Shown here piece after piece: positions 1 through 64,000 of a stretch of DNA of 64,000 nucleotides (its first letter is position 1; every line of letters starts with the position of its first letter). The DNA is from an uncultured Chloroflexia bacterium. Lineage in GTDB: Bacteria > Chloroflexota > Limnocylindria > Limnocylindrales > CSP1-4. The notes under the pieces were generated by a model. That model had not been told where the DNA came from. It ran no database searches and saw only the letters and a program-made list of their open reading frames with translations. A program made the position numbers and the translations under genes. Where the stretch lies: the NCBI GenBank assembly GCA_963828165.1, contig CAWHDR010000001.1, positions 512,001-576,000 of the forward strand, written 5' to 3'.

Positions 1-837
1 CTCGACACGGCTGCGCACGAGGCGCCCACCGAGCTGGGCGAGGGCCCACTGCAGCGTGGCGCCTTCTCCGATCGAGGCGAGCCGATGCTGGAACGCGACG
101 GTGTCGTCGCCAAGCTCCTGCAGGCTCGCGAACTGGAGCGATGCGCCGGCTTCCAGCGTGGCCTCGGTCGTGCCGGCGAAGAATGCCTGGCCGGCGGAGG
201 TTGTCGCGCCGTCCGATGCGACGAGCTCCTCCACGATCGATGCCTCGGCCTTCTCGCCGAGACGAATGAGGCTCCGGGTCACGAGCGCCCGGTCCGGCGC
301 TCCGACCGCCCAGCGCACGACGATGGGCCGCTCGAGCCGGACGCCGGCGGGGACATCGACGAGCACGCCTTGCGACCAGAGCGCTCGGGTGAGCTGGGCG
401 AATTTGTCGGTCGAGGGGACGGACGGGCCGCCATCGAGCAGGTCACGGACGACATCCACGTCGTCGAGCAGGGAGCGAACCACGACGCCGCCGGCCTCGG
501 CCGCGTCCGACAGGGCGACGGCGACGACCCGGCCCTCGTCGAACTCGATCAGGCCGTCGGCGTCGTCCGGGAGCGCGCCCGCACGACGTTCCGTGCCGTG
601 GTCGGTCGCGAACTCGGCCGCCTCGAGGCGTGCCGCGCGCAGGTCGATGTAGGGCGTGTACAGCAGGTTGGACTCGCCGGGGAGCGCCGACCACGCTTCG
701 TAGGCGGCGCGTCGATCCGCGGCCAGCCAATCGGGCGACGTGGCGAGGACCGCGTCGAGGGCGCCCTCATCGACCGGCAACGAGAGCTCATCGAGGGCCC
801 GACGCGCCGGCCTCGGTCGTGAGGCCGGGGCCGTCAT
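1..837 (-). CDS. sufD: SufD-family Fe-S cluster assembly protein (3' end outside window)
   Basis: Not in ORF track. Manual translation from ATG 837 (ATGA overlap with the sufB stop) gives MTAPASRPRPARRALDEL...WLAADRRAAYEAWSALPGE...WSQGVLVDVPAGVRLERPIVVRW...EASIVEE, a SufBD-type sequence directly downstream of sufB. Confidence 0.85.
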   Translation of the reverse strand, partial: MTAPASRPRPARRALDELSLPVDEGALDAVLATSPDWLAADRRAAYEAWSALPGESNLLYTPYIDLRAARLEAAEFATDHGTERRAGALPDDADGLIEFDEGRVVAVALSDAAEAGGVVVRSLLDDVDVVRDLLDGGPSVPSTDKFAQLTRALWSQGVLVDVPAGVRLERPIVVRWAVGAPDRALVTRSLIRLGEKAEASIVEELVASDGATTSAGQAFFAGTTEATLEAGASLQFASLQELGDDTVAFQHRLASIGEGATLQWALAQLGGRLVRSRVE

Positions 838-2237
838 CCGAGCGACCCCTCCATCTCGAGCTTCACGAGGCGGTTGAACTCGATGGCGTATTCCATGGGC
901 AGTTCCTTGGTGAACACCTCGAGGAAGCCCTGGACGATCAGGTTGGTCGCCTCGTTCTCCGTCAGCCCGCGGGCCATCAGGTAGAAGACCTGGTCGGCCG
1001 AGACCTTCCCGACAGTCGCCTCGTGGCTCATCGTCGTGTCGTCTTCCTGGATGTCGATGTACGGGTACGTGTCGCTGCGGCTCTGGTCGTCGAGCATCAG
1101 GGCGTCGCAACGGACGCTGGCCACGACATTGGTGGCACCCGGTGCGACCTTGAGGTGGCCGCGATAGGTCGCGCGGCCACCGTCCTTGGAGACCGACTTG
1201 CTGACGATCCGCGATCGCGTGTTCGGGGCGAGGTGGATGGCCTTGGCGCCGGTGTCCTGGTGCTGCCCCTTGCCGGCGACCGCGACCGAGATGATGTCGG
1301 CGGTCGCGCCCTCACCGCGCAGGTAGATGGCCGGGAACTTCACGGTCTTGCGAGACCCGGTGTTCGCGTCGATCCACTCGACCGTCGAGTTCTCATGCGC
1401 GTGGGCGCGCTTGGTCACCAGGTTGTACACGTCATTCGACCAGTTCTGGATGGTCGTGTAGCGGACCTTTGAGCCGGGCAGGGCCACGACTTCGACGACG
1501 GCGGCGTGGAGCGAGTCCGTGGCGTAGATGGGCGCCGTGCAGCCCTCGATGTAGTGGACCTTGGCACCCTCGTCGACGACGATCAGCGTGCGCTCGAACT
1601 GGCCGGTGTTCTCGCCGTTGATGCGGAAGTAGGCCTGCAGCGGGAGCGGGACCTCGACGCCCTTGGGGACGTAGACGAACGAGCCACCCGACCACACGGC
1701 ACTGTTGAGCGCCGCGAACTTGTTGTCCTCCGGCGGGACGATCGTGCCGAAGTACTTCTTGAAGATCTCGGGGTACTCGATGAGCGCCTGGTCGGTGCCC
1801 ATGAACACGACGCCGATCTTGGTCAGCTCCTCGCGAACGCTGTGGTACACGACCTCGGAGTCGTACTGCGCACCGACGCCGGCCAGGAACTTGCGCTCCG
1901 CCTCCGGGATGCCGAGCTTCTCGAACGTCGCCTTGATCTGCTCGGGGACGTCGTCCCACGACTTCTCTTCGCGCTCGGACGGCTTGCGGTAGTAGACGAT
2001 CTTGTCGAAGTCGATCTTGTCGAGGCCGTCGGTCCACGTCGGCATCGGGCGCTTCAGGAAGTGCTCGTAGGCTCGCAGGCGGAACTGGAGCATCCAGTCC
2101 GGCTCGCCCTTGAACCCGCTGATCTCTTCGACGGTGGCGCGGGTCAGCCCACGCTTCGTCTCGCGCAGGTACGCGATGTCGTCGTGGAAGGCGAACTGGT
2201 CACGCTGGTCGGTGACGATCTCGCGGGTTGCGGTCAT
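834..2237 (-). CDS. sufB: Fe-S cluster assembly protein SufB
   Basis: 467 aa; hallmark segments GVGAQYDSEVVY, DNKFAALNSAVWSGGSFVYVPKG, GQFERTLI, YIEGCTAP, HEATVGK, ELPMEYAIE. Confidence 0.97.
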   Translation of the reverse strand: MTATREIVTDQRDQFAFHDDIAYLRETKRGLTRATVEEISGFKGEPDWMLQFRLRAYEHFLKRPMPTWTDGLDKIDFDKIVYYRKPSEREEKSWDDVPEQIKATFEKLGIPEAERKFLAGVGAQYDSEVVYHSVREELTKIGVVFMGTDQALIEYPEIFKKYFGTIVPPEDNKFAALNSAVWSGGSFVYVPKGVEVPLPLQAYFRINGENTGQFERTLIVVDEGAKVHYIEGCTAPIYATDSLHAAVVEVVALPGSKVRYTTIQNWSNDVYNLVTKRAHAHENSTVEWIDANTGSRKTVKFPAIYLRGEGATADIISVAVAGKGQHQDTGAKAIHLAPNTRSRIVSKSVSKDGGRATYRGHLKVAPGATNVVASVRCDALMLDDQSRSDTYPYIDIQEDDTTMSHEATVGKVSADQVFYLMARGLTENEATNLIVQGFLEVFTKELPMEYAIEFNRLVKLEMEGSLG

Positions 2238-2302
2238 TCGTTCCTCGGTCCTCGTCGGGGGCGGCGCGACGGGCGCCGCAGGACGGCATCTTCGGCCGTT
2301 CA

Positions 2303-2346
2303 GTAATTCCGACCTAGATTATCGGGATTACCGCTCGGACCGTCAA
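2303..2346 (-). promoter_or_regulatory. sigma70-type sufB promoter overlapped by an IscR/Rrf2-like palindrome
   Basis: Minus strand TTGACG-N17-GATAAT (2346-2318); imperfect palindrome GTAATTCCGAC-N7-ATCGGGATTAC at 2303-2331. Confidence 0.6.
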
Positions 2347-2438
2347 CGTGACCTTCCGGGATGGCGAGTCCGGCCCGTGTCAGAGCGCGCGGGCACCGAC
2401 CTGGCACTCGTCGGCGGCTACATGGCCTGACATCGAGG

Positions 2439-2463
2439 CACCGCCCCGGAGGCCGGGGCGGTG
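2439..2463 (-). terminator. GC-rich hairpin, probable terminator of 2502..3131
   Basis: CACCGCCCCGG-agg-CCGGGGCGGTG perfect 11-bp stem just past the stop; no strong U-tract. Confidence 0.5.
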
Positions 2464-2501
2464 TCGGTGAGTGACGATCGGGAGAGGGAGCGAGATGTGG
2501 A

Positions 2502-3131
2502 TCAGGTGCGGGCCGGCTCGTCGCTGGTGCTGTCGCTCGTCCGCTTGCCATTCGTCTTGCCGAAGCCATCGGGGGTATCGCTCGGTGGCTCCGCGAACGG
2601 GCTGTCGGTGTCGCTCGTCGCGTCGGCGTAGATGGAGGGCTGAACGGGCACGGGGACCGCGGCGTCGAAGGCGTGCGGCTCGTCCTCCCATTCGGCGCGT
2701 CGGGCCGCCATCTTCTCCCGCAGCTGCTGGGCGGCCAGCTGGAGGCGGGCCTTGATGCTCGGCGAGTTGGCGAGCGCCCAGCCGACGAGACCGATCGTAA
2801 TGGCTCCGGCGATCACGAACGGCAGGCGTGACGGCCGCTTCACGAGGCCGGCATCCTGGGCCGCGGACCGCGCGTTCTTGGCCATGTACTTGCCCGCGTC
2901 TCGAAGGTCCTTCCGCGCGTCACGGATCTCCTTGCCGATATCGATGTTCGGCACCTCGATCTTGGAAAGGTCCATACGCGGCACCTCGATCTCGCGGCGG
3001 AACTCGTTGATGTCCTTGCGGACCTCGCTCAGCTCCTTGCGCGTCTCGCCAAGGGCCTTGGCGATGTCGTCACGGGACATCTCGGGGAGCTTCAGCTCAG
3101 GGAGCCGCTCTCTCAGGTGAAGATCAGGCAT
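2502..3131 (-). CDS. hypothetical protein, one TM segment plus charged helical N-terminus
   Basis: 209 aa, AGGAGG SD upstream, hydrophobic segment LPFVIAGAITIGLVGWALA, coding-like composition. Confidence 0.7.
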   Translation of the reverse strand: MPDLHLRERLPELKLPEMSRDDIAKALGETRKELSEVRKDINEFRREIEVPRMDLSKIEVPNIDIGKEIRDARKDLRDAGKYMAKNARSAAQDAGLVKRPSRLPFVIAGAITIGLVGWALANSPSIKARLQLAAQQLREKMAARRAEWEDEPHAFDAAVPVPVQPSIYADATSDTDSPFAEPPSDTPDGFGKTNGKRTSDSTSDEPART

Positions 3132-3248
3132 CGCTCGCCCTCCTGCTCTGGGGTGTGGAGGGTCAGCCTACGCCAGGCTGCGTTTCGACCCCGCGCGCCG
3201 CCATCGGTCTCGGGTTGCGTCCGCGTGACGGCTCACCCCCGGACAGGA

Positions 3249-3281
3249 ACGAGCCCCTCGCGCCTGCCGCGAGGGGCTCGT
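3249..3281 (-). terminator. hairpin terminator after the CAP gene
   Basis: ACGAGCCCCTCGCG-cctgc-CGCGAGGGGCTCGT perfect 14-bp stem about 20 nt after the stop. Confidence 0.65.
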
Positions 3282-3301
3282 GATGCGATCGGAGCGGATG
3301 G

Positions 3302-4111
3302 TCAGGTCTTGATCGTGGTCGTCTTCCACGCGCCCCAGTTGCCGGCCCGGTCGCGCGAGCGGACGCGGACGTCGTAGGTGCTGTTGCGACGCCAGATCCT
3401 GGTCATGGAGGTCTTGGTCGTCACTGGGTAGCTGCTCCACGCGCTGCCGTTGATCGAGCGCTGGACCTGGTAGTAGCGGAACCCGGAAGTCAGGACCTGG
3501 AGCCGGATATCGCTGCCCGACCACTTGACCCAGACGCGGACGTCCGTGCTGCTGAGATTTCGCTTCGCCGTGCCGACGATCCTGCTCCAGGCGCCCGTGC
3601 GATCCGGGCCCTTCAGGTAGACGCCGGCCCAATAGCGCTTGCCCGAGTCCGAGATCGCCAGTCCGAAGCCCACGTAGTTGTAGCCCTTCGACATGACGAT
3701 CGCCCTGTGGCCCGGTGAGCCCATCCAGCCCTGCACCGCGAATGACGCCGAATAGTCGAGGGCGGCCGCGGTGTTCCAGGCGATGATCTCGCCGGCTCCA
3801 TACCACTTGATGCCTGCATCGGCGATCAGGTCGAAGACGTCGGTGCCGCCGGACTGGGTATGGCTGAATCGGCCGGTCCTGGCCATGTAGGCCGCGCGAT
3901 CCCCGGCCAGCTCGGCGAGCCGGGTGTCCCAGCGAAGCGCCACGAGGCCGGCACTGGCCCGGCGGCGGTTCGTCAGTTTCAGGACGGACTGCTCGGCGGC
4001 CGAGATCTGGGCGTCGGTGGGCTCGCCCGCGGCCGCGGTGGCGGGCGCGAGGCCGATGACGAGGAGGAAGGCGAGTGCCAGTGGACTGAAGCGGCGGGCA
4101 GGTGATCGCAT
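3302..4111 (-). CDS. secreted CAP/SCP-domain protein with FN3-like C-terminus
   Basis: Signal peptide; CAP motifs LTNRRRASAGL, FSHT, AGEIIAW, WMGSPGHRAI; C-terminal YDVRVRSRDRAGNWGAW. Confidence 0.88.
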   Translation of the reverse strand: MRSPARRFSPLALAFLLVIGLAPATAAAGEPTDAQISAAEQSVLKLTNRRRASAGLVALRWDTRLAELAGDRAAYMARTGRFSHTQSGGTDVFDLIADAGIKWYGAGEIIAWNTAAALDYSASFAVQGWMGSPGHRAIVMSKGYNYVGFGLAISDSGKRYWAGVYLKGPDRTGAWSRIVGTAKRNLSSTDVRVWVKWSGSDIRLQVLTSGFRYYQVQRSINGSAWSSYPVTTKTSMTRIWRRNSTYDVRVRSRDRAGNWGAWKTTTIKT

Positions 4112-4331
4112 GCCCCGACTGTCGCTGCCAGCCCCGCCGGCCGATACGGGCCGGATGTTCCAGAGGTGCGGGGAGGATGGTCATGGTCCGGACCGCACCC
4201 CTTCGGTACCGACTGCCCCCGACCGCCACGCTCCCCTCCACTCACCTCCGGCCGGACCGCGCCCCGGGTCGGCCCGGCCGACGATGTGGGACGATGACGA
4301 CATCCGAACCACTCGCAAACGAGGAGTCGCC

Positions 4332-4775
4332 ATGTCCGCCATCCGTCGCGCCGAGGTCGTGTGGTCCGGCGATCTGAACTCCGGCAGTGGCACGGTCAGC
4401 GCCATGTCGAGCGGCGCCTTCGAATCGCTCCCGGTCAGCTGGGGCGCACGAACCGAGTCACCCGAGGGCAAGACCAGCCCTGAGGAGCTGGTCGCTGCCG
4501 CGCACGCTTCCTGTTTTGCGATGGCCTTCTCCGGCGCCCTGGGCCGAGCCGGGACACCGCCGGATCGGCTGGACGTATCCGCAGAGGTGACCTTCGACAA
4601 GCTGGAGGCTGGCTGGCGCGTCGTGTCGAGCGCGCTGACCGTGCGCGGCGTAGTCCCGGGCATGTCGTCCGAGGACTTCATCGCCGCCGCCGAGGCGTCC
4701 AAGGACGGCTGTCCGATCAGCCAGGCGCTCAAGGGCAACGTCGAGCTGAGCGTGGACGCCACCCTCGAGGGCTGA
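4332..4775 (+). CDS. osmC: OsmC-family peroxiredoxin
   Basis: ATG 4332 after GAGGAG; TSPEELVAAAHASCFAM and KDGCPISQAL (two catalytic Cys). Confidence 0.93.
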   Translation: MSAIRRAEVVWSGDLNSGSGTVSAMSSGAFESLPVSWGARTESPEGKTSPEELVAAAHASCFAMAFSGALGRAGTPPDRLDVSAEVTFDKLEAGWRVVSSALTVRGVVPGMSSEDFIAAAEASKDGCPISQALKGNVELSVDATLEG

Positions 4776-4802
4776 CCGCCGGTCGTCCATCCGCCGGTAG
4801 AA

Positions 4803-4865
4803 GTGGTGGACCGCGCGATGTTTGCGGCCAAGGCCGGCGGTCGCAACCAGGTCCGCCTCGCGACC
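4803..4865 (+). pseudogene. orphan C-terminal remnant of a GGDEF domain
   Basis: Translates VVDRAMFAAKAGGRNQVRLA, the canonical GGDEF end (compare ...MAKRGGRNQVVAA in the DGC ending at 42748); rest of the domain absent. Confidence 0.6.
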
Positions 4866-4934
4866 GGCCCTCACGGCATAGGCAGCTCCGAACGCGCATC
4901 GGTCAGGGGATGGAGCCCGCCGGTCGCCGCACCC

Positions 4935-5080
4935 GTGCACGGCCTGCTCCTATCAGCGAACGAACCATCGGAATCGAGCGCGAAACCCCGAAACCAACCT
5001 CTCATCCCGCGTGGGATGCGCCTCATGCACCAACGACGGCTTGGCAAGCCTCCGATCGACGATAAGAGCACCGGGTGCAT
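4935..5080. repeat. cluster of three degenerate 28-bp repeat units (+,+,-)
   Basis: Units 4935-4962, 5016-5043 and 5053-5080 (inverted); consensus about GTGC-N6-TGCNCCTATCAGCGAWCG; related copies at 24191-24338. Confidence 0.6.
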
Positions 5081-5109
5081 GCGCCGCGATGGCCGGCCCG
5101 CACGGGGCG

Positions 5110-6048
5110 TCACCCGACCGTGAGCAGGCGCCGCGGGTTGGCGACGGTCATCGTCTCGATCTCCACCTCGCTGACACCCGCCTCGCGAAGCGTTGGCAGG
5201 AACGAGCGCGCGAGGTACGTGTAGCCATTGCCCTCGTACCGGGACAGCTGCGAGTCGTGGCACACGTCCTGGGAGAGGAGGATCCGGTCCACGTGGCCAC
5301 GCGACAGCAGCTCGCGGAGGAGGTCCACGGCCCGGCTCTCACCGTGACGCTCTGCCGGCGTGAAGGACATCCCGAGGAAGTCGAATTCGACGCTGGCGCC
5401 GCGCCCGACGATGGCCAGGTGGTGGTCGAGATGGGGGTACGAGTCGGCGTGGCCGATGACGACCCGAGTGGGATCCGCACCCTCCTCCTCGAAGATCCGG
5501 AGCTGGTCCAGTCCGACCGGCGACAGCACGGCATGGGTCGTGATCGCCAGGCCGGTCTGGCGGGCGGCCCGGGCCGCCGCGCGATGGACGCGTTCTTCCT
5601 GGGCCGACAGCCACGGCTTGTCCGTGCCGATCTCGCCGATGATCCCGGGACGGACGTCCGAGTCGCCGACACCGGTTGCCGCCTCGCCGACGATCTCGTC
5701 AGCGAGGTCGTCGACCGACCGCCGGTCGATCTGGGCCTCAGCCGGGTAGTACGCCCCGCGATACCAGCCGCAGCCCATGACGATGTGCAGCCCGCTGGCG
5801 CGGGCGAGGGCCGCCAGCCAGGCCGGGTCCCGGCCGACGCCCGGAAGGGTCAGGTCAACGAGCCCGCTGCCGCCAGCGGCCCGGTAGGCCGCGAGCTCCT
5901 CGAGGATCAGCGGCTCGTCGCGCGTGAGCTGCCAGTAATCCCAGCGATCGGGGATCTGCCACAGGGCGATCTGGGTGTGCTCGTGGGGGAGCGTGAACCC
6001 GAGCTCGCCGGGTTCGATGGGACCGAGGACCGTCTGGACGTGGGCCAT
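5110..6048 (-). CDS. phosphotriesterase-homology protein (amidohydrolase)
   Basis: VQTVLGPI...TLPHEH, GIIGEIG, ITTH, VVIGH, LLSQDVC, NPRRLL. Confidence 0.93.
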   Translation of the reverse strand: MAHVQTVLGPIEPGELGFTLPHEHTQIALWQIPDRWDYWQLTRDEPLILEELAAYRAAGGSGLVDLTLPGVGRDPAWLAALARASGLHIVMGCGWYRGAYYPAEAQIDRRSVDDLADEIVGEAATGVGDSDVRPGIIGEIGTDKPWLSAQEERVHRAAARAARQTGLAITTHAVLSPVGLDQLRIFEEEGADPTRVVIGHADSYPHLDHHLAIVGRGASVEFDFLGMSFTPAERHGESRAVDLLRELLSRGHVDRILLSQDVCHDSQLSRYEGNGYTYLARSFLPTLREAGVSEVEIETMTVANPRRLLTVG

Positions 6049-6059
6049 GGCCCGCGATG

Positions 6060-6701
6060 CTACGCCGTCGCGACGGCCGGTTGCTCGACCCGGGCGGCGG
6101 CGAGGAGGACGTCGAGGATGGCGCGGGCGCGGCGCACGGCCTCCTCGGGCCGGTAGGCCTCGCCCGCCTCGATGCGCTGGAGCAGCTGGCCGTCCAGCAA
6201 CCCGAGGAAGCCCCGGGCGAAGCCATCGACATCCAGCCAGGCCGGGAGCTCCCCTCGCGCGACGCCCTCGTGCAGCAGCATCAAAGCGGCCCCCACGAGC
6301 TGCTCCCGGCGCCGGGCGAGCATCTCGCGGACCTCGGGCTCGTCGGGCGCCTCGGCCCAGGCTCGCACCAGCCCGACCTGCCCCGGCGCACCCTCGAACT
6401 GGTCGATCGTCTCGACGTAATAGGCGGCGGCCGCCGTGAGCTTGTCCGCGGTCGAGGTCAATGGGGCGAGGCGGATGGCGAGCTCATCGAGGCCCTGCCC
6501 GGAGAGCAGGTCGCAGCTGTGGAGGAAGAGCGCGTCCTTACCCTTGAAGTGCGTGTAGATCGCCCCGACCGAGAGGCCGGACCGCTGGACGACGTCCGCG
6601 ATGGTGGCGCGGTGATAGCCCTTTTCCGCGAACACCTCGACGGCGGCGCGGATGATCCGCTCGCGGACCTGCTGTTCATGTGCGGCGGAGATGCGAGGCA
6701 C
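6060..6701 (-). CDS. TetR/AcrR transcriptional regulator
   Basis: GTG 6701 after AGGAG; HTH FAEKGYHRATIADVVQRSGLSVGAIYTHFKGKDALF. Confidence 0.92.
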   Translation of the reverse strand: MPRISAAHEQQVRERIIRAAVEVFAEKGYHRATIADVVQRSGLSVGAIYTHFKGKDALFLHSCDLLSGQGLDELAIRLAPLTSTADKLTAAAAYYVETIDQFEGAPGQVGLVRAWAEAPDEPEVREMLARRREQLVGAALMLLHEGVARGELPAWLDVDGFARGFLGLLDGQLLQRIEAGEAYRPEEAVRRARAILDVLLAAARVEQPAVATA

Positions 6702-6761
6702 GGCTGGATGGCTCCTGAGGAATGGGCGCTCCCTCGACTCTATCGCAAGCGTACGCACGAA

Positions 6762-6805
6762 TCAACCTTTTCTGGTTGACAAGGGGAATATCCATTCTCT
6801 ATGGT
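6762..6805. promoter_or_regulatory. divergent promoter region with candidate TetR operators
   Basis: TCAACC-N6-GGTTGA palindrome 6762-6779; TTGACA (6776)-N18-TATGGT (6800) facing the MMPL gene; GAAT-N4-ATTC in the spacer. Confidence 0.5.
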
Positions 6806-6848
6806 TTCCGAGTTCGACTCGCCCGCTCGACCTTGGAGACGCGCCACC

Positions 6849-9203
6849 ATGTTTTCTCGCTGGGGAGCCTTCGTCTATCGCTTTCGTCGACCGATCGCGA
6901 TCCTCGCGGTGGTCCTGGCCATCGCCTCGGCGTCACTTGCGTCGCAGGTGACCGGGGCGCTCAGCGCCGGCGGCTGGACCGATCCTGATTCCGAATCGGC
7001 GGCGGTCGCCCAACGACTGGAGGACGAGTTCGGTGCCGGCGGTGGCGCGATCGTGGCTTTGTTCGACGGCGCGGCGGGTGACGACGCCCGCTCCGACGAG
7101 TTCCAGGCCGAGATCGCCGCGTCGCTCGACCGACTCCTCGCCGACGAGCGGACCGCTGGCGTCGTCGGCTGGGCGGAGACCCGCGACGACCGCTTCATCA
7201 GCACGGATGGGACGTCCGCCTACGTCCTGGTTCGGCTCGCGATCACCGACGAGGCCGCGGTCGACGAGATGCACGAGCTGCGCACCCTGATCGACCGGCC
7301 CGCCGGTATGACCATGCTGCTGACGGGCGTGGCGCCGGCGACCCAGGACCAGGCCGAGCAGTCGGAGAAGGAGCTGGTCCAGGCGGAGACGGTCTCGTTC
7401 CCGTTCGCCGCGCTCATCCTCATCCTCGTGTTCGCGTCGCTCATCGCGGCCGGCCTGCCCCTGGTCGTGGCCGCGTTGGCGATCCCCACGACGCTCGGCG
7501 GCGTCTACCTCGCCGCGCAGGTGACGGAGCTCTCGATCTACGTCCAGAACGTCGCGACGATGCTGGGCCTGGCCCTCGCCATCGACTACTCGCTGTTCAT
7601 GGTCAGCCGCTTCCGCGAGGAGCTCCGAAAGGGCCGGGACGTCGCCACCGCAGTCGAGATCACCGTCGCCACCAGCGGCAAAGCCGTCACCTTCTCCGGA
7701 CTTGCCGTGGCGGTCGGGCTGTCCGGGCTGCTCCTGTTCGAGCCGTCCGCCCTGCGCTCGTTCGGGATCGGTGGAGCCCTCACCGTCGCGGCGTCGGTCT
7801 TCTACGCCCTCACGTTCCTGCCGGCGGTCCTCGGCATGCTCGGGCATCGCGTCAACTCGGGCGGCGTGGCCGGATTGGGCGAGCGGATCCGGCGGGCGCT
7901 GGGTCGGCCGGTCGGCGAGGCGGCCGTCCTCGCCCGTGCGTCGCGCTGGGAACGCGTGGCGCATGCGGTCATGGCCCGTCCCGTCGCAGTCCTGATCCCG
8001 ACGCTTGCGTTCCTGCTCATTCTTGGCACGCCGTTCCTGCGACTCAGCCAGGGCATCCCCGATGCGTCGGTCCTGCCACCGGGCATCGAGAGCCGGGAAG
8101 CGGCGGTCGCGCTGTCGAACGACTTCCGGGCCGGCGAGACGTCTCCGATCGTGGTCCTCGCGACGGTCGACGGCTCCCCGACGGATGCGGCCAACGTCCA
8201 GCGCATCCTCGATCTCGGCGTGGCCATCGACGAGGTCGCGGACATCGACCGAGTCGAAGGCCCGTTCGTCGGGCTCAAGGATCCGGTCACCGGCGCCGAC
8301 CTTGACGCCGCGGGCATCTCGACCCTGTTCAACGCGCCACGCGACCAGCTCCCACCGGACGTCGCCGCCGGGCTCACCCGGCTCGAGGACGCCTACCTCC
8401 GCGATGCGACGGTGCGCCTCGATGCGATCAGTCCGCTCGCCCCGCTGAGTCCGGCGGGCTCCGCCGTCGTGCCGCTCGTCCGGGATGTCTCGGTCGATGG
8501 CGTCACCACGCAGGTCGGCGGGCTCGCGGCCGACGGGCAGGACTTCATGGCCAGCCAGTCCGGCACCATCCCGTACGCCATCGCCCTGACCCTTGGGGCG
8601 AGTGCCCTGATCCTGTTCCTGCTGTTCGGGTCGGTCATCATCCCGATCAAGGCCGTGATCATGACGCTGCTGTCGATCACCGCCTCGTTCGGCGCCCTGG
8701 TGTTCATCTTCCAGGACGGCAACTTCGCCGAGCTCCTCAACTTCGAGTCGCCGGGGTTCACCATCGCCGGCAACCCGATCATCATGTTCAGTGTCCTGTT
8801 CGGCCTCTCGATGGACTACGAGGTCCTGCTCCTGTCCCGCATCCAGGAGGCCTACCGGCGGACCGGCGACAACACCGCGTCGGTCGCCGAGGGCCTGGCC
8901 AAGACCGCCGGCGTCATCACCGGCGCGGCGCTGATCATGGTCACGGTGTTCTCGGCGTTCGCGCTCGCCGAGTCGATCACCATCAAGAGCATCGGCGTGG
9001 GCATGGCGATCGCGGTCCTCATCGATGCCACGATCGTGCGAGTCCTGCTCGTCCCGGCCACCATGCGGCTCATGGGCCGCTGGAACTGGTGGGCACCCGG
9101 ACCGCTGGGCCGCTTCGCGGACCGGCTCGGGTTCAACCACGTCGAGGATGTCGAGGTCCAGGCGGCATCCATCCCGGCGCCGTCGGCGACCCCGGCCGGG
9201 TAG
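6849..9203 (+). CDS. MMPL/RND-family transporter
   Basis: ATG 6849 after GGAG; two repeats with GLALAIDYSLFMVSRFREE and FGLSMDYEVLLLSRIQE; MGRWNWWAP. Confidence 0.95.
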   Translation: MFSRWGAFVYRFRRPIAILAVVLAIASASLASQVTGALSAGGWTDPDSESAAVAQRLEDEFGAGGGAIVALFDGAAGDDARSDEFQAEIAASLDRLLADERTAGVVGWAETRDDRFISTDGTSAYVLVRLAITDEAAVDEMHELRTLIDRPAGMTMLLTGVAPATQDQAEQSEKELVQAETVSFPFAALILILVFASLIAAGLPLVVAALAIPTTLGGVYLAAQVTELSIYVQNVATMLGLALAIDYSLFMVSRFREELRKGRDVATAVEITVATSGKAVTFSGLAVAVGLSGLLLFEPSALRSFGIGGALTVAASVFYALTFLPAVLGMLGHRVNSGGVAGLGERIRRALGRPVGEAAVLARASRWERVAHAVMARPVAVLIPTLAFLLILGTPFLRLSQGIPDASVLPPGIESREAAVALSNDFRAGETSPIVVLATVDGSPTDAANVQRILDLGVAIDEVADIDRVEGPFVGLKDPVTGADLDAAGISTLFNAPRDQLPPDVAAGLTRLEDAYLRDATVRLDAISPLAPLSPAGSAVVPLVRDVSVDGVTTQVGGLAADGQDFMASQSGTIPYAIALTLGASALILFLLFGSVIIPIKAVIMTLLSITASFGALVFIFQDGNFAELLNFESPGFTIAGNPIIMFSVLFGLSMDYEVLLLSRIQEAYRRTGDNTASVAEGLAKTAGVITGAALIMVTVFSAFALAESITIKSIGVGMAIAVLIDATIVRVLLVPATMRLMGRWNWWAPGPLGRFADRLGFNHVEDVEVQAASIPAPSATPAG

Positions 9204-9215
9204 GCTGTCACCCTG

Positions 9216-9800
9216 ATGGACGACCGACCTGAGCCGAACGTCACCCGCCTGCCGCCGGACAGCGGCCGCCAGGATCCCAATGCGGGCAGCGGCCGCGCGT
9301 ACACCTGGGAATGGGGACCGGACCAGGCGCGCCGCCCCGGCCTGCCCTGGGTCGGCGTCTTCCTGCTCGTATTCGGTGGGCTGCTGCTCGCCCGCGAGCT
9401 GTTCCCGGAGGCGCGCTCCCTCGGGTCGTTGATCGTGCTCGCGGTCGGCATCGCCTTCCTCATCAAGTGGGCAGTCGACCGCGGCACTGGCTCCCTGTAC
9501 GCCGGGGCGATCATCACCGCTCTCGCCGTCCCGGGCGTGCTCACCGACGCCGGACTCGCCCTCGAGGGCCTCGGCACGTTCTGCTTCGGGGTGGCCTTCC
9601 TGTTCATCGCCGCGGTCAGGGCTGCGTCCGGAGGCGGGCTCGGGTGGCAGGCCTGGTTCGGTGGATTGCTGGCGCTGCTGGGCGGCGTGAACATGCTCTC
9701 CCCGCAGGTCGGGGGCCTGGTCGTGCCGATCGCGCTGGTCGCACTCGGAGCTGTGCTCGTGTTCGGCGGCGCGTTCCGAGGGGCCGACCGCCGACGCTGA
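9216..9800 (+). CDS. multi-pass membrane protein (LiaF/LiaI-like)
   Basis: 194 aa with about 6 hydrophobic Gly-rich helices, co-oriented behind the MMPL gene. Confidence 0.7.
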   Translation: MDDRPEPNVTRLPPDSGRQDPNAGSGRAYTWEWGPDQARRPGLPWVGVFLLVFGGLLLARELFPEARSLGSLIVLAVGIAFLIKWAVDRGTGSLYAGAIITALAVPGVLTDAGLALEGLGTFCFGVAFLFIAAVRAASGGGLGWQAWFGGLLALLGGVNMLSPQVGGLVVPIALVALGAVLVFGGAFRGADRRR

Positions 9801-9806
9801 GCGGGC

Positions 9807-11210
9807 CTACTCCGCGGGGCTGGCCACCACCGGCAATCCGTCAGCCGCTTCGGCCACGGCTTCGGCGAGGACATCCGCGATCCGCACGAGCTCCTCGTCC
9901 GCGACGATGAACGGCGGTCCGAGCAATATCGTGTCGCCGTCGATGCCGTTCGCATTGCCGGTACCCGAGTAGACCAGCAATCCACGGCCCCGGGCCGCGA
10001 GGACGATCGCCTCCGTGACCCTCGCGGCACGCGGGTACGGCCGGCGGGTGGCCCGGTCCGCCACGAGCTCCAGACCGACCATCAGTCCCCGGCCACGGAT
10101 GTCACCGACCCGCTCATGGCCGTCGAGCCGCTCGTGCAGGAGCGCCAGCAGCCGTTCGCCCTTGCTGGCACTGGCGGCCACCAGGTCCTCGTCGTGGAGG
10201 ATGCGCAGGACCTCCCGGGCGACTGCCGCCCCGACCGGCGAGTGCGAGTACGTGAACCCGTGGACGAAGCCGGCGCCCGGAGCCATCACGGTCTCGAACA
10301 CCGGTCCCGCCGCCGCGACGAACCCGAACGGCCAATACCCGGACGTCGCGCCCTTGGCCGCGACCAGCAGGTCCGGCCTCACGCCCCAGTGGTCGAGGCC
10401 GAACCAGCGTCCCGTCCGGCCGAACCCGGTCATGACCTCGTCCGCGACGAGCAACACGCCGTGGCGTGCGCAGACCTCCGCGATGGCGGGCCAGTAGTCG
10501 TCCGGGGGCGCGGCGGCGGCGAGCGTGGCCCCGACGATCGGCTCCGCGACGAAGGCTGCCACGCGACCGGCACCCGCCTCGGTGATGGTCGTGTCGAGCT
10601 CGGCGGCGAGGGCCGATGCGTCGCCCAGGGCGTGGGCCGCGGCCTCGCCAGCGCGGTATGCGTAGGCCGCCGACACGTGGCGGAAGCGGCCCAGCCAGGG
10701 CTCGTACGGACGGCGCAATGGCGGACGGCCCGACAGGTCCAGGGCCCCGAGCGTGTTGCCGTGGTAGCTGCCGTGCCGGGCGATGACCACGTCACGGTCG
10801 GGTTCGCCGCGGGCGAGGTGGTAGGCACGGACCAGCTTGAGGGCCGTCTCGATGGCCTCGGAGCCGCCCGAGACCGGGTAGATCGCCGGGTCGTCCACGG
10901 GCAGGACCGCGGCGACCTCAGTGGCGTAGGCCTCCAGTGGCTCGGTCGTGAACGCGCTGCCGTGGGCGTAGGCCAGGCGGCCGCCCTGGCCGGCCATGAT
11001 CGCTGCGATGTCCGCGCGCCCATGACCCACGTTGACGACGATCGCCCCGCCGGCCGCATCGAGGTACTCCCGCCCGGCCGAGTCGCGGATGGTCGACCCG
11101 GACGCCGACACCGCGACCGGTGGCGCATCGACCGTCGTACGGCGGAAGACGCGACCGCGCGTGGGGGCGAAGACGGACCGAGGCTCAGGCATCGCCCGAT
11201 CGTAGGCCAT
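9807..11210 (-). CDS. class III PLP aminotransferase
   Basis: YLDAAGG, SGGSEAIETALK, SYHGNT, FVAEPIVG, DEVMTGFGRTG, AAKG, HGFTY; start may be ATG 11192. Confidence 0.93.
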   Translation of the reverse strand: MAYDRAMPEPRSVFAPTRGRVFRRTTVDAPPVAVSASGSTIRDSAGREYLDAAGGAIVVNVGHGRADIAAIMAGQGGRLAYAHGSAFTTEPLEAYATEVAAVLPVDDPAIYPVSGGSEAIETALKLVRAYHLARGEPDRDVVIARHGSYHGNTLGALDLSGRPPLRRPYEPWLGRFRHVSAAYAYRAGEAAAHALGDASALAAELDTTITEAGAGRVAAFVAEPIVGATLAAAAPPDDYWPAIAEVCARHGVLLVADEVMTGFGRTGRWFGLDHWGVRPDLLVAAKGATSGYWPFGFVAAAGPVFETVMAPGAGFVHGFTYSHSPVGAAVAREVLRILHDEDLVAASASKGERLLALLHERLDGHERVGDIRGRGLMVGLELVADRATRRPYPRAARVTEAIVLAARGRGLLVYSGTGNANGIDGDTILLGPPFIVADEELVRIADVLAEAVAEAADGLPVVASPAE

Positions 11211-11285
11211 GCGTCGCCGGGGCGCCGCCCCGCCGCCGGCTATCGCGAACGCCGACGCGGTCCCCCTCCCCTAGGATGGACGGGG

Positions 11286-14200
11286 ATGCAGCATCTCGAT
11301 GTCGAGCTCGGCCGCGACGAACCCGAGGCATACATCGCCCGGGACCGCCGCCGAGCGCTCGCGACCCGGACCGAGATGCCCGATCGGGTCCGCGGCGCGG
11401 CACTGTTCGCCGACGTCTCGGGATTCACGCCGCTGACCGATGCCCTCGCGAATGAGCTCGGCTCGCAACGTGGCGCCGAGGAGCTCACCGCCAACCTGGG
11501 CCGCGTCTTCCACGCCGTCATCGAAGAGCTCGATCGCCACGGGGGCGACGTCATCTACTTCTCCGGCGATGCCATCACCTGCTGGCTCGATGGCGACGAC
11601 GGCCTGCGTGCGACCGCGGCCGCGCTGGCGATGCAGGCCGCGATGGCCCGCGTCGGGACGATCCGGACGCCGGCCGGGACGACGGTCCAGCTCGCCCTGA
11701 AGGTCGCCGTGGCCGCAGGTGACGCCCGCCGGTTCGTGGTGGGCGACCCCGAGATCCAGCTCATCGACGTCCTGGCCGGCGCCCTGATCGACGACCTCGC
11801 GGAGACCGAGCATTACGCCGAGAAGGGCGAGGTCGTGCTCGATCCATCGGCGGTCGCGGGCCTTGGTGACCGGGTCCGGATCGCGGACTGGCGTGACGCC
11901 GCCGGCGGCGATCGCCGGTTCGGGGTCGTCGAGTCGCTCCTTGCGGATGTCCCGACGCGTGCCGTGGAGGAGCCGCCACCGTTGGATGACGAACTCGTCC
12001 GACCGTGGCTGCTCCCCGTGGTGTGGGAACGGCTCCGCGCCGGCCGCGGCGAGTTCCTGGCCGATCTGCGGCCCGCCTTCCCATTGTTCCTGCGCTTCGG
12101 GGGCATCGACTACGACCATGACGAGGACGCCATCGAGAAGCTCGACGACTTCGTCCGGCACGCGCAACGGATCATGGCCGGCTTCGGTGGGAACGTCCTG
12201 CAGCTGACGCTGGGCGACAAGGGCGCCTACCTGTACGGCGTGTTCGGCTCACCGGTCGCGCACGAGGACGACGCGGCGCGAGCGGCCGCAGCGGGCCTGG
12301 AGCTGCGCGACCTGGAACGCACGACCCATGCCCGCGACATCCAGATCGGCATCACCCACGGTCGGCTCCGCAGCGGCACGTATGGGCACGCGATGCGTCG
12401 GACGTTCGTCTGCCTCGGTGACGCGGTGAACCTGTCGGCCAGGCTGATGTCGGCAGCGGCACCGGGGAGCATCGTCGTCGGGGACGAATTGCACGACCTG
12501 GCCGGTGACGCGTTCCTGTGGGAGCGCCTGCCCGACTTGAAGGTCAAGGGCAGGACCTGGGACATCGTGGCGTATCAGCTGACCGGCTCACTCGAGCGCG
12601 CCTCCCGGCGTCGGATCCGCTACGAGTTGGAGCTCGTCGGCCGGCGCGGGGAGCTCGCCGCGCTCGACGAGGGCCTCGAGGCCGCGCTCGCGGGAGAAGG
12701 CGGGATCGTCGGGATCGCCGCGGAGGCCGGCATGGGCAAGTCGCGCCTCGTCGCGGAGTTCGTGCGTAGCGCCCGACGGCGCGGCGTTTTCGTCGCCTTC
12801 GGGGAGTGCCAGTCGTTCGGCACGAACGCGAGCTACTTCGTGTGGCGCGAGATCTGGCGACGCCTGCTTCGGGTCGAGGACGCCGACTCGGACGACGAGC
12901 AACGGCGGGGAGTCGAGGCGGCGCTCGAGGCGATCGATCCGGCGCTCGCGCCCCGCGCTCCCCTGCTCGCGACCGTGCTCGGGCTGGAGATCCCGGACAA
13001 CGACCTGACGGCCGCGCTCGACGCGAAGCTGCGCAAGGCGTCGCTCGAGGATCTCCTCGCGACGTGCCTTCGCGACCGGGCCGCCGGCGAGCCGCTCGTC
13101 CTGGTACTCGAGGACTGTCACTGGATCGACGCGCTGTCGCGCGACCTGCTCGAAGCGCTCGGCCGGGCCGCGCTCGGGCTGCCGGTCCTGATCGTCCTGG
13201 CCTATCGCCCGACCAACGAGCCCGGTGGCGGTCTCGGCGTCGAACGCCTGCCGTCGTTCTCGGAGATCGGCCTCGCCGAGCTCGACGCCCACGACGCGGC
13301 CGAGCTGATCCGCTCCAAGCTCGACCAGGTCCGAACCACGGGCGGGGAGGCGGGGTCAGGGTCGGAGGCTGGGGAGGCCCTCGTAGCGCTTGTCATCGAG
13401 CGATCCGGCGGCAATCCGTTCTACATCGAGGAGCTCATCACCTACATCTCATCGCACGGCGTGGACCCGGGTGACGCCGCCGCCGTTCGTGCACTGGAGC
13501 TGCCGGAGAGCCTGCACAGCCTCGTTCTGTCACGGATCGATACGATGGGCGAGGAACCGCGCCGTACCCTCAAGGTCGCCAGCGTCGTCGGGCGCGTGTT
13601 CGAGGCGCCGGTGCTGCCCGGCGCATACCCGGAGCTCGGCGGCCTCGACACGGTCATCGAGCAGCTCGACACCCTGCGTGCCGCCGATCTGGTCAACCTC
13701 GATCGCGAAGCCGATCAGGCCTACCTCTTCAAGCACGTCGCCACCCAGGAGGTCGCCTACGAGAGCCTGCCATTCGGCCTTCGGGCGATGCTCCACGGCC
13801 GGGTCGGCGGCTACATCGAACGCTCCGACCCGGACGCGATCGAGCGACGACTGGACCTCCTGGCGCACCACTTCTGGAACAGCGATGACGAGGAGCGCAA
13901 GCGGTCGTACCTCGCGCGCGCCGCCGACGCCGCCCGTGCCTCCTACGCGAACACCGCGGCCATCGACTACCTGACCCGCCTGGTCCCGCTGCTCGAGGGG
14001 GCCGAGCGCACGGACGCGATGCTCAAGCTGGCCAAGGTCCATGAGCTCGTCGGTGACTGGCCGGTGGCCGAGTCCGTCGCGGGGGAGGCGTTATCCCTCG
14101 CGACCGGCCTGGGCGACCGGAGCGCGCAGGGGTGGAGCCACGCGGCCCTGGCCGAGATCGCTCGCAAGCAGGGTCGGTTCGATGACGCCACCGGGCATTT

Positions 14201-15026
14201 GGACGAGGCGCAGGCCGCCTTCGAGGCCGTCGGCGCGGACGACGGGACGGGCCAGGTCCTCCACCTGGCGGGGACCGTGGCGGCCCAGCGCGGCGACTAC
14301 GACGCGGCCCAGGCCCGCTACGAGGAGAGTCTCGCCATCCGCCAGCGGCTCGACGACAAGGCGAGCATGGGCGGCCTCTATTCCAACCTCGGGGTCATCG
14401 CCGAATACCGGGGCGACTACGCCGGGGCGCGCGCCCTCAACGAGCAGGCGCTGGCCATCCGGACCGAGGTCGGCGATCGCTGGGCGATCGGCGTTTCCCA
14501 GAACAATCTCGGGATGATCGCGCTCCACGAGCGCGCGTTCGGTGAGGCGAGTGAGCGGTTCGAGGAGTCGATCCGCCTGAACCGCGAGGTGGGCGACGCC
14601 TGGATGGTCGCGATCGGTCACAACAACCTCGGCACGGCGACGCGCGGCCTGGGCGATCACATCGCCGCCCGCGAGCACTACGCGGCGAGCCTCCGGGTGT
14701 ACCGCGACTACGACGACCGTTGGGCCCTCGCGTTCCTGCTCGAGGACATCGCCGTCCTGGCCGGGCAGGCGGGGGATCCGGAGGTGGCCTTCGAGCTGCT
14801 CGGCGCCGCGGAGAGCCTGCGGACGACGATCGGGTCCCCCCGCGGCGCCGTCCTTGAGCAGGAGCTGGCCGATCGATTCGCCGCCGCGCGCTCGAGCTTG
14901 GGGAACGTGGCCGCGGACGCCGCGGTGGAACAAGGGCGCTCGATGGATCTCCACGACGCACTTGAGCTGGCGGTCTCGATCTGTGCATCGCTTGGCGTCA
15001 GCCAGACGCGTGACCAGGACTATTGA
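11286..15026 (+). CDS. soluble-type adenylate/guanylate cyclase (tandem class III domains) with STAND NTPase and TPR repeats
   Basis: ATG 11286; LFADVSGFT, FSGDA, LGDKG, GDAVNLSARL; Walker A AEAGMGKS, Walker B LVLEDCHW, GGNPFYIEEL; C-terminal TPRs (NLGVIA, NNLGMIA, NNLGTA). The ORF-track extension to 10116 is antisense shadow. Confidence 0.92.
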   Translation: MQHLDVELGRDEPEAYIARDRRRALATRTEMPDRVRGAALFADVSGFTPLTDALANELGSQRGAEELTANLGRVFHAVIEELDRHGGDVIYFSGDAITCWLDGDDGLRATAAALAMQAAMARVGTIRTPAGTTVQLALKVAVAAGDARRFVVGDPEIQLIDVLAGALIDDLAETEHYAEKGEVVLDPSAVAGLGDRVRIADWRDAAGGDRRFGVVESLLADVPTRAVEEPPPLDDELVRPWLLPVVWERLRAGRGEFLADLRPAFPLFLRFGGIDYDHDEDAIEKLDDFVRHAQRIMAGFGGNVLQLTLGDKGAYLYGVFGSPVAHEDDAARAAAAGLELRDLERTTHARDIQIGITHGRLRSGTYGHAMRRTFVCLGDAVNLSARLMSAAAPGSIVVGDELHDLAGDAFLWERLPDLKVKGRTWDIVAYQLTGSLERASRRRIRYELELVGRRGELAALDEGLEAALAGEGGIVGIAAEAGMGKSRLVAEFVRSARRRGVFVAFGECQSFGTNASYFVWREIWRRLLRVEDADSDDEQRRGVEAALEAIDPALAPRAPLLATVLGLEIPDNDLTAALDAKLRKASLEDLLATCLRDRAAGEPLVLVLEDCHWIDALSRDLLEALGRAALGLPVLIVLAYRPTNEPGGGLGVERLPSFSEIGLAELDAHDAAELIRSKLDQVRTTGGEAGSGSEAGEALVALVIERSGGNPFYIEELITYISSHGVDPGDAAAVRALELPESLHSLVLSRIDTMGEEPRRTLKVASVVGRVFEAPVLPGAYPELGGLDTVIEQLDTLRAADLVNLDREADQAYLFKHVATQEVAYESLPFGLRAMLHGRVGGYIERSDPDAIERRLDLLAHHFWNSDDEERKRSYLARAADAARASYANTAAIDYLTRLVPLLEGAERTDAMLKLAKVHELVGDWPVAESVAGEALSLATGLGDRSAQGWSHAALAEIARKQGRFDDATGHLDEAQAAFEAVGADDGTGQVLHLAGTVAAQRGDYDAAQARYEESLAIRQRLDDKASMGGLYSNLGVIAEYRGDYAGARALNEQALAIRTEVGDRWAIGVSQNNLGMIALHERAFGEASERFEESIRLNREVGDAWMVAIGHNNLGTATRGLGDHIAAREHYAASLRVYRDYDDRWALAFLLEDIAVLAGQAGDPEVAFELLGAAESLRTTIGSPRGAVLEQELADRFAAARSSLGNVAADAAVEQGRSMDLHDALELAVSICASLGVSQTRDQDY

Positions 15027-15058
15027 CGCCAGCGAGCAACAAATAGTGCGTTTTACGC

Positions 15059-15087
15059 TTGCACCGCCCGGGTTCGGGGGATAAGGT
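15059..15087 (+). promoter_or_regulatory. sigma70-type promoter of the giant secreted protein
   Basis: TTGCAC-N17-TAAGGT in an AT-richer intergenic patch. Confidence 0.5.
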
Positions 15088-15147
15088 CGCACTCCGAGGG
15101 GTAGGCCGCCAGCTGGCGGCGGGTGCAGAGCGCGCGAGGGTGAAATC

Positions 15148-18100
15148 GTGAGTTTGCTGGGGACGTCTGTCGTTGTGTCTGACAACCCACGGCTGCGCCG
15201 TGGCTGGAGACGGGCTCCCGTCGTGCGCCGCGCGATCGCGCTGTTGCTGCCAGCCCTGCTCGTCGCTCAGCTGCTGCCGCAGTTCGCTCCAGTCGCCCTG
15301 GCCGCGGACGTGGTCGGTGTCGCGCTCAACAACGGCGTCACCGGCTCGGGATACACCGGGTTCAACGGCAATGCGACCAACCCGAACGCGCAGGACCTTA
15401 CGGCCCTGGGCGCCACCGACTGGCGGATCTGGGGCACGAGCGCAGGCGAACCGCTCCTGGCCGGCAGCGCCCGCAAGAGCGGTGGATCCGGGATCAGCTC
15501 CCTCTCCGACATCCAGCAGATCCCGAACATCCCGCTCCGTGCGCTGGGCCCGCTCGGTCTGTCGGTCGGCAACGGTTCGTCGACCTTGCCGTTCTCGTTT
15601 GCCTGGTCCGACGGCGCGTCCCCCGTCAGCGCCACCGCGACGAAGGGCGGGCTTCAGCACAACGCCCCGGCTGGCGGCTCCGTCGGCTACGGCTTCGGGC
15701 TCAGTGTGCCTGCATCCACGACGTCGCAGCGCCTTACCTTGTGGGTCTCCGCCCATCATGGCACCGGAAAGCTGACCGCCAACATCGGCAGCACCGTCCA
15801 GACGAACACGGGCGTGACCGGCGGCCAGAACCACGGCGGCGTCTACACGATCGACTTCTCCGGAGATGGCGTCGAGGAGGTCCTCGAGGTCGCGTACGTC
15901 CTGGACTCGCTGAGCCCGTCGCCCGACGAGGTCGGCCTCCCCTCGACCGAGGCAAACGTCGTCGTATACGCGGCGGCGCTGTCCCCGACGCCCGGGGCGA
16001 CTGTCCAGGCGCCTGTCCTCTATCAAGCGATTCCGGGAGGCACGCAACCAGGCGCTGATCAGCGGCCGCCTCACCGGCAGTCCCACGACGACGTATGAGG
16101 TGACCGTCAAGACAGCCGCGTCGTGCGTTGCCGGCGTGCTCGGCGCGGGCGGCTCCACCCTCGCAGTGGGCGGCTCGCCCTCGTTCTCTGTCACCACCAA
16201 TGCGAGCGGTCAGGCCGACTTCAGCTCGCTTGCGCCAAATGGTTCGGCTCTCGCCGCGTACGTGACCGCGGAAGTGACCGGCCCAGGCTCGATCACCAGC
16301 GCACCTTCCTCGTGCATCGTCGCTGGGGAAGATAACGACACGTGGCCGCGCGCCCGGGCGATCTCTTTGGTCGAGGGGGGCGGATCGGCGGCCGGCCATA
16401 TCGACGACGCTGGGCGGGCGCGCTGGTTCAAGGTTGCGATCCAGCCGGGCCAACGCCTGAACCTGACGTTGTCGGGCCTCCCGGCCGACTTCGACATGTT
16501 CGTGTTCCGGGACATCGCGAAGACCTATGCCTCCCTCACGAGTACGACGGATCTCACGCGTCTCAGCGCGGAATTCGCCCCCTCGGCGTTTTCCCCGTCG
16601 GCGTTCTCGCCCTCAGCGTTCTCTCCCTCAGCGTTCTCGCCCTCAGCGTTCTCCCCTTCGGCCTTCTCCCCTTCGGCCTTCTCGCCATCCGTTTTCTCAC
16701 CGTCCGCGTTCAGTCCGTCCGCGTTCTCGCCGTCGGCCTTCAGCCCGTCGGCGTTCTCGCCCTCGGCGTTCAGCCCGTCGGCGTTCAGCCCTCGGCGTTC
16801 AGCCCGTCGGCGTTCAGCCCGTCGGCGTTCAGCCCGTCGGCGTTCAGCGCGGACACCTATGCGAGCGCGCAGATCCGAAGCCTCATCACGGGCTCCGGAA
16901 ACGCCGGACTGACCAGCGAAAGCATCGTGGTCGACACGTGGAATAACACCGGCGACTTCTACATCCGAGTCAACGGCAAGAACGGCGCCTCGAGCCTCGC
17001 GCCCTTCACGCTCGGCATCACCGTCGTCGGCAGCGACTGTGATGGAGTACTACCCGTGGCCGCCGACAGCTTCGTTGCCCCGGCGGGCAGCTATGAGACC
17101 CTGATCTTGAGCGATCTGTCCCGCATGGACGAGGCCGTCACCGGCAACGCGGTGGCGGACAAGACGGCCCTCGCCGCCGACCTCGAGACCTTCGCGGCTC
17201 TGCCAGAGATCCGCGGTGACGTCGTCGACGTCAGCAGCCGGCCACGAATCGTGGCGCTCAACACCCAGGCCGACGACGCGACGACCTGCATGTACGCCAA
17301 GAACCTCGTCGCCTCGTCGATCCGTGATCTGGTGACGGCGTACCGCGCCACGAATCCCGGCTTGAAGTACGTCGTGATCGTCGGTGCCGACGACGCCATC
17401 CCATTCTTCCGATACCCCGACCAGGCACTGCTCGGCCCCGAAGCGGAGTTCGCCGCGCCCGTGAACAGTGGTACGGCCTCCGACGCGAGTCTGCGCGCGA
17501 ATTACGTGCTCGGGCAGGACGCCTACGGCGCATCGATCGACCTGTCGGTCCGGGCCTCCACGTTCCCGATCCCGGACCTCCCGGTCGGGCGCCTCGTCGA
17601 AACAGCCGCCGAAGCGTCACGCATGATCGATGCGTATGGCTCGACGAACCGCGGGACGGTCGACACTCCGACGTCTGCCCTTGTCACGGGTTACGACTTC
17701 CTCGATGACGCCGCCCGCGAAGTCAGCGACGAACTCGATGCGGGTATGGGCACGGCCGGGACGGTCAACGAAGTGATCTCGAGCAGCGATGTGGCGCCAC
17801 TGGCCCTCTGCGGTCTTCCGTCCGCGGCGCCGCTCAGCCTCCCTGATTGCTCCTGGGATGCGAACGCCCTGCGTACGGCGCTCCTTGGCTCGCCTCACGA
17901 CCTGGCATTCCTGGCCGGCCACTTCAGCGCCAACAGCGCCCTGGCGGCCGACTTCCGGACGAACCTGCTCACGACGGACCTCGCCGCCTCGCCGGTCGAC
18001 CTCCGGAGTTCCATCGTCTTCAGCGCGGGCTGCCACTCGGGGTACAACCTCGTCGATGGTGACGCGATCACCGGTGTCAGCCTGCCGCTCGATTGGGCGC

Positions 18101-20223
18101 AGGCCTTCGCCCAGAAGCGATCCATCCTGATCGCCGGGACCGGCTACCAGTACGGTGATACCGACTTCCTCGAGTACAGCGAACGGCTGTACCGCGACTT
18201 CGCGCGCGAGCTTCGCGCCGGGGCAGCCGGGACGGCGATCTCCGTCGGTGAGGCCCTCGTCCGGGCCAAGGTGACCTACCTCGCGACCACGCCGGACATC
18301 CGTGGCATCCACGAGAAGGCCATCCTCGAGGCGACCCTTTTCGGCCTCCCGATGTTCGGCGTGACGATGCCGGCCGGCCGTGGTGCGACACCGGGCACCG
18401 GTGGCCCACTCGCGACGACCGCGGTCACGACGGAGCCCGCGGCCTCGCTTGGACTCGCCACCCATGACCTGACCCTCACGCCGACGCTGACCCCGCAAAA
18501 TCGTCTGCTCAAGAACCCGCCCTACGACGCGACACCGGGGACCTTCACGGACGCCAAGTGGCTGTCCGGACCCAACGGCGTCGTCACCAACCCCGCCGAG
18601 CCGGCACTGCCGCTCGTCGCCCGGAACGTCACGGCCACAGACGACGACCTCGTCCTGCGCGGCGTCGGGTTCCGCGGCGGAACCTACGTGGACACGCCGG
18701 GGATCGTCCCGCTCACCGGAGCACCCACCACGGAGCTGCGTGGCGTGCACGCCCCGTTCGTCTCGCCCGTGTTCTACCCGATGCGCCTCTGGAGCCCGAA
18801 CTACTTCGGGGCACTGGGCGAGCACGGTGGCACGAACCTCCTCGTGACACCGGTCCAGCACAAGACGGACAACCCGCTCCTCGGGACGAGCATCCAGCGC
18901 AAGTACACCGGACTCGACCTGAAGCTGTACTACAGCGGCAATCTGACAGCGGCGGCCCTGTCCGACGCCCCGACCATCGTGGATGTCCAGACCGAAACCG
19001 TCTCGGGCAACGTCAACTTCACGGTCCAGGTCGTGGGCGATCCCAAGGCGGCCGTCCATGGCGTCTGGATCACCTTCACGGGCGGCACCGGCACCTGGGC
19101 GCCGCTCGACCTCACCCAGGACGCGACCGATTCTCGTCTCTGGACGGGCACGCTGCCATCGGCATCGGCGCCGGCGAACCTCAAGTTCGTCGTCCAGGCC
19201 GTCAACGGCTTCGGCCTCGTCTCGTTCGACGACAACCGTGGTGCCTACTACGCTGCTGCCGGCAGCGCCGGTGGGGCCGCGGAAACCTCCCTCGAGCTGA
19301 TCGCCCCGCCGACCAGTGGGACGTTCGGCCAGAGCCCGGCCATCACGGTCGAACTCAAGGCGGGCTCCACACTGCTCGCCAACAAGCCCGTCGTGATCGG
19401 CATCGGTGGTTCCGGCGCCGTCGGCGTGACCGGCTCCAACGGGCGCGCCACGGTCCGCGTGCCCCTCTCGACGTCACCTGGCACGACCCAGATCCAGGCC
19501 TCGTTCGGTGGTGACGCCACCCACGCAGCATCGAGCGATTCGGCCGAACCGTTCACGATCGCCAAGGCGACCGCGAGCCTGTCGCCGTTCAGCGCATTCG
19601 TGACGCAGACGCCGACCACGAACACGGGCGCCGTGACCACGCTCAGCGCGGCGCTGGGCGGCCCGACGCCCGTGCCACTCACCACCAGCCCGCTCATCCA
19701 GCGGACCGTGACCTTCACGCTGACCGGGCCGGTCACCAGGACCATCTCCACCATCACCGATTTCCTCGGCCAGGCGAAGCTGCCCAAGGGTCTGCCCGCG
19801 GGTACGTACAACGTCACGGCGACCTTCGATGGCGACAGCACGTTCACGAGTGCGACCCGCACGGGCTCCCTCATCATCGCCCCGTTCACCGGGTTCTTCT
19901 CCCCGGTCGACAGCCTGCCAACGCTCAATACCGTCAACGCGGGTTCCAGCATCCCGGTCAAGTTCAGCCTGGGCGGCAACCGCGGCCTGGCGATCTTCGC
20001 GACGGGCTACCCGCTGGCTTCGAAGATCACGTGCGACTCCGGCCTCCCCGTAGACGCGATCGAGGAGACGACGACATCAGCCAGCGGACTCGTCTACGAC
20101 GCGGCTACCAACCAGTACAAGTACACGTGGAAGACGCCAAAGACTTATGCGGGCGCCTGCTACCGGCTCGACCTCAAGATGATCGACGGCAGCGCCTTCA
20201 GCGCGAACTTCAAGTTCAAGTAG
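15148..20223 (+). CDS. secreted protein of about 1690 aa: PPC-like domain with PSAFS repeat insert, C25/gingipain-like protease domain, Ig-like domains, PxKF domain (two compensating frameshifts)
   Basis: Joins ORFs 15148..16098, 16100..16912 and 16342..20223 through a +1 shift near 16045 (NQALISGRLTGSPTTTYEVTV continues) and a -1 shift at 16790. Signal peptide ...APVALA|AD; YVVIVGADDAIPF, LAFLAGHF, IVFSAGCHSG; C-terminal FTGFFSPVD...AGSSIPVKFSL. Confidence 0.8.
16580..16848 (+). repeat. 18x 15-bp coding tandem repeat encoding (PSAFS)n
   Basis: 17 PSAFS plus one PSVFS; synonymous codons vary (Ser as TCN and AGY); unit 15 at 16790 is 14 bp. Confidence 0.95.
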
Positions 20224-20282
20224 TCCCGGTCGACCCGCTGGGCGCCGCGTGCGCCCAGCCGGGAACATCGGGAACCGGCATG

Positions 20283-20312
20283 GGGAACCGGCAGGGGCCG
20301 GGCGGTGTAGTC
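20283..20312 (+). promoter_or_regulatory. ECF sigma-type promoter (autoregulatory)
   Basis: GGAACC-N15-GTGTA; same motif and spacing at 21735-21764. Confidence 0.7.
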
Positions 20313-20328
20313 AGTGCGGATCCGATAC

Positions 20329-20893
20329 GTGGAGGGCCGTCCACATCGAAGACGCCGACCTGATCACGCGCGCCCGGACCGGTGACGTCGCAGCGTACGA
20401 AGAGATCGTTCGCCGCTACCAGGACGTCGCCATCCGGACCGCGCACCTCGTGTGCCCGGAGACCGATGCCGACGATGCCGTCCAGGACGCCTTTCTCAAG
20501 GCCTACGACGCGCTGCCCCGCTTTCGCGATGGCGCCCCGCTGCGCCCATGGCTGCTGCGGATCGTCACCAACGAAGCGCGCAACCGGAGGCGATCGGCGG
20601 GGCGACGACAGGGGCTCGCGCTGCGCGCGGCGGCGAGGGAGCCGCGCGACGCCGCGGTCCCGGGGCCCGAGGCGACGGTGATCGCTGCCGAAGCGAGCGC
20701 CGAGCTCATGGCCGCCCTGAACACCCTGCGTGACGACGATCGAGAGGTCTTGGGGGCTCGCTTCCTCCTGGACCTTTCGGAAGCCGAGACCTCCGAAGCG
20801 CTCGGGCTCCCACGTGGGACCGTGAAATCACGGACCTCGCGCGCGCTCATGCGCTTGCGCGACGTCCTCACCGCCGCGGAGGTGTCGCGATGA
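20329..20893 (+). CDS. ECF RNA polymerase sigma factor (start uncertain)
   Basis: Region 2 DADDAVQDAFLKAY...WLLRIVTNEARN; region 4 LSEAETSEALGLPRGTVKSRTSRA. Start is either ATC 20345 after GGAGG or GTG 20329 with a 1-nt indel. Confidence 0.9.
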
Positions 20894-21732
20894 GCGATCA
20901 GCTCACACGGCTCGCCGCCCGTGACGACGCCGGTCTCGAGGCGATGCTGCGAGGCACGGCGGCGTCCATCGCCTGGCCGACCGCCAGCCCGCCTGGTGCA
21001 CCGGACGTCGCCACGCGCGTTCGCGTCCGACTCGCGGCTGCTCCTCGGCCCACGGCCCGCCGTCCGTGGGCGGCGTGGCGGCCGGTCCGGCGCGGCTTGG
21101 TGCTCGCGCTCATCGCCCTGCTCGCGCTGGCCGCGATCGCCGGGGCAATCGGGCTCGGATTGCCGGGGCTGCAGCTGATCCTTGGCGAGCCGCCGGCCAG
21201 CCTGCCGCCCTCCGTGGCACCCAGCCGGACCCCTCCCCCGGGCGCGCTGGGGTCATCGCTTGGCCTCGGCGACAACGTGACGCTCGAACAGGCCGAGGCC
21301 ATCACCGGGATCGTGGCGCAGCTCCCTGGCGATCCGGCCATCGGCCCACCCGACGAGGCGTATGTCGATCGAACGCGCGGGAACCAGGTCGCCTTCGTCT
21401 GGGCGGCGAGCGAGACGCTGCCCGAGACCCGTGAGCCGGGCATCGGGCTGATCGTGATGCGGTTCGAGGGCAAGCTCGACGACGGGTATCGGCAGAAGCT
21501 CATCGGGAACGGCGTGACCGTCGAGCGCGTGACCGTCGACGGTCAGCGTGGCTTCTGGGTCTCCGGCGAAGCGCATTTCTTCTTCTACGTCCACGAGGGC
21601 CGTGGACACATCGACGACGGTCGTCGATGGGTGGGTGACGCCCTCGCATGGACGGACGGCGACACGACGTACCGGGTCGAGAGCGCTCTGGGAAAGGACG
21701 CGACGATCACCCTGGCCGAGTCGCTGGAGTAA
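20890..21732 (+). CDS. probable membrane-anchored anti-sigma factor
   Basis: ATGA overlap with the sigma gene; short cytoplasmic N-terminus, one TM helix, extracytoplasmic domain (VTVDGQRGFWV, LAWTDGDTTYRVES). Confidence 0.75.
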   Translation: MSDQLTRLAARDDAGLEAMLRGTAASIAWPTASPPGAPDVATRVRVRLAAAPRPTARRPWAAWRPVRRGLVLALIALLALAAIAGAIGLGLPGLQLILGEPPASLPPSVAPSRTPPPGALGSSLGLGDNVTLEQAEAITGIVAQLPGDPAIGPPDEAYVDRTRGNQVAFVWAASETLPETREPGIGLIVMRFEGKLDDGYRQKLIGNGVTVERVTVDGQRGFWVSGEAHFFFYVHEGRGHIDDGRRWVGDALAWTDGDTTYRVESALGKDATITLAESLE

Positions 21733-21734
21733 CC

Positions 21735-21764
21735 GGGAACCGCGGAGCCGTGGACGGTGTAATC
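21735..21764 (+). promoter_or_regulatory. second ECF-type promoter
   Basis: GGGAACCG-N12-CGGTGTAaTC matching GGGAACCG-N12-CGGTGTAgTC at 20283. Confidence 0.7.
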
Positions 21765-21809
21765 GGGATGCGTGGGCAGTACCGCCCGCGCAACGAGAGG
21801 AAGGCACCG

Positions 21810-23168
21810 ATGTCACCCAGCCGGTCGAATCGACAGCTTCTGGCCATCGCGATCGCCGTGCTCGTCGCCGCGTGCTCCGGGTCGACGCCCGGGAGCGCGC
21901 CAACCACGGCGCCCGCCTCGCCCGCGCCGCCAGCGGCCTCACCCTTCCCGTCAGCCAGGCAGCCGGCCGCGTCGCAGCCGACCATCGCTTCCGGTGGCCG
22001 AGACGCCTGGCTGGTGGTCGGACGGCCGAGCGAATCGGACCTGCGCGTGACCCTGGCAAGCACCGGGGAGGAACTCATCAAGCTGCCGCTCGGCGTGCCA
22101 GACGCAACGTGGGGCCATCTCGTCACGGTCACCCCGAAACGCCCGAACAGCCTCATCGAGGATCTCGTCGTCCAGCCCGGATTCGGTGGACCGGTGCGGT
22201 CGGTCGAGGGAGCGTGGCAGCTGCCGACCGTCGGCCTCGATCCGATGCCGGCCGGCGTGTCGGCCGACGGCTCTACCGTCGTGCTCGTCGAAGACCTCCC
22301 GGACGGCGCCGCCGCGCGATCTGTCAGCCGGTTCGCGATCGTCGAGCGCTCCCTGCGATCGGAGCCACGGATCGTGGAGCTGCCGGGCCGCTTCGACTTC
22401 GACACGCTGTCCCCGGATGGCTCGATCCTGTACGTCGCGGAGCATGTGCCTGGTCCGCTTGCCGGCCGCTACCAGGTCCGCGCCGTGGACACCGCGACCG
22501 GGAAGATGCGCGACGCGATCATCGTCGACAAGCGCAACGTCGACGAGGTGATGGCCGGCTGGCCGGTCGACCAGGAAGCTCGGGCGGACGGCGTCGTCCT
22601 CACGCTCTACCGCGGCGCCGAGCATCCCTTCGTCCATGCCCTCCAGTCCGTCGAAGCATGGGCGGTCTGCATCGATCTTCCGTCCCGTGGCATGGAAAAC
22701 GCTGGAGCTGCGGCCGACTGGGGCGTCGTCGCGACGCCGGGCGGGCGTTCGAGCCTCGCCGTGAACGCGACCCTGGGAATCATCGTGGACATCGGACCGG
22801 ATCTGACCATCCGCCGGACCGTGGACTTCGAGCCGTCCGCGCGGCGGGGGATCACGCTCGCGAAGTTCGGCCACATCGAGGCCGGATCGGTCGGTCGGCG
22901 GGTGGTGGCCGCCCCGGATGGCACGGCGGTGTTCGCCGCGGGCGCCCGCGGGGTCGTTCGCATCGCCACGGCCGACCTGGCGGTCACGAACCGCTCGCTC
23001 GAGGGCCTCGCGGTCGACGCGATCGCGGTCACACCGGACGGTTCGACGGTCTACGCGCTCGTCCGCGAGGGCGGCCGGATCGCCCAGATCGACGCGGACA
23101 CGGGCAAGGTGCTCGGCTGGGCCGCCCGCGAGGGCTACGACCGCATGGTCGGAGTCGTGCCCTGGTGA
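21810..23168 (+). CDS. lipoprotein with YncE-like beta-propeller
   Basis: ATG 21810 after GAGG; lipobox VLVAAC; blade motifs VSADGSTVV, LSPDGSILY, APDGTAVF, VTPDGSTVY. Confidence 0.8.
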   Translation: MSPSRSNRQLLAIAIAVLVAACSGSTPGSAPTTAPASPAPPAASPFPSARQPAASQPTIASGGRDAWLVVGRPSESDLRVTLASTGEELIKLPLGVPDATWGHLVTVTPKRPNSLIEDLVVQPGFGGPVRSVEGAWQLPTVGLDPMPAGVSADGSTVVLVEDLPDGAAARSVSRFAIVERSLRSEPRIVELPGRFDFDTLSPDGSILYVAEHVPGPLAGRYQVRAVDTATGKMRDAIIVDKRNVDEVMAGWPVDQEARADGVVLTLYRGAEHPFVHALQSVEAWAVCIDLPSRGMENAGAAADWGVVATPGGRSSLAVNATLGIIVDIGPDLTIRRTVDFEPSARRGITLAKFGHIEAGSVGRRVVAAPDGTAVFAAGARGVVRIATADLAVTNRSLEGLAVDAIAVTPDGSTVYALVREGGRIAQIDADTGKVLGWAAREGYDRMVGVVPW

Positions 23169-23245
23169 CGTAACAGGCTGCGAGCCGAATCTCAGCCGGC
23201 TCTCATCAGCGCCCGCCACGCTACCCTCCGACACGCGACCCTTCG

Positions 23246-23372
23246 GAGTCGCGGGCAGTCTGACCTCCCGCTCGCCGATTTCGAGATCACGGCGCCCAAT
23301 GTCGGTGGGTTCATCATCTCGATCGCCGACGAGGGCGCCCTGGAATTCCTGGTGATATTCGCGAAGGCTTGA
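23246..23372 (+). pseudogene. orphan C-terminal remnant of a YceI-like gene
   Basis: Reads VAGSLT-(shift)-PLADFEITAPNVGGFIISIADEGALEFLVIFAKA*, resembling C-termini of high-GC YceI proteins; no 5' part. Confidence 0.45.
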
Positions 23373-23384
23373 GCGCGGAGCGGG

Positions 23385-24164
23385 CTACTTCGTGTAGACG
23401 CCCTCGGGATCGAGCTCCTCGCGGACCAGCCGCAGCTCTTCGGCGGTCGGTGGTGGCGTGGTGGCGAGGTTTGGCGCGACGTTGATCTCCCAGCCGATGG
23501 TCTCGCGCACTGCTTCGAGCGTCGCGCCCTCGTGCAGCGAGTCGAGGCGCATCTCGCCGGCCTCGTCGAAATGGTAGATGCCGAGGTCCGTGACCACGAA
23601 GGTCGGGCCACGACCCTTCCAGCCGCCCTCGCGCCGGATGCGTTCGGCTTGTTCGGCGCCGCCGAGGTTGCCGGGGCTCGTCCGGAAGTCGATGTCCTCG
23701 ACGAAGCTGCGCCGGCTCTGGCGCATGATCACGAACACCTCCCGGGCGTTGATCGCGATCTCGCACGCACCGCCGGAGCCGGGCAAGCGCGTCTGGGGCG
23801 CGTCATACGGGCCGATGACCGTCGTGTTGATGTTGCCGAAGCGATCGATCTGGGCCGCGCCCAGGAACCCCACGTCGATCAGCCCACCCTGCAGGTAGTA
23901 GCCGAACAGCTCGAGCATGCTGACGACGGCGGTGGAGCCCGTGACGATCGTCGGATCGCCGATCGACAGTGGCAGCCGCGACGGCCGTGCCCCGAACACC
24001 CCCGCCTCGTAGACCATCTCGAGCTCCGGCGCGACGGTCCGCTGGGCGAGGTTGACCGCGATGTTGGGCAATCCGACGCCGACGAAGCAGACGCCCTGGC
24101 CTTCAAGGGCACGCGCAGCGGCCACGATCATCATCTCTGACTTGGAGAACGTCGCCGCCGTCAC
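23385..24164 (-). CDS. CoA-transferase subunit B (GctB/PcaJ-like)
   Basis: CFVGVGLP, MVYEAG, GFLGAAQIDRFGNIN, LPGSGGA, VVTDLG; GTG 24164, with an alternative in-frame GTG at 24362. Confidence 0.92.
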   Translation of the reverse strand: MTAATFSKSEMMIVAAARALEGQGVCFVGVGLPNIAVNLAQRTVAPELEMVYEAGVFGARPSRLPLSIGDPTIVTGSTAVVSMLELFGYYLQGGLIDVGFLGAAQIDRFGNINTTVIGPYDAPQTRLPGSGGACEIAINAREVFVIMRQSRRSFVEDIDFRTSPGNLGGAEQAERIRREGGWKGRGPTFVVTDLGIYHFDEAGEMRLDSLHEGATLEAVRETIGWEINVAPNLATTPPPTAEELRLVREELDPEGVYTK

Positions 24165-24190
24165 GGGATCGTCTCCGTCGGGGGCGCCGC

Positions 24191-24338
24191 GTGTACCCGA
24201 CGGGCGTATCGGCGAACGAGACCGGGCCCGTCGTCCAGATGTGCGCCATCTGCACCCAACAGCGGACGCGCGCCGGGAATCGACCCCGAATTCGGTCTCG
24301 AGCCGGCCCTCGATCGCTGATAGGGGCACCACATGCAC
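24191..24338. repeat. cluster of three degenerate 28-bp repeat units (+,+,-)
   Basis: Units 24191-24218, 24241-24268 and 24311-24338 (inverted); same family as 4935-5080. Confidence 0.6.
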
Positions 24339-24358
24339 GGATCCAGTGCGGCTGGCGG

Positions 24359-25285
24359 TCACCGGTAGGCTCCGTAGTCGACCGCGCCGGACGGCGCGGG
24401 GCCGGGTTTCAGGCTCGCGAGCCGGTCCGCCCCGAGCTTGTCGAGGTACGCGGCCCGCCCGTCCAGGTCGTACACCCAGTCGCGCAACCAGGCCTGGACC
24501 GTGGCCTCGTCCCGCGTGATCGGGTCCCAGTCGAGATAGAAGCGGTTATCGCGGTCGTAGGCGCCCTGCACGTACGACGGATGCGCGCCCCACGGCTCGA
24601 CCACGACGGCATCCACGATCAGGCCCGGGATGATCGTCCGGTTCGGATCGGCGCGGATCACCGCTTCATCCACGAGCTCCTCGACGACGATGATCACCCG
24701 GTCTGCGGCGAACGCCGCTTCCTTCTGGCAGCCCAGCAGGCCCCAGACCTGGGTGTCGCCCCGAGCCGAAGCCCGCTGCGCATGGACGATCGCCACATCC
24801 GGCTTCAGCGGCGGGACGGCAAAGATGCGTTCCTCGCCGTAGGGCGAATCGATCGGCCGGATGAGCGGATTGGCGACGGGCAGGTCGGTCTCGAAGTAGC
24901 TGCGAAGTGGGAAGAACGGCAGGTTCATGGCGCCAGCCGTGTAGCGCCCGACCATCCCGAAGTGGCTGTACTCCTCGATCTCGAGGAACTCGCCAGGGAG
25001 CTCCCCTTCGATCCGCCGGCGGATGGCACCCAGCCCCCCGACGCCCGGGTTGCCGAGCCACGAGAACACGAGCTTGGACGCGACGCCGCCCGCGATCATC
25101 TGGTCGTAGATGAGGTCTGGTGTCAGTCGCGCCAGCGTGAGATCACGCTTGCGCTGGCGGATGATCTCGTGGCCCGCCGCGAACGAGATCAGGTGCGTGA
25201 AGCCCTCGATGGCGACGGTGTCGCCGTCGCGCACGAGATCGGCGATCGCGTCGCGCATGGACGCGATCTTGGAAGTGCCAGTCAC
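24359..25285 (-). CDS. CoA-transferase subunit A (GctA/PcaI-like)
   Basis: LVRDGDTVAIEGF, HEIIRQ, PDVAIVHAQ, VEELV, GAHPS. Confidence 0.92.
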   Translation of the reverse strand: MTGTSKIASMRDAIADLVRDGDTVAIEGFTHLISFAAGHEIIRQRKRDLTLARLTPDLIYDQMIAGGVASKLVFSWLGNPGVGGLGAIRRRIEGELPGEFLEIEEYSHFGMVGRYTAGAMNLPFFPLRSYFETDLPVANPLIRPIDSPYGEERIFAVPPLKPDVAIVHAQRASARGDTQVWGLLGCQKEAAFAADRVIIVVEELVDEAVIRADPNRTIIPGLIVDAVVVEPWGAHPSYVQGAYDRDNRFYLDWDPITRDEATVQAWLRDWVYDLDGRAAYLDKLGADRLASLKPGPAPSGAVDYGAYR

Positions 25286-25327
25286 CGGGCAAGTATCACC
25301 GACGGCGAGTGATGGATCAGCGGTGGA

Positions 25328-26692
25328 TCAACCGGCCGCTTCGACCTCGTGCAGGGCTCCCGCCTGGCTGACGTCGGCAAGGACTTCCGCCTCGTGCCCG
25401 GCGACTTGCGCGACGGCTTCCGCGAAGATGCGCAGGGCCGTCGCCATCTCGTCCTCGCTGACGGTCAGCGCGGGCGACAGCCGCACGCTCGACGTGCCGC
25501 ACTCCAGCACGAGCAGGCCGCGCTCGAAGCAGGCCCACTGGACCGCCTCGGCATGCTCGGCTGTGTCGAACTCGACGCCGAGCATCAGGCCCTTGCCGCG
25601 GACGTCGATGACGAGGCCATCGAAGCGACCGATGAGCGGCCGGAGGCCAGCCAGCGCCCCCTCGCCGCGCGCGGCGGCGTTGTCGATGAGGCCGCCTTCG
25701 AGCAGGTCGATCGTGGCGAGCGCCGCGGCGCACGCGACCGGGTTGCCGCCATACGTCGAGCCGTGCGCACCGGGCCCCCAGGTCTCGAGGAGCTCGGCCC
25801 GGGCGATCATCGCGCCGAGCGGCATGCCGGACGCGACGCCCTTGGCGGTGAGCAGGATGTCGGGCTCGACCCCCCAGTGCTCGATGGCCCACATCTTGCC
25901 GGTCCGCCCGGCGCCGGACTGGATCTCGTCCGCGATGAGCAGGATGCCGTGCTCGTCGCAGATCTGGCGCAGGCCCTGGAGGAAGCCGTCCTCGGGAACG
26001 ATGTAGCCGCCTTCGCCCTGGATCGGCTCGACGATGATCGCGGCGATCTCGTTCGCCGGCGCCAGCTTGTCGAACAGGACGTCATCGAACCACTTCAGGT
26101 CCTCGACCCGACCATAGGGCGCGTGGAAGACGCCCGGGAGGAGCGGGCCGAATCCTGCGTGATACTTCGATTTCGAAGCGGTCAGCGACACCGCGCCGTA
26201 GGTCCGACCGTGGAATGCGCCGAGGAACGCCACGATGTACGGGCGCTTGGTGGCGTAGCGAGCAAGCTTGATCGAGGCCTCGACCGCTTCCGCGCCGGAG
26301 TTGCCAAGGTAGGCGCGCGCCTTGCCGGCCATCGGCGCGATCTCGGCCAGGCGCCGGCAGGTGTGCGCGTAGATGGGCAGGTAGAAGTCGGACGCCGAAA
26401 AGTGGATGAGCTCCGCTGCCTGCTCCTTGATCGCGCCGACGACCTGCGGGTGCGCATGGCCCGTCGACGTCACCGCGATGCCGGCCGCGAAATCGAGAAA
26501 CAGGTTGCCGTCGATGTCCTCGACCGTCAGGCCCTCGCCGCGGACCGGAACGATCGGATAGGCACGGGGGAGACTCGGGGAGGTCCATTCCTCATCGAAC
26601 GCCACGTGCGCCCGGGCCTTCGGACCAGGTAGCTCCGTGACGATGTGCGGAACGGGACGATCGCCGGCGAGACGTGACGCGGCCGAAGACAA
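25328..26692 (-). CDS. 4-aminobutyrate aminotransferase-like class III aminotransferase
   Basis: TTG 26692 after GAGG; LPGPKA, FLDFAAGIAV, NSGAEAVEA, FHGRT, EPIQGEGG, DEIQSG, TAKG, HGSTYGGNP. Confidence 0.92.
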   Translation of the reverse strand: MSSAASRLAGDRPVPHIVTELPGPKARAHVAFDEEWTSPSLPRAYPIVPVRGEGLTVEDIDGNLFLDFAAGIAVTSTGHAHPQVVGAIKEQAAELIHFSASDFYLPIYAHTCRRLAEIAPMAGKARAYLGNSGAEAVEASIKLARYATKRPYIVAFLGAFHGRTYGAVSLTASKSKYHAGFGPLLPGVFHAPYGRVEDLKWFDDVLFDKLAPANEIAAIIVEPIQGEGGYIVPEDGFLQGLRQICDEHGILLIADEIQSGAGRTGKMWAIEHWGVEPDILLTAKGVASGMPLGAMIARAELLETWGPGAHGSTYGGNPVACAAALATIDLLEGGLIDNAAARGEGALAGLRPLIGRFDGLVIDVRGKGLMLGVEFDTAEHAEAVQWACFERGLLVLECGTSSVRLSPALTVSEDEMATALRIFAEAVAQVAGHEAEVLADVSQAGALHEVEAAG

Positions 26693-26830
26693 GGGACACC
26701 TCTGACGGTCATGTGACGGCCACTGCATAGCGAGTATGCAGACTGGATATTCGCCGCGGAGTATAGCCGAGCCGATCGCCCCCCAGCCCAACGCCCTGGT
26801 GGCGTTCGCTCGGACGTCCTGAAGACACGG

Positions 26831-26862
26831 ACGAGCCGGGCCCCGTTCGGGACCCGGCTCGT
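26831..26862 (-). terminator. hairpin terminator of the metallopeptidase gene
   Basis: ACGAGCCGGG...CCCGGCTCGT stem about 30 nt after the stop, followed on the minus strand by CCGTGTCTTC. Confidence 0.6.
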
Positions 26863-26890
26863 TGCGCTGCTCGCGGAGCGAGCGGCGTTG

Positions 26891-28966
26891 CTACTTCTTG
26901 TTGCCGGTGTTGGTCAGGCGGAACGTGTAGTCCGCATCGAGGAACGTCAGGTCCCCCGTGGGCAGGTTCGAGATCACCGCCAGCACGCTCGCCTTCGTCG
27001 AGTTCATGCACTTGGTCGAGAAGCCGGCCTGCTGGATGTCGTCGCCCTCGAAGCGATACACGAAGCCCGCCTCGTCCTGCGTCTCACCCGCGGACGTGGT
27101 GCCCGGAGTGAGGTCGCACGGCGACACGATCTGCAGGATCCAGTGGTTGTCCTGGATGCCGGTGGTCTCGAACCACTCGCCCTCAGCGGAGCTGAGCGTC
27201 GCTGCCGAATCGTTGACCTCCACGTCGTCCACGAACCAACCGGTGTCGAGGTACGCCGCATCGGTCGAATAGCGGAAGCGGACGTCAGTCGCCCCGGCGG
27301 GGAGCGTCGCGCTGAGGTGGATGTACTCGGGGTCATCGACGAAGTACGCGCCGCCCGACGTACCGGTGAGGCCGTTGCCCTCGGTGTTGTTGTCGTGCGG
27401 GTCGTCGTCGGTCGTGACCTCGGCGCCCGCGTCGTCAACGAGCGGGACGGTGACCCAGTCGGTGCCCACGAGGGCCTCGACGAAGCCGTAGTCCCAGCCC
27501 TCCTCGATGAAGTACCAGGTCCAGAAGTCGACCGTATCGCCTCCGGAGACCGAGTCGTCGACATCAAGGATGTTGTCGCTCAGGCTTTCGTAGTTGGCGT
27601 ACCAGTGGGTGTCACCGGAATGCGGTGCCACCCTGGAGGTGTCAACGCCATCGAGGGTCGCCTTGAAGGTCGGACCCGGGTTGCGGAACGTCTCATAGCT
27701 CGTGCCAAAGGGCAGCGCGGTCTGCTGCGGGACGTCCTTGTTGTGGAGGAAGTACGCGTTCGGGGTCGCGCCCTTGTACTGGCCGCGGCCCGCGAAGAAC
27801 AGGTCGTTGGCGAGCTGGATCGTCCAGTTGCCCGAGTCCTCGCCGAAATCGACGTTCGCCAGGTCGAAGAGATCCGAGTCCTCGTCGTCGAGGTAGATCG
27901 CGATCGCCCAGTCCTTGAACAGGTCCTCGGCCGATCGCAGGTCGGAGCCCGTCTCGGCGTTGAACGCGTCGATCGCGTTCTGGACGCCGACCATCCCGTC
28001 CGCCTCTTCCTCGAAGATCTTCTTGATCAGGAGATCGCCGGCCGTGCCGTCGTACTCGAGGTCGGCGTCGAGGTCACCGCCGCCGTTGCCGCCCGCCTGT
28101 TCCCAGAGGTACAGGAAGTACGAGAAGGACGCGCCGTAGTTCTCCAGGCCGCCGCCCCAGCGGGTCAGCGACGTCTCGCGATGGAAGACCTGGTGGAACG
28201 TGAAGTGGGAGCCGGCCGGCGGATACCCGTTGAGGAACGCGGCCAGGTCGGCCAGGCCCTCGTCGACCCACGACAGCTCGCCCGGGTCCGAGTAGTTCAT
28301 GAGCAGGTGTTCGAGCTCGTGGGCGATGACGCCCTCGTAGAGGAAGTCGCCCTCCTCGCCCGTCCGGTTGGCCCAGTCGAAGCTGTCGACCACCAGCACG
28401 TTCATCCCGGCATCCGAGATGTACTCCGGGGCGAAGTAGCCCGCGGTGTAGGTCGTGACCGCGCAGTCGTAGTACGACTCGTCCTGCACGTTGTAGGCAA
28501 GCATGACCAGCGCGTCGCTGTTCGGGTCGGCCGGGTCGGCCAGCCCGATCTCGCCGTAGTGCGCCTCGTCGACCGCCACGATCTGGTCGGTCAGCTCGTC
28601 ACCGAGCGACTCGATCTGCCCGGCGGTCATGAGGAACTCGTCCGGGGTGTTGTCGGCGCACGGGGTGAACTCGTCACCCGGATTGTGGTCGAACTGTGGG
28701 TTGACGCTGGCCACGGTCGGGTCGCCGACGGCGCCCTCCGGGACGTAGATGTAGACCGGCGTTCCGGTGGTCGTCGTGTTCGCGTAGACCCGCTCGAAGA
28801 CCTGGTCGTAGCTGCCGCCGGCATGGCTGTCGTTGATCGTGATGGTGATCGTCGGATCACCCGGCGATCCCGAGGAAGCCATCGCCGCGGGGGCGGCGGC
28901 GGTCGTAGCGATGGTCGATGCCGCGAGGGCGGCCGCCATCGTGATCCGAAGCAAGCGTTGCCTCAT
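26891..28966 (-). CDS. secreted zinc metallopeptidase (immune inhibitor A/M6-M30-like)
   Basis: Signal peptide; YEGVIAHELEHLL...WVDEGLA; InhA-type C-domain WYFIEEGWDYGFVE, RFRYSTD, GWFVDDV. Confidence 0.88.
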   Translation of the reverse strand: MRQRLLRITMAAALAASTIATTAAAPAAMASSGSPGDPTITITINDSHAGGSYDQVFERVYANTTTTGTPVYIYVPEGAVGDPTVASVNPQFDHNPGDEFTPCADNTPDEFLMTAGQIESLGDELTDQIVAVDEAHYGEIGLADPADPNSDALVMLAYNVQDESYYDCAVTTYTAGYFAPEYISDAGMNVLVVDSFDWANRTGEEGDFLYEGVIAHELEHLLMNYSDPGELSWVDEGLADLAAFLNGYPPAGSHFTFHQVFHRETSLTRWGGGLENYGASFSYFLYLWEQAGGNGGGDLDADLEYDGTAGDLLIKKIFEEEADGMVGVQNAIDAFNAETGSDLRSAEDLFKDWAIAIYLDDEDSDLFDLANVDFGEDSGNWTIQLANDLFFAGRGQYKGATPNAYFLHNKDVPQQTALPFGTSYETFRNPGPTFKATLDGVDTSRVAPHSGDTHWYANYESLSDNILDVDDSVSGGDTVDFWTWYFIEEGWDYGFVEALVGTDWVTVPLVDDAGAEVTTDDDPHDNNTEGNGLTGTSGGAYFVDDPEYIHLSATLPAGATDVRFRYSTDAAYLDTGWFVDDVEVNDSAATLSSAEGEWFETTGIQDNHWILQIVSPCDLTPGTTSAGETQDEAGFVYRFEGDDIQQAGFSTKCMNSTKASVLAVISNLPTGDLTFLDADYTFRLTNTGNKK

Positions 28967-29185
28967 CCGTTGTCCTCCATGAGCCGTCCGGGGCGACCTA
29001 GGCTGGGGGTGGTCATTCGGCGGCTGGGTTCCAGGGCATCTGACGCGGGGGTCGAGCGTCGATGCGGGCTTGTGGGCGGCAACCTACAACGGCATGAAAA
29101 ACCGCGCGTTGCAACCGCTGTTCTGCTGGACAGGCGATTCGAGGACCTGTCGCGCCGGGCGCCCGTCCACCCGGTCGGCGCGCCC

Positions 29186-30766
29186 TCAGTCGACGATCGT
29201 GTGGCTCTGCTCCCGCAGGAACTGCGCGACGTAGTACATCGACAGGCCGGCTTTGCCGGTCGAGCCACTCCCCTTCCAGCCACCGAAGGCCTGGACGCCG
29301 GGCCACGCTCCCGTCGTCGCGCCGGCGCGCCGGTTGACGTAGACGGTGCCCGCCTGGATGCGGTCGAGGAACGTCTGCACCTCGGCCTCGTCCTCGGAGA
29401 AGATGCCCGCGGTGAGCCCGTAGATCGTGTCGTTGGCGAGGGTCAGCGCCTCGTCGAGCGTGTCGACCGCATGGACCGCGGTCAATGGCGCGAAGAACTC
29501 GTCGCGGAAGACGCGGTGGTCGGACGGCAGCCCGCCGACGACCGTCGGCTCGACGTAGAAGCCGCGCGACAGGTCACCGTCCGCGAGGTGCTCGCCACCG
29601 GTGAAGACCTGCCCGTCGCGACGCGCCTCGGAGACCGCCTTCTGGTGCCGATCGACCGCCTTCTGGTCGATGATCGGGCCGAGCCAGTTCGCCCGTTCGA
29701 GCGGGTCGCCGATGACGATCTGCTCGGTCTTTTCGACGAGCAGCTGGACGAGCTGGTCGTGGACCGGCCGCTCGACGTAGACGCGCGAGTTGGCCGAGCA
29801 CTTCTGGCCGCCGAAGCCGAAGGCCGACCGCATGATCCCCTCGGCCGCCTCGTCGAGGTCGGCGTGGCGCGACACGATGGCCGGGTTCTTGCCGCCCATC
29901 TCGACGATGCACGGCCGCGGCCAGTCCTTCGAGAAGGCGTGGAAGAGCTTCATCCCCACGTCGTACGACCCGGTGAAGACGATGCCGTCGATGCCCGCGT
30001 GGTCCTGGAGGTGCTGCCCGACCAATTCGCCCGGGCCCATGACCAGGTTCACGACGCCCTTCGGAACGCCAGCATCGATGTAGGCCTGGAGCATGTTCTG
30101 CGCCGATAGCGGCGAGGCGGTCGCCGGCTTGATGACGACCGTGTTGCCCGCCATCATCGCCGCGCTCGACGGCCCGGTGGCGAGCGCCATCGGGAAGTTG
30201 AACGGCGACACGACCGCGAACACGCCGTGCGGACGGAGGATCGACTTGGTGTGGACGGCCATGTCACCCAGGTTGTCCATCGGGTGGTCGTAGCCGCCGT
30301 TGTCCTCCATCGTCTGGGCGTAGTAGCGGATCAAGTCGGCCGATTCCTCGACCTCCCCGAGCGCTTCGATCCGGTTCTTGCCGACCTCGATGGCCATCGC
30401 CGCCGAGTAGTCCATGAGCCGGTCGCTGATGAGCTCCGCTGCGCGGCGCAGGATCGTCAGGCGCTCCTGCCAGGGCGTCGCGGCCCACGCGGGCTGGGCC
30501 CCCCGGGCGGCAGCGACCGCGTCGTCGATGTCGGCCGTCGTGCCCTTCGCGAACGTGCCAAGCACGAGGTCGCGGTCGATCGGCGAGCGGACGTCGAAAT
30601 CGTCGTCGGCGTCGCGCCACTCGCCGGCGACGTAGTTGCGGTGGTGGCCACCGAGCCCGGCCTTGACGCGGGTCACGGCCTCCTCGAACCCGCTGTGCAT
30701 CTCCTCGTTGTCGGCGCGCAGGGTCGCGTACGTGATCTTGATGCGCGGCTTGGCCTCGGACGTCAT
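29186..30766 (-). CDS. aldehyde dehydrogenase (P5C dehydrogenase-like)
   Basis: ATG 30766; SPFNFP, FTGS, EMGGKN, FGFGGQKCSA, DEFFAP, TGAWPGVQAFGGWKGSG. Confidence 0.92.
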   Translation of the reverse strand: MTSEAKPRIKITYATLRADNEEMHSGFEEAVTRVKAGLGGHHRNYVAGEWRDADDDFDVRSPIDRDLVLGTFAKGTTADIDDAVAAARGAQPAWAATPWQERLTILRRAAELISDRLMDYSAAMAIEVGKNRIEALGEVEESADLIRYYAQTMEDNGGYDHPMDNLGDMAVHTKSILRPHGVFAVVSPFNFPMALATGPSSAAMMAGNTVVIKPATASPLSAQNMLQAYIDAGVPKGVVNLVMGPGELVGQHLQDHAGIDGIVFTGSYDVGMKLFHAFSKDWPRPCIVEMGGKNPAIVSRHADLDEAAEGIMRSAFGFGGQKCSANSRVYVERPVHDQLVQLLVEKTEQIVIGDPLERANWLGPIIDQKAVDRHQKAVSEARRDGQVFTGGEHLADGDLSRGFYVEPTVVGGLPSDHRVFRDEFFAPLTAVHAVDTLDEALTLANDTIYGLTAGIFSEDEAEVQTFLDRIQAGTVYVNRRAGATTGAWPGVQAFGGWKGSGSTGKAGLSMYYVAQFLREQSHTIVD

Positions 30767-30825
30767 GGTCGATGGATCCTCGTGTCGGGTGTCACTCGCG
30801 CGCACGGCGCGACGGGATGGTGCGG

Positions 30826-31713
30826 TCAGTCTACGTCGAGCGACAGTGCGCCGACGACGGCGGCAAGGTCGTTCGCGACCGCGTCCGGCTGCCGGCCGCC
30901 GCGCTCCCTGGCGGCGATCTCGATGTCTCCGGTGCCGTGCTTGCCGGACAGGACGAAGATGCCGCGCATTCCGGCTCGTTGCCCGGCCCGGACGTCGCTG
31001 CGGATGTCGTCGCCGACCATCGCGATGTCGGCACGGGCGAGGTCGCGACCCACCTCTCGGCGAAGGTCGGTGATCGCCACGGAGAAGAACTCGGGGTGGG
31101 GCTTGCCGATGATGCGGGCGCGGCTCTCGGTCGCGAACTCGAGGCCGGCGACGAACGCGCCGGAGTCGAGCGTCGGTCCTTCGGGCGTCAGCCACCATGG
31201 GTTCTGGTGCATGCCGACCAGGACCGCGCCGTTGCGCACGAGTCGGAAGGCGCGGTTCATGTTGTCGAAGGTCACTTCCTCCGGCAAATCGCCGATGACC
31301 ACGGCGGCCGCCGAAGCCCCGCGCGTGCCGGCTTCCGCATGCGTGAGCAGCCGCTGGCCGGCGAACTCGCTCTGGGCGTCCTCCGACGCGAGCACGTAGA
31401 GGGGCGCCCCCGGGAAATGCCGCGCCGTCCATGCCGCTGACGCCGAGAGCGCCGACTGGAACCGCGATGCGGGGATCGGCGCGCCGATCTTGCCCGACCA
31501 GCGCGCGAGGGTAGCCCGGCTGACGGCCGAGGTATTCGTCACGATCCGATACGGGAAGCGGCGGTCCTCGAGCGTCGCGATCGCCTCGGGCGAGCCGGGA
31601 ACCGCCCGTTCCGCCACCACGATGACGCCGTCGAGGTCGAGCAGGAGCGCGCGCGTGCCCCGGAGGGCGTTGCGCAGCCCGACCGCCGAGAGCGTCGCCT
31701 TGAGGGTCGTCAT
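30826..31713 (-). CDS. HAD-IIA family hydrolase
   Basis: DLDGV, VTN, GKP, MVGDDIRSDV, SGK. Confidence 0.9.
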   Translation of the reverse strand: MTTLKATLSAVGLRNALRGTRALLLDLDGVIVVAERAVPGSPEAIATLEDRRFPYRIVTNTSAVSRATLARWSGKIGAPIPASRFQSALSASAAWTARHFPGAPLYVLASEDAQSEFAGQRLLTHAEAGTRGASAAAVVIGDLPEEVTFDNMNRAFRLVRNGAVLVGMHQNPWWLTPEGPTLDSGAFVAGLEFATESRARIIGKPHPEFFSVAITDLRREVGRDLARADIAMVGDDIRSDVRAGQRAGMRGIFVLSGKHGTGDIEIAARERGGRQPDAVANDLAAVVGALSLDVD

Positions 31714-31759
31714 CGGCGAAGCGTACCGACTATGCTCGGGCCGCGAAGCGGAGGACGAG

Positions 31760-32539
31760 ATGGGCCTGCTCGACGGCAAGAACGCGCTGATCTTCGGGGT
31801 CGCGAACGACCACTCGATCGCCTGGGGCATCGCGCGGGCGCTTCACGACGAGGGCGCCGAGGTGGGCTTCTCGTCGATCGAGAGCCTGATCGAGAAGCGC
31901 GTCCGGCCGCTGGCGACGTCGATCGGATCGACGTTCGTGGAGGCCGCCGATGTGCAGTCCGACGAGGACATCGCGCGCGTATTCGAGCGCTGGGGGGAGC
32001 GCCACGATCACCTGGACGTGCTCGTTCACGCGCTCGCCTTCGCCAAGCGCGAAGACCTGGCCGGCGGCTTCGTCGACACGTCCCGAGACGGCTTCGCGCT
32101 TGCGCTGGACGTCTCGGCCTACTCGCTCGTCGCGCTGACGCGGGCGGCCAGGCCCTACCTGCGCAGCGGTTCATCCGTGCTGACGCTGACCTATCACGGC
32201 TCGGAGAAGGTCGTCGCGAGCTACAACGTGATGGGAGTCGCGAAGGCCGCGCTGGAGGCTTCGGTCCGGTATCTCGCCGCGGATCTCGGGCCCGAGGGCA
32301 TCCGGGTCAACGCGATCAGCGCGGGCCCGGTCCGCACGCTGGCGGCCAGTGGGATCGCAGGGTTCCGGAAGATGTACGGCTCCTTCGCGGAAGTTGCGCC
32401 GTTGCGCAAGAACATCACCCCCGAGGACGTCGGCAAGAGCGCGGTCTACCTCGCCTCCGACCTGTCGACCGCGGTGACCGGCGAGATCCACTACGTCGAT
32501 GGCGGCTTCAACATCGTGGGCGTGCCGACAGGCGACTGA
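31760..32539 (+). CDS. fabI: enoyl-ACP reductase FabI
   Basis: GVANDHSIAWGIA, SAYSL, YNVMGVAKAALE, VNAISAGPVRTLAA. Confidence 0.96.
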   Translation: MGLLDGKNALIFGVANDHSIAWGIARALHDEGAEVGFSSIESLIEKRVRPLATSIGSTFVEAADVQSDEDIARVFERWGERHDHLDVLVHALAFAKREDLAGGFVDTSRDGFALALDVSAYSLVALTRAARPYLRSGSSVLTLTYHGSEKVVASYNVMGVAKAALEASVRYLAADLGPEGIRVNAISAGPVRTLAASGIAGFRKMYGSFAEVAPLRKNITPEDVGKSAVYLASDLSTAVTGEIHYVDGGFNIVGVPTGD

Positions 32540-32591
32540 CCGGAGTGGGCGAGTCGCCACCGCCGCCGGCGCCGCGAACGGATGCCCAACT

Positions 32592-32760
32592 ATCGCTGTC
32601 AGCGATCGTCACCAGGGCCGGGGCCCGCCCGGTCGGCCGAATGCCCTCGAATCGGTTGCAGACATCGCCACCAGCGATATCTGCGCCTGTTTCTGCAACG
32701 TTTGTGCGGCCGGGGGGTGCTTTCGGGACCTGGCCGGAGCTTTGCATCGCCTGTGGCGAT
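32592..32760. repeat. three ATCGC-N5-GCGAT palindromes (REP-like cluster)
   Basis: Copies at 32592-32606, 32664-32678 and 32746-32760 between convergent fabI and fur; copies 2 and 3 share extended GCAGAYATCGCCAC arms in inverted orientation. Confidence 0.6.
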
Positions 32761-32782
32761 ATCTGCGGTCGGGAGGGGGAGG

Positions 32783-33295
32783 TCAGGCTGGGTTCCCGTT
32801 CCCGATCGGGGCATCAAGTACGGACTGACAAGCGGCGCACCGCCCGATCATCGTCAGGTGCGAGACGTTGACGGCGAAGCCGCGCTGCGCAGCAAATGCG
32901 TCGACCGCCGCCAGGACGGCCGGGTCGTCGGCGGCGAGCTCCCATTGGTCGCCGCAGCGCTGGCAATAGAGGTGACCGTGCTCGGTCTCCGGCAGGACGT
33001 GGAACTCCTCGCGGCCGTCCGCCCCGTGGCTGTGACTGAGGACGCCAAGCTCCTCGAGCACGTCCAGCGTTCGGTAGACGGTCGAGGGGATCGTCCCCGG
33101 GTCCAGCTCGCGGCAGCGCTCGACCAGCTCCACGCCGGTGACGTGCCCGTCGGTTCGTGACAGGACCTCGACGAGGATCCGGCGCTGGGGCGTCCAGCGC
33201 AATCCCCGGGCACGGAGCCGATCCGGGATGCCGGACCAGGTCGCGGACGACCCCGTACCGCCTCCCGGACGCGCGATCGATCCGCGGGCGTTCAT
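32783..33295 (-). CDS. Fur-family metalloregulator (possibly Nur-like)
   Basis: GLRWTPQRRILV, STVYRTLDVL, HGHLYCQRCG, GRCAAC. Confidence 0.92.
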   Translation of the reverse strand: MNARGSIARPGGGTGSSATWSGIPDRLRARGLRWTPQRRILVEVLSRTDGHVTGVELVERCRELDPGTIPSTVYRTLDVLEELGVLSHSHGADGREEFHVLPETEHGHLYCQRCGDQWELAADDPAVLAAVDAFAAQRGFAVNVSHLTMIGRCAACQSVLDAPIGNGNPA

Positions 33296-33316
33296 CGCGC
33301 GAAGTATAGGTCGAGC

Positions 33317-33346
33317 GCAACCGCATGCAGATGCAACCGGTTGCGA
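33317..33346. promoter_or_regulatory. candidate Fur/Nur operator
   Basis: Perfect GCAACCGGTTGC at 33333-33344 plus degenerate GCAACCGCATGC at 33317-33328, between the divergent regulator and permease. Confidence 0.55.
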
Positions 33347-33398
33347 TAACTGCTCGGGCTCGGCTAGCATTCGGGCTTCACCGAGGCGAAAGGGACCG

Positions 33399-34390
33399 AT
33401 GCTCGACTTCATCGCACAGATCGACGCCAGCCCCGCCGGGGTCGGCGTGCTCGTCACCGGTCTGCTGCTTGGCATCCGCCACGGCATCGATTGGGACCAC
33501 ATCGCGGCGATCACGGACATCACGAGCACGACGGCCGCCGCCAGCGCCGGTGTGGCGGCTCACGCCCGAGACCACCTCGGTCCGACGGGACATCAGCACG
33601 GCCACGGCGGCTCGGCAGAGATGGCGGCCCACGGGGCTCCCCGGACGCCGCTCCCCCGCCCGCGGCGGGCGGGCGGGGCGGTGCCGGCGGTGCCGGCGTC
33701 GGGAGCGCCGCGATCGGTCAACGGCGGATCGGTCCGGAACAGGTCGAGGCGATCCGCCTCGGGACGCTGTACGCGGTCGGTCACGCCCTCGTCGTCATCG
33801 CCCTCGGCATCGCGGCGCTCGCCTTCGGGGCGCTGCTTCCGGATTGGCTGGATCCGATCATGGGCCGCGTCGTCGGGCTCACGCTGGTGGTCCTCGGGGT
33901 GTGGGTCCTGTATTCGGTCTTCCGCTACGCAACGACGGGTGAAGCATTCCGCCTGCGCAGCCGCTGGATGCTCGTCTTCGATGGCGCCAGGTACGCGTGG
34001 CGCCGTCTCCAGGCTCGCCTGCACGGCCACGAGCATGTGGAGCCGCTCGAGATGAGCTCGTACGGCACCCGTACCGCGCTCGGGGTCGGGATGATCCACG
34101 GCATCGGCGCCGAGACCGGGACGCAGGTCCTGCTGATCGCGGCGGTGGGGGGCGCGGCCAGCGCCGGGCTGGGCGTGCAGATGCTGCTGGCGTTCGTGCT
34201 CGGCCTGTTGATCTCCAACTTCGCGATCGTGGTGGTGAGCTCGGTCGGGTTCGTCGCGAGCCAGAAGCGCGAGATGATCTACGTGGCCGTGGGCGCCGTC
34301 GCCGGCGTGTTCAGCCTGGTCATCGGGATGATCTTCCTGTTCGGCCTCGACGAGGTACTGCCGGACCTGGAGTCCATGCTGCCCTTCTAG
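33399..34390 (+). CDS. NiCoT (HoxN/NixA/RcnA-like) Ni/Co permease, one frameshift near 33640-33690
   Basis: LGIRHGIDWDHIAAI signature and His-rich loop; downstream frame gives YAVGH and GMIHGIGAETGTQ. Confidence 0.8.
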
Positions 34391-34410
34391 CCGCGGCGTA
34401 GCATCGGCGC

Positions 34411-36060
34411 GTGCTCCCGGACGCGATCCGTTTCCATCTGCCCAGACTGTCCGGCGCTCGGGATCTCGGACCCCGACGCCTGGCGATCCGGCTGCTCGCG
34501 ATCACCCTGCTGCCGCTGGCGACGTTGCTCATCGCGCTGGTCGAAGGCCCTCCGCTCGAGATCGCGGATGCGTCGCCGCTCTATCTCATCGCCGTCGTCG
34601 GCATCGCCGTCGTCTTCGGGACGGGCGCGTCCGTCGTGGCCGCGCTTGCGTCGTTCCTGCTGTACGACGCCCTCTTCGTCGAACCGCGGTTCACGCTCGC
34701 CGTGGACGATCCCGAGGAGTGGCTGAACCTGCTCCTGCTGCTGTTCGTCGGCATCGTCATCGGCCGCCTGGCGGCTCTCCAGGCCGAACGGGCGGACGAC
34801 GCGACGCGGCGCGCCGCCGAATCTCGCGCGCTCTTCCGCATCAGCCGAACGCTCGCCACGGCGACGAGCGTGACCGACGCGCTGCCGGTCATCGTCGAAG
34901 ACCTCCTGACCGAGACGCGGATGGAACGAATCTGGCTCGCTCGGAGCGAGGGCGGTCGTGAGGTCGTGGTCGCCGACTCTGGCCGCGGTCCGCTGCCATC
35001 CCATCGGATCCACGTCTCCCTCACCCGAACGCCCGGTGATCTGCCGATGCGTTGGGTCCAGGAGCATCGTCCGCAGGACCGTCCGCGCAGCAGCCCGCCG
35101 GATCCCGGCGTCGGCCTGTACCGGATCGTCATCGCTGCCGGCGAGGAGCCGGTCGGTTCGATCTGGGCGACACGGGCCCGGGCGGAGGGCCACCCCGATG
35201 CCGAGGAGACACGGGTGTTGAGCCTCGCCGCCGATCAGGTCGGGTTGGCGTTCCGCCGCGAGCGCCTGATCGAGCAGGCGAACGCGGCTGAGATCGCTCG
35301 CCAGAGTGAAGCGCTCAAGGGGGCGTTGCTCGATTCCGTCTCGCACGGATTCCGCACGCCACTGGCCAGCATCCGCGCCGCGGCGGGAAGCCTCCTCGAT
35401 CCGGAGGTGGCGTGGACCGACGAGCAACGACGTGCCGCCGCCCGCACGATCGACGCAGAAGCCCAACGCCTCAACATCCTGGTTCGAAACCTGCTCGACA
35501 TGAGCCGGATCGAGGCGGGAGAGCTCCGTCCCAGCCTCGAGGCGCTCGACGCGGAGGGCCTCATCACCCCGGTCGTGGAGCGGGTCTCGCGCGCGCTCGA
35601 TCAGGCCCCAGTCCAGATCTTGTTCGGTCCCGATCTCCCGCCGATCCGCGCCGATCCGAGCCTCTTCGACGAGGTGCTCGCGAACCTGCTGGAGAACGCG
35701 GCCCGCTACGCTCCCGAAGCCGTGACCCGCGTGAGCGTGGATGCCTGCCCGGACGGCCGAGTCCGGGTCCGGGTTGAAGACGCCGGTCGCGGAGTTCCTG
35801 CAGCTTCGCTCCCGCACCTGTTCGACAAGTTCTACCGCGTGCCGCGACACGGCGAGGGCGCACGGCGTGGGCTCGGGATCGGGCTCGGGGTCGTGAAAGG
35901 CCTCACCTTGGCCATGGGCGGGGAGGTCACCGCGAGTGCCAGCCCGCTCGGCGGGCTCGCGGTGGACGCCTTCTTCCACGCGGCGCCAGAGCCGCCGCTC
36001 GAGATCGGTGGGGAGGCCGATGTCGGCGACGCTGCCGAGCCAGGCGTGGCGGCACCGTGA
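34411..36060 (+). CDS. kdpD: KdpD-like sensor histidine kinase (DUF4118-GAF-HisKA-HATPase)
   Basis: 4-TM with FVEPRFTLAV; ALLDSVSHGFRTPL, NLLDMSRIEAG, NLLENA, LFDKFYR, GLG; lacks the N-terminal KdpD/USP domains. Confidence 0.85.
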   Translation: MLPDAIRFHLPRLSGARDLGPRRLAIRLLAITLLPLATLLIALVEGPPLEIADASPLYLIAVVGIAVVFGTGASVVAALASFLLYDALFVEPRFTLAVDDPEEWLNLLLLLFVGIVIGRLAALQAERADDATRRAAESRALFRISRTLATATSVTDALPVIVEDLLTETRMERIWLARSEGGREVVVADSGRGPLPSHRIHVSLTRTPGDLPMRWVQEHRPQDRPRSSPPDPGVGLYRIVIAAGEEPVGSIWATRARAEGHPDAEETRVLSLAADQVGLAFRRERLIEQANAAEIARQSEALKGALLDSVSHGFRTPLASIRAAAGSLLDPEVAWTDEQRRAAARTIDAEAQRLNILVRNLLDMSRIEAGELRPSLEALDAEGLITPVVERVSRALDQAPVQILFGPDLPPIRADPSLFDEVLANLLENAARYAPEAVTRVSVDACPDGRVRVRVEDAGRGVPAASLPHLFDKFYRVPRHGEGARRGLGIGLGVVKGLTLAMGGEVTASASPLGGLAVDAFFHAAPEPPLEIGGEADVGDAAEPGVAAP

Positions 36061-36770
36061 CCGCGGACGTCGAGCGAGGCCCCCACATCCTGCTCGTCGA
36101 GGATGACGACTCCACACGGGCACTGGTCGCGGCGAACCTCGAGGCGCACGGCTACGGGGTTCGGACGGCGAGTACCGCGGACGACGCGGTGCGGTCGTGG
36201 GACGCCCAGCGACCGGACCTTGTCGTCCTCGACTTGGGCCTGCCAGACGCCGACGGGATGACCGTCATCCGCCGGGTCCGACGCGACGCCACGACACCGA
36301 TCCTCATCCTCTCGGCCCGGGACGAGGAACCCGACAAGGTCGCGGCGCTGGAGCTGGGCGCCGACGACTACGTCACGAAGCCGTTCGGGCTCGATGAGCT
36401 GCGAGCGCGCGTCGCCGCGTTGCTGCGTCGGGCGGCCGGACCGGCGGCCGACGCGACCGGATCGATCACGCTGGGCGCGCTCGTGCTCGATGTGACGCGA
36501 CGCGACGTTCGGCTGGGTGACGTGCCGCTGGACTTGACCCCGCGCGAATACGAGTTGCTCAAGGTCCTGATGGCCCAACCAGGCCGGTTGGTGACCCGCG
36601 GGGCGCTCCTGCGCGCGGTGTGGGGACGCCAGTACGTCGAGGAGGACCACTACCTCCACGTCTATGTCAGCCGCCTGCGGCGCAAGCTCGCGGGGGCCGA
36701 CCCGACCGGCACGATGCACGATCTCATCACTGCCGAACCCGGGGTCGGGTACCGGATCCGGGAGCCCTGA
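36057..36770 (+). CDS. kdpE: KdpE-like OmpR-family response regulator
   Basis: LVVLDLGLPD, GADDYVTKPF, HYLHVYVSRLRRKL, EPGVGYR. Confidence 0.9.
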   Translation: MTADVERGPHILLVEDDDSTRALVAANLEAHGYGVRTASTADDAVRSWDAQRPDLVVLDLGLPDADGMTVIRRVRRDATTPILILSARDEEPDKVAALELGADDYVTKPFGLDELRARVAALLRRAAGPAADATGSITLGALVLDVTRRDVRLGDVPLDLTPREYELLKVLMAQPGRLVTRGALLRAVWGRQYVEEDHYLHVYVSRLRRKLAGADPTGTMHDLITAEPGVGYRIREP

Positions 36771-36787
36771 GGCGGTTTCGACGCGGC

Positions 36788-36806
36788 TTGTTGAGGGGTT
36801 GTTGAG
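36788..36806 (+). promoter_or_regulatory. OmpR/KdpE-type direct repeat
   Basis: TTGTTGAG-ggg-TTGTTGAG with 11-bp period, upstream of the 87-aa ORF and kimA-like gene. Confidence 0.55.
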
Positions 36807-36863
36807 CGGCGACACGACCAACCAACCCGGATCCCTCTTGGGAGCGCCGCGTACGTTCGAGAC

Positions 36864-37127
36864 ATGCATGAAGTCGAGGCGCGGACCTCGCCCGGTTCCC
36901 GGCCCGACCCGCTGGATGTCGCCCTCCGCGAGGTCGACGTCGCGATCGAGCTCGTCGTCACCGGCCTCGCGAGGGTCGTCCAGCTGACAGGTCTCGACGC
37001 GGCGGAGCGCGCCGCGGCGCCCGGGCTCGCCCAGGCCCAGGCGGCGGGTGTTCGCTTCGAGCTCCAACGATCCAACTCCGTCGCGGGCGCGGTCAGCCTG
37101 CGCATCGGGCCACGGACCGATGACTGA
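36864..37127 (+). CDS. small hypothetical protein (87 aa)
   Basis: Coding-like amphipathic sequence DVALREVDVAIELVVTGLARVVQLTGL filling the gap between kdpE and the transporter. Confidence 0.6.
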   Translation: MHEVEARTSPGSRPDPLDVALREVDVAIELVVTGLARVVQLTGLDAAERAAAPGLAQAQAAGVRFELQRSNSVAGAVSLRIGPRTDD

Positions 37128-37160
37128 GGCGTCGGCGCCCGGCTGTCGGGGAGCCCGCCG

Positions 37161-39410
37161 ATGATCGGCGGGCGTCGGCAGCTCAAGGGGCGCAAGTCCG
37201 GCGATCGACGCGTTCGCGTCGAGCGTCCGCACTCCCCCTACTTCCGGTACACGGGCCACGGAGCCCTCGTCGCGCGCGAGGCGGCCTCGCTGCCCCGAAC
37301 GCGCTCGGGTCGGGCGGTCGCGCGGGTTCGTCACGTCGTCTTCGGGCGACCCCTGGCGAACGAGGAGGAGATCGGCGAGCGCCTGCCCAAGAAGAAGGCC
37401 CTCGCGATCTTCAGCTCCGATGCGATCAGTTCGTCCGCATATGCGACCGAGGAGATCCTCCGTGTCCTGCTGGTCGCAGGCGTCGGAGCGCTACTCGTCT
37501 CCGTCCAGGTCGCGATCGCGATCGCGGTCCTCCTCGCGGTCGTGTCGGTGTCGTACCGGCAGGTCTGTCATGCCTATCCCAACGGGGGCGGCGCGTATGT
37601 CGTGGCACGGACGAACCTCCGACCGATCTTTGGGCTGGTCGCTGCGGCCGCCCTGCTCATCGACTACGTCATGACGGTGGCCGTGTCGACGGCCGCCGCG
37701 ATCGCACAGATCCAGTCCGTGATCCCGGCTGCCTACGACGTTCGGATCCAGATCGCGTTCGTATCGATCGCGTTGATCACGGTCGCGAACCTGCGCGGCC
37801 TCCGCGAGTCCGGGAACATCTTCGCGGTGCCGACCTACCTGTTCGTCGGATTGGCACTCGCGATCGTCGGGATCGGCGTCTTTTGGATCGTCACCGGGAC
37901 GGCGAGCCCGGTCCCGCCGCGGCCCGACGCCGTGCCCCTCGGCACCGAGACGCTCGGCGTCCTGCTGCTGCTCAAGGCCTTCGCCGGCGGCTCCGTTGCG
38001 CTGACTGGCGTCGAGGCCATCGCCAACGGGGTGCCCGCGTTCAAGCGACCCGAGTCGAAGAACGCCGCAAACACGATGACGACCATGGCCGTGCTGCTGG
38101 GGATCTTGTTCATCGGACTCACCGTCTTCGCGGTCGCGTTCGGCCTGCGACCGACTGAGGACGGTGGGCCGTCGATCGTCGCGATGGCGGCACAGACGGC
38201 GTTCGGGGACGATTCGCCGCTCTACTACACGTTCGCGGCGAGCACCGCACTGATCCTGTTCCTCGCTGCGAACACGAGCTTCAACGCCTTCCCGCGCCTG
38301 GCCGCGATCCTGTCCGAGGACGGCTACATGCCCCGCCAGTTTTCATTCCGCGGCGACCGCCTGGCGTATTCGTGGGGGATCGTCCTGCTGGCGGGCGTCG
38401 CGTTCCTGTTGCTGTGGGCCTTCGGCGGCGACACCCACGCGCTGATCCCGTTGTATTCCGTCGGCGTGTTCCTGTGCTTCACCCTCAGCCAGACCGGGAT
38501 GGTCCGGCATTGGCTGCGCGTGCGCGAAACGGGCTGGCGCTGGCGCCTCGGCGTCAACGCCGCGGGCGGAGTCCTGACCGGCGTCGTCCTGGGCATCGTC
38601 GTGTTCGAGAAGTTCGCCGATGGCGCCTATCTCGTCGTGATCCTGGTGCCGCTCCTTGTCGGCATGATGCTGTTCATCAGTCGCCAGTACGCCCACTCGT
38701 CCCGCCAGCTCGCCGTGGACCCGGCCCTCGTCGTGTCGCCGCCGCACCGCGAAGAGCGGGTCGTCATCCCCATCTCTGGCCTCGACCGGGCGTCGATCCA
38801 GGCGATCAACGTCGGGCGTTCGATCGACGACGACGTCCGTGCCGTCTACATCTCGACCGATCGCGAGGGCGCGGCCACGGTCCGCGCTGACTTCGAGCGG
38901 CAGGTTCCCGGCGTCCCGCTCGTCGTCGTGGAGTCGCCGTATCGCGCGCTCGCCGGCCCGCTGGTCGCGTACCTCGACGTGCTCGACACGGCATGGCCGC
39001 CGGACAAGCCCGACCCGATCACCTTCGTCGTGATCCCCGAGTACGTGGCGCGCAGCTGGTGGGAGCGGATCCTCTACAACCAATCATCCAAGCGGCTGCG
39101 CAAGAACCTGCTCGGTCGACGCCATACCGTGATCGTCAACGTCCCGTATCGCCGGGAGGATACCAGGCGATACCTCGCCGATCAGTCCGCCGAGCGAACC
39201 TGGAACCGGGTCAGCGCCCGGGTCGTGAGCAGGAACCCACCGATCACGACGATGGCGAGGATCGCCACCGAGACGAGCGGGGCCAGGACATCGACGCCCA
39301 CGTCCTCGCCGGTCAGCGCGGCGGCCACGCCGAGGGTCCCCTGGCGGATGGACATGAAGCGCGTGCCCTCCAGCAGGCCGGCGAGGACCCCCTCCCACAG
39401 CAACGTGTAG
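37161..39410 (+). CDS. APC-family K+ transporter, KimA/YdaO-like (3' end uncertain)
   Basis: FSSDAISSSAYATEE, AYPNGGGAY, DYVMTVAVS, NLRGLRESG, ALTGVEAIANGVPAF, LIPLYSVGVF, ESPYR, VNVPY. Confidence 0.88.
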   Translation: MIGGRRQLKGRKSGDRRVRVERPHSPYFRYTGHGALVAREAASLPRTRSGRAVARVRHVVFGRPLANEEEIGERLPKKKALAIFSSDAISSSAYATEEILRVLLVAGVGALLVSVQVAIAIAVLLAVVSVSYRQVCHAYPNGGGAYVVARTNLRPIFGLVAAAALLIDYVMTVAVSTAAAIAQIQSVIPAAYDVRIQIAFVSIALITVANLRGLRESGNIFAVPTYLFVGLALAIVGIGVFWIVTGTASPVPPRPDAVPLGTETLGVLLLLKAFAGGSVALTGVEAIANGVPAFKRPESKNAANTMTTMAVLLGILFIGLTVFAVAFGLRPTEDGGPSIVAMAAQTAFGDDSPLYYTFAASTALILFLAANTSFNAFPRLAAILSEDGYMPRQFSFRGDRLAYSWGIVLLAGVAFLLLWAFGGDTHALIPLYSVGVFLCFTLSQTGMVRHWLRVRETGWRWRLGVNAAGGVLTGVVLGIVVFEKFADGAYLVVILVPLLVGMMLFISRQYAHSSRQLAVDPALVVSPPHREERVVIPISGLDRASIQAINVGRSIDDDVRAVYISTDREGAATVRADFERQVPGVPLVVVESPYRALAGPLVAYLDVLDTAWPPDKPDPITFVVIPEYVARSWWERILYNQSSKRLRKNLLGRRHTVIVNVPYRREDTRRYLADQSAERTWNRVSARVVSRNPPITTMARIATETSGARTSTPTSSPVSAAATPRVPWRMDMKRVPSSRPARTPSHSNV

Positions 39411-39907
39411 GCCAAGCCGACCACGAGCGCTCGGCTCGTCACGACACCGAGGGCCGAGAACGCGACCGCATAGGCCGTGCCACCTGCCACGGCAGCCACC
39501 GCGAACCCGACGGCGGTCGACACCGAATCGCCGTCGAAGCCCTCGACCAGGAGCGCCGTCACGACGATCGGGGGCACCGTGAGCGCCGCCGTCAACCCGG
39601 CCGCGACGGCGAGCTTGGCCAGCGCGGTACGCCAGCGGGCGATGGGCTTCGCGAGCAGGAAGACGACCGTGCCGTCCTCGATCTCGGAGCCGATGGTCGC
39701 CGTGCCGAAGACCAGCGCGATGAGCGGTAGGACCGTCCGGATCACGAGGGTGTCGAGGATCTCCGGCGCATCGTTGCGTCCGCCACCGAGGCGGATGAGC
39801 AGACCGACCAGGACTGGCAGGGCCGCCAGCAGCACCATCAGCAGCGTCCGACGCCGGCCGAGCAGGGCGCGCAGCGTCACGTCGACGAGTGCCCCGAATG
39901 CGGTCAT
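39182..39907 (-). CDS. ABC-2 type permease
   Basis: 6 TM; EIEDGTVVFLLAKPIARW. Confidence 0.88.
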   Translation of the reverse strand: MTAFGALVDVTLRALLGRRRTLLMVLLAALPVLVGLLIRLGGGRNDAPEILDTLVIRTVLPLIALVFGTATIGSEIEDGTVVFLLAKPIARWRTALAKLAVAAGLTAALTVPPIVVTALLVEGFDGDSVSTAVGFAVAAVAGGTAYAVAFSALGVVTSRALVVGLAYTLLWEGVLAGLLEGTRFMSIRQGTLGVAAALTGEDVGVDVLAPLVSVAILAIVVIGGFLLTTRALTRFQVRSAD

Positions 39908-40887
39908 CGGCCCCCTCGCACGAGGTAGCCGAACACGCTCTCGAGCGAATCGTCGGTCGGGGTGACTTCGTGCAGCCGGATACCGGCCGTGCGCGCGGTC
40001 GGGGCCACGATCCGGGTGAAGGCCCCGTAGTCGGAGGTCCGGACCGCGAGGAGGCCGTCGACGAGCTCGGCACCGAACACCGCGGGCTGGCGCAGCAGCG
40101 CGGCGGCCAGCGTCCGGTCGTCGGACGAGCGGATCGTGAATCGGTGCGGGCGATCGGTCATGAGCCGCCGGATCGAGCGGAAGTCGCCGGACGCCGCGAG
40201 CCGACCCGCGTAGACGACGAGGACCGCGTCAGCCAGGCGCTCGACTTCCTCGAGGATGTGCGACGAGAACAGGATCACGCGCCCAGCGGCGGCCATGTCG
40301 CGCAGCAAGGCCATCATGTGCAGGCGCTGGCGCGGGTCCATGCCGTTGAACGGCTCGTCGAGCAGGAGGATGCGCGGCTCATGGACGAGCGCGGCCGCGA
40401 GCTTGGCCCGCTGGCGCATGCCCTTCGAATACGTGCGCAGCTGGCGGTCCGCCGCTTCGGTGAGGTCGACCGTGGCGATCGCCCGTTCCGTGGCGGCCTC
40501 GGCGTCCGGCATGCCCTGCAGGTCGGCGTTGAGCCGGACGAATCCGCGACCGGTCAGGTAGCCCGGCACCGCCTCGCGCTCGGGCACGAGGCCCATCTCG
40601 CGGTACACGGACGGGTCTCCGAAGGCGGGCCGGCCGTCGATCCGGGCCGCGCCGGCGGATGGCGCCAGCAGCCCCGACAGGAGGTGCAGCAGCGTCGATT
40701 TGCCGGCGCCGTTCGGCCCGAGCAGCCCGGTGACGCCCGGACCGAGCGCGAACGAGATGTCATTGACGGCCACGACGTTGCCGTACCAGCGCGAGACGTG
40801 ATCGAGCTCGATGGCGGGCGCGGGCATGGGTGCGGGCGTCGGCGCGAGCGTGGGAGCCAGCGCCGGGGCGGGCGTCGGCTCGCTCAC
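39904..40887 (-). CDS. ABC transporter ATP-binding protein
   Basis: GPNGAGKST, YSKGMRQR, LLLDEP, SSH; GTGA overlap with the upstream permease. Confidence 0.92.
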   Translation of the reverse strand: MSEPTPAPALAPTLAPTPAPMPAPAIELDHVSRWYGNVVAVNDISFALGPGVTGLLGPNGAGKSTLLHLLSGLLAPSAGAARIDGRPAFGDPSVYREMGLVPEREAVPGYLTGRGFVRLNADLQGMPDAEAATERAIATVDLTEAADRQLRTYSKGMRQRAKLAAALVHEPRILLLDEPFNGMDPRQRLHMMALLRDMAAAGRVILFSSHILEEVERLADAVLVVYAGRLAASGDFRSIRRLMTDRPHRFTIRSSDDRTLAAALLRQPAVFGAELVDGLLAVRTSDYGAFTRIVAPTARTAGIRLHEVTPTDDSLESVFGYLVRGGR

Positions 40888-41795
40888 GCCGTGATCCCGA
40901 GATAGCGGCGCAGGACGAGGGCGACGCACGCGAGCGTCTCGACGGCCGCCGCCACGATGTAGGCCCAGCCGGGGAGGTTCGCGGCGACGACGGTCGGGTT
41001 GGGGGAGATCGCGCCGAACACCGCGGCGTTCACCCCGTCGATGATGTCGCTCGGGCTGGCCAGCACGAGGAGGCGAGCGGCATCGCCCGCGGCGAGCTCG
41101 GCCATCAGCGCGACCACGATCGGCGGGATGATGAACACCGCGATGATCGCGGCCGTGGCGTATGCCCGTCGCGGCGTCCAGGCCGCGATGACCGTCGCGA
41201 CCCCGCCCAGGAGAGCCGAAGCGAGCAGGGAGACCGCGAGGTACCGCGGCACGTCGGGAAGCTCCTCGCGCAGCCCGGTCAACGGGTCCGGGGCGGCCAG
41301 GATCGCGCCGATCGACAGGATGACCTGCGGCACGATCGAGATCACGAAGATGGCGAGGAACAGGCCGCCGGCCCGGGCCAGCGTGTAGTCGACGCGCGTC
41401 AGGACCCGCGAGAAATACAGCGGCAGCACGCCGTGGCGCTGGTCGCGCCCGAACAGCTCCGGGGCCTGGGCGGCGCAGAACAGCATGACCAGCGTCGAGG
41501 TCAGGTTCTGATAGGTGTCGTGGCGGATCGGCGAAACCTCCCCGAGCTCGGCCCCGGCGCCGGCCTGCGCGGCGAGGGCCGTGATCCCGACGGCGAGGAC
41601 CGCGGGCAGCACGGACAGCCCGAGCATCAGGAACGGCATGATCTTCGCCCGACCGCCGCGTCCGATCCCGTAGGCAGCCCTGAGCGTCTGGGACAGCAGT
41701 CCGAGCGCCACCGCCGGTCGGCCGAGGCGCGGCCCGTCGTAGCCCTGGTAGCCGAGGTCGTAGATGCTGCTCGACGGGCCCCCCACCCCGGTCAC
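40884..41795 (-). CDS. ABC-2 type permease
   Basis: IYDLGYQGYDGPRLG, RDQRHGVLPLYFSR, 6 TM. Confidence 0.88.
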   Translation of the reverse strand: MTGVGGPSSSIYDLGYQGYDGPRLGRPAVALGLLSQTLRAAYGIGRGGRAKIMPFLMLGLSVLPAVLAVGITALAAQAGAGAELGEVSPIRHDTYQNLTSTLVMLFCAAQAPELFGRDQRHGVLPLYFSRVLTRVDYTLARAGGLFLAIFVISIVPQVILSIGAILAAPDPLTGLREELPDVPRYLAVSLLASALLGGVATVIAAWTPRRAYATAAIIAVFIIPPIVVALMAELAAGDAARLLVLASPSDIIDGVNAAVFGAISPNPTVVAANLPGWAYIVAAAVETLACVALVLRRYLGITA

Positions 41796-42685
41796 CGGAA
41801 CAGCTCCTCGAGGCCACGTCGACGCTGTTCGATCCGGACGAGGGGCAGATCGAGGTCCGCGACCGTGTCTCGGACGAGATCCCAGGGTCGCTCGTCCTCG
41901 AGCTCGACGAGCACGGTCCGGCCATCGACGGTCGCCTTGACCCCGGCGGCGGCGAGCGCGGCGGCGAGCCCAGCGGCGCCCTCCTCGACTTCGACCGCCA
42001 GCGTGCCGGTGCGCTCGGTGAACTCGTGGAGCGGCGCAGCGTGGATGAGCTTTCCGGCGTCGATCGCGACGAGGAAATCGCAGACCCGTTCGATCTCGCC
42101 GAGCAAATGGCTCGCAACGATCACCGCGATCCCGAATTCGGTGCCGGTCCGCCGCACGAGCGCGAGCATCTCGTCGCGGCCGGCTGGGTCCAGGCCGTTC
42201 GTGGGCTCGTCGAGCAGCAGGAGCCGCGGATCGTGCACGAGGGCCTGCGCCAGCTTGACGCGCTGCTTCATCCCGGTCGAGTAGCCGCCGATCGGTCGGT
42301 AGCGTTCCTCGTACAGGCCGACGTGCCGGAGAACCTCGGCGGCGCGCTCGCGGGCCCCCGCGGCGGGTAGGCCGGAGAGCCGTGCCATCTGGCCGACGAA
42401 GTCGGTCGCGGTGGTATCGGGCGGCAGGCAGTCGGACTCCGGCATGTAGCCCACGAACCGCCGGAGCGTCGTGCCGGCGGTGCGCACGTCGTGGCCGAGA
42501 ACGGTCGCCTCACCCGACGTCGGTGGGAGCAATCCCAGGAGGATGCGCAGCAACGTGCTCTTGCCCGCGCCGTTCGCGCCCACGAGGCCGATGATCCCTG
42601 GCTCGAGGGACAGATCCAGGCTCTCCAGCGCGACGACGCCGCCCGGGTAGCGCTTGGTGAGGGCCGTGGTGACGACGAGCGGCAT
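41792..42685 (-). CDS. ABC transporter ATP-binding protein
   Basis: ATG 42685; GANGAGKST, YSTGMKQR, LLLDEP, ASH. Confidence 0.93.
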   Translation of the reverse strand: MPLVVTTALTKRYPGGVVALESLDLSLEPGIIGLVGANGAGKSTLLRILLGLLPPTSGEATVLGHDVRTAGTTLRRFVGYMPESDCLPPDTTATDFVGQMARLSGLPAAGARERAAEVLRHVGLYEERYRPIGGYSTGMKQRVKLAQALVHDPRLLLLDEPTNGLDPAGRDEMLALVRRTGTEFGIAVIVASHLLGEIERVCDFLVAIDAGKLIHAAPLHEFTERTGTLAVEVEEGAAGLAAALAAAGVKATVDGRTVLVELEDERPWDLVRDTVADLDLPLVRIEQRRRGLEELFR

Positions 42686-42747
42686 GGCTGCGAAGCCTAC
42701 CGGACCCGGCCGTCCGGGCGGGACCGCCCGGCTGACCGAGCGGAACG

Positions 42748-44787
42748 TCAGGCGGCGACGACCTGGTTGCGTCCGCCGCGCTTCGCCATCTGGAGTCCGA
42801 CGTCGGCAACCTCGACGAGCGTCTCGAGCGAGGACACGTTCGGACCCAGCGAGGCGCATCCGGCGGATACCGTGGCGTGCAGCCGCTCGCCTTCGACGCC
42901 CTGGAACGCGACGCCCTCGAGCTCCCGGCGGATCTCGTCGGCGACGTGCTGTGCTTCGTCCAGGCTCGCTCCGTCCAGGACGGCCAGGAATTCCTCGCCG
43001 CCAAACCGAGCGACCAGATCGCTCGAGCGCAGCCGGCGCGTCAGGATCGATCCGAACGCCCGGAGGACCGCGTCGCCCTTGATGTGCCCGTGGAGCTTGT
43101 TGAACAGACCGAAATGATCGAGGTCGAACATGATCACGGCGACCGGGTGGCGGAGATCTGGGTCCAACCGCGCTCGCGCCGCGAACATCCGGGCAAGCGA
43201 CACGTCGAGATGTCGCCGGTTCCACAGTCCGGTGAGAGGGTCACGGATGGCCGCATCGGCCATCTGTGCATGGAGTTCGACATTGTTGAGCGCAAGCGCG
43301 ATGTGCGATGCCAGGAGCGACATCGATTCGACCTCGACCGCGGTGAACCCGCGAGTCAGATCGAGTCGGTTGACCGTGACCGCTCCGATCACCACGTCGC
43401 CCCGAAGCAAGGGGAAGGACGCCGTGACCAGCTGGTCCGGAACCCGGGCACCACGCAGCGTCTCCGGGAACTCGTCGCGGTGGATCAGGTCCTGGGACAC
43501 GACGGTGGCCCCGGCGAGCGCTCGACCCGCGCTGCCCTCACCAGGTTGGATGCTCACCCCGACGTAGCGCTCGTCGCCACCGCGGATGGCGACGATCCGG
43601 TCCTCCCCGGTGCTCGGATCGCGCAGGATCAGGGTGGTGATGTCGACTTCCAGCACGTCGGCCACGGAGCCGATGATCGATTCATACGCGGTCACGGGTT
43701 CCAGGCTGGCGTTGATGGCGCTCCCAAAGCGGGCCAGGCGCCCGAACAGCGCAGCCCGTTCCTGGAGCGCCTGCCGCTCGCGCCCGAGCGCGAGGGCGAC
43801 CGCCACGCGATCGCCCACGACCGTCATCGTGTCGAGGTCGCCATCGTCGAGCGGGGCATCGGCGCCGCTCTCGATATTGAGCACGCCGAGCATCATTCCG
43901 TCGACCGCGAGCGGGATGCTGACCTCGCTCCGGACGTCCTTGTTTGCGACCGCATAGTCGGGATCCAGCGAGACATCGAGGACCAGCTCGGGTTTGCCGG
44001 TCCGCATGACCCGGCCCACGACGCCGATGGAGCCATCAAAGCTCTCGATCACCTCGTCGTACCCGCGCTGCGCGCCGAGGCGCATGAGCGGTCCGTCCAC
44101 GGTGTAGATCGAGGCGAAGCGGTAGCCGAAGTGCGCGACCAGAAGGTCCATGACGTTTTCGAGGGCGGCCTGCGTCGGGCCCCTCGCCGTCAGCGCCCGA
44201 CCGACAGCCTCGACGGCGGCCATCTGGGCGGCGCGCCGACGCTGGCCGGCCGATGCGGCGCGGGCCTGGGCGACCGCTCGTTCGAGTGAGGCGATGGTCC
44301 GTCGCGTCCCGATGGTCAGCACGATCATCGTCACCGCGAGGGCGACGCCGCGATGGAGCACGCCGGGGAGGATCGCTGACGCCGTTGCCGCCGCGAAGAT
44401 GAATGCGGACATGGTCGCGCCGCCCAGGACGATGGCCTGGCGGGCGCCGAAGACCGCCGCCAGCGCGACGATCAGGAGGTACAGGCACGAGAGCGGCATG
44501 GCGGCGAGGTCGTCGCTCCGAAGGCTCATCCAGAAGACGACCCCGAGTGCGATGAGCAACCGGGCGGTATCGAGCAGCGCCGATCGTCCGACCGGTCCGC
44601 GGAGGGCGAACGCCATCTGGACCGTGATGTAGATCACGGAGGGCACGACCAGTCCCATGGCATCGGCTCCGGCCACCATCTCGATGACGAGGGCCGCAAA
44701 GACGATCGCCACCGCCAGGACGACATGTGGATCCGCCGCGACGCGGGTCCACGCATGGCGCCACCTGCTCTGGCTCGAGACATCCAT
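42748..44787 (-). CDS. membrane diguanylate cyclase (TM-GAF-GAF-GGDEF)
   Basis: DPLTGLWNRR, DLDHF, GDAVL, ARFGGEEF, AKRGGRNQV. Confidence 0.93.
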   Translation of the reverse strand: MDVSSQSRWRHAWTRVAADPHVVLAVAIVFAALVIEMVAGADAMGLVVPSVIYITVQMAFALRGPVGRSALLDTARLLIALGVVFWMSLRSDDLAAMPLSCLYLLIVALAAVFGARQAIVLGGATMSAFIFAAATASAILPGVLHRGVALAVTMIVLTIGTRRTIASLERAVAQARAASAGQRRRAAQMAAVEAVGRALTARGPTQAALENVMDLLVAHFGYRFASIYTVDGPLMRLGAQRGYDEVIESFDGSIGVVGRVMRTGKPELVLDVSLDPDYAVANKDVRSEVSIPLAVDGMMLGVLNIESGADAPLDDGDLDTMTVVGDRVAVALALGRERQALQERAALFGRLARFGSAINASLEPVTAYESIIGSVADVLEVDITTLILRDPSTGEDRIVAIRGGDERYVGVSIQPGEGSAGRALAGATVVSQDLIHRDEFPETLRGARVPDQLVTASFPLLRGDVVIGAVTVNRLDLTRGFTAVEVESMSLLASHIALALNNVELHAQMADAAIRDPLTGLWNRRHLDVSLARMFAARARLDPDLRHPVAVIMFDLDHFGLFNKLHGHIKGDAVLRAFGSILTRRLRSSDLVARFGGEEFLAVLDGASLDEAQHVADEIRRELEGVAFQGVEGERLHATVSAGCASLGPNVSSLETLVEVADVGLQMAKRGGRNQVVAA

Positions 44788-44882
44788 GAGCCGACTCTGG
44801 CGGCTGCGATCGGCCGCGTCGACTACACGATTGGGGTATCCGAACCACCCATCTGGCGGTCGTCGTGCTCAGCGATGCCCGC

Positions 44883-46712
44883 TCAGCGCCAGCGGATCGT
44901 GCCTGCCGCGTCGTCCGCCGTCGCGAGGATGTCGTCGAGCTCGAGGCCCTCGCGCGGCTCGATGGCCATCAGGATCGTGGCTCCCGGCAGGTCCATGACG
45001 ACCACCCGGGTGGTCCGATCGGGCTCGAGGAAATACGTCGTCCCCGCGGTGGCGAAGAGCTGGATCCTCGCCGAATCGATGGGGGTCAGGTCGCTCGAGA
45101 GGCCACGTCGGCCGTCGATGCGGACCTTCGCCGGACGCGTGGCACTCACGCCGTCGGTGGCGATGAACGCTTCGATGAGGGTGCGGGCGCGCTCCTGCGG
45201 CTCGTCGCGCTCGCCGTTGGGGTACACCTCCATCACCCTGCCGGCGAAGGTGAAGACGCCCTCCTCCCGACTGAGCGCGACGGTGTCGGCGGTGTGCGCG
45301 GCATTCGACCAGCCCTCGCCGAGCTCGATGTCGAAGGCCGGAGCGAAGCGCGACGGGGCGTATCGACCGGCCCCGAGCCCGCACGGGATGTCGAAGAAGA
45401 TGTCGCACAGGTCGGCGACGTCGCCCGGGGGAATTGCAGGCGGATCCTCGGTCGGGGCGCGAGATGGGCGCGGCGTCGGATCGGGTGTCGGGTCGGGTGT
45501 CGGCTCGGGGGTGACCTGGGTTTCCGCCGTGGGCTCGGTCAGGGCAGTGTCGGTCGCGGCCGGCCGGTCGGTCGGGAGCGGGGTCGCACCGTCGCCCGGC
45601 CTGGCCGCCACGAGCAGCCCCGCGGTGACGACGCCGAGGATGCCGATCGCGACCAGGACCGCGTTCGGCCCCCCGCCGCGGAACGCTCGTGGCATCGGGA
45701 GCGATGGTCGACGCTGCGGAGCGCGGGGCCCGAGCGGCGCCGATCGCGGGCGGGCATGGCGGGCGGGCGGGGGTGCAACCGAGGGCGGAGGGCCTCCCAC
45801 CGCCGGCGTGGCGCGGTACAGCTCGGGGATCGAGACGACGCTCGTGGGGATCGCCGCGTCGGAGGCGCTGAGGATGGCCTCGAGCGCGGCGGCCATCGCC
45901 GTCCCGTTCGGGTAGCGGTCACCGGGCTCCGGCGCGAGCGCGCGTCGTACGACCGCGTCGAGTGCTGCAGGTACCTCCGGGCGAACGGCCATGGGCGATG
46001 GAGCCGGCGCGCCGACGCGGGCGAGCGCGATCGCGTCGGTCGTGTCCCCGGTCCACGCACGGGTCCCGGTGAGGGCCTCGAACAGGACCAGGCCCAGGCC
46101 GTAGATGTCGGAGGCGGGGGTGGTGGTCCGCCCGCGCGCCTGCTCCGGGCTGAAGTAATGGACCGAGCCCAGCGTCGTGCCGGGCAGCGCGGCCTCGGCG
46201 TCGGCCGCCAGACGCGCGATGCCGAAGTCGGTGACCATGGCCCGCCCGTCGGCCGCCAGCAGGATGTTGCCGGGCTTGATGTCCCGATGGACGATGCCGC
46301 GCACGTGGGCCACGCCGAGGGCACGAGCGACGTCGAGCCCGATGCGCGCCGCCCCCCGCGGTGCCAGCCGGCCACCGCGTCGGAGCCGGACGGCCAGGTC
46401 CTCGCCTTCGACGAGGGCCATGACGAGGTACGCCTGGTCCCCGTCGGTGCCGGTATCGAGGCAGGCGACGATATTCGGGTGGCGCAAGACCGTGGCGGCA
46501 AGTGCCTCGCGTCGGAACCGGTGGGCAAGATCGGGGTCGGTCGCGACCTCGGGACGCAGGATCTTGACCGCGACCTGGCGCTCGATGCGGAGATCGGTGG
46601 CCCGGTAGATCGTGGCCATCCCGCCGCGACCGATGACCGGCCCGAGCCGATAGCGACCACCAAGCAGGTGCTCGGCGGCGTCCTTGGCGGCGCGGTCCCG
46701 CGCATCGGTCAC
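44883..46712 (-). CDS. Hanks-type Ser/Thr protein kinase with TM and extracellular domain
   Basis: GRGGMATIY, VAVKIL, HRDIKPGN, DFG, SPEQ; PTP linker. Confidence 0.94.
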   Translation of the reverse strand: MTDARDRAAKDAAEHLLGGRYRLGPVIGRGGMATIYRATDLRIERQVAVKILRPEVATDPDLAHRFRREALAATVLRHPNIVACLDTGTDGDQAYLVMALVEGEDLAVRLRRGGRLAPRGAARIGLDVARALGVAHVRGIVHRDIKPGNILLAADGRAMVTDFGIARLAADAEAALPGTTLGSVHYFSPEQARGRTTTPASDIYGLGLVLFEALTGTRAWTGDTTDAIALARVGAPAPSPMAVRPEVPAALDAVVRRALAPEPGDRYPNGTAMAAALEAILSASDAAIPTSVVSIPELYRATPAVGGPPPSVAPPPARHARPRSAPLGPRAPQRRPSLPMPRAFRGGGPNAVLVAIGILGVVTAGLLVAARPGDGATPLPTDRPAATDTALTEPTAETQVTPEPTPDPTPDPTPRPSRAPTEDPPAIPPGDVADLCDIFFDIPCGLGAGRYAPSRFAPAFDIELGEGWSNAAHTADTVALSREEGVFTFAGRVMEVYPNGERDEPQERARTLIEAFIATDGVSATRPAKVRIDGRRGLSSDLTPIDSARIQLFATAGTTYFLEPDRTTRVVVMDLPGATILMAIEPREGLELDDILATADDAAGTIRWR

Positions 46713-46785
46713 GCGCGGACGATAGCCCAGGTGCGGCGAATGCCCCGTCCGGCGTACCCGGGCCGCTTCAGGCTACGCTGGCGGC

Positions 46786-47430
46786 ATGAGCGAGACTGAA
46801 CGGGCGACGCGCGAGCTCCTCGTCGAATTGCTCGGCGTGTTCTATGCCAAGAACTGGGTGTCCGGCACGGGCGGCGGCATCTGTGGCCCGGCGGACGGGG
46901 GCGGCCTTCTGCTGGCCCCGACTGGCGTGCACAAGGAGCGGATCCGGACCGACGAGTTCTTCACGATCGACCCGACCGACGAGCGGATCCTCCTGCAGCC
47001 GGACGACCCGAGTCTCCGACCGAGCGAGTGCAAGGCCATCTTCGCGCTCACTGCCCGCGAACGCGGTGCCCGAAGCGTCGTGCACTCGCATGCGCTTTCG
47101 GCCGTGCTCGCAGGCGACGTCGCGGGTGACGCGGATCACGTTGCGATCCGCGACCTCGAGATGCTCAAGGGCATCCGCGGGCTGGGCAACCGCGATACCC
47201 ACCTGCTGCCCGTGATCCGCAACACGCCACGCGAATCGGAGCTCACCGACCAGCTCGCCGGCGTGCTCGGCGATCCGCGCTTCGCCGACAGCTTCGCCGT
47301 GGTCGTGGCCGACCATGGCGCGTACATCTGGGGCGACGACGTGTGGGAAGCCAAGCGCCACACCGAGGTCTATCACTTCCTGTTCGAAGCGGTGGTCGCT
47401 CGACGCGGCCGCCAGAAGGAGCGCACGTAG
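46786..47430 (+). CDS. mtnB: methylthioribulose-1-phosphate dehydratase (class II aldolase family)
   Basis: WVSGTGGGI, APTGVHKE, PSEC, HSH, EMLKGI, IRNTPRE, HGAYIWG. Confidence 0.85.
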   Translation: MSETERATRELLVELLGVFYAKNWVSGTGGGICGPADGGGLLLAPTGVHKERIRTDEFFTIDPTDERILLQPDDPSLRPSECKAIFALTARERGARSVVHSHALSAVLAGDVAGDADHVAIRDLEMLKGIRGLGNRDTHLLPVIRNTPRESELTDQLAGVLGDPRFADSFAVVVADHGAYIWGDDVWEAKRHTEVYHFLFEAVVARRGRQKERT

Positions 47431-47862
47431 ATGAGCGGAGCCCACGACCACGCCGATGAGATCCAGCATGTCTGCCCCACCTGCCAGCAGCCCGTCCGCC
47501 ACGCCAAGATCGACGTGATCGACGTTGCGCGGGCCGTCGAGGCGGACAAGCTGACCGAGGCTGACGTTTTCAAGCGGACCTATCTCGGTCACGGAACGCA
47601 GTCGAGCGTGTTCGTGTTCCAGGGGCATCCCGGGCCGTTCAAGACCCACGTCCACGTGACCCATGACGAGATCGGCTACGTCCTGGAGGGAACCGGCGAG
47701 GTGACGGTCGGCGGCGTGACGCGACCCGTCAAGAAGGGCGACGTCTGGGTCATCCCGGCGAACACGCCGCACGGCGGCCAGTTCGAGGACGCCCCGCAGG
47801 TCCTGTTCATCTCGTCGCCGATCGACGATCCGGACAACCAGGACCGCGTCTGGATCGATTGA
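47431..47862 (+). CDS. cupin-domain protein with N-terminal CxxC
   Basis: HVHVTHDEIGYVLEG and GDVWVIPANTPH; CPTC. Confidence 0.85.
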   Translation: MSGAHDHADEIQHVCPTCQQPVRHAKIDVIDVARAVEADKLTEADVFKRTYLGHGTQSSVFVFQGHPGPFKTHVHVTHDEIGYVLEGTGEVTVGGVTRPVKKGDVWVIPANTPHGGQFEDAPQVLFISSPIDDPDNQDRVWID

Positions 47863-47880
47863 GTCGCGTAAGGCCTCCCT

Positions 47881-48453
47881 TCAGCCGGCCGCCGGCTCGA
47901 AGAGGTGCGCTGCGGCGGCCCGGGTGAGCGCTTCGGGGTCATCGATCGGTCCGCCGCGCAGGCTGCCCTGGAGCCAGAGGGTGGCGATGCCATGGACGAG
48001 GGCCCACGCCGCCGTCCCGGCGATCCGCCTGGCGGCTTCCTCCCCGTCGACCGCGGCGACCGAGCCGACCGGGCCGTAGAGCATGGCCGCGGACGCGGCG
48101 GTCGCCCGGACGAGTTCGGGATCCGCAACATCCACGAGGTCCGGCCGGAACATGACCGCGAAATGGCCGGGGTGCGTGACGGCGTAGCGAACGTACGCGA
48201 CGCCGACCTCGAGGAACGAGCCGGTTTCCTTCCATGTCGCGGCCGTGGCTGCGGCGAGCTCGTCGTAGCCCTCGGCGGCGATCGCGGTCAGCAGGCCCTG
48301 CCGGTCACCGAAGTGGTGGGTCGGGGCGGCGTGGGACACGTCGCAGCGCCGGGCCAGGGCTCGCAGGTTGAGCGCGGCGACGCCATCGGTCGCGATCGTG
48401 TCGAGGGCTGCGTCCAGGAGCGCGCGACGAAGGTTCCCGTGGTGGTACGGCAT
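47881..48453 (-). CDS. TetR regulator (WHG C-terminal domain)
   Basis: YHHGNLRRALL, VSHAAPTHHF, WALVHG. Confidence 0.93.
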   Translation of the reverse strand: MPYHHGNLRRALLDAALDTIATDGVAALNLRALARRCDVSHAAPTHHFGDRQGLLTAIAAEGYDELAAATAATWKETGSFLEVGVAYVRYAVTHPGHFAVMFRPDLVDVADPELVRATAASAAMLYGPVGSVAAVDGEEAARRIAGTAAWALVHGIATLWLQGSLRGGPIDDPEALTRAAAAHLFEPAAG

Positions 48454-48475
48454 CGTGGTCTGGATGATACCTGCT

Positions 48476-48528
48476 ATCTAGTCATTGACAAGTTGGGACG
48501 CTACGATGCATCTTGTCGACGACAAGTT
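48476..48528. promoter_or_regulatory. two TetR operators
   Basis: ATCTAGTC-att-GACAAGTT (48476) and ATCTTGTC-gac-GACAAGTT (48510) in the divergent intergenic region. Confidence 0.7.
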
Positions 48529-48559
48529 ACTCCCCTGACCCGCCGAAGGAACGACCCAG

Positions 48560-48979
48560 ATGGAACCGACCCTCATCCTCTCCGATGCCGCCCGCCTGAC
48601 CGCCGGCGTGCTGCTCATCACGATCGTCCTGATCGAGACCGGCGGTTTGTATTTGCTCTCGATCGTGGGTGGGCGGGTCGAGCGAACGCCCTTCCAGATC
48701 GCCTTCGCGCGAGCCGGCCACGCCCACGCGGGCGTGCTCGTGACGCTGGCTCTCGTGATCCAGCTGCTGGCGGACGCCGTCGTACTCGACGGGCCGGTCG
48801 GCTGGCTCGCCCGCAGCGGTGTCGCCGTCGCGGCCATCCTCATGCCGGCAGGGTTCTTCCTGTCGTCGATAGCGCCGGGCGCGACCCGGCCGAACCGGCT
48901 GGTCGCCCTGGTCGTGATCGGCGCGATATTCCTGGGCCTCGGCGCGGCCAGTCTCGGGATCGCGTTGCTGGCTGGCTAG
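48560..48979 (+). CDS. 4-TM membrane protein (AGHAHAG motif)
   Basis: 139 aa, IETGG and [12 protein letters not shown]; divergent from the TetR gene. Confidence 0.8.
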
Positions 48980-49029
48980 CGGCCTACGGCAGGATCTGTG
49001 GCCCGCCGGAAGGAGCCGCCCCTGGAGAG

Positions 49030-50602
49030 CTAGCCGCGGCGCTCGGACCGGGCGAACCGCTCCCCGGGAAGGACGTTCGGGCGTCCCGAAGGCTGACCGC
49101 CGGGCCGTGGCCCGGGCCGCCCGCCGGTTCCGCCATTGCCGATCCCCTGTCCGGGACGGTGTGGCGCCGGCCGGCCGTGCGCCGGTCGTCCCTGGGCCGG
49201 ACGTCCCTGGGTGGGTCGGCCGTGTGATGGGTACGGCTGTCCGGGTCGTCCCTGGCCCGGTCGTCCCTGGGCCGGCGTGCGGCTGCACCGGCCGTCCCTC
49301 CGCTGGCGCTCCGCCGGGATGGAACGCGGGCGACGAACGCCTGGGTGCGGCATATCCGCCGCGGTCCGCCGGCGCCCCGCCGCGCGGACCGCGTGGGCCA
49401 CGCGAGTCGGGTCGGCCGCGACCCAGGCCACCACGCAGGATGGGTTCGGGGCGGACGGATCGATCGGGCTCGAACCCGGCGACGATCTCTTGCGGGATCG
49501 GCGCTCCCAGCACGCGCTGGATCTCGCCGAGGAGCTTCAGCTCATCGACGCAGACCAGCGAGACGGCGTGGCCGGGCGAACCGGCACGCCCCGTCCGCCC
49601 GATGCGATGGACGTAGTCCTCGGGGACCATCGGCAGCTCGTAGTTGACGACGTGGGGCAGGCCGTCGATATCGAGCCCGCGCGCGGCGATCTCGGTGGCG
49701 ACCAGGATCGGCGTACGGCCGGTCTTGAAGTCGGCGAGGGCGCGGACCCGCTGGCCCTGGCTCTTGTTGCCATGGATCGCCACCGCGGCGATGCCGTCGC
49801 GGCCGAGCTGCTCGGCGAGTCGGTTCGCACCGTGCTTCGTGCGGGTGAAGACGAGCGCCTGATCGACGGCGCCGGTGCGGATGAGGTGGCTGAGCAGCTC
49901 GCGCTTGCGCTCGCGGTCGACCGGGTGGACGACCTGCGTCACGAGCGGCGTGGCGGAGTTGCGAGGGGTGACCTGGACGGATGCGGGCTCGTGCAGGAAG
50001 CCGCGCGCCAGCGATCGGATCTCCTCGGAGAAGGTCGCCGAGAACAGCAGGTTCTGGCGCCTCGCGGGCAGGACATCGAGCACCTTGCGAATGTCGCGGA
50101 TGAAGCCCATGTCGAGCATGCGATCGGCCTCGTCGAGGACCAGGATCTCGACGGTCGAAAGGTCGATCGTCCGCTGGCCAAGGTGGTCGAGCAGACGCCC
50201 GGGGGTGGCGACGACGACATCGACGCCGCGGCGCAGGGCATTAGCCTGCCCGGGGAACCCGACGCCGCCGTAGATCGCGGCCGAACGGACGCCCCAGTGG
50301 CGGCCGTAGACGCGGACGCTTTCCTCGACCTGGAGCGCGAGCTCACGGGTCGGGGCGAGGACGAGGGCACGGATCGGCCGGCGGCCCGAGCGCGGGTCGA
50401 TGTTCGGGGGGCCCATGTTCTGGAGCATCGGCAGCACGAACGCGGCGGTCTTGCCGGTGCCCGTCTGGGCATTGGCCATGAGGTCGCGGCCCTCGAGGAC
50501 GAGCGGGATGGCTTCGGCCTGGACGGGGGTGGGCTCGGTGTAGCCCTGGTCCGCGACGGCGCGGAGGAACTCGGGCGCGAGCCCAAGGGTAGAGAAGGAC
50601 AT
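49030..50602 (-). CDS. DEAD-box RNA helicase (RhlE-like), frameshift near 49278
   Basis: [31 protein letters not shown]; natural tail (QGRP repeats...[13 protein letters not shown]) lies in the frame ending at 49030. Confidence 0.9.
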
Positions 50603-50785
50603 GGTGAGAACGGACTCCTGAGGGCCCACCCGCGGTGTCGCGGGGCCCGGTCAGGGCGCTGTACGTGGTTCGGGATCGAAACGGGATGAACCGGGGCGCC
50701 GACCGGAGCGCCTCATCGAGCACGAGAAGGTGGAAGCATAGCCGACCCGGCCCGAACGCGCCTACGGGGTCCGAGGCCAGGGAAG

Positions 50786-50861
50786 TGGAGCGGGAGACGA
50801 GGCTCGAACTCGCGACATGCAGCTTGGAAGGCTGCCGCTCTACCAACTGAGCTACTCCCGC
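50786..50861 (-). tRNA. tRNA-Gly (TCC)
   Basis: GCGGGAGTAGCTCAGTTGGTAGAGCGGCAGCCTTCCAAGCTGCATGTCGCGAGTTCGAGCCTCGTCTCCCGCTCCA; 76-nt cloverleaf with encoded CCA. Confidence 0.97.
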
Positions 50862-50892
50862 GTGACCAAGACGCTATCACGCTCGCCCGATG

Positions 50893-51393
50893 TCAGACGT
50901 CCGCGCGCGTGGCCGCGACCGGCAGGATGAGCGCGAGGGCGATGTAGACGATCCCAAGGATGCCCGCCGTGACAAGCGTCCCGAGGATGAACACGGTGCG
51001 CACCCAGTCGACGTCGATCTCCGAGTAGGCAGCGATGCCGGTGCACACGCCGGCGATCTCCTGTCCCTCGCGGATCCGCTGGAGGCGCCGCCCCCGCGGG
51101 CGCCCGCGGGACTCCCCCGCCACCGGCTCGTGACCCGTGTCGACCGTCCCGATCGCCTCGAGCACGCCGTCGATGTCGGCCGCCGTGACCAGGCGATCGT
51201 CGGAGCCGATCAAGGCGCTGAGCCGATCGCCGATGGATCGCTCGAGGTCGCCCAGGACCTCGGCTCGGTCCGGATCGTCCGACAGACGTGAGGTGGCTCG
51301 GTCGAGGTACCGCGCAAGCCGCCCATAGGCGTCCTCTGCAAGTCGATATGGCTCCGCGTGGCCGCGAAGGCTGATGAGCATCGTCCTTTTCAT
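50893..51393 (-). CDS. PspC-domain protein
   Basis: RRLQRIREGQEIAGVCTGIAAY...IVYIALALILP. Confidence 0.9.
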   Translation of the reverse strand: MKRTMLISLRGHAEPYRLAEDAYGRLARYLDRATSRLSDDPDRAEVLGDLERSIGDRLSALIGSDDRLVTAADIDGVLEAIGTVDTGHEPVAGESRGRPRGRRLQRIREGQEIAGVCTGIAAYSEIDVDWVRTVFILGTLVTAGILGIVYIALALILPVAATRADV

Positions 51394-51394
51394 G

Positions 51395-51715
51395 TCACCT
51401 TCCCAGTTCGTCGATGAGTGAGGTCAGCGAGGCCCAGTACGCGCGAAACTCGGCGAGATGGTCCCGACCCACCTCGGTCAGGCGGTAGTACTTGCGCGGC
51501 GGTCCCGCCGCCGATTCACGCCAGTCGTAGTCGAGCAGGCCATCGCGCCGCATCCTGCTCAGGAGCGGATAGAGGGTCCCCTCGCGGGTCGCGAAGTCCG
51601 TCGGATCGAGGCGCTCCAGGATGTCCGCGACGTAGACGTCGCCCGTCGAGACGATGTCGAGGATCAGGAATTCCAGGAGTCCCCTGCGAAGCGGGCTCAG
51701 CTTCGAGTCGTCCAT
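51395..51715 (-). CDS. PadR-family regulator
   Basis: LRRGLLEFLIL, EGTLYPLLSRM, GPPRKYYRLT. Confidence 0.94.
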   Translation of the reverse strand: MDDSKLSPLRRGLLEFLILDIVSTGDVYVADILERLDPTDFATREGTLYPLLSRMRRDGLLDYDWRESAAGPPRKYYRLTEVGRDHLAEFRAYWASLTSLIDELGR

Positions 51716-51722
51716 TTCCTAC

Positions 51723-51752
51723 CATGCTACCTTGTCTACGAAAGGTAGCATG
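51723..51752. promoter_or_regulatory. PadR operator palindrome
   Basis: CATGCTACCTT-N8-AAGGTAGCATG perfect 11-bp arms immediately upstream of padR. Confidence 0.7.
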
Positions 51753-51796
51753 CCGTACGACACCCAGTCAAGGGCAGAAATGTGGTTCCCGGGCGC

Positions 51797-52672
51797 TCAG
51801 CAGGCGACGGGGCGAGGCCTCGGATGCGACGCGGCGTAGGTCGTGACAGCCGTCGAGAGCCGCTTGGCGCTCACGACGAGCTTCGGATATCGCCAGTTCG
51901 GACCCTCGGACGTGTACAACCAGAGGCGCTCCGAAGTGACCGTGAACGCCGACTGGATCGAGGTCACATGGCGGCGGACGGACACGATCTGGTAGGTCGA
52001 GACCCTCGAATCGCTCGTGTACACCTTGACCTTCATGCCGATCAGGCTCGCCCCGTTGTTGATCTTGGACCTCGTAAGCAGGGGCAGGAACATCCCGGTC
52101 CGAGCGTGGGCGTAGATCAGCGTCACCCCTGGCTCTCGCGGCTGCATGAGCTCGCGCATGTACATCGCGACCTTGCACGGCGGATAGCCCGCCGGGCCCT
52201 TCATGACCGCCAGGTTGATGCCGAGGCTCGAGACGACGATGCGGGTCGCGACCGCGAAGGTCAGGTTCGCGCAGCGGACGTGTGTGCCACTGACCGTGCG
52301 GAAGACGATCGGGCCCGTCCGGGCGACTTTCCAGATCGCGGACATCTTCGTCCCAGACACGTTGCGGATCGTGTTGATCTCGCCGCTCGCAGTCGACGTC
52401 ACCCGCACGAATGAGGCGCGCAGGGAGCCAAGGTTGGCGCAGCTGCCGGCGCGGATCTCGACCGAATAGGAGGCGTTGGCCTTCATGGCCTTGAGGCGAA
52501 GGGTCACGAGGCCCGTGCTGTTGGTGTACGCACGCAGCGACACGCGACCGTTGACGGCGTTCGTGCCGACGGGGGCCTGCCACAGCCGCTTCGTCGTCAG
52601 CGCCATCGCTGGACCGACATTCATGGTCAGGACCAGCACGACTGCCAGGATGACCGGCCACATCCGGCGCAT
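51797..52672 (-). CDS. secreted protein with sortase-like C-terminal domain (Cys replaced by Ser)
   Basis: TRIVVSSLGINLAV, PREPGVTLIYAH, ERLWLYTSEG, KLVVSA. Confidence 0.7.
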   Translation of the reverse strand: MRRMWPVILAVVLVLTMNVGPAMALTTKRLWQAPVGTNAVNGRVSLRAYTNSTGLVTLRLKAMKANASYSVEIRAGSCANLGSLRASFVRVTSTASGEINTIRNVSGTKMSAIWKVARTGPIVFRTVSGTHVRCANLTFAVATRIVVSSLGINLAVMKGPAGYPPCKVAMYMRELMQPREPGVTLIYAHARTGMFLPLLTRSKINNGASLIGMKVKVYTSDSRVSTYQIVSVRRHVTSIQSAFTVTSERLWLYTSEGPNWRYPKLVVSAKRLSTAVTTYAASHPRPRPVAC

Positions 52673-52830
52673 CTCGGACCCCCTTCGATACCGCGACGCT
52701 AGTCGGTCGCCTCCCTGAGGCTATCGGACAGGACCAGCGGCGGATAGCGCCAGGACGAAATTCCGGTGCCCTGCGCACGGTCGAGCCGCCGGTGGCGGGC
52801 CCACCTCGGCGCATGTTCGCTGGCCGCAGG

Positions 52831-53220
52831 CTAGCCCTTGCGCTCGAGGATCGGACGTGCGATGTCGGGCTTGTCGACGACGAATGCGAACATCGCGCGA
52901 TCGCCCCAGCGGCCCAGGAACAGGTGGCCCTGGATGTTGACGCCGGCATCGGCCAGCGCGCGTGAGAGGCGCGCCATGCCGCCCGGCTTGTCGTCGACCT
53001 CGGTGACCAGCGATTCGCCCTCGATGTACGTGTAGCCCTGCTCGTCGAGCACGGCCTTCGCGGCGTCGTCGTCGGCCGTCGTCATGATCACGTGCCCGGA
53101 GTCGCCGATACTGCCGCCACCGATCGCTCGCAGGTCCACGCCCCGCGCCGCCAGCGCCTCGGCGAGGGTCGCCATCGCGCCCGGCTCATTCTTCAACTGG
53201 ACCACGAATTGGTTGGCCAT
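52831..53220 (-). CDS. ACT-domain pair protein
   Basis: LKNEPGAMA and VDDKPGGMA...AGVNI. Confidence 0.88.
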   Translation of the reverse strand: MANQFVVQLKNEPGAMATLAEALAARGVDLRAIGGGSIGDSGHVIMTTADDDAAKAVLDEQGYTYIEGESLVTEVDDKPGGMARLSRALADAGVNIQGHLFLGRWGDRAMFAFVVDKPDIARPILERKG

Positions 53221-53294
53221 GGTGGTGACGGTCCTCCGGGGGTCGACTGAGCGTGGCCGGGATTCTATCCCCCGCGAGGTGCTACGGTCGGACG

Positions 53295-54160
53295 ATGATC
53301 GAGACGGACCTGCCGGACGCCGTGGCCGCCGCGCTCCGGTCGCCGTCGGAAGGCGAACGGCTCGCGGTCGAGGCGGCCGGGATCCCGTGGTCGGCGCTGG
53401 CCTGGGGCGATCCTGGGGCGCGGCCGCTGCTGCTGATCCACGGCGTGACCTCGTCCGCGGCCATCTGGTGGCGCGTCGGGCCGGCGCTCGCCGCCACGGG
53501 CCGGCGGGTCATCGCCGTCGACCAGGCGGGTCACGGTCGAACGGGACATTGGCAGGGCCATCACCGATTTCGAGACAACGCGACCGACGTGGCCGCCTTC
53601 ATCCGCGCGGCCGACCTGGACCGCGACGATCTCCAGGTGATCGGCCACTCGTGGGGCGCGATGACGGGGGCAGCCCTCCCCGCCGCCGGGTTCCGGCCGG
53701 CAACGATCGTCCTGGTCGACCCACCGGTCGTGTCCCACGCGTTCATGGCGGCGCAAGCGGCAGAATCGGACGAGCAGGGCTACCCGGACGATCGACGCGG
53801 CCGATCGCTGCGGTCCATGCCGCCAACCCGGACTGGGACGACGGTGATATCCGCGCCAAGGCCGAAGCGCTGACCCAGCTGGACGAGTCTGCGGCCCGTT
53901 CCGTGTTCCTCGACAACGGCGACTGGGACGGCGGGCTGGGAGACCTCGCGGACCCGACCGCCGCCGGCATCCCGGTCTGGCTCGTCCGCGGCGATCCTGC
54001 GACCGGCGGCTACATCGCGGACGCCGTCCTGCCCGCCTACGCGGCTCTGATCGGCGCGGACCACATCATCACGATCGCCGGCGCGCCCCATTCGCCGCAG
54101 CGCACCAACCCCGTGGAGACGACCGCGGCCCTGATCCGAGCCCTCGACTCGACCGCCTGA
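53295..54160 (+). CDS. alpha/beta hydrolase (frameshift near 53795)
   Basis: LIHG, DQAGHG, GHSWG; downstream frame PVWLVRGD...GAPHSP. Confidence 0.85.
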
Positions 54161-54178
54161 CCCGAGCTCATTCGCTCG

Positions 54179-55691
54179 CTAGCGCGTCGCCCGCTCCTCG
54201 CCGCGGATCGCGACCGCCCGCCGATACGCCTCGACGTACTTCGGCGCCGAGCCGGTCACCCAGCCGAAATCGACCGCCATGCCGCGATCGACCAGGCCGT
54301 TCCACGCGGCACCGCCCGACGGCGCGCAGCTCGAATGCCCGCCGGCACGCTTCGAGCAGCGCCTCGGGCGTCTCGCGGTCGAAGACGAACCCGGTCCCCT
54401 TGCCCGGGTGGCGCGGTCTCGTCGATGACCGTGTCGGCCAGCCCGCCCGTGCGGTGGACGATCGGCGGGGTCCCATAGCGCAGCGCGATCATCTGGCCCT
54501 GGCCGCACGGCTCGAACCGCGACGGCATCGCGAAGAAGTCGGCGCCGGCGTAGATCTTGCGCGCCAGCGCGCGGTCGAACCGCTCGACGAGCGCGACCCG
54601 ATCGGGCGACGCCGTCGCGAGCGCGCGGAACGCATCGGCGAGCGACGGATGGCCCGTGCCCTGGACGATGACCCGGGCCCCCGCCGCCAGCAGGTCGGGC
54701 GTGGCGTCGGCGAGCAGGTCGAAGCCCTTCTGCGGATCGAGCCGCCCGATCATGCCGATGACCGGGCCGTCGTCGGCCGGATCGAAGCCGACCCGTTCGA
54801 GCAGGTCCGCCCGGCACGCGGCCTTGCCCGCGAGGTCGTCCCGCGAGAAGGGCGCGGCAAGATCCCGGTCCGTGGCCGGGTCCCAGACGGCGTTGTCGAG
54901 CCCGTTGAGGATCCCGATGAACCGATCGCCCCGACGCCGCAGCAGGCCGTCCAGGCCCATCCCGAACTCCGGCGTCAGCGCTTCGCGGGCATAGGTCGGC
55001 GAGACCGTGTTGACGATCTCGGCCGCCTCGATGCCGGCCGCCAGCAGGTCGACGCCGTCCGCGTTCTGGCCAGGAGCCGCGCCACCCGGCCGCAGCCCGA
55101 GCTCCGGCAGGGCGGCATTGTCGGTCCAGCCGTGATAGGCGAGGTTGTGCAGCGTCGTCACGACGGCAGCCGGTCCGATGAGCGGGTCGTCGTCGAACCG
55201 CTCCCCCCGCAAGATCGCGGTCGGCCCGGCCTGCCAGTCGTGCAGGTGCAGCACGTCGACCGGACGCCCGTCGGCCCGTAGCGCCTCGAGAGCGGTCCGG
55301 CAGTACAGCCCGAACCGCCAGGCGTTGTCGGCGTAGTCCCCGGCGTCGTCGCCGTAGAAGCCCTCGCGATCGAACGCCGGCGGGTGGTCGACGAGCCGCA
55401 GGCGGTACCCGTTCGCGGCCACGTCCACGATGGTCACCGCCGACGACCCCGTCCGCGCCCGCGGATCCGGCACGGCCAGCGTCGTCTCGCCGAGGATGGT
55501 CGCCCCGATCGGGGTCCGGTACGCCGCGGTAGCGCGGCAGGAACACGTCGATCGGACCGTCGACGCCATCGACCTCCGGGTGGCCCGAGCGCCCGGGCCA
55601 GCGCATCCACCACGTCCGCCAGGCCACCGGTCTTCGCCCACGGCTCGCACTCGGCGGCCAGGAAGGCGACGCGCAGTCCCATCGGATCCAT
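54179..55691 (-). CDS. glgA: glycogen synthase (several frameshifts)
   Basis: KTGGLADV, LHDWQ, TLHNLAYHG, NTVSPTYA, GRLDPQKG, PSRFEPCG, TGGLADTV across frames. Confidence 0.88.
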
Positions 55692-55783
55692 GGTAGCCCG
55701 CCGCCCGGACGACGGAGGATCGGTTGCTGCCGTTCGACTAAACCGGTTCACACGGCACCGGCGACCCGCTATCATGCGCGCGC

Positions 55784-57976
55784 ATGGACCCCGTCTCCAT
55801 CCCGTCGATCCCGGCGGCCAGCTTTCCCCTGCCACCCCGTCTCGAAGGCCTCCGGCGGCTCGCCTACAACCTCCGCTGGGCATGGGATCCGCGAACCCGG
55901 AACCTGTGGAGCCTGGTCGACCGGACCGCCTGGACGCGCTATCGCAACCCCATCCCGGTCATCAGCGGTCCCGACGGAGTGGTCCCGCCTCCTCGACGAC
56001 GAGAAGTTCCTGGCCGAGTACCACGACGTCCTGGGCGAGTTCGACCGCTACATGGCCGACGGCTCGGGCCACTGGTTCCACCGGCGAGCACGGCGACAAG
56101 CTCGACGGCCCGATCGCCTACTTCTGCGCCGAATACGGGATCCACGAATCGCTCGGGCATCTACTCGGGCGGCCTCGGGGTCCTCGCCGGCGACCACATG
56201 AAGTCGGCGAGCGACATGGCCCTGCCGTTCATCGGCGTCGGACTGCTCTACCGCAAGGGCTACTTCCGCCAGTCGATCGACGCGGACGGCCACCAGGAGC
56301 ACAACTACCCCGACTACGACCTCACCCGCCTGCCGATCTCCCGGGTCCAGGACGAGAACGGGCTGCCGCTGACGGTCACCTCGAGCTGCCCGGGCGCGAT
56401 GCTGGCGATCGCCGTCTGGCTGGCGCAGGTGGGGCGCGTGCCGGTCCTCCTCCTCGACACGGACGTCGCCGAGAACGCCGTCGAAGACCGAGCCGATCAC
56501 CCACATCCTGTACGTCCGCGGCCGCGAGATGCGTCTGCATCAGGAGCTCGTGCTGGGCATCGGCGGTGTGCGGGCGATCCGCGCACTCGGCCTGGCCCCG
56601 GCCGTCTGGCACCTCAACGAGGGCCACTCGGCGTTCCTGCTCGCCGAACGGGCCCGCGAGTACGTCGCGGCCGGTGCGGAGCTCGAGGATGCCTGGGCAA
56701 GGGTGCGGCGCGACAGCGTGTTCACGATCCACACGCCCGGTCTCGGCCGGCAACGAACGCTTCGACATCGAGCTCGTCCGACGCGTCGCCGGCCCGATGC
56801 TCGACGCCGGCGGCGTGCCCGTGACGAACGTCCTCGAGCTCGGGCTCGGCACGGACGGCGACCGCGAGCCAGTTCGACATGACGGCGTTCAGCCTGCGCC
56901 TGACCAACGGCGCGAACGCCGTCAGCAAGCTCCATGCCGTGACGGCCAACGCGACCTGGAAGGACATCGTCGACCACGAGATCCTGGCGATCACCAACGG
57001 CGTGCACACGGCCCGACCTGGGTCGGTTCGCCGGTCGAGGAGCTCTTCTCGCGCCATCTGGATGCCGACCTGAGCGCGCTCGACGCCGGGCAGCGGACAG
57101 GATCAGTTCTGGGAGCGCCTGAACCGCATCCCGCGCCTGGACCTGTGGGAGGCCCACCTGCGCCAGAAGCGGGAGCTCGCCCTCTTCGTCCAGGGCCGGC
57201 TGCGCAGCCAGTTCGCCCGCCATGGCGAGGCGCCCGTCGATCCTGGCCGAGGTCGGACCAGGCGCTCGACCCGGCGATCATGACCATCGGCTTCGCCCGC
57301 CGGTTCGCGACCTACAAGCGCGCGGCGCTGCTGTTCACCGACATGGACCGGCTCGCCCGGCTGCTGTGGGACCCGGAGCGGCCGCTCCAGGTCATCTTCG
57401 CCGGCAAGGCCCATCCGGCCGACCGTCCCGGCCAGGGGGTCATCCAGGAGATCTTCCAGCGCTCGCGCTCGCCGCAGCTGCGCGGCCGGGTCTTCATCCT
57501 CGAGGACTACGACATGCGCGTCGCGCGGTTCCTCGTCCAGGGCGTCGACGGCTGGCTGAACAACCCGCGCCGCCCGCTCGAGGCATCGGGGACGTCGGGC
57601 ATGAAGGCCGCCCAGAACGGTGTCCCGAACATCAGCGTGCTCGACGGCTGGTGGGACGAGGGCTACGAGGGCGACAACGGCTGGGCGATCGGCGGCCGCG
57701 AGCAGTCGCCCGATGAGGCCGCCCAGGACTGGGCCGACGCCCAGGACCTGTACCGCCTGCTCGAAGAAGAGCTCGATCCCGAGCTACTACGAGCGCGAGG
57801 CGACGGGTGTCCCGACGCGCTGGACCGATGTCATGCGCCGGTCCATGGCGAGCGCGCTCTGGCGCTTCTCTACGACGCGCATGCTCCAGGAATACACCGA
57901 GCTCCTGTACCTGCCGGCGGCCGGCGTCGAGACGTCCGTCACCGTCGCTCGGCCCGTCGTCACGGAGGCCGGTTGA
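55784..57976 (+). CDS. glgP: alpha-glucan phosphorylase (multiple frameshifts)
   Basis: LAYNLRWAW, YSGGLGVLAGDH, HLNEGH, ITNGVH, GFARRFATYKR, GKAHP, EASGTSGMKA. Confidence 0.9.
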
Positions 57977-60184
57977 CGACCTTGCCATCGCGGATCTCGC
58001 TGGCGCTCGCCCTGCACAACCACCAGCCGGTCGGCAACTTCGGCTGGGTCTTCGCCGAGGTGTTCGATCAGGCCTACGCGCCCATGATCGACGCGCTCGA
58101 GCGCCATCCCGGGGTGCGCGCTCTCGCTGCACTACACCGGGCCCGCTGCTGACCTGGCTCATCGCGGAGCGGCCGGAGGCCGATCGAGCGCCTGCGCGCG
58201 CTCGGTGACGCGCGGCCAGGTCGAGATCCTCGGCGGCGGCTTCTACGAGCCGGTGCTCGCGTCGCTGCCGGAGCGTGACCGCGATCGGGCAGCTGATCCG
58301 CATGGCCGACGAGCTGGAGTCGATGTTCGGGCGATCGGCCGCGCGGCGCGTGGCTGGCCGAGCGCGTCTGGGAGCCGGACCTGCCGACGTCGCTCGTCGC
58401 GTCGGGCTACGAGTGGACGATCCTCGACGACGCGCACTTCCGCGCCGCGGCGATCCCGGAGGAGGACCTCTGGGGCCCGTACACGACGGAGGACCAGGGC
58501 CACCTCCTGCGGGTGTTCGGCACGGAGCAGGGCCTGCGCTACCGGATCCCGTTCCGCGAGGTCGACGAGGTCATCGACTACCTGCGCGAGCACGCGACCG
58601 ACGCCGGCGACCGGGTCGGGATGATGGGCGACGACGGCGAGAAGTTCGGCGGCTGGCCGACGACCTGGGAGCACTGCTGGGGCGAGGGCCGCTGGGTCGA
58701 GCGGTTCTTCGAGGCGCTCGAGGCGAACGCCGACTGGCTGACGACGACGACCCCGTCAGCCTGGCTCGCCGACCACCCGCCGATCGGCCGCGTCTACATC
58801 CCGACCGGCTGCTACGCCGAGATGGGCGAGTGGGCGCTGCCGGCCGACGAGAGCCTGGTGTTCTCGGACGCTGCTCCACGCGCGCGCAGGACGGAGCGCC
58901 GCCCCGAGGCGCGCTGGCTGCGCGGCGCGTTCTGGCGCAACTTCCAGGTGAAGTACCGCGAGATCAACGACCTCCACAAGCAGATGCTGCGGGTGTCCGA
59001 AGCGGTGGCGGCGATGCCGCGACGGGCCCGGACCGCGACGCTGGCCATCGACCACCTCTACCAGGGCCAGTCGAACGACTGCTACTGGCACGGCCTGTTC
59101 GGCGGGATCTACATCAGCCACATGCGCGCTGGCGACCTACGAGCACCTCATCGCGGCCGAGGACCTCGCCGAGGCCGGCGACGGACACCCTCGTCGCCGC
59201 CGAGCGTCGCGACCTCGACATGGACGGGGTCGACGAGGTCCGGCTGGCCGATCGCGGGCAGGTCGTGACCGTCGATCTCGACGGGGGCGGCGGGCATCGG
59301 CGCCTGGGACATCCGGGCCGTCCGCCATGCGCTGACGGCGGTCATGCGCCGGCGGCCCGAGGCCTACCACGAGGTCCTGCGCGAGTTCGAGGCGGCCGGC
59401 GCGCGGGTCGGCGGGGACGCGGCGGCGGCGGCGGCGACGCCCCGGCCTCGATCCACGACGTCGTGCGGGTCAAGGAGCCCGGGCTCGCCGCGCGCCTCGT
59501 CTACGACGCCTACGAGCGTCGGTCCGGGCTGGTCCGGGCGCTCGGCCACGAGGTCTCGCGCCGAGGACTGGGCGCTGGCCCGCGCCGATCGATCTCGGCG
59601 ACGCCGTCGATGGCGCGTTCGAGCCTCGTCGAGCTCGGCACGCGGCCGGCTCGTCACCCGCCGCGAGGCCACGATCGGCGGAGACCGACGTCGGCGTGAC
59701 GCGGACGCTGACGCTCGGCGGCGACCGGCGGTCCCCGACGCTCGACGCTCGAGGTGGAGCTGGAGCACCGCGGCGGGCCGCCGCTCGACGCGCGGATCGG
59801 CATCGAGTGGTCGACGACGATGCTCGGTGGTGGCGGCAACCCGGCGGCGTGGTGGGAAGTGGCTGGCGAGCGGACCGGCCACGATGCCGGCCGGGTCCGC
59901 CGACGGACCTGACGACCGATCGCCCAGGGCAACGACCACATCGGGCTGTCCGTGACGACCACGACCGATGCGCCCGGCCGACGCCTGGTGGGCGCCGATC
60001 GAGACGATCTCGAACTCCGAGAACGGCTTCGAGCGCGTCTACCAGGGCAGCGGCCTGCTGCTCTCGTGGCCCGTCGCGCTCGCGGCCGGGCGAGCGCTGG
60101 TCCCGGACGATCCGCCACGCCGTCGCGACGACCCGAGTCGCGACCGGACGGGCTCGAGCGCCCCGCGTGAGCCGCGCTCGGTGA
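57973..60184 (+). CDS. GH57 alpha-amylase/4-alpha-glucanotransferase (multiple frameshifts)
   Basis: HNHQPVGNF, GGFYEP, WLAERVWEP, DDGEKFG, QSNDCYWHGLFGG, SENGFERVYQG. Confidence 0.85.
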
Positions 60185-61602
60185 GCCGGCCCGCGCTCGT
60201 CGTCCACGGCCACTTCTACCAGCCGCCGCGGCTCGACCCGTTCACGGGCACGATGCCGGTCGACCCGACCGCGGCACCGGCCCGCGACTGGAACGAGCGG
60301 ATCAGCGCCGACTGCTACCGGCCCAACGCCGAGCTCGGCAACCTCGGCGCGATGTCCTGGGACCTCGGGCCGACCCTGGCCGGCTGGCTGCAGGCCGGCG
60401 ACCCGATCGCGTACCGCGGGTTCGTCGACGGCGACCGCGGGGCGAACGGCATGGCCCAGCCCTTCCATCACACGATCCTGCCGCTCGCGTCGGCGGCCGA
60501 CCGGCTGACCGAGATCCGCTGGGGGCTGCGCGACTTCGAGGTCCGCTTCGGCCGCCGGCCCGACGGGATGTGGCTGCCAGAGACGGCCGTGGACCTGGCG
60601 ACGCTGCGGCTTCTCGTGGACGACGGCATCACCCACACCGTCCTCGCGCCGTGGCAGGTCGTCGGCGTCGACGGCGGGTGAGCTGGACACGCGCCGTCCG
60701 GTCCGGCTCGACCTGGGCGACGGCCGGTCGATCGTCGCGGTGCTGTACGACGGGCTGCTGTCGGCGGCCGTGTCGTTCGATCCGACGGCGACCGTCGACG
60801 CCGACTGGTTCGTGCGCGATCGGCTCGCTGCCCCGCCTCGCGCAGGAGCCGCTCCCCGGGGAGGCGCCACCGCTCGTCGTCATCGCCACGGACGGCGAGC
60901 TCTACGGCCACCACCAGCCGCTTCGCGACCAGTTCCTGGCGCGGCTCGTCGGCCGAGCCGCGCCGCCGGACGTGCCGTACGCCACGCCCACGCTGTCCGA
61001 GGCGATCGCGCGGGCCGCCGCGTCGGGGCCTGCCCGCCGCGACGGTTGCGCGATCGGACGTCGTGGAGCTGCCACCACGGCGTCGCCCGCTGGGGCGCGA
61101 GCTGCGACTGCGTCCCGGACGGCGCCTGGAAGGGGCCGCTCCGCGCAGCCCTCGACCGTCTGGCCGGCGGCGTCGATGCCGCCACCGAGCAGCTGGTGCG
61201 GGCCCTGCCCGGGCAGCCCGACCCCTGGGCGGCGCGCGATGCCTACGGTCGACGTCGTTGCTGGGGCTGGAGACCGGACGCCACGTTCGCGGATCGTGGC
61301 TCGCGCCGGCCGCCAGCGGCCGCGCGACCGCGCGACGTTCGCCGCGGTCATGGAGGCCCAGCGCTGGCGACTCGCGATGTTCGCGAGCTGCGGCTGGTTC
61401 TGGGACGATCCGGCCCGGATCGAGACCGCTGGCGCACTGCGGTCCGCCGTGCGCGCCGCACGCCTCGATGGACGGCCTGGCCGGCACCGACCTCGAGCGG
61501 CGGCTGGTCGCCGACCTGGCGCTCGTCACCGCCGACGGGATCGGCATCCTCGAGGCGGCGCTCACCGCGGTAGGCGCCGTCGGCTGGAGCCGACCGGTCT
61601 GA
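60181..61602 (+). CDS. GH57/DUF3536 protein (frameshifts)
   Basis: HGHFYQPPR, DWNERI, GMWLPETAVD, ATDGELYGHH, SWSCHHGV, MFASCGWFWD. Confidence 0.85.
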
Positions 61603-61640
61603 AACCGCCCCTCGCCGGAGTCTCGTACCATCGGTCAGTC

Positions 61641-62461
61641 ATGACCGCGCACGTGACCCTGTCCCGACGCCTCTTCCTTGCCGAACTCGGCCGGGGCACC
61701 GTCGCGCTCGCAGTCGTCGGGATCGCGGGGTGCACCCCCGCTGGATCCAGCGCGACCGGCGCGCAGGGTACGCCCTCACCCGCGCCGTCCGGCGCGACGT
61801 CGCCGGTCCCGTCGGCCAGCTCGGCCGGCTCGGCAGACCCGCCCCCTGGTTCGCCCGCCGCGCCGGGCGAAGGGGTGACGTGGGAACGGGTCAACCTCGG
61901 GTTCGTGTCCGCGTACATCCTCGCAAGAGGCGGCGAGGCGGCCGTCGTCGATACCGGGTCGGCGGGGAGCGAGGACGACATCGCCGCGGCCCTCGAACGG
62001 ATCGGCCTCGGCTGGAACGCCGTTGGCCACGTGATCGCCACGCACCTGCACAGTGACCACGTCGGCAGCCTCCCTGCGGTGCTCGAAGCCGCACCCGACG
62101 CGACTGGATATGCGGGTCCCGAGGACCTTCCGTCGATCGCAGCTCCGCGGCCGCTCGTCGCCCTCGCGGATGGCGACGATGTCTTCGGGCTGACAAGTCA
62201 TCGCGACGCCTGGCCACACGCCAGGCTCGATCTCGGTGCTCGACGAAGCCGGCGGCATCGTCGTGGTCGGCGACGCGCATCGGCACGTCCGGTGGAGCCG
62301 GTCCAGGGCTCGAACCCGCAGTTCACCGCGGACATGGACAGCAGCCGTGGCAGTCAGTGGCGAAGCTCGGGACCTTCGAGTTCGAGACGCTGCTCGTCGG
62401 CCACGGCGACCCGATCGTAGCGGCGCCTCCGATCTGGTCGCCGCGTACCAAGCCCAGCTGA
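61641..62461 (+). CDS. Tat-exported MBL-fold lipoprotein (frameshifts in 3' part)
   Basis: SRRLFL twin-Arg, lipobox IAGC, VDTG, THLHSDH, TPGHT, GD, GHG. Confidence 0.8.
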
Positions 62462-62586
62462 CGGCGCGCCGTCGACGTCCGGCGGGATCCCGAGAATCCG
62501 TCAGCCCGCGGCCTGCGCGCCACGGGCTGACGAGGGAGGAGGGCAGTGTCTTGACCGGGCGCGGCGTCCGCCCCGGCGGTGCGCAT

Positions 62587-62627
62587 TGCTATAGTGGATT
62601 AGGCCAAGTCGAACTCTAGGTTGGACT
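62587..62627 (+). promoter_or_regulatory. extended -10 and candidate GntR operator
   Basis: TGcTATAGT at 62587-62595; AGTCGAAC-N5-GTTGGACT imperfect palindrome at 62607-62627. Confidence 0.5.
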
Positions 62628-62635
62628 ACTGAGCT

Positions 62636-63675
62636 ATGTCAAGCGAAGCACCCGCGAATCCGAGCCGTCTCCGCCGGTAGCCGCGCCAGCACCGCCGGTG
62701 GAGCCTCGACGTCGAGCGCGACTCGGACGTCCCGATCTCCACCCAGATCTACTGGCAGCTGGCCTACCAGATCGATTCCGGGCAGGCTCCTGCCCGGCTC
62801 GCGCCTGCCACCCGGTCCGCGAGCTCGGGGCCGCGCTGCGGGTCAATCCGAACACGATCCGGGCGGTCTACCGCCGCCTCGCCGACGCCGGCTACGTCAC
62901 GAGCCGCCACGGGGCCGGGACCCACGTCGCCGACCGTCCGCCGCAGCGCCGTGGTGCGGAGGCGCTCGCCGGGGTCGTCGCCGAGATGCTCCGCCGCGCC
63001 GCCCACGCCGGCTTCACCGCCGACGAGGTCGCCGCCGCGACCTTCGCCGCCGCGACCGAGCGCAAGCGTCCGGGTCCGCTCGTCCGGGTCCTCTTCGCCG
63101 AGTGCACCAGCGCCGATGCCGGCTACGACGCCGAGCGCCTGGTCGACGCCTTCCCGGGCCTCATCGAGGTCGAGGGCGCGCTCATCGACGACCTGCCCGA
63201 ACGGCTGGATCGCTTCCACTACGACCTCGTCGCGACGACGACCTTCCACGCCGACGAGGCCCAGGTGCTGGCGGCCGGCCGGGTCCCGGTCGTGGCGATG
63301 CTCGTCGGACCGGGCTACCTCGAGCTGGTCCACGAGATCGCCGGCCTGAAGCCGGGCTCGCGGGTGGGCCTCGTCTGCCCGTCGGAGCGGGGCGCGGACA
63401 ACATGCTCGACGTCCTGCGCCTGTCGGGCGCGACCGGGATCGAGATCGTGACCGCGCTGACGACCGAGCCCGACGCGCTCGAGCAGGTCGATGCGACCGC
63501 CGACCTGATCCTCATGTCGCGCGAGGCGCTGGCCGCCGGCCTCGACCGCGCCCTGAGCCGGCCGGAACGGGTCCGCTCGTGGACGTACGAATTCGACCCG
63601 TCCGGGCTGGAGCTGCTCCGCCGCGCGATCGAGCACGCCGTCGCGGAACGACCGACCGAGGCGCTCGGGGCCTGA
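62636..63675 (+). CDS. GntR-family regulator with long C-terminal domain (frameshifts in 5' part)
   Basis: QIYWQLAYQIDSGRLLPGSRLP / PVRELGAALRVNPNTIRAVYRRL...GAGT; C-domain VLFAEC, TTTFH. Confidence 0.85.
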
Positions 63676-63750
63676 CGAGAACGGGGCCCAGCGCCTGACC
63701 CGGCGCGCGCGTCCTGACGCACGCACAAGCCCGTGCCATCCTTCGGCCCA

Positions 63751-64000
63751 ATGCGCGAGTTCCATGTTCGCCGGACGGCGCGCGAGCGCTACGCGATCGA
63801 TGACGCGCTGCTCGGCGCCCGTGGCGACCTCGTCGTCGCCGACCTCGCCGCGATCCGTCACCTCGCCGCGCGAATGAACTCGGTCCGGCCGGCGGGCGCG
63901 CCGTCGGTCGGGGCCGGCGAGATCGTGGCGCTCGGGCTGCTCCACGAGGTCGCCCACCTGCTGACCGCGCGGTTCGAGGCGCTCGCACGCGGGCACGATG
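63751..64000 (+). CDS. 5' part of a probable GH13 alpha-amylase-family protein
   Basis: MREFHVRRTARERYAIDDAL...AARMN...AGEIVALGLLHE, resembling the N-terminus of large GH13 proteins found in glycogen clusters; truncated by the window. Confidence 0.55.
   Translation, partial: MREFHVRRTARERYAIDDALLGARGDLVVADLAAIRHLAARMNSVRPAGAPSVGAGEIVALGLLHEVAHLLTARFEALARGHD

Follow-up and report, generated by a model that had tools for sequence, protein, structure and literature searches.

Among secreted cysteine peptidases, the closest described relatives of the enzyme considered here are the gingipains RgpB and Kgp of Porphyromonas gingivalis (MEROPS family C25, clan CD), whose C-terminal domain is a type IX secretion CTD. 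Its gene neighbour is closest to MalT and the mycobacterial cyclase-ATPase-TPR proteins, which are STAND-type signalling NTPases with TPR sensors. In the window, the 64,000-nucleotide stretch of DNA that was analysed, positions 15148-20223 of the forward strand form a single gene of ~1,690 codons. With high confidence, this locus encodes a secreted multidomain cysteine peptidase from an uncharacterised branch of the gingipain fold, with an array-bearing PPC-type sandwich as its signature and a cyclase gene as its usual partner.

Layout and catalytic domain of the peptidase

The gene is split over three frame pieces (Table 1), and its product runs from a signal peptide through an N-domain, an Ig-like domain, a PPC/collagen-binding-type sandwich split by 18 PSAFS units, and a gingipain-fold catalytic domain to Big_3_5 and PxKF domains. 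The domain order given in the preliminary description stands for the two PPC halves, the LAGHF...SAGCHSG motifs, Big_3_5, and PxKF, all of which could be placed, while the signal-like N-terminus is a reading from sequence. There, a basic stretch is followed by a hydrophobic stretch and a putative cleavage site between ALA and AD, after residue 52, and sequence and hydropathy predict that the peptidase is likely secreted by a Sec-type route. An alternative GTG start lies at 15223. The N-terminal domain has no above-threshold match in Pfam or NCBIfam, and the Cys-bracketed domain that follows it, for which a Pfam search gave no match, has a putative Ig-like fold. The PxKF domain (NF038114) is one of three C-terminal domains of this type in the genome.

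Table 1 Features of the peptidase locus and the adjoining gene.
Feature	Position	Strand	Basis
Partner gene, cytoplasmic: two cyclase-homology regions, AAA_16 P-loop NTPase, MalT-like TPRs	11286..15026	+	Pfam, PADLOC
Frame pieces of the peptidase gene	15148..16098, 16100..16912, 16342..20223	+	ORF list
Signal-peptide-like N-terminus	15148..15303	+	Sequence, hydropathy, similar N-termini in homologues
N-terminal domain, frame 1 piece	15304..16041	+	86% identical to N-terminus of homologue P0006
Frame break 1	16038..16046	+	tblastn with five intact homologues; flanking peptides
Putative Ig-like, Cys-bracketed beta domain, frame 2 piece	16046..16330	+	Conserved block in alignments A1 and A2
PPC/collagen-binding-type sandwich, first half (DNDTWP...RWFKV...LPADFDMFVF), with helical lead-in ending AEFA	16331..16579	+	Pfam PPC, AF2
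Array of 18 pentapeptide units	16580..16848	+	Unit-by-unit reading; equivalents in homologues
Frame break 2	16790..16791	+	Unit 15 is 14 nt; its Pro codon is one base short, in a C run
PPC-type sandwich, second half (ADTYASAQIRSL...DTWNNTGDFYIRVNG...)	16849..17028	+	AF2, packs with first half
Gingipain-fold (C25-like, clan CD) catalytic domain	17092..18378	+	Pfam C25, AF2, RgpB/Kgp matches, invariant His/Cys
Motif YVVIVGADD	17368
Motif LAGHF	17911
Invariant His codon	17920-17922
Motif SAGCHSG	18022
Invariant Cys codon	18031-18033
Conserved beta-rich middle region with Ig-like domains	18379..19881	+	Conserved blocks in A1
Big_3_5	about 19303-19560	+	Pfam 41.3 bits, two stretches
C-terminal PxKF domain (NF038114, 'rightmost') and stop codon	19888..20223	+	130 bits against a cut-off of 35

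The catalytic domain matches the Pfam family Peptidase_C25 with 30.6 bits against a cut-off of 23, and was modelled by AF2 with a pLDDT of 91.1 and a pTM of 0.91. Compared by aligned ranges, rather than by residue-level superposition of His and Cys, the model matches RgpB with a Z of 32.6 and an rmsd of 2.7 Å over 310 residues, 1cvr with a Z of 31.9, and Kgp with a Z of 27.4, the next group being separase with a Z of 16.8. The His follows strand 305-309 and the Cys follows strand 342-346, and both residues are invariant in the aligned sequences (32/32 and 78/78). The C25 score, the match to RgpB, and the invariant dyad residues bear out the earlier assignment to the gingipain-type peptidases of clan CD. 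Sequence profiles did not reach the gingipains in the PDB.

The two frame breaks are both one-base homopolymer length changes. At the first, the window has one base more than its homologues in a G run (ccgggagg), flanked by the peptide LYQAIPGG in one frame and NQALISGRL in the next. Contigs in run X3 from a relative that is roughly 88% identical have one base fewer at 16045 and an extra C behind 16788, and both peptidase frames are restored in relatives' contigs. We consider the breaks probably an assembly error rather than true decay. That they could instead be real mutations, making this copy of the peptidase a decaying pseudogene in the strain, is a possibility of some weight: two breaks fall in a 5-kb gene, against about 12 kb of other long genes in the same assembly that were checked and found unbroken (the partner gene of 3.7 kb, and rpoB with rpoC at about 8 kb); within the genus the family has a patchy distribution, occurring in 7 of 24 genomes with just one near full-length copy; and broken family copies also occur in genomes G012 and G015. 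Against decay stand the homopolymer nature of both changes and the state of the frames on either side, which have no additional stops and share 82-86% identity with an intact homologue. The genome, in six contigs at 87.7% completeness, is compatible with residual indel errors. In addition, 66 of 69 other loci have an unbroken array span, and the two frame changes found in this span are confined to records that resemble long-read assemblies, classed by record name only (2/18 'MFD ... contig_' records compared to 0/51 others).

The pentapeptide array and its host domain

The array consists of 16 PSAFS units and one PSVFS unit, all intact, and one broken unit of 14 nt, in agreement with the 18-fold PSAFS repeat originally reported; TRF gives a period of 15 with 18.2 copies at 16574-16845. 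The 17 intact units comprise 13 distinct DNA units, and across their 136 pairs there are 327 synonymous codon differences and 16 non-synonymous ones, all of the latter due to the single Val unit. Serine at position 5 is encoded ten times by TCN and seven times by AGY. Among the differences listed for the relative about 88% identical to the window, all 28 inside the array are, judged by their coordinates, either third-position changes or whole TCN/AGY swaps of Ser codons. Over 70 loci, arrays contain 5-20 distinct DNA units but just 1-6 distinct peptide units. On this codon evidence, the array is kept by purifying selection at the protein level, with units identical within a protein, as had been proposed from its mixed codons. 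No Pfam or NCBIfam model covers the array and no paper describing it was found, in line with its earlier description as an undescribed repeat module. Its match to Pentapeptide_4 reaches 16-18 bits against a cut-off of 38 (E 0.002-0.01).

Pfam PPC matches the first half of the sandwich over profile positions 3-39 of 70 with 21.2 bits, which is below the Pfam cut-off. AF2 modelling of the orthologous region from locus L023, with a 78-row alignment, placed the first half in strands at residues 38-80 (pLDDT above 90) followed by helices at 83-102, and the second half in a helix at 195-205 and strands at 206-255 (pLDDT above 90). The two halves join as one sandwich, which VIA matched to the collagen-binding domains of ColH and ColG (Z 13.8 to 3jqw and 13.7 to 2o8o) and to the PPC domain 5sv5 (Z 11.2), with the matches spanning model residues 20..254 and thus bridging the insert. 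The repeat therefore does lie inside a PPC-like domain, as first suggested. Array residues 108-185 have no strands and a pLDDT below 50, although low confidence on perfect repeats is not proof of disorder.

The peptidase family is a large, widespread, and unstudied branch of the gingipain fold, with hosts among soil and sludge Chloroflexota, Actinomycetota, Burkholderiales, Verrucomicrobiota, and others. Its signature is a PPC/collagen-binding-type sandwich directly N-terminal of the catalytic domain, with one loop carrying the array. Of 120 homologues, 98 carry an array, as do 70 of 80 genome loci, so the repeat is neither absent from nor unconserved in homologues, and the expectation that it would be conserved holds. 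The array is found at the same place in 137 of 139 new cluster representatives, in which a C25 domain follows wherever enough sequence is available, with one spurious exception. Units follow the pattern P-x-x-aromatic-x, usually in 18-20 copies (49 of 70 arrays, counted with a regex that takes in one or two degenerate units at the flanks as well). Across proteins the unit types are PSVFS (27), PDAFS (13), PSAFS (11), PEAFS (6), and others; only the Pro and the aromatic residue are near-invariant, every unit type seen has at least one Ser or Thr, and a PDAY[SA] unit is kept at position 5 in many arrays. Some members have atypical inserts: four or five PAALS units, a 10-residue period with Arg, or the non-periodic insert of P0258. 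The N-terminal modules of the family include DUF642, GON, VWA, beta-helix, and choice-of-anchor C. Neither this wide spread nor the conserved cyclase-ATPase-TPR neighbour had been mentioned in the preliminary description.

The partner cyclase gene and possible roles of the array

The ORF list starts the gene upstream of the peptidase at 10116, which is too early; its probable start codon is the ATG at 11286. Pfam identifies Guanylate_cyc, AAA_16, TPR_12, and TPR_MalT in its product, and PADLOC gives weak PycC matches in two separate regions. All eight neighbouring genes that were tested at other loci encode the same cyclase/AAA_16/TPR architecture, and the source genome has one full-length copy. 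Such a gene adjoins the peptidase at 55 of 81 loci across phyla, lying upstream on the same strand at 29, downstream on the same strand at 18, and on the opposite strand at 8. It is missing from 26 loci; at 14 of these a flank does not reach 4 kb, and at the other 12 both flanks are at least 4 kb. Cross-phylum identity is about 68-72% for the peptidase and 60-63% for the cyclase, and the two identities correlate with a Spearman coefficient of 0.57 over 536 cross-phylum pairs that are non-independent through kinship. The linkage of a cyclase/P-loop/TPR gene to the array peptidase, in several orientations and several phyla, is newly noted here; a pairing of this type of cyclase with a secreted C25-like peptidase was not found in the literature.

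Most likely, the array presents one short motif in multivalent form on an exposed, unstructured loop, and a single site co-evolving with that motif would read it repeatedly. As a tentative and rather doubtful proposal, the array may act as a tethered, multi-copy motif loop whose putative reader is the substrate cleft of the enzyme itself. The sandwich and loop would then serve as a pro-region or tethered sacrificial substrate, holding or delaying peptidase activity after export; the gingipain prodomain, which has an inhibitory loop, offers a comparison. The partner cyclase would tie expression to a signal in the cytoplasm, possibly peptide products taken up by the cell. Taken as one statement, the identity of the enzyme, this array mechanism, and the coupling to the partner make up a reading that we hold with somewhat less than even confidence. 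Several observations count against reading by the enzyme's own cleft. Only Pro and the aromatic residue are near-invariant in the units; cleavage by those clan-CD enzymes that have been characterised occurs after Arg, Lys, Asn, or Asp, none of which is found in most arrays; and a role as substrate or fuse leaves a copy number near 18-20 unexplained. Because Pro-rich sequence is usually resistant to proteases, the array could equally be built to survive beside the enzyme.

It is unlikely, but conceivable, that the array is a multivalent binding brush whose ligand would be a periodic polymer, for example a glycan strand, a fibrous protein, or the cell's own envelope; along with the variable N-terminal modules, the brush would then keep the enzyme attached to its substrate. 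The collagen-binding fold of the host domain, the N-terminal modules, which are typical binding domains, and the aromatic residue as the most conserved unit position all fit this idea, as do a length near 18-20 units, which suits a need for reach or valency, and identical units, which suit a periodic ligand. However, the model offers no defined surface, and the short, degenerate, and non-periodic inserts of some members depart from a fixed period, so that a fixed periodic match is not universal.

The Ser/Pro-rich composition, the predicted lack of structure, and the Ser or Thr retained in each unit type would accord with a hydrated spacer loop, probably O-glycosylated, that has no sequence-specific reader and owes its uniformity to the way it arose. 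We think this quite unlikely: such loops normally drift in sequence and length, yet here the peptide units are identical despite many synonymous changes, TCN/AGY swaps included, whole arrays change concertedly between proteins while retaining the odd PDAY unit at position 5, and no glycosyltransferase was found among the conserved neighbours.

It is improbable that the array is a signal-peptide polyprotein, from which some 18 identical, lineage-specific pentapeptides would be released by proteolysis and taken up by the cell, where the TPR sensor of the adjacent STAND-type cyclase would bind them and respond with cAMP. RRNPP-type TPR receptors bind peptides of 5-7 residues encoded beside them, and the ligands of MalT-type STAND sensors are products of secreted enzymes. 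In line with these precedents, the units are identical within proteins and different between them, a protease domain lies next to the loop, which is exposed and has no predicted structure, and a receptor-like TPR gene adjoins in a pair common to several phyla. Nonetheless, the units have no spacers or processing sites between them, no oligopeptide permease was found among the conserved neighbours, the cyclase is absent at the 12 loci with ample flanks, and the near-constant copy number is left unexplained.

Finally, the earlier suggestion that the array folds or self-assembles as a regular beta structure (a solenoid, Phe ladder, or fibre) and so brings protease molecules together or activates them is very improbable, unsupported rather than disproved, since its strict period of five with one aromatic per unit, near-constant unit number, and weak Pentapeptide_4 similarity are set against that score falling below cut-off, a strandless, low-confidence monomer model, variants with Asp or Glu at position 2 of every unit, which would bury charge given the inward-facing positions of a pentapeptide-repeat-type helix, and a Pro content of 20%, typical of elastomeric or disordered sequence and not of amyloid.

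Comparison with known systems

The peptidase shares the catalytic fold of RgpB and Kgp over both subdomains (310-320 aligned residues), including the C25 match and the placement of His and Cys after adjacent strands. Like gingipains, it is a secreted multidomain protein in which Ig-like domains follow the catalytic domain and a dedicated domain forms the C-terminus. In contrast, identity to gingipains is 10-16%, beyond the reach of sequence profiles; the split PPC-type sandwich and array occupy the place of the gingipain prodomain; the C-terminal domain is PxKF rather than a type IX secretion CTD; and the hosts are not Bacteroidota.

The sandwich resembles PPC and the ColG/ColH collagen-binding domains (rmsd 2.1-2.6 Å over 101-109 residues), but it is N-terminal rather than C-terminal of the catalytic domain and about 130 inserted residues, two helices plus the array, divide it. 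It also scores below the Pfam cut-off for PPC. With the pentapeptide-repeat proteins of Pfam, which form a right-handed quadrilateral beta helix, the array shares its period of five, a single Phe-type residue in each unit, and small residues two places ahead of that residue. It differs in having Pro in each unit, units that are identical rather than degenerate, an HMM score far below cut-off, no predicted beta helix, and a position as a loop inside another domain.

The order of the partner protein, with cyclase homology, AAA_16 P-loop, and MalT-like TPRs, is that of STAND-type NTPases with TPR sensors, from which it differs in its two tandem cyclase-homology regions, in having no detected DNA-binding domain, and in its specific linkage to a secreted C25-like peptidase gene. 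By analogy only, the RNA polymerase II CTD heptads and elastin-like VPGXG sequences also consist of many identical short Ser/Pro/aromatic or Pro units that are selected and predicted to be unstructured, and they act, where known, through multivalency; unlike them, the array is bacterial, extracellular, and contained within a loop of a folded domain.

Predicted fold of the peptidase and its split sandwich

The window peptidase is predicted to be a secreted enzyme with a gingipain fold, with a sandwich of binding type directly before the catalytic domain. Profiles from Pfam and NCBIfam identify Peptidase_C25, Big_3_5 and PxKF domains in the gene (Table), with no match in either collection for the N-terminal 300 residues, whose beginning resembles a Sec signal in the window and in homologues, as judged from sequence only. 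An AF2 model of the catalytic region (pLDDT 91.1, pTM 0.91) matches RgpB (4ief_B, Z 32.6, rmsd 2.7 Å over 310 residues; 1cvr, Z 31.9) and Kgp (Z 27.4), with separase (16.8), CHAT proteases (~15) and PorU (13.7) scoring well below the gingipains, in agreement with the fold proposed in the preliminary description. The candidate catalytic His and Cys are each preceded in the model by a hydrophobic strand and a Gly, the pattern of clan CD, and neither residue varies in alignments of 32 and of 78 sequences. The dyad proposed from the sequence stands as a candidate, with its invariance and the gingipain fold in its favour. Profiles do not reach the gingipains in the PDB: a whole-protein profile matched no PDB chain beyond an Ig-like domain of intimin and a poly-Q stretch, and a profile of the catalytic domain only had no match there at E up to 10.

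The repeat had also been described as splitting a PPC-like domain. The PPC profile covers only the first half of this domain in the window, below its cut-off, and scores 17.9 bits on the homologue P0005 (cut-off 25.9). Because break 2 interrupts the PPC region of the window, we instead folded the orthologous region of L023, a public MAG record that also has the PSAFS unit, from a 78-row alignment. In this model both flanks of the array have pLDDT >90 and form one sandwich (strands at residues 38-80 and 206-255), with two helices leading into the insert and two leading out (83-102 and 185-205). The sandwich resembles the ColH and ColG collagen-binding domains (Z 13.8 and 13.7, rmsd 2.2 Å, 105-109 residues) and the PPC domain 5sv5 (Z 11.2), and the fold alignments span residues 20-254, crossing the insert. 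Thus the split domain is supported by the predicted structure, but not by PF04151. The array itself (residues 108-185) has pLDDT <50 and no strands or other secondary structure, although low confidence is no proof that a fold is lacking. The ESM Atlas gave no usable match with the array region as query.

Table. Positions of features in the window and of related features in other sequences
Feature	Position	Details
5' extension of the mechanical partner ORF	window 10116-11285	begins ~390 codons early; homology and cyclase domain from near the ATG at 11286
Partner gene	window 11286-15026 (+)	Guanylate_cyc 37.6, AAA_16 88.5, TPR_12 112 bits
Peptidase ORFs	window 15148..16098, 16100..16912, 16342..20223 (+)	within 15148-20223; overlapping or abutting, two frames
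Signal-like N-terminus		basic, hydrophobic, then ALA-AD
Break 1	window, between 16041 and 16046	LYQAIPGG in one frame, NQALISGRL in the next
PPC (PF04151), first half only		profile positions 3-39 of 70; 21.2 bits, cut-off 25.9
Tandem repeat (TRF)	window 16574-16845	period 15, 18.2 copies
Array units	window 16580-16848	16 PSAFS, one PSVFS and the broken unit
Break 2	window 16790	array unit 15 has 14 nt; Pro codon one base short within a C run
Catalytic region modelled	window 16990-18462	
Candidate catalytic His codon	window 17920-17922 (+)	after strand 305-309
Candidate catalytic Cys codon	window 18031-18033 (+)	after strand 342-346
Peptidase_C25 (PF01364)	P0003 (piece of the window gene) residues 178-524	profile positions 47-371 of 374; 30.6 bits, cut-off 23
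Big_3_5		found by Pfam
PxKF (NF038114)	P0003 residues 1036-1146	130 bits, cut-off 35; up to the stop codon
ECF sigma factor, then 280-residue ORF	window 20249-21732	directly 3' of the peptidase; Sigma70_r2/r4; the ORF has no family
Homologue P0006, aligned region	window 15271-20220	86% and 82% identity (N-terminal pieces), 63% (catalytic half)
L003 (same-genus genome G015), paralogue or orthologue	592-5921	frame-broken inside a PAVFS array
L039, arrays of two tandem family members	6989-7267, 13403-13651	same odd ADVFS unit in both
L093, 15-nt tandem DNA repeat	~5700-7000	perfect, ~16 copies
L096, 15-nt tandem DNA repeat	~5900-7000	perfect, ~16 copies
Further ORF ends with PxKF (window genome)	G000:C1:1405366-1405686, 1520827-1521132	ORFs of 1,339 and 1,643 residues

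Selection on the array and breaks in the reading frame of the gene

Strong purifying selection acts on the array, whose identical motifs make up an exposed loop. Its 17 intact units are encoded by 13 different DNA sequences, and over the 136 unit pairs there are 327 synonymous codon differences compared with 16 non-synonymous ones, all 16 of which stem from the single Val unit. The Ser at unit position 5 is encoded ten times by TCN and seven times by AGY. In contigs from a relative (~88% identical), the array differences among those listed (28, as read from their coordinates, with 156 further rows beyond these) are all third-position changes or complete TCN/AGY swaps. The repeat had been described correctly in each detail checked: the unit count, the near-invariant peptide, the mixture of synonymous codons, and the use of both Ser codon types. 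Its misfit to the pentapeptide-repeat family also held, with Pentapeptide_4 scores of 16.4, 18.5 and 17.6 bits falling below the cut-off of 38. To our knowledge, few bacterial extracellular proteins conserve identical short units so strictly. The array has no match above threshold in Pfam or NCBIfam, where no family model covers it, and the literature covered, which lies outside subscription journals, yielded no paper on this family, on its array or on the PxKF domain. The array module, as had been suggested, and the gene partnership described below are undescribed; the kind of enzyme, gingipain-type, is known.

The three ORF pieces, in a window of 70.2% G+C, are all colinear with one protein in tblastn comparisons with five intact homologues, and read piecewise they encode ~298, 248 and 1,143 residues (~1,690 in total). 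The homologues have as many residues as the window between the two sequence blocks flanking break 1, indicating that the window carries one surplus base in ccgggagg. We consider the two breaks to be probable assembly errors rather than true decay of the gene. Both are one-base changes in homopolymer length, the flanking frames otherwise stay open and share 82-86% identity with an intact homologue, relatives' contigs show exact compensating indels at both breaks, and the window genome consists of 6 contigs with 87.7% completeness. Counting toward real decay, no break is seen in rpoB, rpoC or the partner gene of the same genome, the peptidase family is patchy in the genus (7/24 genomes), and broken copies of the gene occur in genomes G012 and G015. 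A tblastn frame check of 69 other loci finds the array span unbroken in 66, with frame changes in 2 of 18 records classed as long-read by their names and in none of 51 others; one of these 51 carries a stop in frame. Public sequencing runs recovered 0.05-0.09 of the stretch, and their window-identical contigs span neither break. Programmed frameshifting was dropped as an explanation because the breaks have opposite signs, lie 750 nt apart in plain homopolymers, and do not occur in the 66 intact loci. For annotation, repeat-borne frame breaks in long-read assemblies need checking before they are called gene loss.

Extent and variation of the family

A word-indexed search scored 8,000 candidates, of which at least 904 proteins reached E up to 0.001, and an exhaustive HMMER search with the PPC region plus array as query identified 2,088 cluster representatives at the same threshold (757 at 1e-10 and 308 at 1e-30). 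Public records name these proteins 'PxKF domain-containing', 'C25 family cysteine peptidase', or hypothetical. A period-5 array occupies the same place in 98 of the 120 listed homologues; the 22 others are mostly short forms that begin after the array position, including P0098 and P0099, which begin near the catalytic domain as judged by the position of Big_3_5. The top 150 HMMER matches contain 139 new members, 137 with the array. The His/Cys domain is present in 104 of these 137 (96 by the first motif test, 7 by variant motifs such as GCHVG, and P0193 by BLAST), and 32 stop too soon past the array for it to be judged. The sole array-like match lacking C25, P0126, is a long multi-copy repeat ORF unrelated to the family and was set aside.

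Of 523 pattern matches in species-representative genomes, 499 encode relatives. Going by their record titles, the 80 loci retained represent Limnocylindria, Anaerolineae, Caldilineaceae, Ardenticatenaceae, Gaiellaceae and Acidimicrobiia, as well as Casimicrobiaceae and other Burkholderiales, Verrucomicrobiota, Haliangiales, and one record labelled Nitrosopumilus. With arrays in 70 of the 80 loci, the repeat is kept in homologues; the median is 19 units and 49 of the 70 arrays have 18-20, counted with a regex that also takes in one or two degenerate units at the flanks. PSVFS is the major unit in 27 arrays, PDAFS in 13, PSAFS in 11 and PEAFS in 6; nine further types occur as well, and more distant members have PSGYL, PGTYL, PQQFL, PSQWS or ASGFT. 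Each array has far more distinct DNA units (5-20) than distinct peptide units (1-6), and many carry one odd PDAY[SA] unit at position 5 with all other units alike in another sequence. Some members depart from this pattern: L052, L053 and L057 have a 10-residue period with Arg, the PAALS array of the Verrucomicrobiota record L092 is short, L072 has [GA]QAFS, and the insert of P0258 is not periodic. A loop insert is therefore universal in the family, and the strict pentapeptide array is its commonest form.

Searching the phylum with the array only gave matches at E up to 1e-5 in 26 of 301 genomes, mostly weak and of low complexity. Among eight such places followed up, L097 (PQQFL), L099 (PSGYL) and L100 (PGTYL) are divergent family members, L098 shares the PSGYL array, there in a frame of 561 residues, several imperfect arrays of period 5 lie at L094, and nothing was found at L095. 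The tandem DNA repeats of L093 and L096 belong to two genomes of this phylum, stay open in more than one frame on either strand, and are not family members.

The PPC-array-catalytic core is constant and the region N-terminal to it varies among members, with DUF642, GON, VWA, right-handed beta helix, choice-of-anchor C or Kelch-type modules swapped ahead of the Ig-like and PPC domains (in members including P0005, P0059, P0062, P0117 and L100). L003 ends in repeats that by eye resemble TolB-type propeller blades, where others have the PxKF domain. Identity is uneven along P0006 (Table), and at L013 the cyclase is 82.5% identical to that of the window and the peptidase 64%; this mosaic suggests recombination between the targeting and catalytic halves. 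The PxKF domain also ends two more ORFs of the window genome, and none of 14 control genomes has it; it may serve these proteins as a common C-terminal tag for sorting or anchoring.

Most of what is known of gingipain-fold peptidases comes from a single oral pathogen and its relatives. The proteins described here form a large sister branch in environmental Chloroflexota, Actinomycetota and Proteobacteria, and the family merits its own annotation model.

The linked cyclase gene and possible roles of the array

A linked gene for a cytoplasmic sensor-cyclase accompanies the peptidase. When the ORFs of the 80 loci and the window were clustered, the most widespread cluster after the peptidase was the window's upstream gene. 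It encodes a protein of ~1,230-1,260 residues with two cyclase-homology regions, an AAA_16 P-loop and MalT-like TPRs, found in one chain in all eight neighbours tested. It directly adjoins the peptidase in 55 of 81 loci (upstream on the same strand in 29, downstream on the same strand in 18, and on the opposite strand in 8); in the 26 loci where it is missing, the flank is <4 kb in 14 and ample in 12. The window's genome has one full-length copy. No third widely conserved neighbour was found among the 81 loci. In the window and in a minority of loci the peptidase is followed by an ECF sigma factor and a possible anti-sigma. A similar ORF clusters in 10 loci, so we take this as a lineage-limited addition to the two-gene pair. 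The tandem family members at L039 have no cyclase neighbour.

Peptidase and partner identities covary (Spearman 0.59 over 982 pairs and 0.57 over 536 cross-phylum pairs), and in records labelled Chloroflexia, Gaiellaceae and beta-proteobacterium the peptidases are 68-72% identical and the cyclases 60-63%. Because kin are not independent, this covariation is consistent with transfer of the two genes as a pair, rather than a test of it.

Units held identical by selection imply a reader, and since they change in concert between proteins we infer that one reader co-evolves with them. The nearest candidate would be the enzyme's own cleft, and the sandwich and loop could, tentatively, be a pro-region or tethered sacrificial substrate that the cleft reads. 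Known clan-CD enzymes need Arg, Lys, Asn or Asp at P1, and the absence of these residues from most arrays counts against such self-reading, which also leaves the near-constant copy number unexplained. That the array is instead a brush that binds polymers seems unlikely, and that it is a glycosylated spacer is a still more doubtful proposal. We think it improbable that the array is a peptide signal, released and read by the neighbouring partner. The fullest form of that proposal, a long shot when taken as a whole, is a mobile two-gene cassette whose secreted enzyme bears a polyprotein of ~18 identical, lineage-specific pentapeptides: proteolysis would free these from the exposed loop, and once imported they would be the ligand of the adjacent TPR-STAND protein, which would oligomerise and make cAMP. 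Complex prediction for the partner TPR region (382 residues, 32-row alignment) with 70 array residues, run without controls, scored 0.01 and 0.00 relative to a mark of 0.32, values that count neither for nor against binding. A regular beta assembly is very improbable, given the low pLDDT of the array and its lack of secondary structure in the L023 model.

The pairing of peptidase and cyclase-STAND-TPR protein across phyla offers a testable link from a secreted protease to cytoplasmic second-messenger signalling. If the array were indeed a source of imported pentapeptides, the cell would gain a reading of the protease it secretes, of either its activity or its density. Such a system would be peptide signalling of a new kind, in which pro-peptide and processing enzyme are fused. 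Of the traits of RRNPP cassettes, the two-gene arrangement shows the adjacency of the genes and a TPR domain; its output domain is a cyclase, rather than the HTH or phosphatase of RRNPP systems.
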